Under the pieces are notes generated by a model that saw only the letters and a program-made list of their open reading frames with translations, made no database searches and was not told the origin of the DNA. A DNA stretch of 64,000 nt, from the NCBI GenBank assembly GCA_051294375.1, contig CM119271.1:9104120-9168119 (forward strand), in the 5' to 3' direction. Shown piece by piece: positions 1 through 64,000 of the stretch (the first letter of the stretch is position 1; each line of letters opens with the position of its first letter). Both the position numbers and the translations under genes were made by a program. The DNA is from Paraspadella gotoi (Eukaryota; Animalia; Chaetognatha).

Positions 1-419
1 AAATTCCTAAATTGAAATTTTTATGAAAATAACGCGAGTCATTTCCGGTCTGTGGCATTTTTCCGGTTTAAAGATACTGATACAATGCAAATACAAATCT
101 ATAAAGATTTTTTTATTGGAATAACCTAATAAATCATAACATATTATGAAAAATTATTTAAAATTAGCTATTATAACAAGAAAATAAAGAAAATTATCAA
201 AAATCGATAAATTTGACGCTCGTGGCACTTTGACGCCCCTGGGAGAGGCGAGAAGTATTTAAAAAATCTTTGAAAGGTTTTTTTCTTAAAGAATGTTTAA
301 ATACGAAAAGAATGACACATTTTGAAGACTCTATGACCATTTTCAGCGGAAAAAAATGTGTCTAAGCACGGTCCATTTGGGACACAGCCATCTCGTAAAA
401 AGATCAGCTTTTCCAAGAT

Positions 420-1500
420 AGATCACACAAGGAAGAATTAGAGGAGGGGGGAGATTTATATGGCCAGTTGAGGGGGCAAGGGCTTCCCTCTACCGCTAAA
501 ATAACGGAGGAGGCAAGGGTCTGAAAACGTAGACGTCACACCGAAATAAAATTAAAAGTTGGAATATCCACGAAAAAAGTTTTTGAAAGCAAATTTTGGA
601 GAAAAAGTTAAAGTTCTTCACAGTAGCACATCGTCGGGGTTTCAAAACAAAGGTCGACCAAACTCAATCCAGAATCCAAACGAAACGAGAGTAAAGGTTA
701 TCAATAGGCTAAGTTGATTACACGTCGAGCTAAGTCAGGGGGTCACGATCCGCCAGGAGTTGATCTAGCACTCTCCATCTACTTGTACCCACAAGAAGTA
801 AGAACAGCTCTGACGCAGAATAAAACGAAGACCGTTTGATTGAAAAAGGTAAGGGACTGCCTAGGACTTATTAGGGGGGATATTGGGGTGCGCCACAAAT
901 GCCGCAGAGGCGGACTTACGGCCATGTGACGAAGTCGTGCCACGTGAGGATAGCAAAGCACGTTTCTACCTCCGACTTCAAAAGACAGCAGATGATATGA
1001 GCCAACAGTAGAACTCAAGCTCTTTCGGTTGGTGCGATCAAGTGAGAACACGATAGCCAAGCGTCGCAGGTTACCCAGGCATAGGCATCAGCCGAAACGA
1101 GCTACCAAAGGTAATGACTGTTCGTGAATGGATCAACAGGGACCAGATGATCAAAGCGCTCAACTTTAAGAATCAGCTAAAAGCACTCCAGATTGTCGCT
1201 AGAGCATCTGCCGATGAAAAATGATGAAAAGAGCCGTTGTCTTCACAGACTGTTCAAAACCCTAAAGAGAATGGGCCGATTAAATTGAACAGAACTGCTG
1301 ATGGAATTTATGGTGGGTACCTCCTCGGAAGTGCCTCAGAATCACCTGACAGACTTAAGGGTGACGAAGCATCCGCACCAAACAAGGTGTGGACGAGGGG
1401 GGGGGATATTCCCGGGATTCTGACACAAAAAGTGAACTGGACGATGCACCAGTGATGAGCGGGGTTTTCCGTTGGTCGCTCACCCTTCTGAGAGTATCTA
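420..1500 (-). mobile_element. Possible heavily decayed tyrosine-recombinase retroelement (DIRS/Ngaro-like) remnant
   Basis: The minus-strand ORF 779-1060 (…VLCYPHVARLRH…TPISPLISPRQSLTF…RAVLTSCGY) loosely follows the LCPV..L.....P.F....PLT......L...G.D segment of Ngaro/DIRS recombinases. No intact catalytic motif was seen. Confidence 0.3.
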
Positions 1501-1879
1501 TATCGTAGGATTTAATGAGTCGTTAGAAATCAAGAACTGGGGGTAAGCAAAAGGTAAGCATCGGTTAACGATAGAAACAGCAATGATATCTCAGGTAAGC
1601 TCGGCCTAGCCACTATTCAAATAACATGAAACGCATAAACCAATAACTATATATATAAAAACCCCGACGATGGCCAACTAACGTTAATGCGATCTGTATT
1701 AAATAGAATCATGATTAATCAAAGCATTGAAATAACAATGAACTGTATTGTTTATAAATAAATATCGATTGTTTATATTTTTAAAGACTTTTACAAAAGG
1801 TAAATAAGGTCGACGGACCACGACGAGAGTTTATGTCCAACACATATATGATCACAATTTTCTCTCGATCGAAACGCAG

Positions 1880-3644
1880 GCTGCTGCCCGCCAACACCAT
1901 ATTGATGATTCTCCGGCCGTCAGAGAAGTGGCTTCCGTCGCGACCTGAGGACGGACCAAATAACAGGTTTCGGAAAAAAAAATGTCAGACTGAATATGAT
2001 AATTTGAGAAAATTAAATGTCGAGGTGGTATTATTGTTATTATTATTATTGTTTTGAGACGATTTTCCTCGTTATTGTATCGTTAAAATTATTTTGTTGG
2101 GACGATTATCCCTAATGTACCGCGAGCCCTCGCTTTCAGGTGTTTCGATGTGTCGAAGCCCCGCTCCTCCGTAACGATGCCGGCGATGAATCATCTCAAC
2201 GTCTTCGCGGCGAAAAACGAAAAGACCGCCACGTCAGCGTCGTCTCCGAAACTCACCGGGGTTTCCCCTCGCGTCAATTGGTCCCGAGACTCGACGTCCG
2301 GCGTCGCGACGACGCTGGCACCACCGGCACTACCTTCATTCAACGCCGTCGACGTCAGCGCCGGATGCGGTCCCGTCCTCTTCGAAGCGGGTCACGATTC
2401 CGAAACTCTTTACGCTTTGGGTCCCATCGTCGTCGCCGCCGCCCCATCGTGCCAGACCGGCGCCGTTTTGAACGGAGTCGATGGCCGAGGCGGCGTCGTG
2501 GGCGTTGAGATGGAATTGGGGAATCTCGGCGTGAGCGGCGTCTCAGGCTGCGCGACGACACCAGCGACGCCGCGCCGTTTAGTAACGCCGCCGAAAATGG
2601 TCGACGGCGCGGAAAATCTCGAGGCGGCGACGCAAAGACGATTCAAGAGGAAGTTCAAGGATTTGGCCTGCGCTCACGAGGGTGAGTGAAGAACGGGCGA
2701 GAACGGGTGAAAACGAGTGAGAGCGGCTCTTGTGTAGATAGATAAATATATATTTTTTTTTTCATTTACTATTTGTTTTTAAATGGAAAATGAATTCCGA
2801 AAAAAAAAGGGTTTTTATTTAGATGACGAAATTATTAAATGAAAAATCAAGGTTTTCCGCTAAAAGCGGAGACCCGCAGAATTCCAATGAATTTATTTTT
2901 CGTTTAGAGCTCGAAGTCGAAAAGCGTTGGGTGGAATGAATCATTGATACTGTTTTCTTCTCGCTTTTTTTTTTATCCCGAGTCGAGGAAGAAGACGAAG
3001 AAGAAGCGCGAAGGAAAGTGTTAGAAATGAGCGAGACGGACAAGTCTGAGCCTGTTTCTTGCATGACGCAATAATAACTCCTATTGAGGACTAGTACAAT
3101 TAAACAAAAGGCTGTCGCCGAAACGAGACAAAAACAAAAGACTTTTCCCCATTCTATAATATATATATATGGACTTATAGTATGTGATTTTTTATTTCTT
3201 TTTTGAAGGCTGCGCAAAAAGATTCAGAGATGAATACGATCGAAGAACGCACATGAGATCTCACACTGGGGAAAGACCTTTCAAGGTTGGTCGATGTAAA
3301 AAAAGATATTATCCCCCACCCATTCAGTCCACTTAACTCCCCTCCTCTTAAATCCACTCAGTGTCATTCGTGCGATAAACGCTTCGCTCACTTATCATCA
3401 AGAATCCATCATAACAAAACCGTTCACATGAGACAACGTGAATTCGTGTGCAGGTTTTAGGAGTCTTTGGTTTGTTTTTTTTTTTTTTTTTTGCCCCGGA
3501 AATTTTTATATTCCCCCCCACAAATCTTCCTCAGCGTCTGCGGCATGACTTTCGTCAAAAGGGCCGAGGCTCAACGACATCAATGGATCGCGCACAATAT
3601 TCCATCCGTGCCGCCGCGAAGATGTCAGAGAAGCGACGGAGAGG
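1880..3644 (+). CDS. C2H2 zinc-finger protein (3 fingers) with an N-terminal CIDE-N-like segment; 5' end probably outside the window
   Basis: Phase-compatible GT-AG exons 1880-1966, 2140-2681, 3209-3285, 3362-3453 and 3535-3644 read …LACAHEGCAKRFRDEYDRRTHMRSHTGERPFKCHSCDKRFAHLSSRIHHNKTVHMRQREFVCSVCGMTFVKRAEAQRHQWIAH, with a canonical HTGERPF linker. A possible last exon is 5552-5571. Confidence 0.85.
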
Positions 3645-4115
3645 GTGAGCTTGGAGAGGCGTTTGTGGTGATTGAGGTGATTGTGGGCGTTGTTGCTGGG
3701 GAAAGGACATGGGCCGTAAAGAATTATTGTAGACTCCGACGATCTCTCTCTCTCTCTCGATCTGCCTCTCTTTTCCTCGTGATCGCCGGTTACCGCAACG
3801 TCATTACGTTTAAGTCTATGAATTTAGGCATTCATCATGAAATTTTTTCAATTTGCAATTTAGATGGAGAAAGGGAGAGAGGGGCATACAAAAGCATATC
3901 GATTTCGAAAGAGGAAAAGAGAGAGAATGAAGAAAAATAATCAACGCAGGAAATGGATTGATCAAGTGGGGTTGGCTCGCTTATGTTTTTTAAGAAAATA
4001 CCAAGTAAGTGGTAAGGATCTGATTTATTCAGACTGGTATTCTTGATCCGGTCTTTCCGAACTTGCAAAAGAGGAAAAAAAAAGAGAGAAAAAATCGGCT
4101 CAATTAGAGAGAGAG

Positions 4116-4842
4116 AAAACAAGTTTGAGCAAACAATGTCGGATCTGCCCACAATCATTATCGGTAATTAAATAATTAATAATTAATTAATTCAAGTTAA
4201 TTATTTAATTAGTCAATTAATTAACTTGTTCCAAAATGTTTGTTTTGATTGATTAATTAATTGACTAATTGATTAATTAAATGATTAATTATTTGATTAA
4301 TTTATACAATATGCATCTTTCATTTACATTTAATATAAAAAGAAAAAGACGCATAATCAATTAGTGAAACAGGTTTTTTGTTTTTTTCCATTTAAACTCA
4401 TTTCCATTTAAACTATTCCATCGAAACTTGATTTCCAGCTTAATCACACATTTTCCTACCCACATACAAAATTTCATTTCAATTGCCTCATCCACTCATC
4501 AGTAATTGGTGTTCAAATAATGAAATATTTTTTTGGTTTTTTTCATTTAAACTCATTTCCACTCGGACGATTCCATCGAAACTTCATATCAAGCTCAATC
4601 ATTTACTTCCCTAACCACATACAAAATTTCATTGCAATCCATCCATCCAATCACGAGTAATTGGTATTTTTTGTTAAGGTGGGACGGACAGACAGACGGA
4701 CGCACATAGTTTTTTTTGCATAATTTATCATAATTCAAGGTTCGGACATGAAATAAGTTAATGCCCGACAAGGTTGAGGGGATGGACCGACAAAGTGAAT
4801 TATAGAGTCGGGATCGCTTATAAGCAGATCCGACTAAAAATT
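4116..4842 (+). mobile_element. Non-autonomous Helentron (HINE/DINE-1-like) element
   Basis: Starts AAAACAAGT. Subterminal inverted repeat GTCGGATCTGC (4138-4148) / GCAGATCCGAC (4824-4834), GACGGACAGACAGACGGA microsatellite, internal ~170-bp duplication, and a terminal hairpin before an A-run. Confidence 0.6.
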
Positions 4843-6239
4843 ACTACTTACGCTCACTAGTTGATTGATTAGATTTACGATGCTAATAAGATACGCGAGA
4901 GGATTTATTTAATTTTAAATTTATTTAAGGGGACCCAGTGATAAAAATGATATCATAAGCTTAAGGGTTTATCATTAAAGGAATTCGAATGGTGATAGTC
5001 ATTAATTTTTCTTCGCGCGGGAAAGTGGAGAAAAAATTCCCATCTCCTTGTTGCAATGCGAACAAGGACGAGATAATTATTGAGAAAATTTCTCATGGAT
5101 CTCCTCTACATAGTGATACCCTCCATTCTCTTACTTTCATTTGGGAAGTCACATTTTCACAAATTTAAAAATTTTATTTGTTGATATACAAAGCTGAAAT
5201 CTTGCGTGTCTGGGCCTCCTCTGATAAAGGAATTTTAATAGTGATATCATCTTCTCCATGCACGCACAGGACAGGACAGAAAAAAAGGTCAAATACCTCT
5301 TAAAATTCGAACAAGGATGTCATTTCATTTGGTAAACATTTATCATGACCTCGGTGATATCTTTCCGGTTTCCGTTGACTGTTGTTTGCAACAGATTTGA
5401 TTTTAGGAGAGATAAAGAGCGTTTCCTTTCTTCTCATACTTGGCTAATTGTTCAATGTGGTTGGCTACATTTATTTATATAGGCAGAGAGAGAGAGAAAA
5501 AAATTTGCTTTACATTTGTATTGAAATAAAACCGATGATTTTTTTTTTCAGCCGGTCTTGGGACGACATAAAGCAAAAGAAAAAAGATGATTCAGTCTTT
5601 CAGCCGCAAAGAATTTCCTAAGGTGTGTTAAAGTGCAGTTTTTGAGAGAAGTTGTGAATTTTTTTTTTGATAACATTTATAATTTTTAAAATTCGCTCAA
5701 ATTTTTAGAATCAACCATCAACGCGCCATATCGCCGCTAAGCGTTTATCGTAAATTATGTGATGGATGATCAACAGTGTCGTTTGATGATTGATGTTAAT
5801 CACTATAAAAAGAGCACACGCATACAAAAAAAAAGCTCGAACTTTTTAAAAGCTATGATTGAAAATCTAATGATTACATCAACAGATAGCAATATGGAAT
5901 TTCATCAATCAACGAAATTATTACTTTTTACTTCCTAAAGTCAATTGACCGTTACATTTTTTTCGTGCATATATTTTTCACTATTTGTAACTTTTTTTAC
6001 AGTTTTCTTAGTCATGTCAACTATACAATTACAATAGTTAAGTATATTGCGTACTTAACTATTGTAATTGTATAAAACAGGGTCGGTTGGTCGTGCGAAC
6101 GAAGCATATCGACTGTACCCCGCGAAGTCTTCAAGGTTGGTTTGTGAAGCTTGGTATCTTCGCCGTCACTAAGAGTGTAAAACTGTTGAACCCACTTTGA
6201 CTTCAGAATACAAAGCTCGTGACGTCGCCTCGTCCCTTG

Positions 6240-9200
6240 ATGCATTTTGTGGTCATCTTCCTGACCCTGTTCGTCCCACATTTTTTGATGGCCATCGGGA
6301 CTTCTTCCCTTTCGGCCTCGTCGTCCCCTTCATCCTCCCTGAATTCTTTCAACTCTCATCGTCACGACGCCGGGTTTCCCCGTGGGATCTTGGGCGGCTC
6401 ATCGTCCGAGATAGACTCTAATTTCATATGTGGACGCTGCCAACTCATTCTGAGGTCTCCCGTCCAGGCCAACTGCGGACATCGCTTCTGTCAAGTCTGT
6501 TTGTCGATACTGGTGGAAGGTGAGTTGATTATTTTGAAACTGACTTGGTTTGATTTACATAGAAATAAATACCATGTCAAAAATGGATCCGAAGGTGTCT
6601 TGACAATTCGTGTTAAAAAATATTTTTTTGCCCGCCTATGTCAAGATGAGGATATTGGGATTAAAGGGTCGAAATCCGTTGACATAGGTTTCCTTTTTTT
6701 AATATTACTTTTTGGGGGGTAAATCGTAATTTTTTTAGCTTTATTATATAAATGGTTATTAATTTATCATTCTCATGTTTTTTAAGCCAAGCTCTCTCTG
6801 TCTTTACTTTTTATAGCCAAAAACTTTTTTTAGTGTTTAATCATTCCCGGATCTTAAATATGAAACAAATTAAAAAAGTTTTTTACAAATTAAAATGCTA
6901 TAACTTATTGCGTTCTCCTAAGAGTCCCATTAGTTTCTATAGGTTTTTTGTCTGCACTCATCAATTTTCACTGGCTTTGCTCTCTAAAGAATAGTAATTT
7001 TTTACGTGTTTATTTTTATTTAAAAGGGGAATATTTTCTTTTTTGTTTTAAACTTCACTTTTAACCATTACAAGCGATTTACAACACATTTTTGAGAATC
7101 ACCTCAGGTGATGACCCGCCTAAGCCTGGATCGGAATTAAAGGGCAAGAATAAAATCCATTAAAAGGCTTAGGTTTCCAACTGATGATCTCATTTTTAGC
7201 GATCAGAGGAATCATTTAGCATCCGAGAACATCAGATTTATGCTGCACAGTTCTTGGCTAGGTGCAATGCTTTTAGCATTGATAAATAAAAAAAATATAA
7301 AAAAATAGTAAGATAAAAAAACTTTAGGTACAAGACGTTTAAAAGCAAAACAGCTTCGACGTAATTGCGTAAGATCTAGGTATTATTTTTTATCTCTTCG
7401 CATTCATGAACATTTATTACAATAAAAGCATAAACGTAGCTGCTATAAATACTTATAATATCAAGGAAAAAAGTATATCACATAATTGTAAAAAACTTTC
7501 TTTATTAAATAAAATATAAATAAAACATTTTTAATATTTGGTATGTCCTCCTTCGGCATAAACTATTGCTTATATTCGTTTTGCATGTTTTTGCACAGCC
7601 AATTAAGGTATAATGCTAAAATGTTTTTCCTCCCTTAAAGCAATTCTTTTCAGACCCGATATTGATATTGCGTTTTTTTTTTCGTTTTTTTTTTGAAAGT
7701 TATAATAGTACATTTTTTTAACCAAAAAGAGGTATAATGCTTTTAGCATTGCTAAATAAAAAGAATATAAAAAAAAGTAAAATAAAAAAATAGCAATATT
7801 TTTTTGCCTGTAACTTCTAAACGATTTGACCTAAAAAAAATGGAAAGAAGCTATTGAAAGGAAATTTCATTTAGATTTGGAAAAATTAAATTTTGTAAAT
7901 CAAATAAGTTTTAGAGTAAATAACCTCTACTAAAAATGTAATATACTTTTTTCCTAGATGGTATTAGTTGTATATAATACTTGATAACTAGAAATAGGAA
8001 AAAAAAACAACTTAATATTCATCTGCCATTCTACAAATTAAGCAGACTGATTTGAGAACTAGAACTGATGATTCAATGTTAAGAGTTGGTTAAGAGGTTT
8101 TATTTTTAAAGTGATTAGAATAAAAAAATGGATTATCATTATTATTATTATTATTATTATGTTTTGTGGATCAGACTGGGGACATCACAAGCATTTATAA
8201 AATAGCATATCATAATTATGTTATGGCGACAAAAAATGAACCAAGGAAAGTGTAACGTAATAATGATTTATAGGCAATTCGATCATTTAAAAAAATAACA
8301 AAGAATAAAACAATCTTTTCATAATAATGAACCGAAAATTAACATATAAAAATAAAGCATAAGTTGGTGCATCATGAGAATCAAATAAAAATTACGCCCT
8401 AAATATGATATCAAGAATTTTCTGAAGGGACGACATAGCATCCGTCTCAAATGTGGGCTGGGCGACATAGCCTCGGATGCCAAAAAAAAACCTCTCATAT
8501 TTTTTTCAATTGGTCAAAAAGTTAATATTGCAGCTCTAATCCAGCTGATCTGAGATAAGTCTTGTCGTGATGAAGAACAATACCCCCGGGGAAACTACAA
8601 GTGGAATCAAGAAGAGACGACGCGGCACATCTCCAAAAGGGTTAAAGATTTTTGTTACTGCAACTTTGCGGATTTTTGGCCTTCAAGCTCAGACATTAAT
8701 CTGCTCGAATATTCTGCATGTGGCTTGCTGAAGGGGGCAACCAACAACACCTTCTGCAGCAATAACGACGATCCCAAACAAGCCATCTCCAAGTAATGGG
8801 ACAATCTATCCCACGACTTTATCTGGTGCAGTTGTGCAGCATTCCAACGCCGTATTAAGACAGTGATTCGATGTGAAGGCGGTCAAATGTAATAAAATTT
8901 GAGTATGAGGCATTAACTTGATCGTGTTGATAAAAGATACTTAAATGTTTTGGCCTTAAAGCACATCCCTGATTCCATAACATTGCTTTTTTGGCAAGGT
9001 ATTATGTCAGACTAAAATCCACCAACCGTTCATCAGCGGCCATTGGTGCAGGAGTCAAGTCATTCGCCTTATATTGAACGGTTATATCACTAACTCATAA
9101 CAATATTTCGGTCTCTTCATTGGTGTGCCCGACTTCCAAACACAACAGCAACAACAACACTTTCTAGCGACATGCCTCAGCTTGGCGACGCACTTTCCGC

Positions 9201-12200
9201 CAACAACACATCATCTAGCGACCGACTTCTCCCAGGGGGTGGGGGGGATGTATGGTGGACTAAAATCCACCAAAAGTTCATTCGCCTCCAAACCCAAAGG
9301 TCCGAGGTTCTAACTTGCCTCGCAGTTAAGAGGGACAAGGCGCTTAACCCTTCTGATCCGAAGCTCAGGGAATGCTTATATAATATATATTGAACGGTTC
9401 TATACATTATATACTGTGAGTTATCATTTGTTAGTTGTTTTGAATGGATAAATGTTATACGTATTTATGTTGCTGTGAGGTAATTTCTGCTAATATTTTT
9501 GTTCTTAAATATTCATAACAGGGTATAAAATTGATTAGAAATTAAGAGTTAGTTCATTGAGAAGATAACTCGGATCAAGAGCTAATATATTCAAATGGAA
9601 GTTCAATATTGTTTATATGATATTTAGATAATATAAATAACATCAGAAGGGCTGTAGAATTAAATCGTTTAAAATTCATCAAACGGTAAAATATTATCTT
9701 TAAATATGTGGAGCTCTCTCTACTTTTTTCTTTTCAAATAATAGCTTCATTGTTTTTTCTCTTAAGTAATATTTGAAAAAATGTAATCATGTTGCTCCTC
9801 TCCACCACGCAAATGCTCTTTTGTTCCAGATGTCGTGTGTCCACAAGAAAGACAAAAGAGAAAAGCAGAAGGAGCAGACTCTTGCTCCTCTCCTTCTCTT
9901 CCTCCTCTCAGCTCCACCTCTTGGGGTGCATCGGAAAGGAAAATCACTTTGTTTCACGACCACGTGTTCACAAGTTTTGTAATATTTTTGAATATTTTTT
10001 GTAATATTTTTTGGATTTTTCTTTTGAAATCTTTGTGTGGATATTTCCTATTTGTTTCCAAAATTTCTGACAATTTTGAAGTCGGTTTTGACTCACTATT
10101 ATGTCCGAGTCTCGCGAGTCAAATTCGAGCCCACGCTTAAGCGGTCATAAGCAAGCGGGCCTCTCCAGCTCAGGAGCCGCCTGTGGACATGGTCTGTCTC
10201 CTGCCTTCGGGCGTACATTACTTTAAATTTTCGAATTTTTGTTTCGCTCCACCAACTCGACTTTGTTTGTATTATTTATTCTTCTTGCCGCTCTTGTTAC
10301 TGATCATCTGCGTGGTGGAGAGGAGCAACATGATAGGATTTATGGTTTCTAGTCATGCCCCTGCTTCTGGGTTCGACCTTGCTACCCCGGCTTTCCCCAA
10401 GTTGGCGTCGATTTTGCATTGACCAAATGCTTCCGTATATGATGCACCAGACTTGGACATTTCTGGTTCGGAAGATGAGCTCTCATCCGTATCTGATGTT
10501 GTTTCTGGGTTTGACTCCTTTGCCTCAACGCAGGGCTGCTGCGTTCCCGTCAGATTGGATTTGTCATCAATGGAAGGACTTTCGACAGATTGGTGAAGCT
10601 GGAGAGCTAAAACGGAGATGGGACTCCAGCCATGGCCGTTCAGTTTTTGCTAGATGATTGGATGGATCCACGCCTTTGGATTTCGGACCTCCGCAAAAGG
10701 ACAGCTGTCTTTAAGCACAGTTTGACGCCACCGCAAAGGACCGCAAATGGGCCCCTATTTTCAAGCAGTCGGTGAAGGTGATGAAAGATTTAGGTGCGGT
10801 AGCGAACTCTGTTGCACACCGCGGATAATCTGCGGTCTATCGTCGACTCTCTAAAGAGTTCTGATGTAGATCCTGAACTCGTGGCGGATTTGGAGGCATT
10901 GGCGGCCCCTCTCAAAGATGTTGGCATCCTCTGCTTTAGCTGATGCTCGTCATTCTGTGGCCCAGACGGCGCCCAAGGAGCTCAAGCCTACTCTTTCTGA
11001 AGCAGGCCCTTCTGTGGATTTCTTTTTTGGAAATTGGGCGACTGATGTCACTGCTGCAATCCATTCATTGCTTTTTAAAGACCAGGCTTCCAAGGCTAAA
11101 CCATTTCAGGACCCTCACAAGCGCTTCTATGGGAAGTCCAGAGGGACCTTTAGGAATTACCGCAAGTCCTCTTAAAAGCGTTCAGGAAAGGGGGACTCGG
11201 GGGTGTCAAAGGACGCCAAGTTACTTCCAGGATCTCCTTTGCGGCTGTCTCCTCGTCCGGCCCCTCAGGATCATCAGGCCTCGGATTTGTCCCAGGACAC
11301 AATTCTCGGTTCTCTGACCCTTCTCCCCTCTGTTCCAGTGGGGGGCAGATTACGTTTTTTCCTCCTTTTCAGAGAGAAGTTGGTGGAGGAAGATTCTCCA
11401 GTTCTTCAGAACGTTCAGGGTTTTCGCATTTCAGGTGCGGAGAGGATCCTGATCAGGATGCTGGTCCCTTCAGACGAGACTCCTTCTTTTGGAGAGACTC
11501 TCGAGTTGACGCGGATGTTTCTGCCTTGGAGAAAGGGGCAATAGAGGAGGTTCCTTTTTCTCCGGGCTTCTTTTCGAAGATATTTCTGTCACGAAGGATG
11601 GAGGTTGGAGGCCTATTCTGAACCTCAAGAGGCTCAAGGCTTTCATCTCGCCCCCTTATTTTTGTATGGAAGGGGCTTGAGATGTCAGGAGGATGTTGCG
11701 CCCAGGGGACTGGGCAGCCTCCATCTCTGAGTTGCTTATCTCCACTTGCCTCTGCACAAGGATCATCGCAAGTTTTGCCATTTTAATTTGGAGAGGCAAG
11801 ATTTACCAATATAAGGTCCTACCTTTCGGCCTTGCAACAGGCCCTTGGTTATTCAAGATGACTCGCCCTCTGGTGGCTTGGCTTCGGGTGAGGGGCATTC
11901 GGTGTCTCTTTTACATCGACGATATTCTCATTCTGGGCACGTCCATGGAGGTGTCTTTCCAATACTCGAGTGGCTCTTCGACTTCTCAAGGATGCGGGGT
12001 TCATTATTCACCCCAAAAAGTAGTTTAGTCCCTTTTCAGAACTTTGTTTCTGGGTCTCCAGTGGGACGGGGCGCTTCAACAAGTTGCGCTTCCCCAGCGG
12101 AAGATTTCTGTTCTCAGAGTTCTGGCTTCATCCCTCTTAGAAGGGATGACTCCATCAGCCCGTCAGGTTCTTCAGCTCATAGGTCATGTGGCTGCAGCCA

Positions 12201-15200
12201 TCCCAGCGTCTCTGATTCTCCGCTGCAGGTCGGCGCGGATTCAGCACGATCTCAATCTTATTTATCGTTCGGAGAAGGATTTGGAGAGGTTCTCTTCTCG
12301 GAAGCTGCGAAGGAGAAACTTCTTTGGATTTCAAATCTCAATCCAAGGGATTGCTCAGCGCCAGTCAACGACCTTCTCCCGGAGTGTTGTGCTTTGGAAG
12401 TGACAACGGACACTTCCATGGAGGGATGGGGCTTCCTGTTTCAGGGAGTTTGGGAGGATGCGGTTGCCCCTCTCCATATAACTGTGAAGGAGTTCATGGT
12501 TCTGCTCAGGTTCCTGCGTTCCTTCGGCGATCAGATTTGCAACAGCAATCTTCTGTGAAAGACAAAGTTTGGTGTCCATCGCTTGTCTCCGACGTTTTTG
12601 CAGCCGCTTGCCATCTCCCCACAAAGTTGTGAGAGAATTACTTGTCCTAGCGGATTCTCTGCGGATCCAAATCTTGGGTGTTCATGTTCCCTCAGAGGAG
12701 AACTTGGTTGCGGATGCGGCTTCTCGCGGGAGAGCAATTCAGGATTGACATTTGGATCCTTAAGTTTTTCGTCGGATTGCCCGAATCTTTCCTACAGCAC
12801 CATCAATTTGCATAGATCGGCAATTTCTGCAATTTCTGCAACTTGGCCCTGTTTTTGAGTTTGGATCGACTGACCGGTTCTGTTAGATGCCCGGTCCTGG
12901 CCTTGCGTTCCTGGTTGTTTGTCAGACAAGTTCTACGGCCTCAGCACGATTTTCTCTTCCCCGGCGCCGCCTCATGGACCTTTCTCTCCAGCGTTTTGCC
13001 ACCCGGAGAGATGCGGACATTGACGCGCCTCCTGGATCAACTCGCGCTATGGCAGTTTTGGAGGCCTTTGCTAAAGGAGTGAACTTGGATGTCATCCTTC
13101 GTGCTGGAGATTGGTCGGGCGCTCACTTTTCATTGTCGGGAGTCGGCTTGGGGCTTCTCTCAGCGGGGTCTTGTGGATGAGTGATTTTCCCCTCCGATGC
13201 ATCCCGAGAGGTGGAGCTGAGAGGAGGAGGAGTCTGCTCCTTCTGCTTTTCTCTGTCTTTCTTGTGGACACACGACATCTGGAACAAAAGAGCNNNNNNN
13301 NNNNNNNNNNNNNNNNNNNNNNNNNNNNNNNNNNNNNNNNNNNNNNNNNNNNNNNNNNNNNNNNNNNNNNNNNNNNNNNNNNNNNNNNNNNNNNNNNNNN
13401 NNNNNNNNNNNNNNNNNNNNNNNNNNNNNNNNNNNNNNNNNNNNNNNNNNNNNNNNNNNNNNNNNNNNNNNNNNNNNNNNNNNNNNNNNNNNNNNNNNNN
13501 NNNNNNNNNNNNNNNNNNNNNNNNNNNNNNNNNNNNNNNNNNNNNNNNNNNNNNNNNNNNNNNNNNNNNNNNNNNNNNNNNNNNNNNNNNNNNNNNNNNN
13601 NNNNNNNNNNNNNNNNNNNNNNNNNNNNNNNNNNNNNNNNNNNNNNNNNNNNNNNNNNNNNNNNNNNNNNNNNNNNNNNNNNNNNNNNNNNNNNNNNNNN
13701 NNNNNNNNNNNNNNNNNNNNNNNNNNNNNNNNNNNNNNNNNNNNNNNNNNNNNNNNNNNNNNNNNNNNNNNNNNNNNNNNNNNNNGCCATGAAGAATCCC
13801 GGTTCCATTTGGAACCATAAATTGAGAACGGAAGAGGAAAAAGGTAAAGAAAGAGAGGAAGCAACCAAAAAAAGATTTTTAACAAATAATGTTACAATAA
13901 GTGTTACTATAAATATGATATTCGAAATATTAATATCTAATTTTATTTAAATATAACTTTTACAATGTCAATACTGCCAATTTATTGGTTCATAATAAAG
14001 GCTTTTTTTCATTAAATTCTAACAATCATAAGGTCGATCCCCGGTGATTTGCCCACAATGTCAAAGAGAAGGAGCAGAGCCAGATATTTTGACGAACGAA
14101 GGATTTCCCGACAACGCTATAAAACGAATTCTGGCCAAAATGGAAGTAAAATGTGTCAGTTCCGGGTGCGATTGGAAGGGTATCCTTTCCGATTACGCAA
14201 AGCACGAAGACGAATGCGCATTTGCCGTTGTTGGGTGTCCCAACGATGGGTGCGATACAAAGATCGTCAGATCAGAACTGGCGAAGCATTTGCAGACATC
14301 TTGTACGAAAAGGATTGCAAAGTGCCCATCCTGTACAGCGTACGTGCGATTCGATGATATAGACAAACATTTGAGCACCGCTTGTCCTCGAACAGAAGAC
14401 GGACGACGATTTTGTCCATTTAATTGTCCCGACAAATTCGACGACAAAAGACTAGAGACTCACATAAACGAGAAGGTTGTATTTCATTTAGAGTGGGTCA
14501 GAAAAAGACTAGATGAGTTAGAGAATGCAGTAAACTCACAACCGCGCCGGCAGAATGTTAGCGTGCCCAGCGACGCGACGGAAGTCAAGAACGAAGACTC
14601 AGAAATGGAGGACTTGGACGAAACGGGCCCGGGGGTGTCGCAAATGGCGTCGCCACCTCCCCAACCGCTAAACGCTTTTTCACTTACTACTCCTTTCAAC
14701 ACGCCTGCGGATTTGGTCCGCATTAAGACGGAGATTGTATCGCTACAACAAAAAATCAGGCGACTGGAAGAAAGCAACCCGAGGCTTTACTCGGACTCGA
14801 TGCCTTCGACTTCAACCACGGCTACCGGCATGCCTTCCTCCGGGCATTTCGCCACGGCAACTATGAGCGGAGACGCGCCTCGAAAAGTGGAGTTGCTGCT
14901 TCGGAAGGCCGAGTCCTATGAGACAATGGTGACAGTGCTTAACGCAGCCATGGAGAGACTCCTTGTCCAGTTTGCCGAACTAGATGGCGAGAGGAGGAGG
15001 GAGAGAGAGACTATAGAAGGTCAACAACGAAAGATTCAGGTAGGCAATTTCTAATTTTTCATTTATCAAATATTATCTTGGCAATTATTGCTAATGATTT
15101 TAACTTTGGCGTTTGTGTTTTTAGCAATTGGAACATACTTTGGCACTCAAGGATGTTTCCATTGCTGAAATTCAACGGCGTTTGGACATGATCGAACACA

Positions 15201-18200
15201 CTTCCTACAACGGAACTCTTTTATGGAAAATTTCGAACTTTTTACAAAAACGACAAGAAGCTCTATCTGGACGACAGACCAGCATATATTCCCCTTGCTT
15301 TTATACAAATAGATTTGGTTATAAGATGTGCGCCAGGTATAGTAAGTCGCTGCTTGCAAAATTGTTATAAGTTTTAACCATGAGCAAAAGAGATTCCGCG
15401 AATTTTTTCACAAAAGGTAGGTTATCAAATTTTTTTTTGCACCGCGAGCACCCGCGAAGCAACTCTATAAGTACGTATTGCCCGTCTATCCAATGGTTAA
15501 TTTCATTTATATGTTAAACATAATTTGGGTTATATTATATCATTTTAAATAATGGTTTGCAGAGGAAGATTTGGCTTACCGTCCCATTATGAAATCCTCA
15601 TCGTCTTTTTTATCATCCTCTTCCTGCCCCTCAGTATATTTTACCTAGCAATTTGTTCTCGTTTTCTCTCCGTGAAATTTTTTATTTTTCCTCTATATTT
15701 TCTTACTCTTTCCATAGATGTACTCTGAAATGCTTGTTGATGTAATCGCTAGAAAAACATATGACTATAAAGTTGATTTGATATATTTGGCATAAAGGTA
15801 AATTGAATTTGAAGAGTGATCTCGTTCTCTCTCTCGTTTCTCTGCAGTCGGTTTCCTGAGGGAAGCCTCCTCTCTGATTGGTCAATCAGAAGAAAAGACG
15901 GAGAAGCCAAGAGAGACAAGCCACTTAATAATCCATTCTCTGCCTTGATATCCAAAATTTTTTTTTAATTTTAAATTTTTTTATCGGATTCTGATAAAGC
16001 TAGTAGATAAAGGTTAATATTACAACTTTTTAAAATTTTATTGATTTGTCAGTAATAATAAGCAAAAAATATCAAATGAATGATGATGATCATGGTGTTT
16101 TTTCAATATTTTACCCATTTATCATTCAAATTTTTAAAAGTTGTAATTCTAACCTTTATCTTTCTGACTTTTTTATCTCGATCAGAATATATTTAAAAAA
16201 ATTAACATATGAAAAATATTTAATAATTTCTTATATATTAATAAAATCCACAGACAGTCCACTAGGAATTATGAAGCTGTAATCTTTAGTCACCTGAGAC
16301 CCTTGTATAAACCCACCATTAGAATTATTCCAAGTCCTACCAGACTTAACCTTAACCAAGTCTTACCAGACTTAACCAAACCTTAGTTATTATTTCCAAC
16401 AAGATTTATCCAGTCTGAGTCTTTCCTGGACTTAAATGTTTTCAGTCACTCCTGGACTTAGACGTTAAGGTTTTTGCCCGAATTAAGGTTAATGCTGCGC
16501 AACACATTGGGTTCCGCGTACAAACGTTGCATTTAGGAAAAAAACGACTCTTTTCACTATTGTTCAGTTGTTACTTACAATATTGATTAACTATGTGCCA
16601 CAACACAAATTGGGCCGAACTAAGGATTCGTTAGAAACATCTCCACCCGTTTCTAATGATAAAATAGTACCATTTTGGCAACTTTTAGGAAAAAAAATTA
16701 TGTTTATTTTTGTCCATTTTTACTTACGACTTCTGATTTGAATGCCAAGGAAAGTTGAGAAAAATTTTTTACTTTGGAAATCCGTTCTTCCTTATCTTCT
16801 TTATCCCTGGGTAAATTTATTTGCTTAAATCATTTACAGTTTGCCTATGAATTTTAAAGTTAACAAGTCAAAAAGTTGCAGTTTCAGTCTTTATATTAAT
16901 TTGTTAAAAAAAATAATTCAAATTAGTTTAAATTAACAGAAAATATAGCTTATTGAATAAGCTTTTAACACCAATAAAATTTAAAAAAAAACTTTTTTCA
17001 TTTAGCCACAAATAATTTTTAAAGACAACTTTTAATTTGTGACTTTTTGTGACTTGCATTTATTTTTGATAAAGAGAATATTTATAAAAGATGGGGTACT
17101 TACTGACATTTATAAAACAAAAAAAACTGCATCATTTTACCCCAATGGAAAGCGTCAGGACTTTTTTCTCAGAATCGAACAGATTTTGCGGAAAATATTT
17201 TCCGCAAAATCTGTCATTTACTAAATCTGCCAGGCAACCAAAATTGAAATAAAATCTTTCTGTTACCTTTAATTTTCTTTCTTATAATGCATATAAGATT
17301 TTTTTTTTGATTTGGCTCAATGTAAACATAGTGAGAAGAAAGAGAAAAGGGAGAACAAGAAAAGGAGAAGGGGAGAGATTGAAAGAGGGGGAGAAAGGCA
17401 AAAAAGAAGGCAAATGGCGAAAAAAAAGTGAAACAAATGTAAGGTGGGAAAAGAGGGGAAAATTGAAAGAAAAAGAGGGGAAAAGAAAGGGAAAGAGAGA
17501 AGAAGAGAAAAAAGGCGAGGAAAGTGCAAAAATGGCAGAAAAGGTAGGGGCTAAAAAAATGGTAAGTGACAGCGTGAGAAGTAAGGGAGGAAAGAGGAAG
17601 AGAAAAATATAAAGAAAGAGAAGAAAAGAGGTGAGAAAAATAATCAGGAAAAGCGTATGAAGGAAAAAAAAAAGTTGTAAACAGATAATGTGGTGTCTTG
17701 CCTAAAAACTTTTATGTAAGTGAAAGACGTGAAGATTCTTATGAGGAATTCGATCTTTAAAAATCATCTGCACCATAAAAATTCAAGCATACTTTTTTCT
17801 AAAATAAGCGCAGTTAATGAGATTAGATGACAAGCATTGAAGAAATCATGTCTTACCGTATTTTTAACTCATAGAAATTTACATGGGAAGTTCTAAGTGA
17901 TAAGAAGGAGATAACTTGAGACTACCGTTTTTATAAATGAAGAAAGCTTTGTACTAACCAATGAGATCAAAAAAATATGGTAATTTTTGAAGTTCAGATT
18001 TCGTTGTCTAAAAGAGAGTCTGAACCATTGAAATTGATTTGCCTTGTATTTATGATCATGTAAGATGAGCTCGAAAGCTCGATTTGTGAATTACCAATGG
18101 ATTTTTAGAATCTTTTTGACAGGTAAGCTTTTGTTTGGGGACTAAAATCGTCACTGGCATTAACCGCAATTCGCCTTTCGTCCGTCTGAACTTTCTTCCG

Positions 18201-21200
18201 GCCATATTGGTATCAGGAAAGCGATGGAGCCTATTACATGTATGAATTCAAAAATATTGTGGTGACTAAAATCGCTAGGATTTTTCAAAAAGAAACACCG
18301 TACTTTGTCGTCTTTGTTAATGTACTGGCCGTCGCCATTATCTATGAGATTTGAGCCGCCGCAAGATTCAAATCATAACATCAAGCGAGAGCTGTATCTT
18401 GTGAAATACATTCAAAACCTCTTAGTCTTAGCTTTCAGTCGATGCTCAAAAAGTTGAAAATATTTATAGGATAATACCCTAATTAACATTGTAACATGAC
18501 AAGTCGTTTTTCTTTCCGCGCAAATAGAAGATTATCTCGGCTTAGTCAAACTTTTCATCCATGTTAGTTGGTTATTACTAATGATAATTTAAATTCAAAA
18601 ACATTTTTGGAATCCATTACAGAGAGAGTCTTCCTGCCTCAGATATATTTTACCAGCACTAATTTGTTCTCGTTTTCTCTCCGTGAAATTTTATTTTTCA
18701 CTACTATATTTTCTTATCTTCCATAGATGTAATCCTGAATTAGCTTGTTGATGTAATCGCTAGAAAACATATGACTATAAATTGATTTGATATATTTGCA
18801 TAAGGTAAATTGAATTTGAAGATGATCTCGTCTCTCTCGTTTCTCTCGAGTCGGTTTCCTGAGGAAGCCTCCTCTCTGATTGGTCAATCAGAAGAAAAGA
18901 CGGAGAAGCCAAGAGAGCAAGCCACTTAATAATCCATTCTCTGCCTTGATATCCAAATTTTTTTTATTTTAAATTTTTTTATCGGATTCTGATACAGGCT
19001 AGTAGTAAGAGTTAATATTACAACTTTTAAAATTTTATTGATTTGGTCATAATAAGAAGACAAAGTATCAAATGAAATGATTGATGATCATGGTGTTTTT
19101 TCTTTTACATTTATCATTCCAAATTTTAAAAGTTGTAATTCTATACCTTATATCTTTCTGACTTTTTATCTCGATCAGAATATATTTAAAATTAACATAT
19201 GAATTATTTATATTCTTATAATGAATTAATAAATCCACAGACAGTCCACTAGGAATTATGAAGCTGTATCTTTAGTCACCTGAGCACTTGTATAAACCCA
19301 CATCATAGAATTATTCCAAGTCCTACCAGACTTAACCTTAACCAAGTTTTAACCAGACTTAACCAAACCTTAGTTATTATTTCCAACAAGATTATATCGT
19401 ACTGAGTCTTTCCTGGACTTAAATGTTTTCAGTCACTCTGGACTTTAGACGTTAAGGTTTTGCCCGAATTAAGGTTAATGCTGCCAACACATTGTTCCGC
19501 GTACAAACGTTGCATTAGGAAAAAAACGACTCTTTTCACTATTGTTCAGTTGTTACTTACAATATTGATTAACTGTGCCACAACACAAATTGGGGCCGAG
19601 GGATCGTTAGAACATCTCCACCCGTTTCTAATGATAAGTACCATTTTGGCAACTTTTAGGAAAAAAATTATGTTTATTTTTGTCCATTTTTACTTACGAC
19701 TTCTGATTTGAATGCCAAGGAAAGTTGAGAAAAATTTTTTACTTTGGAAATCCGTTCTTCCTTATCTTCTTTATCCCTGGGTAAATTTATTTGCTTAAAT
19801 CATTTACAGTTTGCCTATGAATTTTAAAGTTAACAAGTCAAAAAGTTGCAGTTTCAGTCTTTATATTAATTTGTTAAAAAAAATAATTCAAATTAGTTTA
19901 ATAACAGAAAATATAGCTTATTGAATAAGCTTTTAACACCAATAAAATTTAAAAAAAAACTTTTTTTCATTAGTATTTTTTAAGACTTTTAATTATTTGT
20001 GACTTTTTGTGACTTGCATTATTTTAGATAAGAGAATATTATAAAAGATGGGGTACTTACTGACATTATAAAACAAAAAAAACTGCATCATTTTACCCCA
20101 ATGGAAAGCGTCAGGACTTTTTTCTCAGAATCGACAGATTTGCGGAAAATATTTTCCGAAAATCTGTCATTTACTAAATCTGCCAGGCAACCAAAATTGA
20201 AATAAATTTCTCTGTTCCTTTAATTTCTTCTTATAATGCATATAAGATTTTTTTTTGATTTGGCTCAATGTAAACATAGGTGAGAAGAAAGAGAAAAGGG
20301 AGAACAAGAAAAGGAGAAGGGGAAGATATTGAAAGAGGGGGAGAAAGGCAAAAAGAAGGCAAATGGCGAAAAAAAAGTGAAACAGTAATTGGTGGGAAAG
20401 AGGGGGAAAATTGAAAGAAAAAGAGGGGGAAAGGGGGAGAGAAGAAGAGAGAAAAAAGGCGAGGAAAGTGCAAAAATGGCAGAGGTAGGGGCTAAAAAAT
20501 GGTAAGTGACAGCGTGAGAAGTAAGGGAGGAAAGAGGGAGAGATAAAGAGAAGAAAAGAGGTGAGAAAAATAATCAGGAAGCGTATGAAGGAAAAAAATA
20601 TGTAAGATATGTGTTCTTGCCTAAAAACTTTTATGTAAGTGAAGACGTGAAGATTCTTATGAGGAATTCGATCTTTAAAAATCATCTGCACCATAAAAAT
20701 TCAAGCATACTTTTTTTCTAAATTAAGCAGTTAATTGGATGATTGACGATTGAAGAATTCATGTCTTTACCGTATTTTTTGCTTTTATGGGAAGTTCTAA
20801 GTGATAAGAAGGAGATAACTTGAGACTACCGTTTTTATAAATGAAGAAAGCTTTGTACTAACCAATGAGATCAAAAAATATGGTAATTTTGAAGTTCAGA
20901 TTTGTCGTTGTCTAAAAGAGGCTGAACCATTGAAATTGATTTGCCTTGTATTTATGGATCATGTAAGATGAGCTCGAAAGCTCGATTTGTGAATTACCAA
21001 TGGATTTTTAGAATCTTTTGACAGGTAAGCTTTTGTTTGGGACTAAAATCGTCACTGGCATTAACCGCAATTCGCCTTTCGTCCGTCTGAACTTTCTTCC
21101 GGCCATATTGGTATCAGGAAAGCGATGGAGCCTATTACATGTATGAATTCAAAAATATTGTGGTGACTAAAATCGCTAGGATTTTTCAAAAAGAAACACC

Positions 21201-23703
21201 GTACTTTGTCGTCTTTGTTAATGTACTGGCCGTCGCCATTATCTATGAGATTTGAGCCGCCGCAAGATTCAAATCATAACATCAAGCGAGAGCTGTATCT
21301 TGTGAAATACATTCAAAACCTCTTAGTCTAGCTTTCAGTCGATGCTCAAAAGTTGAAAATATTTATAGGATAATACCCTAATTAACATTGTAACATGACA
21401 AGTCGTTTTTCTTTCCGCGCAAATAGAAAATTATCTCGGCTTAGTCAAACTTTTCATCCATGTTAGTTGTGTTATTCTAATGATAATTTAAATTCAAAAA
21501 CATTTTTGGAATCCATTTATTCTTGGCTTTCAGTCGATGTCAAAACGTTATTAAAATAGCTTCCTTAAAAAAAGTTATATCACATTTTTTGNNNNNNNNN
21601 NNNNNNNNNNNNNNNNTTTTTGCCACAAGTCATCTTTTAAAAGTTTTCAAAAAGTAAGTTCTCTGTGACAGCTCATATGGAAACAATATATCATAGAAAA
21701 AAATAAAGACAGTTTTATCCGCTTGGCCTTGCCTTTAATTAATACCCATTCGCCTATTTAGTAATCTGTACATTTTGTTATAACTTTTCTAAACTGGATT
21801 TGTAAATGCTCCAGAGACAAATAAATTATGCTTAAAAGTATTTTGAGTCGGAGTAGGTTTAATTACCAATATTAGCACAACTTTAATTGACCAATGACTA
21901 CCTAGTGGAGCAATTTGATCAGTTTAGCGGTGCGCAGGTGCAGAAAAGCTGTCCTTCCCTTTGGAGTCATAAATAAATTGATTGGTATGAAATTTTGTAT
22001 GTGTGTAGGAAAGTGTGTGATTGAGCTGGAAATAAAGTTTCAATGGAATTATACTTTATACTTAATATTTAACTATTTTTACTTATAAATTGAAATGAAA
22101 TTTCTGTGTGATAGGAAAGTATGTGATAAAGATGGATATAAATTTTTGATGGAATCGTAGGAGTGGAAAAGATTTAAAAAATTGAAATAAATGTGTCTTT
22201 TGGTTTTCTATTTTAAAAAGTTTTTCTCTTGCTGTCTCTGATTGATTGATTGAATTGATTGATTGACCAAATTATGTCAGTTGACCAAATTATGTCAGTT
22301 GACCAAATTATGTCAGTTGACCAAATTATGCAATTAACCAAATTACACAATTTTACCAAATTACGTCCGTTGATTAAATTATGTCAGTTGACCTAAATAC
22401 GTGATTGTCATGTTACAATTTGTTATAATCTTTTAAGATCACAAATTGAGAATCAGAAAAAAAATACCACAATTTATCTTTGGATTATGGTGGACTAAAA
22501 TCCACCAACCGTTCATCAGTGGCCATTGGTGCCGGAGTCAAGTTATTTGCCTCCCAACCCAAAGGTCCGGGGTTCTAGCCCCGTGGCCGCCTAGCAGTTA
22601 AGAGGGACGGGGCGCTTAACCCGCCTGTAACATGGTGTTACAGCCTGATCCGAAGCTCAGGAACTGCTTATATTGAACGGTTCTGTCATTAACACTTATC
22701 GATAATTACTGTCTCTTCATTGGTGAGCCCGACTTCCGAACACAACAGCAACAACAACACTTTCAGGTGACATGCCTCAACCTGGCGATGCACTTTCCTC
22801 CAACAACACATCAGGCGACATGCCTCAATTTGGTGATGAACTTTCCACCAACAACAATTCACTGAAGAGACGCAATAGACTTCTCCCTACGGGAGGGGGG
22901 ATGTATGGTGGACTAAAATCCACCAACCGTTCATCAGTGGCCATTGGTGCCGGAGGCAAGTCATTCGCCTCCCAACCCAAAGGTCCGGGGTTCTAGCCCG
23001 GTAGCCGCCTAGCAGTTAAGAGGGACGGGGCGCTTCACCCGCCTGTAACATGGTGTTACAGCCTGATCCGAAGCTCAGGGACTGCTTATATTGAACGGTT
23101 CTGTCATTAACACTTATCGATAATTACTGTCTCTTCAGGATTAGCTTATTACTGCTTAATTATCGTCGGCAGATCTGACGTTGTTTGATCAAACTTGTTT
23201 TGAGACTATTCAATTACTTATTGATTTGTCAGTACTAAAGTTTCGACACGCAGCACCTGTGGACTTTCATATGGTTATAATATTAAGAGTGTCAAATTCC
23301 AACTTAAAATAGACGATATTTGTGGCACATAAATGGTCTTCGGTCAATGGTTTTATTTTGTTACAGAATGTATCTTAACGGCGATGGAATGGGAAAAGGG
23401 AAATACGTCTCTCTCTTCTTTGTAATTATGAGAAGCTCTGTGGATGCTCTTTTGCCATGGCCATTCAAGCAAAAAGTTACGCTGATGCTTTTGGATCAAG
23501 GGCCCACCGGTGAACATGTAATCGATGCTTTTAGACCCGACCCAAACTCTTCGTCTTTCAAGCGGCCTGTGTCGGACATGAATATTGCCTCGGGTTGCCC
23601 ACTATTTGTTCCTTTAACAATGTTAGATTCTAACAGAACGTACATCAAAGATGATACTGCTTTTGTAAAAATTATTGTTGACACACAAAACCTTCCTGAA
23701 TAA
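6240..23703 (+). CDS. TRAF2: TNF receptor-associated factor, TRAF2/3-like (RING, TRAF zinc fingers, coiled coil, MATH)
   Basis: Exons 6240(or 6288)-6519, 14033-15039, 15125-15336 and 23367-23703. RING CGRC…CGHRFCQVC|…CPQC, then FPDNA, SYNGTLLWKI…YTNRFGYKMCAR and YLNGDGMGKG…WPFKQKVTLMLLDQ…EHVIDAFRPD…MNIASGCPLF. TRAF2 versus TRAF3 orthology is not resolved. Confidence 0.9.
8575..8895 (+). pseudogene. Tc1/mariner-superfamily transposase C-terminal relic
   Basis: Translates as YPRGNYKWNQEETTRH…DFWPSSSDINLLEYSACGLLK…K*WDNL…CAAFQRRIKTVIRCEGGQM**, matching WPPxSPDLNPLDY..WG and …RLxAVIxxxGGH, with a premature stop. Confidence 0.75.
9003..9410 (+). mobile_element. Degenerate copy of the TRIM (mini LTR element) seen at 22486-23137
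   Basis: Internally deleted 5' LTR ending CTCTTCA (9119), PBS TGGTGTGCCCGAC, the same CAACAACA-rich internal region, PPT GGGGGTGGGGGGGA, then TGTATGGTGGACTAAAATCCACC starting the 3' LTR. Confidence 0.85.
9815..13293 (+). mobile_element. DIRS1-like tyrosine-recombinase retrotransposon, pseudogenised, in TRAF intron 1
   Basis: Inverted repeats at 9815-9948 and 13180-13293. Frameshifted RT (FFSKIFL…GWRPILNLKRL, YQYKVLPFGLATGP, YIDDILI), RNase H (TDTSMEGWG, HITVKE) and recombinase remnants (STINLHRSAIS; STRAMA…DVILRAGDWS). The right end runs into an N gap. Confidence 0.9.
13294..13785. other. Assembly gap (N run)
   Basis: Run of N. Smaller gaps occur near 21592, 57087, 57667 and 58119. Confidence 1.
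15619..21517. repeat. ~3-kb near-identical tandem duplication inside TRAF intron 3
   Basis: 15619-18618 is repeated at 18629-21517. Differences are mostly 1-bp indels; probably an assembly artefact. Confidence 0.9.
22263..22400 (+). repeat. 18-bp minisatellite (TTGACCAAATTATGTCAG)n
   Basis: Three perfect copies followed by about four decaying copies. Confidence 0.9.
22519..22590 (+). promoter_or_regulatory. tRNA-like (Gly-like) Pol III head within the LTR (second copy ~22938-23008)
   Basis: 72 nt closed by a 7-bp acceptor-like stem GTGGCCA/TGGCCGC. A-box-like TGGTGCCGGAG, CTCCCAA anticodon-like loop, T-arm with B-box-like GGTTCTAGCC. Confidence 0.7.
22593..22668 (+). ncRNA. Twister ribozyme, type P5 (circular permutation), in the 5' LTR
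   Basis: P5 AGCAGTT/AACTGCT; GAGG-GACGG; TAA-CCC-GCC; P3 CTGTAACA/TGTTACAG; P4 CCTGA/TCAGG with loop TCCGAAGC. The CCG/CGG pseudoknot is compensatory relative to the canonical CCC/GGG. Confidence 0.8.
23011..23086 (+). ncRNA. Twister ribozyme copy in the 3' LTR with a cleavage-site A>C change
   Basis: Same fold as 22593-22668, but TCA replaces TAA (C at 23036). Confidence 0.7.
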
Positions 23704-23716
23704 CGATGATAAGCGA

Positions 23717-24585
23717 GGCGTCCCCCTTCGTCGACTTTTACGACAGAAATAACCATCAGACTGTGGTCGGGTATTACGCCAGGTTCACCCCGCCTACGTA
23801 GAAGCATGACTCTTTCAGTTGTGACTCGGTGGCTCATGACCATAAGGTACCAGGATTGATTTCCAATGGTCAAATCGGGTAGCGTGGGATGACATTAAAC
23901 CGCCTTTGCGCATGGAAAACCCTCAAGCTTGGTTCCAAGCCCAGAACCCATTCCATTGCTGTTGAGCAAGCACAGATTATATGGATAGTAGTCTCCCTCG
24001 GCAGCAATAAAACGGGCCCTGTGCTTGGAACCAGGCTTGAGGGCTTTCTGGGATCTTTTCCAGTACTTAATGATCAGGAGCTGATGGCTTTACTTCTATA
24101 CTGAATGAGAAACAACTGAAAGTCATGTTTAATGGCGGGGTAAACTCGGCTCAATGCCCGACTACAAGACTACGATATTTTTCCTTTTTTTTTACAGAGT
24201 CTCGCACTATTTTTTAGTCATGAAAAAGTTTCTAGTAGTTATTAAAGGTACGAAAAAGAAGTGCCCATATTGTTTAACTCTGTAAAAAAGATTTAAAAAT
24301 ATCTATCCTCCAAGAAACTCCAAGAATTTGTTGTAGAGATCTTAGCACATTACCTGAGCATGGGTTAAAATTTTTAAAAGGCTTTTTCAAATAAAAAAAA
24401 AATTTAAAGTTAAAATTCTAATTTAAAAAAAAATTTACAAGATTGATTATTAATTTTAAAAAATTAACATTTTTTTAAAAAAACTTCCAAGAAAATTTTA
24501 AATCATGCTTAATCAAAATGATATGATCTCCCCTATGAGTTCTGATGTGTTTTTTCCGTCGTAAAAGTCGACGAAGGGGGACGCC
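23717..24585. mobile_element. TIR element (MITE) starting just after the TRAF stop codon, containing a nested Ginger-like MITE
   Basis: GGCGTCCCCCTTCGTCGACTTTTACGAC (23717) is inverted at ~24541-24585. The right flank reads GGTAAGGGTTAA (piggyBac-like CCC/TTAA end); the left end is diverged. Confidence 0.65.
23762..24166. mobile_element. Ginger-like MITE (TGT..ACA ends, long TIRs, 4-bp TSD AGAC) with a degenerate twister fold
   Basis: TGTGGTCGGGTATT…/…AATGCCCGACTACA, with AGAC on both sides. Homologous to 29690-30078. Confidence 0.8.
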
Positions 24586-25280
24586 AGGTAAGGGTTAAGA
24601 GGTCATAAAGGTTTGTCGTACGGTTATCAGAGGAGCTTTTACAAAGGCTTAAAATCCAAAAATATCCTACTTTAGAAAAGTTGTTGGTTCTCGCAAAGTT
24701 TCTTATTCCAATTTTAGTGAAAAAAACGAATATCACAATGAAAAATTTCTCAGGGTGTGATTTATGGACTTTCCAGGCCACTTTATGTGGCGTACCACTT
24801 CCGGTTCAAATTTGTTTTTTGAAATAAAATAGTTCTAGACTAAAATTAGTTATTTTTAAGCTTATTTTCTGGTTAATTATACATAGTTCTAAATATTCTA
24901 ATTTTTTTTATAAATTATATGTATACATGTATATTACTAAAATTATTAAATACTTATATTAATATTTCAGAACATAAAAAAAAGGAAATAATTGTATTTT
25001 TGAAAGAATTTTCTTATACTATTCTTTTGAATTAAAGTTAACAATAATTGTACTGTTAGTATTTATTAATATATATATTTTTAATATTATTTTATTAGTT
25101 AATTGATCAATAATAACCTCGAGGGTGCGCCAATTAGCCTCGCTAATAACAGTAAGAACAATTATAGCCAAAAATTTAACTACTTTGAATGAAAAGTACA
25201 AAATTCAAAATAATCTTTAAAGAAGTAAAAATAAGTTTTAAAAAAATATGATTTTACTAATTTTATGAATTCTAATTTGT

Positions 25281-25324
25281 ATCGCTGATGAAGGCTCAAA
25301 TTGTGAGCCGAAACATGTTCGTCT
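25281..25324 (+). ncRNA. Minimal type-I hammerhead ribozyme-like motif (Penelope-associated type)
   Basis: CG-CTGATGA-A-GGCTC(AAATTGT)GAGCC-GAAA-CATG-TT-CG: conserved core, 5-bp stem II, palindromic short stem III, weak stem I. Confidence 0.6.
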
Positions 25325-25728
25325 AATAATAAAATTGTTGCAAATAAATTACTCGTCTCCATAAAAAGCATTAAAACGCGAATTTTAAAGACATATCAAC
25401 ATATCAACTGTGTTGGTTCAAAGGCCATGTGGATTCCACTTTAAGATTTGGGAATCTACAATAAACCTACACCGATATCACTAACTTAACAAAATAACTA
25501 GGTAAGTCAGCGGTTATTGACAAAAAGCATCGATAATTATATAAAGAAATCAATAGATTCCGGTAAGGCAGTCGTAAAATATCATTCAGAATATGAATTT
25601 TTAAATAAACTATGTTTAACTCGCCCTCCTCTCCTCCATTTATTTTAATTACCTTGACCCCCCTATCTATCTCTTTATATTGTAATTTCTTTCGTTTTGT
25701 TGTAGTTAGTAAGTTTTAGATACAAAGT

Positions 25729-25910
25729 TTTTTATTGTTAAAAAACAAATGTAAAAGTGAAACAAAAAATACGGACATGGTTCGGCTCTGATAAGAGCGC
25801 GAATTTGCTTTGTGAAAATTTTCATTTTCACGAAGCAAATTCGCGCTTTTATCAGAGCCGAACCATGTCTGTATTTTTTGTTTCACTTTTACCGTTGTTT
25901 TTAAACAAAA
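25729..25910. repeat. ~85-bp-arm near-perfect palindrome
   Basis: GTAAAAGTGAAACAAAAAATACGGACATGGTTCGGCTCTGATAAGAGCGCGAATTTGCTTTGTGAAAAT is mirrored across a short spacer. Confidence 0.85.
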
Positions 25911-25990
25911 AATATATTTTCTTTCTATTTTGATTAGTGATTAGATGTTTACAAACAATGAATTTTATGTATTAAAAACGGACATCTTTT

Positions 25991-26032
25991 AACGCTGAAG
26001 AAGGCTTGGATTAAAGCCAAAACTTGTCCTTT
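25991..26032 (+). ncRNA. Degenerate minimal hammerhead-like motif
   Basis: CG-CTGAAGA-A-GGCTT…AAGCC-AAAA-CTTG-TC; the core GAAA is mutated to AAAA. Confidence 0.4.
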
Positions 26033-28080
26033 TTTAATAACTAAAACTCATTGTTATAATCATAGTCATTAATTTTTTTAATAAAATTTTTTTTAAGCAT
26101 TTATGAATGAAAAAGCCGTTTTCTTAATCAAACCTTAATCATAATTCGAGAGGCAAAATTCATTTGCTTATTATTTTCAAAATATTGACTTTCAAAAAAA
26201 TTCACAACCCACATTTAAGAAACTGTTTAGAAGAAAATAAATAATAAATTTTTAAAAGATATATTTTTTTTTGCATTGGTTGACCTTTTGGGAATTCATG
26301 TCTGCTCATGGGTTGAATAATCCCCTTAATAGTTCTAATTGTATACAAAATTTTTATAAAATTAGTTGACAATTTTGTCAAAAACCGATTATGTAAAAAA
26401 ATGTGCATTTTTAATATATAGTCTTTTTAATTGTTATCGTTTTACATCATTTGTGAACCAAAACCAAAAAATTAAGTTTTCGCGTTATAAGTAAATATAT
26501 TTGGACTAATTTACTAATTGTGCTGACGGAATAACTGCTTGGTTCTTTCAAAAATCGGTGTCTTTTTTCAACTGGAAGTGGTTTGCGCCAAAAGTGGCGA
26601 GGAAAGTCCATAAAGAGCATTCGAAAATTTTTTTTAGGGTGATATAATAATATTAATGAGCTGATGGTATTATAATATTTCATATTATATTTTTAAAAGA
26701 ACCTGGACTTCTTAATTTATTACATTTTCTAGTTCTAGTACAGTTCTGATACCCTTGCAACAACCGGGCATGACCTCCCCAAAATTAAAATGAAGAAATA
26801 GGAAAGAAAGACAAAACAGTCACGTAAGAAAAAAAACCGCCACTTTCAATTGACTTTTAAAAACTAACATATATTCCTTAAATTGAAAAAAAAACATATT
26901 TTTCATATTTTTTTCTAAATATAATTCTCAGCATTTTATAGTGTAGAAAATAATATAGTAAAATTTATACAGAATTTTTTTATATTTTCCATGTAAGTTT
27001 TAAACTTTTTTTTTAAACGACTATTTTGAGAACATTTTCCTTATCATTTTAATAATCTGCAAAGCCGGATGAATTTGGTCCGACTTTGAAAATTTAGTTA
27101 TGCGCGACTTTATAAGACTCGGTAGATCTGCTCTCCTCGCATATTTTTTATACCTTTTATTTGGTTTTTTATTGTCATTTACATTTAAATTTGTAACTTA
27201 TTGGAGGCTATTTCTCTTTAGAATGGTTTAGATATATATTAATAGCGAAAATCCCTTTTCTCAGGAAAAGCGAGCAATGCACCATGACGAATTTTACAAT
27301 ATCTCAAGCGTACTATCACTCTACAAATGAACGCTGTGTCAAATTGGTAAAGTGAATTTTTAATTTGAAAGAACCACCAGAAAGATAAGTTTATAGTTTT
27401 TTTTTTTGGTATGTCCATTATCATGTTTATTTGCATTTTTAATAACATGATGCGCAGTTTAAATGAGGAGGGATTTTTCTTTTGACAATGGCTCAAAAAA
27501 TTTAGGTGATATTAAATTTGTTGCTGTCCAGCTCTTGGTTAGAAAAATTGTTCATTTTGCCCATGCCAAGATTTTTGTAGAATGGGAGTGATTGACCGTG
27601 ATTAATTTCAAAATAAAAGATGTTAAGAATGATTGTCTAGAAAATTGGTTTTGAGAGACGCTCATTAAGTTTAGCTTGAGGAAACTGATAAACGCTATAA
27701 AATTAATATGCAGCTTATGATGTTGGATACTAAAACTATTTTCCAGCTGACTGCAGCTTGGTACCATTGCCAATGTAAATGACTTTATCAAACCATCTGC
27801 ATATCCGTAACATTCTTTCAATTAAAATCCATAAAATACTTTTAAATCTAGAAGGACTATAGTGAAAATCAGTCACGAAAGGCCTGTGATGATCAATATA
27901 ACGTTGTGACATAATAATATTTAACCAAGTAACTGAAAAACTAGCCGGTGGGGAGTTAGATTTAAAAAAGGGTGGCAGTTAAAAAGATTTAAAATATTAA
28001 AATTGACAAAAAGTATTTGCGACTTATGATTTCAGTGCTGATAAAATTTGATATAATTGTCTGATTTTTAAAATAAAGAC

Positions 28081-28150
28081 ATAAAGGACGTTTTAAAATT
28101 GTTCAACAACGATTTTATTTGTTGTTGAACAATTTTAAAACGTCCTTTAT
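28081..28150. repeat. Perfect 29-bp inverted repeat (hairpin)
   Basis: ATAAAGGACGTTTTAAAATTGTTCAACAA / TTGTTGAACAATTTTAAAACGTCCTTTAT. Confidence 0.9.
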
Positions 28151-28572
28151 CATCCAAACACAACGAAACGAAAGGAAAACGATGTCAAATAAGACATATA
28201 ACACTGTAAGAATTCTTAAATCCAGTCAGTACAGTAACTGCATATTTAAAACTGTACTGATTCACTGCATTCATTTGTAAAGTGACAGTAAGCTTGAGAC
28301 ACTTTTATATTTATAAACTACAGAAAACCAAATTTGATGAAAACTTATATAAAGAGTTTCGTTCCTATGGCCAATTTTTGGCCATGCAAATGGATTGTCG
28401 AACAATTTTTGAAGTTAAACAAACACTGTGCCGAGATGTGGAGCCTTTGGGAGAAAATTGCCCATTTTTTTTAATATGAAATTTTTTTTACAGGATCAGT
28501 TATATTTATATCTTAAGTAAAAAATCATTTAAAGCCCAATTGGATGTATTTTCATTTATTTAATTTATTTAG

Positions 28573-29580
28573 CAGCAACAAACGACTCATCAGATCTTCT
28601 TTCTCAATCACAGACGGTCACCACCACTCTCTACCGCTATCCTCAGCCGGTTCTCTGTACAGTAAGGCGTAGTGAAAGTTACATACGAAGATTCTAAAAG
28701 TCAATTATGAACAACATACCATCAGTGAACATTAATTTGTAAAAAAATTAATTTTATATTTTTTAATTTTGCAGTAGGCTATATTTATATATAGTACTAT
28801 CCTTATAAAATTGAAAAATTTCAAAATAGGCTTTTCTTAATTTTGATTGCAGATTTGAATTCCTCGTCAAAAGTTGATAAAGAAAATATAAATCATTTTT
28901 AAAAATTATTTCATTAAGTGGGTTAAAAATTTAAAAAACTATATTTAATATATATAAAGTTAATTTTCAGCTTAAAATATAGCTTTTTCTAATTTTTGAC
29001 CCACTTAATAAAGGAATTTTTCAAAAAGAGTTATATTTCTTTTATCAACTTTTTATGACGAATCCAAATCTGCAAAAAAATCTTAGAAAAAACTGTTTTG
29101 AAATTTTAACATTTATTGGTTTAGTACTAGTATAAATATGGCTACTGCGTAAATTGTAAAATTTATCTAAATTTTTTTATTAGATAAATGTTCATTAGTA
29201 TAGTGTTGTTCATTCCTCACTTTTAGAATTTTAATTAAAGTTAAATTTAGCAATTTTACTACGCCTTACTGTACAGTTGTTTATGGTTTTAGACTTAGCC
29301 TTATTTGGAATTGATTTTTTTTATTCGTTGGAGAATAAATCATTTTCGATCTGAATGAGCCTGACCCTTACGTGATTATTTAAACGAGACTAGTTTCAGA
29401 TCGAGAATGATTTATTCTCCAACGAATAAAACGGGAATCAATTCCAAATAATGCTGAAACCATAAACAATAAACTGTACAGAAAGATCGGCTGAGGACAG
29501 CCGGGAGAGTGGTGGTGACCGATGATTAGTCATTGATTGAGAAAGAGAGAGAGATGATCTGATGAGTTCGTGTGTTGCTC
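28573..29580. mobile_element. Foldback (long inverted-arm) element interrupted by a MITE
   Basis: 28573-28659 joined to 29272-29363 is the reverse complement of ~29395-29580. Confidence 0.7.
28660..29271. mobile_element. Tc1/mariner-type MITE with TA TSD, almost fully palindromic
   Basis: TA|CAGTAAGGCGTAGTGAAA … TTTTACTACGCCTTACTG|TA; inverted similarity extends to the centre. Confidence 0.85.
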
Positions 29581-29689
29581 TTGCCACATGTTCATCATTT
29601 TCCGGTTGTCTCCCCAGGGTCACATATCTCTCCTTTGGGGTTGAATTTTAAAATTCGCCTCGATTGTTCTATTTGTATAGTCAGAGATA

Positions 29690-30078
29690 TGTAGTCTGGC
29701 ATTGCCTAAGTTCACCCCGCCTATAAGCATGACACCTTCAGTTGTGACCCGGTGACTCGTTGAGTAAAGCCATCAACTCAGGTACCGGGTTCAATCCCAA
29801 CCCTGTACCTACCCTGTGGGAAGCGTGAGGATGGCTGTAAACCGCCTTGGGGGTGTGGAAAACCCACAAGCCTGGTTCTAAGCCCAGGAACGTTCCATGG
29901 CTGCTAGAGGGTTTAAAGAAGTTGTGAATAGTCATCTTCAGCCCACTTAGCACCTTATCCACACAGGTGGTCACGTCCGTCTCCTAGTGGTCATGAACTG
30001 ATGGCTTTACTCCATGAGCCACCGGGTCACAACTGAAGGTGTCATAGGCGAGGTTAACTTAGGCAATGCCCGACTACC
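29690..30078. mobile_element. Ginger-like MITE with ~90-bp TIRs, 4-bp TSD GATA, a Pol III-like head and a twister fold
   Basis: GATA|TGTAGTCTGGCATTGCCTAAGTT…AACTTAGGCAATGCCCGACTACC|GATA. B-box-like GGTTCAATCCC at ~29788. Confidence 0.85.
29815..29899 (+). ncRNA. Twister ribozyme-like fold, type P5
   Basis: GCGT-GAGGA-TGGCTG-TAA-ACC-GCC, then a P3 hairpin, then CCTGG-TTCTAAGC-CCAGG. Pseudoknot TCT/GGA; P5 GGAA/TTCC. Confidence 0.65.
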
Positions 30079-32507
30079 GATAAACCATACCAATTTGAAT
30101 GCCGTTCGCTTCAGTATTTTGCTTGGAACCGGTTCTGGGCTCCAAAGAACGAGTTATAATACACAGATTTCAAATGGGAGTGAAATGAAATGATCAAATA
30201 CTGTGCCCCAAATTATTTGTTATAGCAACTTCAGATTATTCACCTTGGCAAAAAAATCGGTGACGTTTTTTATTTTCTAACTCCCATTAGTCCATCTTGC
30301 TTAGTTTCTTAGTTATGTGCTCATCAATGGAATGGTCGAATTTCAAATAGGAATGTTTTTGCATTTGAATATGACCTTCCTGTTATAATATATATTTTTA
30401 AGAAAAAAAAAAAGAAGTTATGAAAAATTGGTTTATCTTACAGATATAGAAATTGGAGTATGTGCCTTAGCAATCGGAATGTCAAAAACTTTTTCACAGC
30501 CACTTACATAAAATAAAAATTTCAGCTGAGAAAAAAAAATGGAAAAGAACAATGACATGGCAATAGCCTGTTGCCTCACTAAACCTTGAAGTATATTAAT
30601 AACAATTTTTTTGTATACTCTCAAGACATGCTAACTAATGAATATAAAATAAATTCAATTATTTTCGATCAATTTTTTTCACAATGAGTTTAAAATTAAA
30701 TTGTCAATTAAGAGGGGAGAAAGGTCGCAAAAAAAAAACTGCTGGAAGGCAAGTGCACCAGTTGTTATTATGTAAAGTATTATCAATTTGCTTTATAAGA
30801 ACATAAACGTCAGGAATTTTCCAACTAATGAGATGATCAATAATTATCAATCATATTGAGTCGGTTAAGAGTAATAACAAATCTTTTCATTTCACTCACT
30901 TGAAATCCGTATATGAAACCATCAGTAAATGACGACGACTGTTTTATGATTCGGCCCTTTCCAACGGTCATCTGAGTAGTCAGTAGGCATAAAAATGTTT
31001 TCTTTCCTTGCTGCCAACTTGGGCACCGCCAATTACCGATAATTACAAATGACAGAATCACTTTACACCTTCTCAGCTACGGTAACCTCTTGTATTATGG
31101 ATTAGGATGTCTCCGAAAATGATTGAAACTGCTGAACAAAAACGTCCGGTCAATTTTAAAACTTCACTAATATCATACCAGTGAACTATGAAAATGATTT
31201 TTCCACCAGTCTGTCCTAAATCTACAAATCAAAATTTGTTATGGGGTATTAAACTTCCAACGCAGGTTGCCAGAACTGGAACTGATTAAAGGGACTTTTG
31301 GTAAATTTTTTTTTAAAAATCTGCGACGGACGACAGATCCTTTTGCCGAAAAACGTTTTATTCTGACCCAACATCGAACGAGAAGTTTAAAAGCGTGATG
31401 AGTAACTGAAATAACGTATTATGCTTGCTTAATGCATAGTTCATATTCTGATTTAACTCGTATATTTTAAATGTTAATAAAATCTGTGAACCATCCCCTG
31501 AAGCATTTTCTCTCTCTCTGTATTTTTAGACAAATAAATGCCGACATGGTTAGTTTCACTATTCCTGATAATGCCTTTTGCGAATATTCCTCTTTCAAAA
31601 TACAAGCCGCTACTGTACGCTGGTGCCATTTGACTGAAAAACTTTTGAGGTTCTGTAGTGTTTCTTATACAGAGTTATTTCCATAACTCTTTATTTAGCT
31701 TCGATTCGCTGCGCAAGTATAATGCGGTGTTTCAGTTTTTATTAAAACAACTATTTGTTTCTAATTTTTATAACAGAAGGAAGGGCTGTGTCAATAATTT
31801 TTTTTGTCGTTCAATTTTTGCGCTGATAAAAAGCTATGTATCATCATCAATTTTGACTTTTTCTATTTTTTATATTTTTGATTGTCTATAACACTAGGAG
31901 GTGAAAACTATTCTAATGATTTAATTTTGATTAAAATAATCAGAAAACTTTTAATACGCTCCTATTAAAATTAAACTTACACTAAAGCAAAACAAAATCA
32001 ACTTTCACGACATTTGTTTAAAGTTTTAAATATATTTTTACTACTTTCGTTTTGTTGTAGTGCAGTTAAATATCTACACTTAACGGTTGAACCTCAACCG
32101 AGACACTTTACAAACTTCAATGTGTATTGTATCTGCTATTATTTAGTTATCAAATCGTTTCGCAATAATAATAATAAATAATAATAATAATAAATCTAAT
32201 CAAATTATATGTCGATTGAAACTCTCGCCTCCGCAGAAACTGGTGCGAAAATTTTATATTTCTCAAAAATTAGAAATATTAATGATAGTACTCTCTAAGG
32301 GAAAATTCACCTAAAACTTGCTTTTTCATTGAAAAAAATATATTCACTGATGCAACAATACAATACAATTTTTTAGACTTTAAAAAATGTTGTGAATATT
32401 CTTTGCACGTCCATGTATATGATTCTGAATTTTTGAAAAAATTCTCAGAAAAAAATCAAAAAAAGAAAGATCAACAAGTGTAGCCTTTGATTTTTAGTTT
32501 TTTCAAA

Positions 32508-34339
32508 ATGAAGGGGCGCTGTTTAATCCTCATCGGCGCCGTCTTCTTGGTAGTCAGCGTCTGCACCGTGACTGACGGTCATGGCCATTCTCACGACGAA
32601 CCTCCCTCCTTCAAGTATTCGAAGGAAGCCAACTACCAGCGGGACGAACCTGACCCTATTCCATCTCACCATGGTCATTCTCACGACGGACACGGCCACC
32701 ATGGTCACGCCCACCACGGTCACTCGCACGATAACCACGGCCACTCGCATGGCGGCCACGCCCATCACGGCCACTCGCATGGCGGCCACGCCCATCACGG
32801 CCACTCGCACGACCACCATGGGCATCAACATCATCATGGCCAGGCGCCACGCGGCGCCTCGCCGTCCCAAGGCGGGCCCGTGTGGGGCGAGGATGAGCGG
32901 ATGGACCTGGACCTTTTAGGCTTTCGCTTCTCGCGGCGCCGCGTCGACGTCTGGATTAACGCACTGCTCTCCACGGCGCTTATCTCCGCGGCGCCCTTCT
33001 TCATTCTCTTCTTCATTCCTATTCAGTCGAATTCCGAAGAGTCCAAGGTAGGGGGTTTCGATTTTCTTAACTTATTAATACTTTAACACTTTAATACTTT
33101 AACTTTAGTCAACATTGTTGACTCAACAATATCGCTTTCTTGCCCACTTCTTTGCCGCACCATTATTTCTTTTAAAAACTTTTTTCTCTTTCTTAAAGTT
33201 TATTGTATTTATTCTACTTTTTTTCATACCAACTGTTTTTTTTCCTACGATTTTTTATTTTATTTCAATGGATTTACTATTTCCCCCTCCCCTTCCAGTT
33301 TTACTTGATGTTTTCACGTTTTCCAAGTCGTTTCTTCCCATCGCATCCATTTTCCCTCACCTCCTCCCACAGCCCTTCCTCAACGTCCTCCTCGCCTTCG
33401 CCTCCGGCGGCCTCCTCGGCGACGCCTTTCTCCACCTCATTCCCCACGCCGTCTCCCCGCACTCCCACGGCGGGGAGGAACCCCACGCCCACACCCATTC
33501 GCACGGCCACTCCCACGACGGCCACGGAGGTCACGACCTCTGCGTTGGTCTCTGGGTCTTGGCCGGGATCCTCACCTTTCTTTGCGTCGAGAAGTTCGTC
33601 CGAATCGTCAAGGGAGGCGGACACGGACACTCGCACGGAGGCGAAGGCGAAGGCGAGAAGAAGAAAGAAGAAGAGGAAAAGAAAGGGAAAAAGAAAGAAG
33701 GAGAGAAGAAGGAAAGCAACAAAGAAGGAGATAAAAAGGAAAATGAAAAGGATAAAAAGGAGAAGAAACCTGAGGAGGAGGAGGAGGAAGAAGAGGAGAT
33801 CAAAGTGGCGGGCTATCTCAATCTGGCCGCTGATTTCACCCACAACTTCACCGACGGCTTGGCGGTCGGGGCTTCCTACATGGCCGGAACCTCCGTGGGC
33901 GTGGTCACGACGCTCACAATCTTGCTGCACGAGGTGCCGCATGAGATCGGGGACTTTGCCATACTGGTGCAGAGCGGGTGAGTTGCTCCTGCATTATATA
34001 TATATGAAGATATATGAAAAATGAATAGAATATACACGTATAGTAAATAAAAAGTTCCTTCCAAACTTCAGCTACAAAAAAAGTCGGGCGATGATGCTTC
34101 AACTGTCGACGGCGACCGGCGCCATGGCCGGAACCGTCTTGGGCCTTATGTCGGATGGCGACGCCGCTTCGGGCTCCTGGATTCTCCCCTTCACCGCCGG
34201 CGGCTTCATCTACATCGCCACGGTCTCTGTCATCCCGGAGTTGCTGGAGAGCAAGCCCAGCCTGTGGCAGACCGTCAAAGAGATCGTCGCCATGCTCACC
34301 GGCATCGCTCTCATGATCTTCATCGCATTTTACGAATGA
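32508..34339 (+). CDS. SLC39A7: Zinc transporter ZIP7 (Catsup/KE4)
   Basis: Exons 32508-33047, 33373-33977 and 34072-34339. Signal peptide, [11 protein letters not shown], His-rich N-terminus, [39 protein letters not shown]. Confidence 0.97.
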
Positions 34340-34765
34340 CGGAAGTGGACGTTTAGTCGTTTATCTCTGTCGCCGGCGCCGAGAAAAACGAAAGAAAGAA
34401 CCGTTGAGGAAACTTTTAATCAACTCGAGTCAGTCAGAATTATGACTGGGATTTTTTTTATAATCTCAATGCTGTTATAATGTTTTAGCGCATTTTTTTT
34501 CTAGGCTTAAATCATCAATAATATTGATACACAGTGTGTAGCTAGTTTCTTAGGTGCGTAATTATATATTCCGCGTACGAAAAAAGTGTGCTCTTTGTAG
34601 TGAAAATTGACATTTTTCATAGACCTCACGTTGTTATCCCAATCTCTGCGTTTAATCTTTATTTCATCGTGCATTAAAAATCAAGAACCCCAATTCACTC
34701 CGTCTAGTACACGTTTTTTTTCCCCTGCCCGGTTTTTCAGTGTCCTTTTGTTTTTTCGCGACCGA

Positions 34766-34965
34766 ATGTGCGCGACTTCGTGTTGCGACGCTAGCGACCT
34801 GCTCGATCTGACGGCGGTCTCCTTCGAGTCTCTCGTCGACGCCGCGCGGGGGTGCCGAGACGCCCTGGCCGAACTCGCGGCGTCGTCATGGAGTGAGTTA
34901 ATTTGAATGCGGTCGAGCGGAATACAAAAGAAAAAAAAACCCAGGAGATTAAATGATTCCGATCC

Positions 34966-34996
<31 letters not shown>

Positions 34997-36163
34997 TTGA
35001 TTCGTTCCTCGTCCCGTTTTCGGCTAATTTCACGTCAAGTCGGACCCACCCATCTTCCGTCCATGGATCCCTTGGTGGATCACCTCCGCCTCCCGGCTTC
35101 CTCGACGCCGGAAATCGACTTTTCCGACGCCCAATTTTGGCGCGCGGTGGCGCTAATTCTCTGGGCGCCGATTTTCTGGAACATCGTGGCGCGGCTCGAG
35201 CATCGGCGCCGTTATCTCACCGGAGTTTTTTTCGGGCGCGCCAAGTTGGCCCTCGCCTTTTTCGCTCTGACGATAATGTTGGTGGGGATGGCGAGGAATC
35301 ATCAGGTTGGTAATGAGGGTGGGGGAGGGGGAAGTGAAGAAAGGATTGAGTGAGATGCAGATAGGAGCGAGAATTAGAAAGTTGCTTCCCCCCCAATTTC
35401 AGTTCAACGTCGTGTGTCACTCTCAACCAAGTTGGATTTTTCTTCGGCAAAATAAATTTCTCATTTCCGGTTACGTCAGGTTCGACATTTTGAAATCCAT
35501 CTAATTCGCCATTTTGAATTCCCTTTAATTCGCCAATATGAATTCCATTAGTCAGCTCAACTTCGCATCAAACTCATTTCTTTTCTTCCAGCTGCGGCGT
35601 CGGCGCGATGCTAGTCTTCCTCTCTTTCTACCATCTCGGATTCTTCGCCACGTTTTTAGGAGATTACTTTGGTCAGTTTTCATAGGCAGAGGCCTTGTGA
35701 ACTTCTTGAACTAAAGCTCAAAATTTTAATTTCATTTTCTTTTCTGATTTAAATCGGATTTTCATCTCGACCACTTGCAGATATCTTATCAGCATCGAAA
35801 ATCTAATCAATGTCGTTGAAATCAACGAGTGAGTTTAAGTAGTCATTTTTCCTTCTTGCTCTCTCTCTCTCGCACTCTCACACAGGGGTCTTCACTCACT
35901 CCAGCCCCGTCACAAAATTTCCCTTCTCTCTCACCCGCGATCCGATGTATTGGGGATCGGCTCTCATCTTCTTCGGACTAGCGTTGATCAAGTCAAGTCC
36001 CGTCGGCGTCCTACTCGCCGCCCTCGTCGCCGCCTCTTACAAAATGGCGCTGCTCTTCGAGGCACCTTTCACCACGGCCATTTACGAAGAAAAAGCGCGC
36101 CGGGAAGACCGATTGGAAAGTCGGACGGAAGACGGCGATGGGAAGGGAACCAAGTCATATTGA
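34766..36163 (+). CDS. PEMT: Phosphatidylethanolamine N-methyltransferase
   Basis: Exons 34766-34892, 35040-35305, 35403-35479, 35592-35671 and 35886-36163. PIFWNIVARLEH, GFFATFLGDYFG, VTKFPFS…DPMYWGS, EAPFTTAIY. Confidence 0.93.
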
Positions 36164-36588
36164 AAGAAAATACTTTTTAAATGGATAAAAAAGAAACCTT
36201 TCACCTGTTGGGGGGGGAAAAAAAAAGATTTAAAGCGCAATTATTTGTGTTCTTGACTTTAATAAATCTTTTTGAAAAGATTTCATAGATTCTATAGACA
36301 TTTGTTATTTTATACAATCCAGCTTAAATTAGGTTTTATATTAATGTTGGTGCTTTTTTACAGCATTTGTTCCTTTTTACCGCTAATAATTCCGTTGTTC
36401 GTAATTATAATTCTTTTGGTTTGTTTTTGTTTGGTTGATTAGCGATAGGCGTCCTTGTGGCGTCAGCCACGAAACCTGATAACAGTGACTAAGCCTGACC
36501 ATTGACCAATCCCGATGCTCATTTGTTAGTTTGAACTCGGTATTTTGCATCATGCGCCGCTTGAGGCGCTGCGTCCTTTCCTTCCGCC

Positions 36589-39378
36589 ATGAAAGCCTCT
36601 CCCCCAGCGTCGGAACCAGCAGCCACCGCCAGTGACGCAGCGGGCGACGATTCAGCCGCCGCAGGAGACGCCGCCACGGATTCACGGCGAAGCGTCGAAG
36701 CTTCGGACCCATCGTCTTCTCCTTCATTGATTCGCGAGAATAACCACCACGACAGCAGCTCCAACGGTCACAGCGCGGAGAACGGCGGATCATCCAACGG
36801 CTTTCACCCGGAGCGCCGACTCGCCGAGTCTCATCCGCTCTTGCCGGACTCTACCCCTTCGGCGACGCCGACCGATGCCTCCGTTTCCGGCGTTTCTTTC
36901 GGCGATTCCATCTCCGTCCCAGAACCTCCACCGCCTCGCCGCTCTCCGGTGGTATCCTTGTCGCCGCCGGATTCGGAGACCGACGTCGGCGCCGTCGTTG
37001 AACCGCCGCGGAGTCTGGCCCGTCTTCCGCCCTCTTCCGCCTTTTGCCCGATCGAGCTTTCGCCCGACACTCCCACGACGCCGCCCTACCCGCCGGCCAA
37101 CGATCTACCGCCGCCAACGCTCCGAGTTGAGGCGCTGGTTCACGTTTCGGGAATCGAAGAGAAAGGTAAAGACTAAAAAGTCTGTCACGACTATAGTTAT
37201 CAATCGAGTGAAACTTTTTTTTTTATCCCCACAATTTAATTTTATTTTTAGGTCCTGAGCTAGAAGAGATCGACGGCGAGCAGGAGAAGCCTGCCGAAAT
37301 AATACCCGAGGAACAGGTAGCTTATTTTCTATTTTAATTATTTCTATTTCACGGTTATCGTTTCATTATTCTCACCGACCCGCAGTCGTCCGCGGTACCC
37401 TCACCCGCCAGCGCCGACTCGACCGCTCCTTCAGCCGCTAGCGCCGACTCGACCGCTCCTTCAGCCGCCAGCGCCGACTCGACCGCTCCTTCAGCTCCCG
37501 CCGTCTCGGCCTCTCCGGCCGTCCGTCCTAAGAACTCTCCTCGACAAGTCTCCAACTCGTCGCCGTCTCACCTCCGACCACATATCTCTTCTCATCATCG
37601 TCCTCGACATATCTCTTCTTCGCCTCCATCCCGTCCCCGTCACGCCTCATCTTCTTCCTCCTCATCGCCGCCTCCGCAGTGTCGCCTTTCGTCGGCCGGA
37701 TCCGCGGAATCCGAAGCCTCCAACACTTCCCTCGCCTCGCCCAAAAGGTTAAACCGCCCTTTTTTTTCTGACTTTCCATTTTTAGGCAGCTTTATTTTCT
37801 TCCCCATTTCATTTCTTTGTTTTTTTAGTTTTTTTTGCCTTTTTGAGTTCTTCTTTTCCTTTTGTTTCATTCTCCTTTTTTTTTCTTTCTAACTATCCCT
37901 TTTATTACAGACGCCAATTGTTAAACCGACCCTTAACGTCGCTCGTCGTTGTCGACGTCGTCGCCTCCTCGAAGGAATTGTTCGAATCGTTCGAAGGCGC
38001 GAATTACAGGTAAGGGCACGACAATATTCTTAACCCTAATCAATTTCTTCACCGTCAATCGATCCCTCCCAGTTTCGACTCGCTTCCCGGGGTCGACGAC
38101 CTTAACAACTTCGAGATGCCTCACGCCAAGAAGATGATCTCCGCCAAGCAAACCTTCCAGGTACCGAATCGAGGGATGCTTTCATTCAACGACGTTCACT
38201 GTTCAACAGTTCACTGTTCACTGTTGAACAGTGTTCATACTTTAGATCTCCAGTTGCATATTGTTTTGTTGCAAATGCTTGCATTTTTAAGACAACGGCC
38301 GAAGCTAGTCCAACGGAAGAACTGCCCGGATGGCACTCTTCTTTGGCCCAACGCAGCCTCAAATACCTGGACGCGCCTTTATCCTCCGCCTACGAAGATC
38401 CACCGGTCACCTTTGGTGCGCCCGTAGAAAAAGGCCTTTGGGGTCGGAGCGGCGACTGGGAGTTGAAGACGGGAACTGGGGCCCCTGTTAAGGTGAGGGG
38501 TCGCGGGGGGAGGCTATAAATCTGGTTGATAGATTAACAGATTGTTGTGGGCAGTGCGTGGCACAGAAGAATGTTCTTTCCCAATTTCATTGGTTTATTT
38601 ATCCTCCAGGGGCCCGAAGCTCGTTCCGTGGCGGCGGCGATGGCGGCAATGTTGTACGAGGAAGGCTACTCGGATATTCTCCCGCCGCAGGTCGGGGCTT
38701 CATCGGAGCTGAGGTCCCTTCAGGTGAGATGACAAGAATTTTCTTTTTCTCGGTTAACATTTTCCTTTTTGTTGAATAAACTACTGTAGTTATTTAGATC
38801 TACATCTTCCCCTGAGAGAATGATACTTATTACTTAATCACGATTGCTTCTCGCTCAAACTTTTATCAATAAGCATCCCAATCACAAGTCCAACCATTTC
38901 TGGAATGAGGTTCACTACTTTATTTCTAAAATATTTTTAACTAATCGCCCCACTCCAGTCCAACGAAAATGAGTCTCCCACTTCCCATCACTCTGGCCCG
39001 CGAACGCCCGAGGACGACGACGCCGGCGACGAGGAATTGTGGAAGCGTAAGTGCGGCGTCCTTTCGGGGAATCTCGTGGTGAACGGCTCGGGTCCCGTTC
39101 TGCCCACTCTGCATCCTGAAATGCAGGAGAACTTTCCAAGGCTGCCCACGGCGAGGTTCGTGAAACTTTGACCGAGAAGTGATTGATTAATTAATTAACA
39201 AGTAATTCTGATTTCCTTCTTTTACAGGGACATGTACGAGCGCGATCTCGCTGGCGATATCTCCGAAACCGACTGCGACTCCCTTTCCTTACGACGTCGT
39301 CTGCCGTCGGAAGACTTCAAGATCTTCTCGGGTCCTTCCACGCCGGACGAACCGCCCCCCACCGCCTTTCACGAGTGA
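36589..39378 (+). CDS. Uncharacterised Ser/Pro/Ala-rich multi-exon protein
   Basis: Phase-compatible exons 36589-37165, 37252-37316, ~37386-37747, ~37911-38009, ~38073-38160, ~38292-38492, ~38610-38743, ~38959-39156 and ~39228-39378. No domain recognised. Confidence 0.75.
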
Positions 39379-40749
39379 AGACGGGTATTCTAAGCTTTTG
39401 TCCTGAAGCTCTTTAGACTATGAAGTGTTTCGTGTGTTGGAAGGTTGAGTGGAAGGAAAGTTAATTGAAGGAGACTGGTTCAATTTATGGCGACATGGCC
39501 GAAGTCAATATGTGAGGCTCCCCCCGTGAAATACTCCGTGACCATAAAAATTTAGCGTAGCTCCCCTCTATTTGTAGACACTACTATATTATTCCTAGTC
39601 TTGTAATTTTTATTTTACCGTTTTAGGCTTTTTTACGATTTTACGTTATTTTACTTGTGTTAGAATTATTTTCCATGCTTAGTTTACCGGATCGTATTTA
39701 GTGATGTTGCCAGGTAATTTTGTTTTGGCTCCCCTATCTCGCTATACTCTATCGCTTGCCTTTCTTAATCTAGTCAAAATTGACGTTATTACATAAACTT
39801 TTCATTCCAGTATCGTTTTATTATTTTTGCGAGCGAGACTCTCCTCGCTCAAAACTTAAAACGCGCACACAGTCCTCTTTCTCGCTCTATGCAAAGATCT
39901 CGATCTCGTTTTATTTGGGTCACTCTGAAATGCCTTTAGCTTTACGTCCCTACAGTTCATGGAGTATACTTAAGTACGTACAATGATAAAACACATTTTG
40001 TAACTTTTTATAGACCAATTCTATTTCATATCTAGGAACAAAAAACTCCCGGTTGATAGTTTTTAAATTGACTTCATGAGCTGGTATGTGTTTCGCGTCA
40101 TATATTTCGACAAATACTCCTTTCTTTGTTATTATTTTGCCGCGCTATTTACAAAACTGTTAAAATATATATTTCATTACATATCAAAAATGAAATTTGT
40201 CATGATTTTCTTACCAAACATTTTTTATAACTTTCATCTAGTTAGAGGTTGTCTGATTACATATCATTCTTGAATCTTGATATGGAGTTATATACTATGT
40301 CATTTTCTTGTAAGAGTGATGGAGGCCTTAAACCACCAAAGCCTGTCCAAAGTCAGGGGCAAGATAGCTTATTTATTGAATGAATGGATAATTTTTATAT
40401 TGGTTGTACCAATTTCATACTCAATGGAGTTGAACTGCCCTGCGATCATAGGAATTTATGAATGTTGTTCATTTGGAAATTCTCCGCGAGGAGGAGCCAG
40501 GAAAAGCGAGAAGCGAGAAGCCAGAAATAAGTGGATCAAATCAGCAGACGGAAATCTCTACATTTTTTTTGCCCTTGCTCCTTGGTTTTGTTAAATCAGT
40601 CCATAACCCATTGTTATAGTCATGCATCCGGTGTAAATACCGAGAATTCGAACGATCGATGCGCAGGAAAGGCTCGTCGACGGCATTCTCCGCCTCAACG
40701 CGGAAAGTTCTCCCTCGATGACTTAGTCCGCTTTAGAATTTCTCTGAAG

Positions 40750-41733
40750 ATGAACGCGCTGACAACGGCCTCCCCCGCCGTGTATCTCGACGTTGAAGCT
40801 TTTATGCGACGCGTCAAGGTCGGCGTGAAAGACGGAAATGTCAGGATGTTGGGAATGAAGCGTTAGATTACTTTTGACTTTTTGATCAAGCCGAGGACAT
40901 TATGACAATGTTCGTTACTAGGCTACCGACGCCGACGTTGACGACGGCCGACTCTTTCGCATCGACGGATTCATTTTCGCCGACGCGACGGACGCTTCCG
41001 GTAAGGGAGATTTTATGTCGGCTCCAACGTCAAACGAGTCGCGCATAAGAGAAAAGTCATCCTCCTTCCAGGCTTCGTCTGGATTCTCTCCTCGACCAAC
41101 GACTCCGCCGAGGCCGTCGGCACTAAAGCGAGGATCGACACTCGGAAGATCGCGTCGTGGCCCCCGGACGTCGTCGACGGCAGTTTGGTGCAAGTCGTCG
41201 GCCATGCGGACGGGACAGGGTGAGATTCCCTTGTGGAAAACTGACAGCTAACGACTCTAGGAACTTCTCATTTCATCTATTGTTCTGTCTCTCGAACAGC
41301 ACAGACGATCTCAGCGCCGTGTCCATCGTCAAAGTGGGTGACATGAACACTGTCGCCGATATGAAGATGCTTCAAGAATCTTTCCGACGAATGAAGGAGT
41401 TTTTGGAGGTAGTCGGAGTCACCGTTCGTGATTGTTGCTATTTTCTGGTGACGAAACTGACCTACTTTCTGACGCTAGGCGCCTCGGCCGAACATTTTAA
41501 GTTTGACGGAGCGTTGCGATAGGATGTACGGCGGGGAGAAAAAGTCGAACCCCGAGAAAGTCCATGACGAATCTTCCATAAGCTCCGCCGGGGCTGCCGG
41601 GGCTGCCGCGACCGCTTCTGCCTCTGCCCGCCACGTCTCCGCCTCTTTACCTCAAACTAACTCGTTCCGTAGCGTCGCCTCTAAGAATTGCGGGCAATTC
41701 AGCGGGAGACAAAGAACTGCGCCTTCTCAGTGA
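40750..41733 (+). CDS. TEN1: CST complex subunit TEN1-like OB-fold protein
   Basis: Exons 40750-40818, 40922-41000, 41072-41219, 41300-41408 and 41479-41733. DGRLFRIDG, ARIDTRKI…DGSLVQVVG and DMKMLQESFRRMKEFL parallel human TEN1 (DGSTLRTFG, VLVCTKLV…VGSLYIVLG, NLPLLEQAIREQRLY). Confidence 0.7.
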
Positions 41734-41907
41734 ATTTCTTTATTTTTTTTTATACTATGATCATGCCATTTGCCTTCTGAAGATCGTTACCAGGATTGCG
41801 TTTTTGGTTCGTTTTTTTTTTAACCCTTATTTTACATGTTATATGTTTAGGATATAAACAAACTAACAGTACCCCTTCAAAAAGAATAAAACAAAGCAAA
41901 AACTTAA

Positions 41908-42644
<737 letters not shown>

Positions 42645-43567
42645 CGACTGTGAACACTGAACAGACGTGGATCTCACGACCTGGAACGAGTTTTCTACAT
42701 ACGTTTTCCCGCCTACTACAACAACAACAACAACAATTATCCTTTCTCATCTCATGTCCGTCCTGCTGTCGTCTAGAGATATACCTTTTCCGCCCCCTGC
42801 CCTGCTTCCCTCGTCTATTCTAATTTTTCGTGGCCATTTTGTCCACATTGTTCGCCGTTTAGTTTTGGCTCACGATATTTAGTGATAAAGGATAGTTTTT
42901 CATGTAAAGTTCCAGTACCTCCTTGGTACTGTACTGTATTGCACGTCCCTTTATCGCACCGGCCATTATTTGTATTTTTCACATCATTTTTGGCGTGGTT
43001 TGACGACAAATTTACGTTTGGGAAATATATTTGCGAGTATTTCTTGAATTTTCAAAAACGTTCCAAGCAACGTCTTGTAGATGTACTATCTAGTCATTCC
43101 ATTATTTAAAAATTCCTTTATTTTTATATTTTAAACCAAAAAGTTGCCTTAGATTTTGAAGATAAATTTATATTTGGAATCCGTTCAAAAAACCAGCATT
43201 ACCAAACTTCATTTTTGTTTTCAATTTATTGATAAGTCAAACGCTATGTTGACGGGTGTGGCGTAATTTTAGCGTCAAGTAAAAAAACTGTTTCGAATTC
43301 GCCAGCTACCCTGCAACGTTTATTTTTCTCTCCCGCTATCTAATTAGAGAGCACTTTTTCGCAAAGGGTCCTTTAATCTATTTTGCAGAAAGGCGACGTC
43401 AGCATTTTTAAAATGCGAAACGAAGGCAGCGTAATCTAAAGCTATGATTATTCACGGGAGAATCGAGGGATAGACTCCTTAAAAAATGTCCCTCTCGCTC
43501 ATTCCCTCTCCCATTCCACACTAACTGTCCCCTGTCCTCAACTTATCCCGCACCATCCCAAAAAAAA

Positions 43568-46252
43568 ATGGCGACCGGCGACGATGACCAAGGCGACATA
43601 TTCGAGGAGCTTAACCTCGGCGTTCAAAACGACGCCGACCCTTTGGCAACAACGCCGGTCCACGATTCGAATTCTGCGTCGGGACTTGACGGCGCCATCG
43701 TGGGAGAACCTGCGCCCCCCAATGACGCCCCCGAAGTCGGCGCGAAGGTCCCTCCGGACGACAATCCCTTCTCGTTCAAGAAATTCCTTCAAGGTTTGAT
43801 ATTTTTAGGGGGGCAAAAGTGAAAGTATTAATTAACATTCGGACAGTCTCTCGTTGATTTTGCTCTTTCCACGCCTCTCAGGTAAAGTGCCTTCGCCGTC
43901 GGTAGATCTCAACAATTCTCATTCCTCTCTGCCTCAACCTCCTCCGATCTCTCGCGATCTCGACCCCGACCTCAAACAGGAGGGTCGGGGATCCTCGAGC
44001 AAGAAGCCGGACCGCGACGACCCGCTCGACGCTCGTGGCGGCTTGGAATCTCTCAACAAAAAGGCCGACGACAATCCCTTCTCTTTCAAAAAGTTTCTCA
44101 ATTCCGCTCCGGACGCCGTCGTCACGCGGCCGAAGGTCTTTTAGTTTTATAATGTTGCTTTTCTTGTATATCTCTGCCAGAGAACAAAAGCTTTAAACGA
44201 TTATCTTATCAGAGATTTTAGTGGCTAATTTTGAATGCCAATGTGAAATCTGACCCTTTACTTGAAGAGGCGACATTAATTGGATCGGAGTTTCTCTGCT
44301 TTAAAGTCGTTTTCTGCCTCTTTCAAGGTTAAAGTCAACTCTACCCTGGCCAACGGGCATCAACTCAACTCCGTTTTCGATCCAAGCGTCCCGCCCGATC
44401 TCGCCTCGGGTCTGCCCGTTTTTACTCCGCCCTCGACTCTCGAATCATCCTCCTCCTCCTCTTCCTCCTCTCTCCGCGCCGACGATCCTCTCCGCGCCGA
44501 CGCGTTGCCCGATTTCGCCGTCGACTCCACCTCAGCCGCCCGACGCCTCTCCTCGCACTCTTCGTCCGGGATGACGTCGCCATCGACGCCGCGGGGCGCC
44601 AGCCTGCGACTCCCGACGTTGGACGGCGTGCTCGGAGGAGAGGGCGGCGCCGCTGGGGGCGTGGCGGGGGCGGCGTCGTCTCCTCGATCGTCTTCGAGTC
44701 CTTCGCTTAACGAAGGTCGGAGGGACGTCAGGGCGAATAGAAGAAAGGACGAAGATTTTCTTGAAGCTTCTTATCCTCAGGTTCGGTTTTTTTCACTACA
44801 TCCTTCTTTCCTCCTTACCTCCCTTTCATTCTTCTTTCTTTTCTCCCTTTTCCCCTTCCTCCTTTACTTTCTTCCTTCCTCTCTTCCTTCTCTCCGGCCT
44901 CCCTTTTTTATTCCGCTCTTTTACTTCTTCTAGTTCTATTCTACTTTTCTTTCCTTTCCTTTCCTTTCCTTTCCCTTCCTTCATCTTCTGCCTCCACTTT
45001 TTCTCAGGAAATCAAGGAAGTTAAGGGACGCCTTCCGGACTTTCTCTCCGACGCCGCGGAAGCATTGAACGCCGCGTCTCCCGGCGTCGTCATCGACGTC
45101 GATGACGCCGACGACGACGCCGCCGCCGAAGAGTCCCGGTTCCAACTCCCGTCCTTTTCCTCGGATCTCTCCTCGCCGGAAGAGACGAGATCCACGTCCG
45201 TCGCTCTCGGTGGAGAAGGGTAAGTAAAGTGGATGAGTCTCATTTTCTAACTTTCCCAACTCTTCGTTTACTTTTCTCTTCTTGGTCCTCAGGGAAACCT
45301 TCTCGTCCGTCCGCAAGCAACTGTCGCACGAGAAGAGAAAAGTGCAAGAGTTGGAGCGAAAGTTGGAGAGACTGCGGACCTCGGACCGAGAGACGACTGA
45401 CTCGCTGGAGAAGATGATCCAAAAGTAAGTTGAAGAAAAATGAAAACCGAATACATGCATTCAGTCCTGCGCCGTTTTCTTGTATACAGACGCGCTCGAG
45501 ACATTGATTATTTATTAGTATTTAATATTTCTACGATTATACCTGTTTCGTTCTGCCCTTTCTTTGTCAGCGTGGAGGAAAATCTGGCGCGGACGACTCG
45601 ACGCGCAGTCGGCGCCGAATCGACCAACGCGCGACTCCGGGACGAGGCGAAGGAAATGAGGAGGAGGATCGAGTTTTTGGAACGAGAGAACGCGAGGTTG
45701 AGAGGGGGAGGAGACCCGGGTGAGTTTTTTGAGGTCGTTTAGGAAAGAGAAAATTATTTAAAATTAATATTTAATAATTATTTTAATATTAAAAATTGAT
45801 AATTTTACCGTTACTGTCTAGCGGACGATACGAGTTCCCAAAGTCTCGCCATCGCCAAGCAAATCATCTCCTCCGCCGACAACGCCGAACAAATGCTGAA
45901 ACAATTGATCTCAGGTGATTCGTCAATGGTAAAAGTATTATATAGTTATTTTGAGAGTAGTAGTAACAATTTTCACCCTTATTTCTCAGGCGTCACCGCG
46001 GTGCGAACGCTCGGCCAATCCCTCGCCTCGATGCAAAAGTTCGAGGACGTAACGCCAGACGGTGCCTCTTCCTTCGGCCGTCGCGGTGGGAAAGGCGCCG
46101 CCTTCGACCGCCGGCGCTGGGACGCTGAGGCGGAGAGCGCCGCGGACGCCGAGTACGGCGCCGTGGGCGGAATCGTCGACGGCGACGTTTGGCCAGACTT
46201 CGACATCGACTTCGAAGACGCCGCCTTCGATTTTGACCGACAATCGAAATGA
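43568..46252 (+). CDS. ENTR1: Endosome-associated trafficking regulator 1 (SDCCAG3)-like
   Basis: About 8 exons. NPFSFKKFL (twice), LPDFLSD, coiled coil LEKMIQNVEENLARTTRRAVGAES, and AEQMLKQLISG. Confidence 0.8.
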
Positions 46253-46815
46253 CGGAGAGGAAATAAGACGCCGACAAGGCGGCGCCGCCTTCCGTAGCAA
46301 TTAAAAAAAACCTCCCATACCGCAACCGCTACTCGTATTTCGTATTTTTAATGTATCGAAATGTTTTTTGACCTTCATGCCTTACGTACGTAATAGGGAA
46401 AATTTATTTTTACGGCGAAATGGTGCCGAGATCCGTACCATCCCGGTATCAAACCGTTCCGGACTCGTTGTCCTTTTTTATCCACCACTATTTAAACTCC
46501 TCCGGGCGTCTTCCGCTAATTTACCACGCGTTTTTAATTTTAGGCATGATTTTTTTTTTGCTGCCCTCTACTTTCCTTTTTGGGCTCCCTCCCCCAATCA
46601 TCGCGCTCCGAAGTACTTGTAGATCATCGCTCATTTGTTATTAGAATTAGTCGATCAGAGATTCTTGAAATGATTTCGTTGTTCATTGTCTTTCTTACCC
46701 CCCCCCCGAAAATTCCCTTCCACTTCTACTTTTGACCGAAAAAAAACCCCGATTTCCTTGCTAGTTTTTTTAAAATTCATCTTTGACTGAATAGAGATAG
46801 AGACAGTCGGCGAAT

Positions 46816-47982
46816 ATGGCTTCCTTTCGCGCGGCGGCCTGCGCTGCCAGGGCCTTCTCCACCTCTGTCAGACAGGCGCAGCTCGTCAAGGCCCCGATAC
46901 AGGTGCGTCCAACGATGAAGGGGGTTAAGGGGATTCTGCGATGAAACGGGGAGCCTCATTATTAATCCATTCTTGTTACATCCTAATAGGTCTTCGGTCA
47001 AGAAGGTCGTTACGCGCACGCGCTCTACAGTGCGGCGGCAAAGACCTCGTCGCTGGAGAAGACCGAGCAAGATTTGGAGACCGTGTCCGAGTTAATGCGG
47101 TCTAATCCCGAGCTCAATACGTTTTTGATGAATCCCAGGTAACGAACTTTTTTTAATTTAACCAGTTCCATTAAGCAGCCGGCTTTTCTTTAATTAATTT
47201 CGTTGCCCTTGATAGTTATTTTGATCATTATTGATTAAATTCAACATTTCAGCGTCCAACGAAAAGAGAAAGCCGACCTTGTCAAATCGGTTCTGGAAAA
47301 TTCCAACGTTTCCCATTTGTGCAAGAACCTTTTCGTCGTCATGGCCGAAAACGGGGCGCTCAAAAAGGTTAGTTTATTTTTATTTTTTTATGTTTTAATC
47401 AAACTGAAATTGAGTTTTTCGAAATCGATTTTTGTAGTCAAACGCAATCATCTCTTCTTTCAACAAAATCATGCGCGCCCAACGGGGAGAGGTTGAAGTC
47501 GTGGTCACCACCGCCAAAAAGCTTAGGTAAATGTCTTAAAGACGTTTGTCATTTAGCCCAGGCCAGGCTGGGTACATTATCTGAAGTTTGTTTGCAATCG
47601 AATTTAAATCCTAACGCTTTATAAATTACCGTTCAAACATGTGCATTCAATTTTTTTTTTCGACAGCGCGGACCAGATGGACAATCTCAACGACGCCCTC
47701 AAAGGATTTCTGCAGCCCAACCAGGTCATTAAATTGACAACGGCCGTCGACGCCTCTCTCATTGGAGGCATGACTATCAGGCGAGTGGCTTTGCTTTTGT
47801 GTTACACTTGAAAACATTCAACAGCATTACATTTTTTCTTATCTTTAATTCTCATAATTTTCTTTTTTTAATTTGAGTTTATCGATGTTTTTCTTTTTTT
47901 CAGCATTGGCGATAAGTTCGTGGACATGTCGACGGCGAACAAGATGAAGACTTACACCAACTTGATAAACCAGTCGTTATAA
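46816..47982 (+). CDS. ATP5PO: Mitochondrial ATP synthase subunit O (OSCP)
   Basis: Exons 46816-46902, 46990-47138, 47253-47367, 47438-47526, 47667-47780 and 47904-47982. Transit peptide, APIQVFGQEGRYAHALYSAA, VDASLIGGMTISIGDKFVDMS. Confidence 0.96.
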
Positions 47983-48300
47983 CGAACTAAAAAAAAAAAC
48001 TGAGAAATGTGTTGGAGGTTCAATTGGAAGTTATTTTTGTTTCATGGAGAAAGATCACGTGAAAACACAAATTGTTGATTTTTAAATTTGTGTAAAAATT
48101 TTGTTTAATAAAATATTGACGTAATTTCAAATTTACTTTTCATTTGTCGCATGGCTATATTGTCCATCTGTACCGGTCTAGAAAGTGAGGGAATCGTCGG
48201 AACACAAAGAAAACCATCATTTTGTTCTATCATAGTACCTTTTATATTTCCCATGAGTCAATAATTTATAATACCAGGTCTCTTCCAGCCATTTTTCATC

Positions 48301-49719
48301 ATGAAGTGCATAGTCGCCGGACCGAACGTCAAAATCTTTGGCAAATCAATTCACACTTTGGCCAAAATCGGCGACGAACTTTACTTTGAACCTTTAGACT
48401 CTGGCCTCGCCGTCCGGACGGTCAACTCGAGTCGGTCCGCCTACGCCGGCTTCACCTTCGCGCCCTCTTTCTTCCTCAACTACGAGAACCGCCTCAGCCC
48501 GCCCGTCGACGGCGTGGAGAGATTCAAGGGCAAGATCGCCGTCCGCTCCGTGCTCTTCGTCTTCAAGCGCCTCGCCGATTTGGACAAGAGCGTGGAGCGA
48601 TGTGTAATCGAGAGCGACTTGGCCGAGTCGAGGGTCGTCTTCCGTCTCCAATGCAAATATGGGATCGTGAAGACGCACAAGTTGGCCTTTATCGAATCTG
48701 AGACGCTCGTCGTCAATCACGACAAGTCTACGGCTTCCAACCTGATCAAGTCCCACCCGCTCGTGCTCATAGACTCGGTGGCCTGCTTCCAGGGGGGCGT
48801 GGATGAGATCACCCTCGAGCCTCGCTTCGATCAGATGATCGTCCGCAACCACAGCGACGATCCGGATCCCGCCAAAACGACGACAGTTCGTTTCGCCGTT
48901 AATCCGGAAGAATTCGACGTCTACGCTCTCAAGGGTGGCGGCGGCGGCGGCGAAAACGGGGCGTCGACGAACGACGATCCGGTCGGCATCACGTTTTGCT
49001 TGAAGGAACTCCGCGCCCTCCTTTCCTTCGCCGAAACGTACGCCTCCACCGTCGCCGTCTACTTCGACGTCGCCGGCGAACCCATCGTCTTCTCCATCGA
49101 CTCTGATCCCGGATTCGAGGCGGAGTTTGTGCTTGCCACGACAGTCGAAGAGGTGGACTCCGCCGACGCCGATCGGTCACGACCCCTTCCACCTCCGGCT
49201 TTAAACTCGTCTCGAACCGGGGGGGCCCCGCCGCCTCCCGTTACGCGCGCCGTTTTGACGCAACGCAGTCAGAAAACTCGAGAACCCTCGCCAGCGAACG
49301 GGTCCGTCCGCGACGCGACAACGGCGCGAGCCGAAGACGCTTCATCTTCGGCCTCGAATCGATCCATCTTTTTGAATTCGGCGCGGACGGACGCCAAGCG
49401 AAAGGCCACTTTCCTCAAGTTGATCGGCGATGACGACGACGACGACATTCCTTATAATCCTCGCCTTACTCCTGCAGCTCCGACTGACGCGACCGAGGAG
49501 CCGCACGAGGCGCGGACGCGACCGACTGACCGACCGACGGAAGATTCTGACGAAGAGGTGCCGACGACGCCGCCTTCCACGCCCCCTAGCAAGAAGTTTC
49601 GCTTTTTAGTCGGGCTCGGCTCTCAATCCTCTCAAAACTCACTCAAGACTTTGACTTCGCAAAGAACTCAGAGGCGGGAATCCGCTGTACTGGCCGAGGA
49701 TTCTGAGGAAGATGATTGA
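48301..49719 (+). CDS. RAD9A: Cell-cycle checkpoint clamp subunit RAD9 (9-1-1), single coding exon
   Basis: 472-aa ORF: MKCIVAGPNVKIFGKSIHTLAKIGDELYFE…TVNSSRSAYA, ITFCLKELRA, C-terminal VLAEDSEED. Confidence 0.97.
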   Translation: MKCIVAGPNVKIFGKSIHTLAKIGDELYFEPLDSGLAVRTVNSSRSAYAGFTFAPSFFLNYENRLSPPVDGVERFKGKIAVRSVLFVFKRLADLDKSVERCVIESDLAESRVVFRLQCKYGIVKTHKLAFIESETLVVNHDKSTASNLIKSHPLVLIDSVACFQGGVDEITLEPRFDQMIVRNHSDDPDPAKTTTVRFAVNPEEFDVYALKGGGGGGENGASTNDDPVGITFCLKELRALLSFAETYASTVAVYFDVAGEPIVFSIDSDPGFEAEFVLATTVEEVDSADADRSRPLPPPALNSSRTGGAPPPPVTRAVLTQRSQKTREPSPANGSVRDATTARAEDASSSASNRSIFLNSARTDAKRKATFLKLIGDDDDDDIPYNPRLTPAAPTDATEEPHEARTRPTDRPTEDSDEEVPTTPPSTPPSKKFRFLVGLGSQSSQNSLKTLTSQRTQRRESAVLAEDSEEDD

Positions 49720-50535
49720 TTCCTTTGCCTTGGCTCTCTGTTTAGGATGTATTGGTTTTTGTTCGCCTTTTTACCGATTTACGTTTATTTTTTTTTTTAG
49801 ATACCAATTTCGTGGAGAATGCGGGATCTAAAGATATCACGCTCTGTTGACAGTAAACTGTTCCGGATCAGTAATTCGACGCTTTCCTGTCCCCCGAAAC
49901 GAGATATTGTAATTGTAAGCCTAAATATGTTGATGCAGCTTTCATCGTCGCTGCAGCCGCTGAGTCAGTGAGCTGCAATACTGCAGCTGGAACGATGTCG
50001 ACGACAAAAACAGGAAATATTATCGAACCTGCGGCGGAATCCTTTACTACTATCGCTAAGTTCTTTTGAAAATACATAGATGCTGTAGATCTAAAATGGT
50101 ATCTGGGCAAAAGTCTTTGCAAACGTGCACTCGTCAAGCTCTTCTTATGGATATTGAATAACTATCCTGTCCTGAGGAAATTACGTCCCAGATTTGAATA
50201 TTATGTAAGTACTTGGGCTGACATTTATAAATTAGATATACTTAGCAATGCTTAGTATAAGCATAAATGGGAATTAAAATATTTAAAGTTCATAGGCCAA
50301 AATTTTCGATTAGAATGAATAGATATTAAATCGCTTATCACGATTTCAAATATTTTTAGCCTTCTCTGTATATTTTCAATCGGAGTCTTACTACAGAAAA
50401 AGAAAACGTGAATCGAGATGCCCCATTTCCCTTTGTCCAAAAACCTCGTGGCTCCACAATCCACATAGTAACAGGGTTACCTTTGATCGATATCGGACTG
50501 AACAAAGGTTGAAGCTCTCGTTACTCGCATCAACT

Positions 50536-50650
50536 TAGGCCAATTGCTCAATTCTCATTGGCCGAAGATTTTCAGCCAATGAGAGACAAGAGAGCTTCGC
50601 CTTCGAGTTGAAATAAAAACTCGGTGTCTGATTATTCTCGCCATTTTACT
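50536..50650 (+). promoter_or_regulatory. Putative Pol II promoter (several CCAAT boxes, A-rich box, YY1-like CGCCATTTT)
   Basis: CCAAT/ATTGG at ~50540, 50557 and 50576; AATAAAAA ~50612; TTATTCTCGCCATTTT ~50632; followed by GT-AG-bounded segments. Confidence 0.45.
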
Positions 50651-51335
50651 CGAACCCTCCACCTCCTCAACCGAAGCTCTCCACTCATTATTGAGTGAAT
50701 CTACGAAGATGAATACATTTAGAAATCACTTATTTTTTTTATATTTTCAACTGGTTCATTATTTAAATACAGGTAACTCTTTAGGATGTGTAATTAATCA
50801 ATAATAATGTTTAATCTTACCGCAATTTATAAAGTTCAGCACACGTGGAAGCCTCGCCTTTTTCAGTGTAATTTAATATTGTCGAAATTTTTGGTCCCTT
50901 TGGTTAAACTTAAATAAATACGAAATGTTTCTTTAGTTTCTTAAATAATCTGATCCTTTCGAAATATTGTAATTTTTTCTTCTTTTCTTTTTGTAGGCCT
51001 CTGCATAAAATGATCGATTGAAAATCTGCGGAATTGTCGGACCCACTCTTGCTGAGTTTGGATGAATCAGTTGCAGAGATGCTTATCACGGTATGCTCCT
51101 GAAATTTATAAATGTCAATTCTTTTGACGTAACTTTTTCTGCATTGACTAAATTAGATATTTTTACTTTGAGGTAGCATTCGTATGTTTGGCTGGTATCA
51201 AGCAACATTTGGTGATTTTTTTTCGAATCTTCAAGTGAGACTGCCCGTCTGTGATACAAGTCGGAGGTGAGTTTTAAGTCTCTTTCAAAAGGTGTTAATT
51301 GAAATTAGTTTTTTTTTCTTTGCTTAAAACCTTAT

Positions 51336-54300
51336 TTCCACTGATTGACCCGTCTGATGTTTATTTACAGAGAAAAAATGACAAAGAAAATTGTCTTTTC
51401 TTGGAGACATTGATTTGGCTATAAGTTATCGTCATTTGACTTCCTGTTCTGTGATGATTGACCAATGGACCTGAATTTTCTCGTGAAGGTTCACAAGTAA
51501 AACTACAACTGGGATAAATAAGTTAAATTTATATCTTAACTTTGGTTCAATAGCCGGTTTTTTTTTTTGTTTTTGGACTGTGCTTTAATAAAGTTAAAAA
51601 AGCAATTAGAATTTGTTTAATTTTTTGCATACCTGCATAAAAACTTAACTTTTCCGGGCCAAATTTTTATTATTGGACAGTTGTATATTTTTAAATCTTT
51701 TATAGCATAAATTGCTCGGTTACGCAGTCAAACTTCTTTGATATTCAAGGTTAAACTAAAATACTTTGGGAAAAGCATCTTTCCTATAATAAATGACAAG
51801 CAATTCATTTTCTCCTACAAAGCTTTAGCGGTACTTTTTATTTTCAAGAGCAATATTAGCTTATTTATTATAAGAAAGATGTTTTAAAACAATTAAGTTT
51901 GCTTTTTACTTTATATTTATTCAATTTCTGAGCACATCTGCGTCATACATTCAATTGTCTTTAATTTTCAAGGTTTAATCTCTTGCCCTTTATTATAGGA
52001 AAGATGCTTTTAAACAAAATTGGTTATTTACTAGTATTTTATCAGCAAAACTGCTGAAGTACCGTCAAACTTCGTTGATTTTTAGGGTAATTTTTTACCG
52101 ATTTGTTTTTGGACTGTGCATTAAACAAGTTGTATACTGTCAAATGTTATGTTCTCCTTTAGCATTACTGCTGAATTACTCAGTAAAACTTCTTTGATTT
52201 TCTAGTTTAAAAATGTTTGAATTGTTATTTATTATAGGAAAGATGCTTTTAAACAAAATATTATTTTTCTTCCTTCAGCATAACTGCTGAAGTACACAGT
52301 CAAACTTCTTTGATTTTCATGAACCACTTTAAATTGGTTTGTTTTTGGACTGTGCATTAAACAAGTTGTATACTTTTAATTGTTATATTCCCTTTAGCAT
52401 ACCTGCTGATGCACACAGTCAAACTTCTTTGATTTTTAATGTTTAATATTAATATCTTGCCGTTTATTATAGGAAAGATGCTTTTAAACAAATATTGTAT
52501 TTTTCTTCCTTCAGCATAACTGCTGAAGTACACAGTCAAACTTCTTTGATTTTCATGATGCACTATAAATTGGTTTGTTTTTGGACTGTGCATTAAACAA
52601 GTTGTATACTATTAGTTAATTTTAGATTCTCTCTTGCATAACTGCTAGATTACACAGTCAAACTTCTTTGATTTTAAAGGCTCAAAGCTTTTCATTAGTC
52701 GTTTATTATAGGAAAGATGCTTTTAAACAAAATTGTGATTAACTTTTCCTTAGCAAAACTGCTGGGGTACACAGTCAAACTTCTTTGATTTTCATGATAC
52801 ACTAGAAAATGGTTTGTTTTTGGACTGTGCATTAAACAAGTTGTATACTTTTAATTTGATTTTAGATTCTCGAGCATAACTGCTTGGGTACACAGTCAAA
52901 CTTCTTTGATTTTCAAGTTTAAAAATGTTTGAATTGTTGTTTATTATAGGAAAGATGCTTTTAAACAAAATATTGTATTTGTTCTTCCTTCAGCATAACT
53001 GCTGAAGTACACAGTCAAACTTCTTTGATTTTCAAGGTCATGGTAATGGATTTGTTTTTGGACTGTGCATTAAACAAGTTGTATACTTTTAATTTGATTT
53101 TAGATTCTCAAGCATAACTGCTGAAGTACACAGTCAAACTTCTTTGATTTTCAACTAAATTGGTTTGTTTTTGGACTGTGCATTAAACAAGTTGTATACT
53201 TTTAATTTGTTTTTAGATTCTCTCTAGCATAACTGCTAGATTACACAGTCAAACTTCTTTGATTTTAAGGGCTCAACGTCTTTTATTGATGGTTTATTAT
53301 AGGAAAGATGCTTTTAACAATATTGGTATTTGTCTTCCTTCAGCATGAACTGCTGAAGTACACAGTCAAACTTCTTTGATTTTCATGATACATTTTAAAT
53401 TGGTTTGTTTTTGGACTGTGGCATTAAACAAGTTGTATACTTTTTATGTTATATTCCCTTCGGCATACCTGCTGAAGTTACTTTGATTTTTAACATTTAA
53501 TATTAATCCTTTGCCATTTATTATAGGAAAGATGCTTTTAAACAAATATTGTATTTATTCTTCCTTCAGCATAACTGCTGAAGTACACAGTCACAACTTC
53601 TTTGATTTTCATGATACATTTTAAATTGGTTTGTTTTTGGACTGTGCATTAAACAAGTTGTATACTTCGGTTTGATTTTAGATTCTCTCTAGCATAACTG
53701 CTAAATTACACAGTCAAACTTCTTTGATTTTAAAGGCCTTAACTTTTTCATTCAGTCGTTTATTATAGGAAAGATGCTTTTAAACAAAATGTTTTGATTA
53801 ATTTTATTTCCCTAGTAAAACTGCTGGGGTATACCTACTTATTTTTTTGAATTTTACCAAGATCCTTCAGTTGGTTTCCACTGACTTGACCCGTTCTGAT
53901 GTTTATTTTACAGAGAAAAAATGACAAAGAAAATTGTCTTTTCTTGGAGACATTTGATTTGGCTATAAGTTATCGTCATTTGACTTCCTGTTCTGTGATG
54001 ATTGACCAATGGACCTGAATTTTCTCGTGAAGGTTCACAAGTAAAACTACAACTGGATAAATAAGGTTAAATTTATATCTTAACTTTGGTTCAATAGCCG
54101 GTTTTTTTTTTGTTTTGACTGTGCTTTAATAAAGTTAAAAAAGCAATTAGAAATTTGTTTAATTTTTTGCATACCTGCATAAAAACTTAACTTTTCCGGG
54201 CCAAATTTTTATTATTGGACAGTTGTATATTTTTAAATTCTTTATAGCATAAATTGCTCGGTTACGCAGTCAAACTTCTTTGATATTCAAGGTTAAACTA

Positions 54301-56403
54301 AAATACTTTTGGGAAAAGCATCTTTCCTATAATAAATGACAAGCAATTCATTTTCTCCTACAAAGCTTTAGCGGTACTTTTTATTTTCAAGAGCAATATT
54401 AGCTTATTTTATTATAAGAAAAGATGGTTTAAAACAATTAGTTTGCTTTTTACTTTATATTTATTCAATTTCTGAGCACATCTGCGTCATACATTCAATT
54501 GTCTTTAATTTTCAAGGTTTAATCTCTTGCCCTTTATTATAGGAAAGATGCCTTTTAAACAAAATTGGTTATTTACTAGTATTTTATCAGCAAAACTGCT
54601 GAAAGTACCGTCAAACTTCGTTGATTTTTAGGGGTAATTTTTTACCGATTTGTTTTGGACTGTGCATTAAACAATTGTATACTGTCAAATGTTATGTTCT
54701 CCTTTAGCATTACTGCTGAATTACTCAGTAAAACTTCTTTGATTTCTTAGTTTAAAAATGTTTGAATTGTTGTTTATTATAGGAAAGATGCTTTTAAACA
54801 AAATATTTTTTTCTTCCTTCAGCATAACTGCTGAAGTACACAGTCAAACTTCTTTGATTTTCATGAGCCACTTTAAATTGGTTTGTTTTTGGACTGCTGC
54901 ATTAAACAAGTTGTATACTTTTAATTGTTATATTCCCTTTAGCATACCTGCTGATGCACACAGTCAAACTTCTTTGATTTTTAATGTTTAATATTATATC
55001 TTGCCGTTTATTATTAGGAAAGATGCTTTTAAACAAATATTGTATTTTTCTTCCTTCAGCATAACTGCTGAAGTACACAGTCAAACTTCTTTGATTTTCA
55101 TGATGCACTATAAATTGGTTTGTTTTTGGACTGTGCATTAAAACAAGTTGTATACTATTAGTTAATTTTAGATTCTCTCTTGCATAACTGCTAGATTACA
55201 CAGTCAAACTTCTTTGATTTTAAAGGCTCAAAGCTTTTCATTAGTCGTTTATTATAGGAAAGATGCTTTTAAACAAAATTGTGATTAACTTTTCCTTAGC
55301 AAAACTGCTGCGGTACACAGTCAAACTTCTTTGATTTTCATGATACACTAGAAAATGGTTTGTTTTGGACTGTGCATTAAACAATTGTATACTTTTAATT
55401 TGATTTTAGATTCTCAGAGCATAACTGCTTGGGTACACAGTCAAACTTCTTTGATTTTCAAGTTTAAAAATGTTTGAATTGTTGTTTATTATAGGAAAGA
55501 TGCTTTTAAACAAAATATTGTATTTGTTCTTCCTTCAGCATAACTGCTGAAGTACACAGTCAAACTTCTTTGATTTTCAAGGTCATGTAATGGATTTGTT
55601 TTTGGACTGTGCATTAAACAAGTTGTATACTTTTAATTTGATTTTAGATTCTCAAGCATAACTGCTGAAGTACACAGTCAAACTTCTTTGATTTTCAACT
55701 AAATTGGTTTGTTTTTGGACTGTGCATTAAACAAGTTGTATACTTTTAATTTGTTTTTAGATTCTCTCTAGCATAACTGCTAGATTACACAGTCAAACTT
55801 CTTTGATTTAAGGGCTCAACGTCTTTATTGATGGTTTATTATAGGAAAGATGCTTTTTAAACAAATATTGTATTTGTTCTTCCTTCAGCAGAACTGCTGA
55901 AGTACACAGTCAAACTTCTTTGATTTTCATGATACATTTTAAATTGGTTTGTTTTTGGACTGTGCATTAAACAAGTTGTATACTTTTTATGTTATATTCC
56001 TTTCGGCATACCTGCTGAAGTTATTTGATTTTTAACATTTAATATTAATCCTTTGCCATTTATTATAGGAAAGATGCTTTTAAACAAATATTGTATTTAT
56101 CTTCCTTCAGCATAACTGCTGAAGTACACAGTCAAACTTCTTTGATTTTCATGATACATTTTAAATTGGTTTGTTTTTGGACTGTGCATTAAACAAGTTG
56201 TATACTTCGGTTTTATTTTAGATTCTCTCTAGCATAACTGCTAAATTACACAATCAAACTTCTTTGATTTTAAAGGCTTAACTTTTTTCATTAGTCGTTT
56301 ATTATAGGAAAGATGCTTTATAACAAAATTTTTGATTAATTTTATTTCCCTAGTAAAACTGCTGGGGTATACCTACTTATTTTTTAATTTTACCAAGATC
56401 CTT
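51336..56403. repeat. ~2.5-kb near-identical tandem duplication
   Basis: 51336-53867 is repeated at 53876-56403 with mostly 1-bp indels; probably an assembly artefact. Confidence 0.85.
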
Positions 56404-56480
56404 GTTGGTTTAATTTTGGACAGTGCTATTAAACAGGTTGTATACGTTGTTAATATTATGTAGCATAACTGCTGTTATTG
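51700..56480. repeat. ~117-bp-period satellite with a conserved 40-bp core and two alternating spacer types
   Basis: Core AGCATAACTGCTGAAGTACACAGTCAAACTTCTTTGATTTT. Spacer A contains TTTTTGGACTGTGCATTAAACAAGTTGTATAC; spacer B contains TTATTATAGGAAAGATGCTTTTAAAC. About 16 units per duplicate. Confidence 0.9.
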
Positions 56481-58144
56481 TAAATTTTAAAATATAAGTT
56501 TAAAAAAATCTTTGAACATTTTGCCAATATTCGCATAGTCTGACAAACAACTGTTAAAAAAACGCTCTCGATCTTTCACTAGTGCTGAGTGAGGAACAAG
56601 ATTGATATGACTTCCCGCGGGATCGGATAGGTTGAGGGACGAGGAGTAAGAAGGTTGATAGTGATAATGGGAAAGAAAGTGAGACGAGCTCGTCGATCAA
56701 TCAAGATACACTTTAAACTGCAAGTTGTTTTGCGGGATGTTGGAGATAGAGGAAGAGTCGGCAAGAAGAGAAGGGGGTGGGAAGAGGAAAAAGTAAACAT
56801 CCGAGTTGGCCGGTTTCGAGTCGAGGAATACTTCGGCCTTTATTTTTTAATCGGCATTCAAGTGAATGGTAAATGCCTAAATATTATGACAAGGGCGAAA
56901 TTAACATACAATTGAAACGGTCTTTGAAATATTATACTACTTCATTGATAGGGAAGCCAGGTACTCTGGGAGTGAATAAATGAGAACCGAGTCTTGATTG
57001 AAAGCTTGCAGGGACCTGCTATGCATTATCTGTAACACAGATAGAGGCCTAACACACAATTAGTGCATAGTAAGACTATTATCGACNNNNNNNNNNNNNN
57101 NNNNNNNNNNNATGAATGTATAGTTTGGGATAATTTTTATATTGATTGTACCAATTTCATATAACGCAGGAATTTTAAAGGGATTTTAGTCAGATGGTGG
57201 GAATGCGTTCTCTCAATCATTTTGAGTAATGTGGGTTTCGCGTCGGGTAGAGGATCTCTCTTCATTATTTTTTAAGGGAAAGATAAACTCTTGTCGAAAT
57301 CTTCGAGACTTGATTACGCTGACAAAAGAGCGGCCCTTGTCGATAAAATTATAGGAATTTTTACATTAGCATTCCTGCTGTCAGTTGTTTATTGTAAAAC
57401 CTTCAAGATGTAAAACGTTATAAAAAAATGATAGAATATAGAAATATAAAGAATATAAATATAAAAATATTGAAATCCTGCTTTCAGTTAATCTCTGTTG
57501 TAACTCACGTAAGCTCAAAATATTTTTACATTTTTAATAATTTTTTAAAATCGTTTGTAAAACTGGGGCAACCTTCATTAACTTCCAGAAAGTGTTTGTG
57601 ACTGTGTGGTAAACGTGCAACGTTATAAAATGTCAAATTTAAAACAAGTGCGGTTAATATTTGTAANNNNNNNNNNNATTTATAAATCTATTAGTCTAGT
57701 TCTTTTACTTATATAAATAATAGATGGTAGTAAATCGGGATAATTCTCAGAGCTGAAAGAAGCCTCGTACTCGTCGCCGTATCCATGACGACGTCGAAAA
57801 CAACTTTGAATGGTAGATCTCTTCCGTTATTACGATTTCTCGGTTTTGAAAATAAAGTGTCGACAAATCCAGCTAAAAAACTTTGCCGAAATTTAATCTT
57901 GCCGAAAAGAAAAAAAGTATATTGTATTTTTTATCCAAAATGCCGAGAAAAAATAAACGAACCGAATGAAGGTTAAGACTAGCGAATGTCCGCAACACGT
58001 CGGAAAATTTCAGGACTTTCTTTCCTAATGAAAACACCAATTGATACAAAACCGTCATGATTCGCGACGAAAAAGCGCCGAAACCGACAACTCGGAAATT
58101 ATAGGTTTAATGAATAGANNNNNNNNNNTAGGCAAAAAAATATA

Positions 58145-61100
58145 ATGGTGACGGGAGGAACGTCAGAGCTGAGCATGGAAAAGGCCGACCTCGACTACGT
58201 GCCGCAGCACCCGCTGCCGCCGGAAATCGCGACGCTTCAACGGGACGAGACGGTCTGCAAGTTTTGCGGCGTCTCTTACCTCATCCACAACGAGATCAAG
58301 CGACTGGAGGAAGAGCTCGCAGTCGCCGAGGCAGAGGTGTTTGGACGTTAGGGGAGTGGGGAGGTTTTGAGGACTATCGCCTTCATTTCAAACCGAGGCG
58401 TAATGGCCTTTTATCGTGAAATTTTTTATTTCGATAAATGCGGCTTGGCCTTTGATGTGGTTTTTTCCCGAACTATTATTAATTACATAGTATAGTATAG
58501 TAGAAAAAATGAATTTACAATTTAAAGATTGACAGTTTATAAAGCAAAAAAAAATAATTTTTTCCTGATTGTAAAACGATAAACCTTGAAAACAAGTTGA
58601 ATGTTAAGAACGTTTATTCACATTGTGACAAGCCTTAGGTATTTTTCTCACCTGCATTTATCATCCTCATATCGCCTTTCCTCACCTTACCGCCCGATCG
58701 CCGCCCTCACTTTTACCCCTCAAAATAGATTTCCCGCCTCTCCCCGCTCGAAGCCGACAACCGACGTCTCCAAGTCGACCTCGAGGCCGCCGCCTCTCGC
58801 GTCGCTCAACTCGAGATCGACATCGCCCGTAATGAAGAAGAACACGCCGCCGCATCCAAGTAAACAAATCCGCATTCCGAACCGAGAGAACGAACGATTC
58901 GTCTATTATCGATTGAAAATTTTAAGAGCTTTACAAGCAACACAGCGATACTTAATTTTGTAATATCAGTATTACGGAACTGATTTTGAAAATTCATCGA
59001 AATTAAATAGAGATTGCCATATTTAAAAAGTTTCGAAAATTCAAATTTATATACTTTATATATAATTTATATATTTTTTAACTTTTAAAACTTCTTTCCA
59101 AAGTTATATAGAAAATTTCAAATTTCAAATTTCCAAAATTAATCAAGTCTGAAGTTTTAAAAAATATTATAAATAACCTCGATTCATCGAATCTGTGAGA
59201 GCAGGAAAATATTTGATTGAATAAGAAGGAATCTGACGTGGCCAAAAAGAATATATCTATAAATATCTAATATATATCTATATATTAAAACCTATTAAAA
59301 GTATTGCTAAAACCGTAAAATAAGACTACTATGAAAACTGTTTCAAAAGATATGAAAACTGATCCAAACTGCTACAATATGTAAATGAGATTGAAGAACT
59401 CGATTTCATTTAAAATGAACCACAAATTACTCTGCAACATATATAATCAGAACTTGTCAGATTTGCTGATATTGCGAAACATGCATGTTACAAATGTCAC
59501 CTATGATGTCATAAGTCAAATGTATTTTACCTTCAGGAAAAAGCTGGACATTATCTCTCAACTCGACTGGGAGAAGAAAAACTTGGAGAGAAAAGCGATT
59601 CTGTCCGAAGAAAAATTAGCGGAGACGAGAGAGAAGAGAATAGAGTTGGAGACGGCGGTCGCAAAGCTGGGCGGAGAGGCGGGGGCGGCGAAGGCGGAGT
59701 TAAAGGCGGTGAACGGCGAGGTGGAAAGCATGAGGAGTCGATGGGAGGAAGAGTGGGCGGAGACGAGGCGGTGGATAGAGGAAGAAGGGAGGAAAAAGGA
59801 GGAAGAGAGGAGGAAGGAGGGGGAGAGAGTCGAGGGTTTAGAGAAGGAAAAGAGGGAGTTGGAGACGAAATTAGAGCGGGCGAGGGAGGAAGGAAGGAGA
59901 GCAGAGGAGCTGGGTAAGAGTAGCGAGGAATCGGCGGCCAAGTTAGAGGCCAGCGAGAAGCGAGAGGCCGAGTTAAAGGCCAAGTGGGAGGCCGCGGACG
60001 CGGAGCTGCGTCGCTGCCGTCGAGCGGCCGAAGAAGCCGCCCTGACGAAGCGGCGGGATTCGGAGTTGATCGTCCGGGTGGGCAAGATGGAGAAAGAGGC
60101 GGGGGTGGCGAAGGAGGAGGCGGAGAAGACGGCGTGGAAGATTAAAGAGAAGGAGAACGAGTTGGAGAATTTGAGGGCAAAGACGAAGGAAAGGGAGAGG
60201 AAGTTGGAGAGGATGAATTCGGAATTAAAGAGTAAAGAGTCTAAGGAGAGGGAAGCGGAGAAGAGGACGAGGAAAGCCGAGGCCGAAGCCAAGGAGAGGG
60301 AGAAGAGGATGGAGGAGTTGACCGCGCAATTGAATGAGGCGAGGAAGAGGGAAGAGGAGAGGAAGAGGGAGGAGGAGAGGACGGCGAAGAGAGAGAGAGT
60401 GGCGAAGGAGGAGGCGAGGGAGTTGAAGTCCCTGTTGGAGGCGTCGACCGAGGAGACGGCGATTTTGAAAAGGGAGAGAGACGAGGCGACGATAGCGAGA
60501 CAGAACGAGTTGGAGAAGATGAGGAGGAGTTTCGAGAGGAAGTTGGAAGAGGCGGAGCCGACGAGGAAGAAGGTGGAGGAAGAAGCGGAGAGAGAGAGGG
60601 AGGAATGGAGGAAGAGGGAGAAGGAGAGAGAGGAGAGAGCGAGGAAAGAGTTCGAGGCGGAGGTGGGGATTTTGAAGGAGAAGCATCAAGAGTTGTTGGA
60701 GAAGTGGAAGAGGGAGAGGAAGGCCGAGGAGGAAGGGGCGAGGAAAGAATTGAAGGAGGAAAAGAAGAGATGCGCGGACGAGACGGAGGCGGCGGAGAAG
60801 AGAGCCGAGGAGGCGACGAGGAGGAGCAACGCGAAAGTTAAGGAGGCCAAGGAGGAGGCCAAGAATCTCAAGGCTGTCGTGGCCAAACTGGAGGCCAAGT
60901 TGGCCAAAGCGGCCGAGGCATCGGAGGCCAAGGCCGAGGAGACGAGGGGGAGGTTGAGGGCGAAGGAGAAGGAGGTGGTGACGATGAAGGCGGAGATGGA
61001 GGATGCGAAGAAGAAGTTGGCCGAATGCGAGGCTGAGAAGGTTAATATATCAATCAATCAATCAAATCAATCGTTAAAAATCATCAAATAAAACAATAAA

Positions 61101-61969
61101 GCAAACAACTAAATTGGGAAACGAACAGACAATCAAGTAAACTAATTGGTTAACTCGTCAGAATGTAACCATTCAATCAATCAATCAATCAATAAAACAA
61201 ACATTCGATAAAATTTATTAATTTATCAAATAAGTGTATTATAAAAGTCAATCAAGTCAATCACTCCCCCTCCACCAGGGCTTCCTCATGGACACCGTCC
61301 GCAAAGAGTGCGAAGAGCGCTATGAGTTGACGGACGCGTTGGCGATGGCCAAGGAGGAGCTCCTCAAGCTCAAGAAGCCGCTCGAAGGCTTCGTCGGCTG
61401 CTACCCGCTGCCCAACGCCGCCGCCCGGGCCGGGGATCCGCCGGTCAAGGCGGCCGCCGCTAAGCACGTTGAGGAGCGGTTGGCCGGCGCCTCGCCGATG
61501 CCGTTGAAGTCGTCGTTGAAGGCGACGACGATGACGACGAAGAGTTCGATCAGCGGGACGAATTCACGGACTACGGACGACGTCGCTCACTCGGCCAACG
61601 CGAGGTAAGGATTCCCAGTTTTTTAATTGTAAGAAGCTGTTTAATTATTTACTAATTTAACATGGCCGAGGGATAGAACTAATTTTTACATAGCCAGGTT
61701 TAGACTGAATTTCTCCCCCCACCGCTCCTTCTTTATTGATATCTCTCTCTCTTTCTACCTCTTTCTCTCGCTCTCTCTCTCTCTCTCTTTTTTTCTCGCG
61801 CCCGACAAAATAACCCTCACCAAATCAAGAGCATTGTTGTTGTTGTTGTTGCTTCAGGACCATCGAGCCGGAGGAGAATCATAGAGGAAAGACGAAACTG
61901 ACGGTGGAACAAAGACGGAAACGAATCCTGGAGGCCATGGGACGAAAATCCGCCGTCAACCCTGCCTGA
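58145..61969 (+). CDS. LEKR1: Leucine-, glutamate- and lysine-rich protein 1 (coiled coil)
   Basis: Exons 58145-58336, 58729-58859, 59537-61040, 61279-61604 and 61858-61969. N-terminal PQHPLPPEI…ETVCKFCGVSYLIHNE and C-terminal LMDTVRKECEERYELTDAL are LEKR1 signatures. Confidence 0.88.
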
Positions 61970-62131
61970 AACAAATGAACAATTTGATCCGTGGCGTCGG
62001 ATTACTGAAGAATCTTGAAAAAATACGAAGATTTCGGAGGCCAAAAAAAATAAATAATAACATTGGATCTCCTTAAAATTGCAAAAACGTTATCCGTCGC
62101 CAAACAATAACCACGACGGAACGTCGTGTCC

Positions 62132-62144
62132 GTTACCTAGCAAC
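62132..62144 (+). promoter_or_regulatory. RFX X-box upstream of IFT25
   Basis: GTTACCTAGCAAC fits GTTNCC-N-RGYAAC, ~320 bp before a ciliary gene start. Confidence 0.7.
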
Positions 62145-62462
62145 CCGCCACTCGCTTTGACTTCTTAAATACAAATTTTAATGATCTCTCGAAATTTGTT
62201 TTCCCGCCGTCTTGCCAATCAATCGGCTCGTCGTATCTTTGATATTTTTTACTCCCTCACTCTTTATAAGTCCACTCCTTTTTCAACATGTCTGTATGTT
62301 TGTTTGTTGATGACGATTGTACTGAATCAACCTTGTTGTATTCGAATAAAATCGCATATATAATGTACATGTCCTTATCATCTATTTTTTATCTTCCTTC
62401 GCTGCAATATACATGTTTTTTTTCCCCCTCGATAATGTCTTCAAGGTTCGTCCGAGATCGAC

Positions 62463-63938
62463 ATGGCGACGAATCTGGCGACCAAAGACGCCGGTAAATT
62501 TTTCAGGAGTGACGATGGGTTTTAAATATTGTTTATATTTTTGCCTATTTGTATATTTTTCCAGTCCGAACTGATTGGGGATATTTGTGATGTGCGAATT
62601 CTAATATAATGATAATTTTTAATGATATTTGAATTATGTAAAATCATTTCTTTTCGTCGCGTGATTGGAATTTAAAAACAACAACATTTAATTTCAGCAA
62701 CGATCATTTTAAATAATGAACTTTTTATTTTCAAGTCTTCATCCGCACTTGATGACAGTACTGATGTCCATTATTCAACCTTTTTTTTTCTAAATGATAT
62801 TTGCAAAAAAGAAAGAATCGTCAATTTCATCGTCAATCGTTAATTTTTTTCTTTTGTTTCATTTTGAGGCACATCGGTTACCATGGTGACGTCCTCGAGC
62901 GAAGGCTTTCCCGCGTCGAACATGATCGACGGGAACGAAACTTCGTTTTGGATGTCGACCGGAATGTTTCCTCAGGTTGTTTTACGTATCTTTGTTTTTT
63001 TTTTTGTGTCATTTACGTTTTGTAGTTATTTCGTAGTTATTAATATGTCGTTAGGGAATAAATATTAAGTTTTTTTATTGTTATGCCTCATATTAGTTGC
63101 GCGAAGATTGATTTCGCTAATTGTACTCGATAGAAGCGTAACTCAAGATTTAAAAAAAAAAATCAAATTAAATACACAGCGACTGATTCGGAAACAGTAC
63201 ATCGTCCTTTATCATTTAAATTCCTTCCTTGGTTTTCACAGGAATTCATCATCTCATTCCTCAATCCCGTGACGGTGAATCAAATCTCACTCAAATCTCT
63301 CAGTCTTCGTTCTCTCATTTTCGAGACGTCGGACGCCAAAGATCCCTTGGATTTTGAGCTTCTTAAGAAACAGGTGAGCTCTCGCCTTTTTTTTTTTGCT
63401 AGTATCTCGGCGTCGTTTTGGTTTTTGCTTATCTTAATCTACCGAAAAAAAAGTATTATCAAGAAATATCGGGAAAAACGCAGTTGAAATGCGTGACCAA
63501 CCGAGTCTTATGAAAATTGGAAAAATCACTTGGTTTTTTTTTTATGGTTTTAAGATTTCAAAATATTTGATTTGAATTATTTTATTCCTTTATTTTCTTT
63601 TTATATTTTTACGATCGAAATCTAAAACGAATCTTCTATTATTGGGAGGTGAAGTTAGTGCTGTCTTCTGGAAAGATAGGGAGCATTTATACAGTGAAGA
63701 TAACGGCACTAACAACGATGACAATGCATAGAAACGCCGATTGTGTTAAAACAAAGAAATTCCTCCCCCAACTCAGGAGATGGAATCGGGCGGCGGCGAC
63801 GGCGACGCTCAGTCTCTTCAATCGGACGAGATTCGTTTCGAACCGAAATCCCTCCGTCATCTCAAAGTCACCGTCGTCGCCGCCTTCGATCACTTCGTCG
63901 GAATCAGCAGCGTTCGGGTTTTCGGCAACGCTCATTGA
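62463..63938 (+). CDS. HSPB11: Intraflagellar transport protein 25 (HSPB11)
   Basis: Exons 62463-62493, 62869-62975, 63242-63373 and 63777-63938. FPASNMIDGNETSFWMSTGMFPQEFII, RHLKVTVVAAFDHFVGISSVRV. Confidence 0.93.
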
Positions 63939-64000
63939 ATCCGCGGCGCTGCGATCGACGAGTCTCTCGATCTTAGAGAGATAAAAAAACAAAAAAAAAA

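Follow-up and report, generated by a model that had tools for sequence, protein, structure and literature searches.

The motif common to three high-copy mobile-element families in the window (the whole stretch of DNA analysed, 64,000 nucleotides of Paraspadella gotoi) is, by its letters and pairings, a compact type-P5 twister fold. It carries a six-base palindrome in place of the P1 stem, and the reading that we favour, with somewhat better than even confidence, is that of a palindromic-P1 twister in which each of two copies would complete the active site of the other, and in which cutting at U^A would occur mainly in the paired state. None of the literature searched reports a twister that acts by way of a shared, palindromic P1. 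The role of most genomic twisters is not known, and the repeats reported here are very abundant ribozyme-like sequences that escape Rfam.

An intact copy of the fold is located in the 5' LTR of the first element, where fold, descriptor and pairing comparison place it at 22593..22668 on the forward strand (as are all features below, unless otherwise indicated). P5 (22593-22599 with 22662-22668) surrounds, in order, P2' (22602-22605), the conserved GA (22606-22607), T1' (22608-22610), the palindromic linker (22611-22616), the predicted cut (between 22617 and 22618), P2 (22620-22622), T2 (22623-22624), P3 (22625-22643) and P4/L4 (22644-22661). The core proper spans 22602-22661, and those of the second family, a TIR element (MITE), are situated at 29823-29888 and 23882-23945. 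The three strings that had been aligned in a sequence-only reading of this DNA were found exactly at these places. The core has the letters expected of a twister (Table 1 of PMC8501958), and its strands follow the P5 order of Rfam RF02684.

Copies outside the 64-kb window were assessed through sequencing-read contigs aligned to it, the majority form of the TIR element resting on one read-alignment table. In the majority forms of all three families, the catalytic G and A, the U.A and A.A partners and both pseudoknots are retained. The U^AA at the predicted cut and the GA (general base, L1) are present in the cores starting at 22602, 29823 and 40314, the last of these from the third family, and are broken in the copies at 23020 and 23882. 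The 23882 copy is decayed: its conserved GA is one base short, its linker is unpaired, and most aligned contigs disagree with it at 23929, 23945 and 23950. The usual four-pair P2 is absent from all three families, being replaced by three pairs and a bulge, as is an intramolecular P1 stem; the bulged P2 and 6-nt linker had been noted as common to the LTR and the MITE, and the third family proved to have both as well. P5 closes the fold in each family (by 7 bp in the LTR, by 5 bp in the MITE according to majority reads, and by 6 bp in the third family), with sequences that are unlike between families yet paired. Most simply, the core is one inherited module and not a set of independent inventions, and we infer that it was inherited once and passed between elements.

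Comparison of the LTR with the MITE revealed two-sided changes at two T1 pairs, one P2 pair and one P4 pair. For the five copies in the window, 75 of 80 cells were paired and 9 of 16 pairs were changed on both sides, as against no more than two such pairs when partners were slid, a control that is inflated because the structure was derived from the same five copies; covariation is informed only by these copies and the three families. T1 (3 bp, in three distinct paired forms) and T2 (2 bp) are paired in all five aligned copies, with two-sided changes at two T1 pairs and at one T2 pair, the latter in the third family, where T2 is AC:GT. P4 (4-5 bp) has 92% of its cells paired. Among the LTR variants listed (40 of 77), those in the core are situated in the P3 loop or in a P5 pair that is retained. 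Covariation of the pseudoknot, P2 and P4 had been claimed among the LTR and both MITE copies. It was observed between the two families, but the T1 difference between the MITE copies is not covariation because it is a one-sided C-to-T change giving G.U; judging from their letters, these two copies differ by decay.

A P5-type descriptor with T2 fixed as GC gave two matches in the window, each of the variant that combines the 6-nt linker with a bulged P2 of 3 bp, and gave one generic and no variant match in 60 shuffled windows. With T2 left free, all three window matches were of the variant, compared with 91 generic and three variant matches in 200 shuffled windows. Letters-only searches of viral and metagenome collections produced 84 loci (20, 0 and 8 in three viral pattern scans, and 56 in metagenomes), none of which passed P4, T1 and P2 pairing together. 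A covariance model built from the five window copies scored these loci at 19.2 bits or less and found no further family in the window. It is apparent that the pairings are beyond chance. The weak overall folding z-scores (-0.1 to -1.2) might suggest that GC-rich transposon sequence had been aligned by chance or forced into register, as might a gapped, sequence-only alignment of LTR and MITE in which the 5' half of the LTR can slip by one base. This explanation is largely refuted by the descriptor shuffles, the pairing comparison and an independent Rfam match to the third family, and it is considered highly improbable. When pseudoknots are ignored, the predicted pairing probability of P2 is zero; a competing helix joins T1' to P2/T2 in the LTR, and P4 is predicted to be just 8-35% formed in MITE copy 2.

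An Rfam search of the window gave no match at the gathering threshold. The LTR core had no match at E≤10, and the matches to Twister-P5 were partial for the MITE (18.4 bits) and weak for the third family (25.8 bits, E 0.00056), with gathering set at 37.6. The prediction that standard models may miss the motif was thus borne out for all three families. Hammerhead families gave no match. The assignment of the motif to the twisters also holds, as far as fold, letters and pseudoknots indicate, since these agree with the known type-P5 permutation. The motif shares with RF02684 (clan CL00120) the strand order, U^AA, GA, L4 letters, T1, T2, P3, P4 and an open P5 stem, but its P2 has 3 bp and a bulge where that of RF02684 has 4 bp, and its 6-nt palindrome corresponds to a P1 hairpin of ~20 nt in the model.

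The bulged P2 and short linker had been taken to define a distinct subclass. The two traits alone do not do so, because each is reported as tolerated in type-P1 twisters. According to the CHiTA study (PMC11662667), whose data cover type P1 only, natural twisters of that type tolerate P1 loss and P2 imperfections, each on its own, and the features most needed for cleavage are the catalytic residues, their partners and the pseudoknots. In PMC5408937, P1 is described as deletable with wild-type activity, and a suggestion is relayed that the active site might be perturbed if P2 had more or fewer pairs. The twister T-variants at the 5' end of Schistosoma Perere-3 (Liu et al. 2021, PMC8501958) resemble the motif in their weak or absent P1 and in their location inside a retroelement; they differ in being of type P1, in having a 4-bp P2, in drawing P1 from flanking target DNA and in belonging to an autonomous RTE LINE.

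The shortened P2, the lack of an intramolecular P1, the Rfam scores below gathering and the decay of several window copies would also be consistent with a twister-derived fold that no longer cuts and either persists as a signal for dimerisation or packaging or is carried passively since a recent capture. The TIR element, moreover, needs no RNA step. In retroviral RNA, palindromic hexamer loops serve as dimerisation signals. Loss of cutting is nevertheless regarded as distinctly unlikely, given that the catalytic residues, their partners and the pseudoknots are intact in the majority forms and are accompanied by two-sided changes in T1 and T2.

Each of the three families has a self-complementary 6-nt linker. 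Those of the LTR and the third family self-pair at six of six positions (self-duplexes of -8.3 and -9.1 kcal/mol), and that of MITE copy 2 self-pairs with G.U pairs; the majority of loose read ends, in three runs and a second organism, give CGGCCG for the MITE. Approximately 5% of hexamers would self-pair likewise. The pair made by the two adjacent central bases reads C-G in the LTR, as against G-C in the MITE and the third family, and the outer bases pair in all intact copies. As the central bases are adjacent, no hairpin is possible for them, which fits a 6-bp P1 between two copies. What had been described as a plain linker in place of P1 is better read as a palindrome that probably forms an intermolecular 6-bp P1 in a domain-swapped double twister, a reading based on changes at the outer linker pair and a single two-sided one at the central pair. 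The hexamer of one copy would pair with that of a second, each copy completing the other's active site. The 5' segment of one (P5 strand, P2', GA and T1') would dock on the 3' segment of the other (U^AA, P2, T2, P3, P4 and L4), with the shared P1 in the middle.

The swapped dimer contains no crossing helices. With pseudoknots left out, its computed values compare favourably with those of two monomers (-53.1 vs -41.4; -18.1 vs -5.0), and in an unconstrained fold of the two-LTR transcript, the P5 strands are already exchanged between LTRs. On the full transcript, the margin of the dimer over two monomers is no more than 2.4 kcal/mol, and each lies ~15-17 kcal/mol above the free fold. An active monomeric twister would have a P1 of one or two pairs with a short loop, and its cut would trim the tRNA-like head or set an RNA end. 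The reported dispensability of P1 (PMC5408937 and PMC11662667), the pairing of the outer linker bases and an Rfam alignment that renders the third-family linker as a short hairpin all suit it, but it leaves unexplained why the central adjacent bases are complementary and swapped between families, and a one-pair P1 costs ~4 kcal/mol of nested energy. The monomer is judged unlikely. If the paired, palindromic-P1 twister is correct, a second ribozyme class would parallel the dimeric hammerheads of Penelope-like elements. Such dimeric hammerheads were reportedly described by Lunse et al. in 2017. The minimal hammerheads of animal retroelements work as dimers (PMC7761336): in the minimal type I forms carried by amphibian retrozymes and Penelope-like elements, two copies together complete a helix that would be too short in a monomer. 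These belong to another ribozyme class, and the dimer was measured there, whereas it is predicted here.

The first family is a Helenus-type TRIM of 652 bp (22486..23137), delimited by its LTRs, target duplication and contig ends. Its two LTRs (22486-22719 and 22904-23137) are 234 bp each and 97% alike, with an internal part of 184 bp between them; a 4-bp target duplication, GGAT, is situated at 22482-22485 and 23138-23141, and many read contigs stop with unlike flanks at 22484, 22719, 22904 and 23137. The primer-binding site (22720..22733) is identical at 13 of 14 positions to the tRNA-Trp site of Gypsy-32_NVi and Helenus-2_SyJa (Fig. S2, PMC10886601), and a polypurine tract (22891..22901) precedes the 3' LTR. 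A tRNA-like head, the predicted Pol III promoter, is found in the 5' LTR (22519..22591, with a 7-bp acceptor-like stem and a B box at 22571-22581) and again in the 3' LTR (22937-23009). It has a tRNA-like fold, a box B with GGTTC and a box A with YGG but without TRGCY; ARAGORN called no tRNA for it. The 3' LTR twister fold (23011..23086) lies 418 bases downstream of the first, and position 23036, where the general-acid A would stand, is C. A self-cleaving-type motif is present in both LTRs, one of them without the general acid. An older, deleted TRIM copy (9002..9409) contains a twister remnant (9321-9376) without T2, P3 and T1 pairing. Pfam gave no match for a suspected DIRS remnant near 11.8-12.6 kb. 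As to the host, Rad9 was placed with two other records on a long branch, and with no named phylum, in a quick tree of 48 of the 120 matches listed.

Helenus TRIMs (Kojima 2024, PMC10886601) are likewise short, non-coding LTR elements with a tRNA-like sequence in each LTR, a primer-binding site of the Gypsy tRNA-Trp type, a polypurine tract and a 4-bp duplication, and the present element falls within their length range (311-1263 bp). It differs from them in ~130 extra bases, with the twister, after the tRNA-like part and no TTTT following, and in LTRs that start with TA instead of TG. The absence of TTTT from the TRIM is marginal, as 112 of 2000 shuffles also lack it. In the main text of PMC10886601 the word 'twister' is absent and 'ribozyme' occurs in a reference only; exact 8-10-mers found no twister core in the Helenus consensus sequences, a search that matches across line ends could escape.

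With a twister in each LTR, the TRIM is, by analogy, a candidate LTR retrozyme of an animal that would release a 418-nt unit. Animal retrozymes have been described as lacking LTRs, primer-binding site and polypurine tract. Plant LTR retrozymes (Cervera et al. 2016, PMC4918200) share with the TRIM a ribozyme in each LTR, these two priming features, a 4-bp duplication, dependence on Gypsy and a unit-length RNA between two cuts, which is predicted here; they carry a type III hammerhead in plant hosts, whereas the TRIM has a twister and an internal tRNA-like promoter in an animal. Pol III, starting from the tRNA-like head, would transcribe both LTRs into one RNA, as no TTTT intervenes. The twisters of this RNA would pair only after the second had been transcribed, and two cuts would free the unit, made up of one LTR and the internal part. 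Once circularised, this unit might serve a Gypsy partner as template for reverse transcription primed at the tRNA-Trp site, a route also proposed for plant LTR retrozymes. The circle is the least supported of the steps, and our confidence in it falls well short of even. Rather doubtful as a whole is the fullest proposal, namely that a twister active strictly as a dimer has passed, in the form of a module, through both retroelements and TIR elements, with the TRIM as the first animal LTR retrozyme, length-gated 418-nt excision and a circular Gypsy template. If true, dimer gating would answer the two-LTR timing problem, with cutting only once both ends exist, and would spare host transcripts from thousands of lone copies; Helenus TRIMs and LTR retrozymes, separately described groups, would become linked.

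The third family is a repeat of very high copy number (read depth ~45,000x single copy) whose 3' end is fixed; the copy at 40295..40419 is truncated at its 5' end. The twister of this copy (40306-40364) is without P3; P5 is formed by 40306-40311 with 40359-40364, the linker is at 40323-40328, and the predicted cut, between 40329 and 40330, coincides with no depth step and no cluster of loose read ends. None of the nine variants listed falls in 40295-40356. The change of G to A at 40359 converts U.G to U-A, and in one contig of another organism the last P4 pair is broken (40357). A decayed second copy (56990..57161) was recognised by a 34-base 3' tail, 97% alike, and by upstream letters seen in reads. 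The fixed 3' end, truncated 5' end, presence of a few head-to-tail joints and shared tail fit Naiad Penelope-like elements (5' truncation, partial tandems and a tail of 30-40 bp), without being diagnostic. No long reading frame was found at 56400-57200, where EN-RT was sought, the window copies being too short for it, and exact 8-10-mers, which could miss matches across line ends, found no twister core in published Naiad consensus sequences.

Copy 1 of the TIR element (23762..24166, 405 bp) has TGT..ACA ends and a 4-bp duplication, AGAC, and contains the decayed twister (23876-23950) and an inverted partial one (24011-24065, reverse strand). Copy 2 (29690..30078, 389 bp) has a TIR of ~85 bp, a right end reading CC, a 4-bp duplication, GATA, and a tRNA-like head at ~29746-29800 (B box 29788-29798). 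The view that the LTR and TIR families are unrelated was upheld: no convincing similarity was found outside the core in 12 part-by-part comparisons, the best standing at 5 and 39 of 1000 shuffles. The coupling of the twister to a tRNA-like head is seen in both of these families, but no head was found for the third. The TIR element resembles Ginger2/Tdd DNA transposons (Bao et al. 2010, PMC2836005) in its TGTNR ends, 4-bp duplication and a TIR within 50-180 bp. Those transposons prefer RTATAY, which neither of the two target sites here fits, and a transposase is not linked to the TIR element. Its TIR, unlike theirs, includes half a tRNA-like head, and copy 1 resembles two inverted head-twister-tail units; if the fullest proposal is true, the element would be two LTR-like units in inverted orientation. 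It has one same-strand twister only and, as a DNA-type element, no evident use for a ribozyme. The MITE core may resemble the Nin/Deu SINE domain.

The three strings that a sequence-only reading had proposed as a shared variant twister, one in an LTR element (22602-22661) and two in copies of a TIR element (copy 1, 23882-23945; copy 2, 29823-29888), were all found at those positions. Their layout was read against twister Table 1 (PMC8501958) and a structural description (PMC5408937). The strand order in the three cores is P2', GA, T1', a 6-nt linker in place of P1, U^AA, P2, T2, P3, P4, L4 and P4', which is that of a type-P5 twister. A P5 stem, absent from the earlier description, closes the LTR fold (22593-22599 with 22662-22668); the P5 of the TIR family, in the majority of reads, is 5 bp long and unlike it in sequence. 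A descriptor with T2 fixed gave 2 matches in the window, and the same geometry arose in 0 of 60 shuffles. The twister feature in the window is real.

It had been suggested that standard models may miss this variant, and Rfam gave no match at its gathering threshold; at E≤10 there was none across 7.8 kb and none on the LTR core. Rfam Twister-P5 matched TIR copy 2 in part (18.4 bits). Loci in public viral and metagenome contigs that matched by letters only never showed the pairing (0/20, 0/56 and 0/8). Two identical metagenome stretches, L033 692-753 (-) and L062 528-589 (+), fit the layout partially, with P2 paired, one mismatch in P4 and two of three T1 pairs; they are probably chance or tRNA-like matches.

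A one-mismatch pattern search picked up a third core, at 40314, within a copy of a high-copy repeat (40295-40419, +). It has the bulged P2 and 6-nt linker of the LTR and TIR cores, lacks P3, and carries T1 in a third form, T2 altered on both sides and a 6-bp P5 of new sequence. With T2 left free, the descriptor gave 3 matches in the window, all of this geometry, compared with 3 such matches per 200 shuffled windows. Rfam Twister-P5 matched this family end to end (25.8 bits, E 0.00056 in 111 bases), and both the P2 deletion and the short P1 are apparent in that alignment. In sequencing run X1, the summed depth of aligned contigs, which is not a copy number, was approximately 1.5 million at 40324-40355 and 33 on the flanks; this is clearly a very abundant repeat. 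Its 3' end is fixed at 40418-40419, and upstream of 40295 it continues into sequence matching a decayed copy near 56990-57161, a layout that would fit the 3' end of a Penelope-like element (PMC8557442). None of nine variant rows falls inside 40295-40356. A variant at 40359 keeps its P5 pair, and one at 40357, present at <1% in organism A and carried by the sole contig of organism B (both sources of aligned contigs), breaks the end pair of P4.

In an alignment of five copies from the window, pairing holds in 75 of 80 cells and two-sided changes affect 9 of 16 pairs, as against ≤2 when partners were slid; these counts are descriptive, since the structure was derived from the same, related sequences. 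The covariation claimed earlier is seen between families; between the two TIR copies, T1 differs by a one-sided C-to-T change. Because of that change, and because the copy at 23882 is decayed, the informative units are three families rather than five copies.

The linker hexamer is self-complementary (3/3 pairs) in the LTR and third families and, through G.U pairs, in TIR copy 2; that of the decayed copy 1 is not. The TIR-family hexamer is CGGCCG in the majority of loose ends from runs X1, X3 and X7 and organism B. About 5% of hexamers would be expected to qualify. Between families, linker positions 3 and 4 switch from C-G to G-C, and as these are adjacent, the switch cannot serve a hairpin. 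From the three families we infer that the linker may pair as an intermolecular P1. For isolated cores, a swapped dimer sharing a 6-bp P1 contains only nested helices, and its energy falls below that of two monomers. When a transcript spanning both LTRs was folded freely, P5 strands were already paired across the LTRs; there, with pseudoknots left out of the energies, the constrained dimer had an advantage of 2.4 kcal/mol over two monomers, and each of these states was 15-17 higher than the free fold. A helix of 9 bp connects the LTR tail (22674-22682) with the start of the next LTR (22925-22933) and is retained in an old TRIM copy; it would assist the approach of two LTR twisters.

The LTR element (22486-23137, +) is a Helenus-type TRIM (PMC10886601). 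It has 234-bp LTRs that are 97% alike, a GGAT duplication, a polypurine tract, a tRNA-like head and a primer-binding site of the tRNA-Trp type also found in Gypsy-32_NVi, with 13 of 14 bases agreeing. Its depth was 1.4e5 to 7.7e5, against 35. TTTT is absent from it, as from 112 of 2000 shuffles. Read ends at 22486 and 22904 suggest that the LTR starts at TA, not TG, and the TG that precedes the 3' LTR is apparently part of the internal region. Another repeat encloses the TRIM (22400-22485 and 23138-23200), and contigs that skip the element resemble empty sites.

The LTR and TIR families, described as unrelated, show no convincing likeness outside the core. The TIR element (23762-24166 and 29690-30078) has TGT..ACA ends and 4-bp duplications, both like those of Ginger2 (PMC2836005). 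Since its arm contains half of a tRNA-like head and copy 1 carries an inverted partial twister, the element may be made up of two head-twister units placed in inverse orientation. The proposed coupling of head and twister held for the LTR and TIR families; a head was sought for the third and none was found. A further TIR element (23717-24585, 37-bp arms), host of copy 1, starts 14 bases past the TRAF stop codon.

The bulged P2 and 6-nt linker do not by themselves make a distinct subclass, as neither is new singly: natural type-P1 twisters tolerate P1 loss and, separately, P2 imperfections (PMC11662667). What sets the present cores apart is that three abundant families all carry both traits in fixed form alongside a palindromic linker. 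The layout of the TRIM is also that of plant LTR retrozymes, which use hammerheads (PMC4918200), and animal retrozymes are reported to have no LTR, PBS or PPT. A literature search that took in few subscription papers yielded no account of a twister housed in a TRIM, Helenus or TIR element, or of one dimerised through a palindrome. Several mollusc and nemertean Helenus and Ajax LTRs in the PMC10886601 supplement have in common a motif rich in hairpins, placed immediately upstream of the small-RNA part; it may be another structured RNA, and the text sections covered make no mention of it.

Beyond the observed fold, pairings, palindrome, element anatomy and abundance, catalytic activity of the core, predicted from sequence, is likely and is the firmest step. 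Dependence on a dimer, given the palindrome, is on the whole slightly favoured. Release of a 418-nt TRIM unit (one LTR plus the internal part), then its circularisation, would follow by analogy and is the most tentative. Against this mechanism weigh the few independent families, the shortened P2 and a TIR element with no evident role for a twister.

The LTR and TIR twister loci lie within and downstream of a TRAF gene, whose zinc finger is near 14032-15051 and which has a MATH exon at 23368-23700. Frame 11815-12558, which from its motifs we take to resemble the RNase H of a tyrosine-recombinase retroelement, gave no match in Pfam. Palindromic repeats, some nested, occur at 25717-25927, 28081-28150, 28655-29276 and 29265-29485; their matches to microRNA models are all sub-threshold. 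A tandem duplication of approximately 3 kb and a complex higher-order tandem array occupy 15619-21517 and 51335-56503. Rad9 (48301-49716) has best matches of 35-47% among named records and joins two other records on a long branch in the tree; it is apparently one unbroken reading frame (48265-49719).
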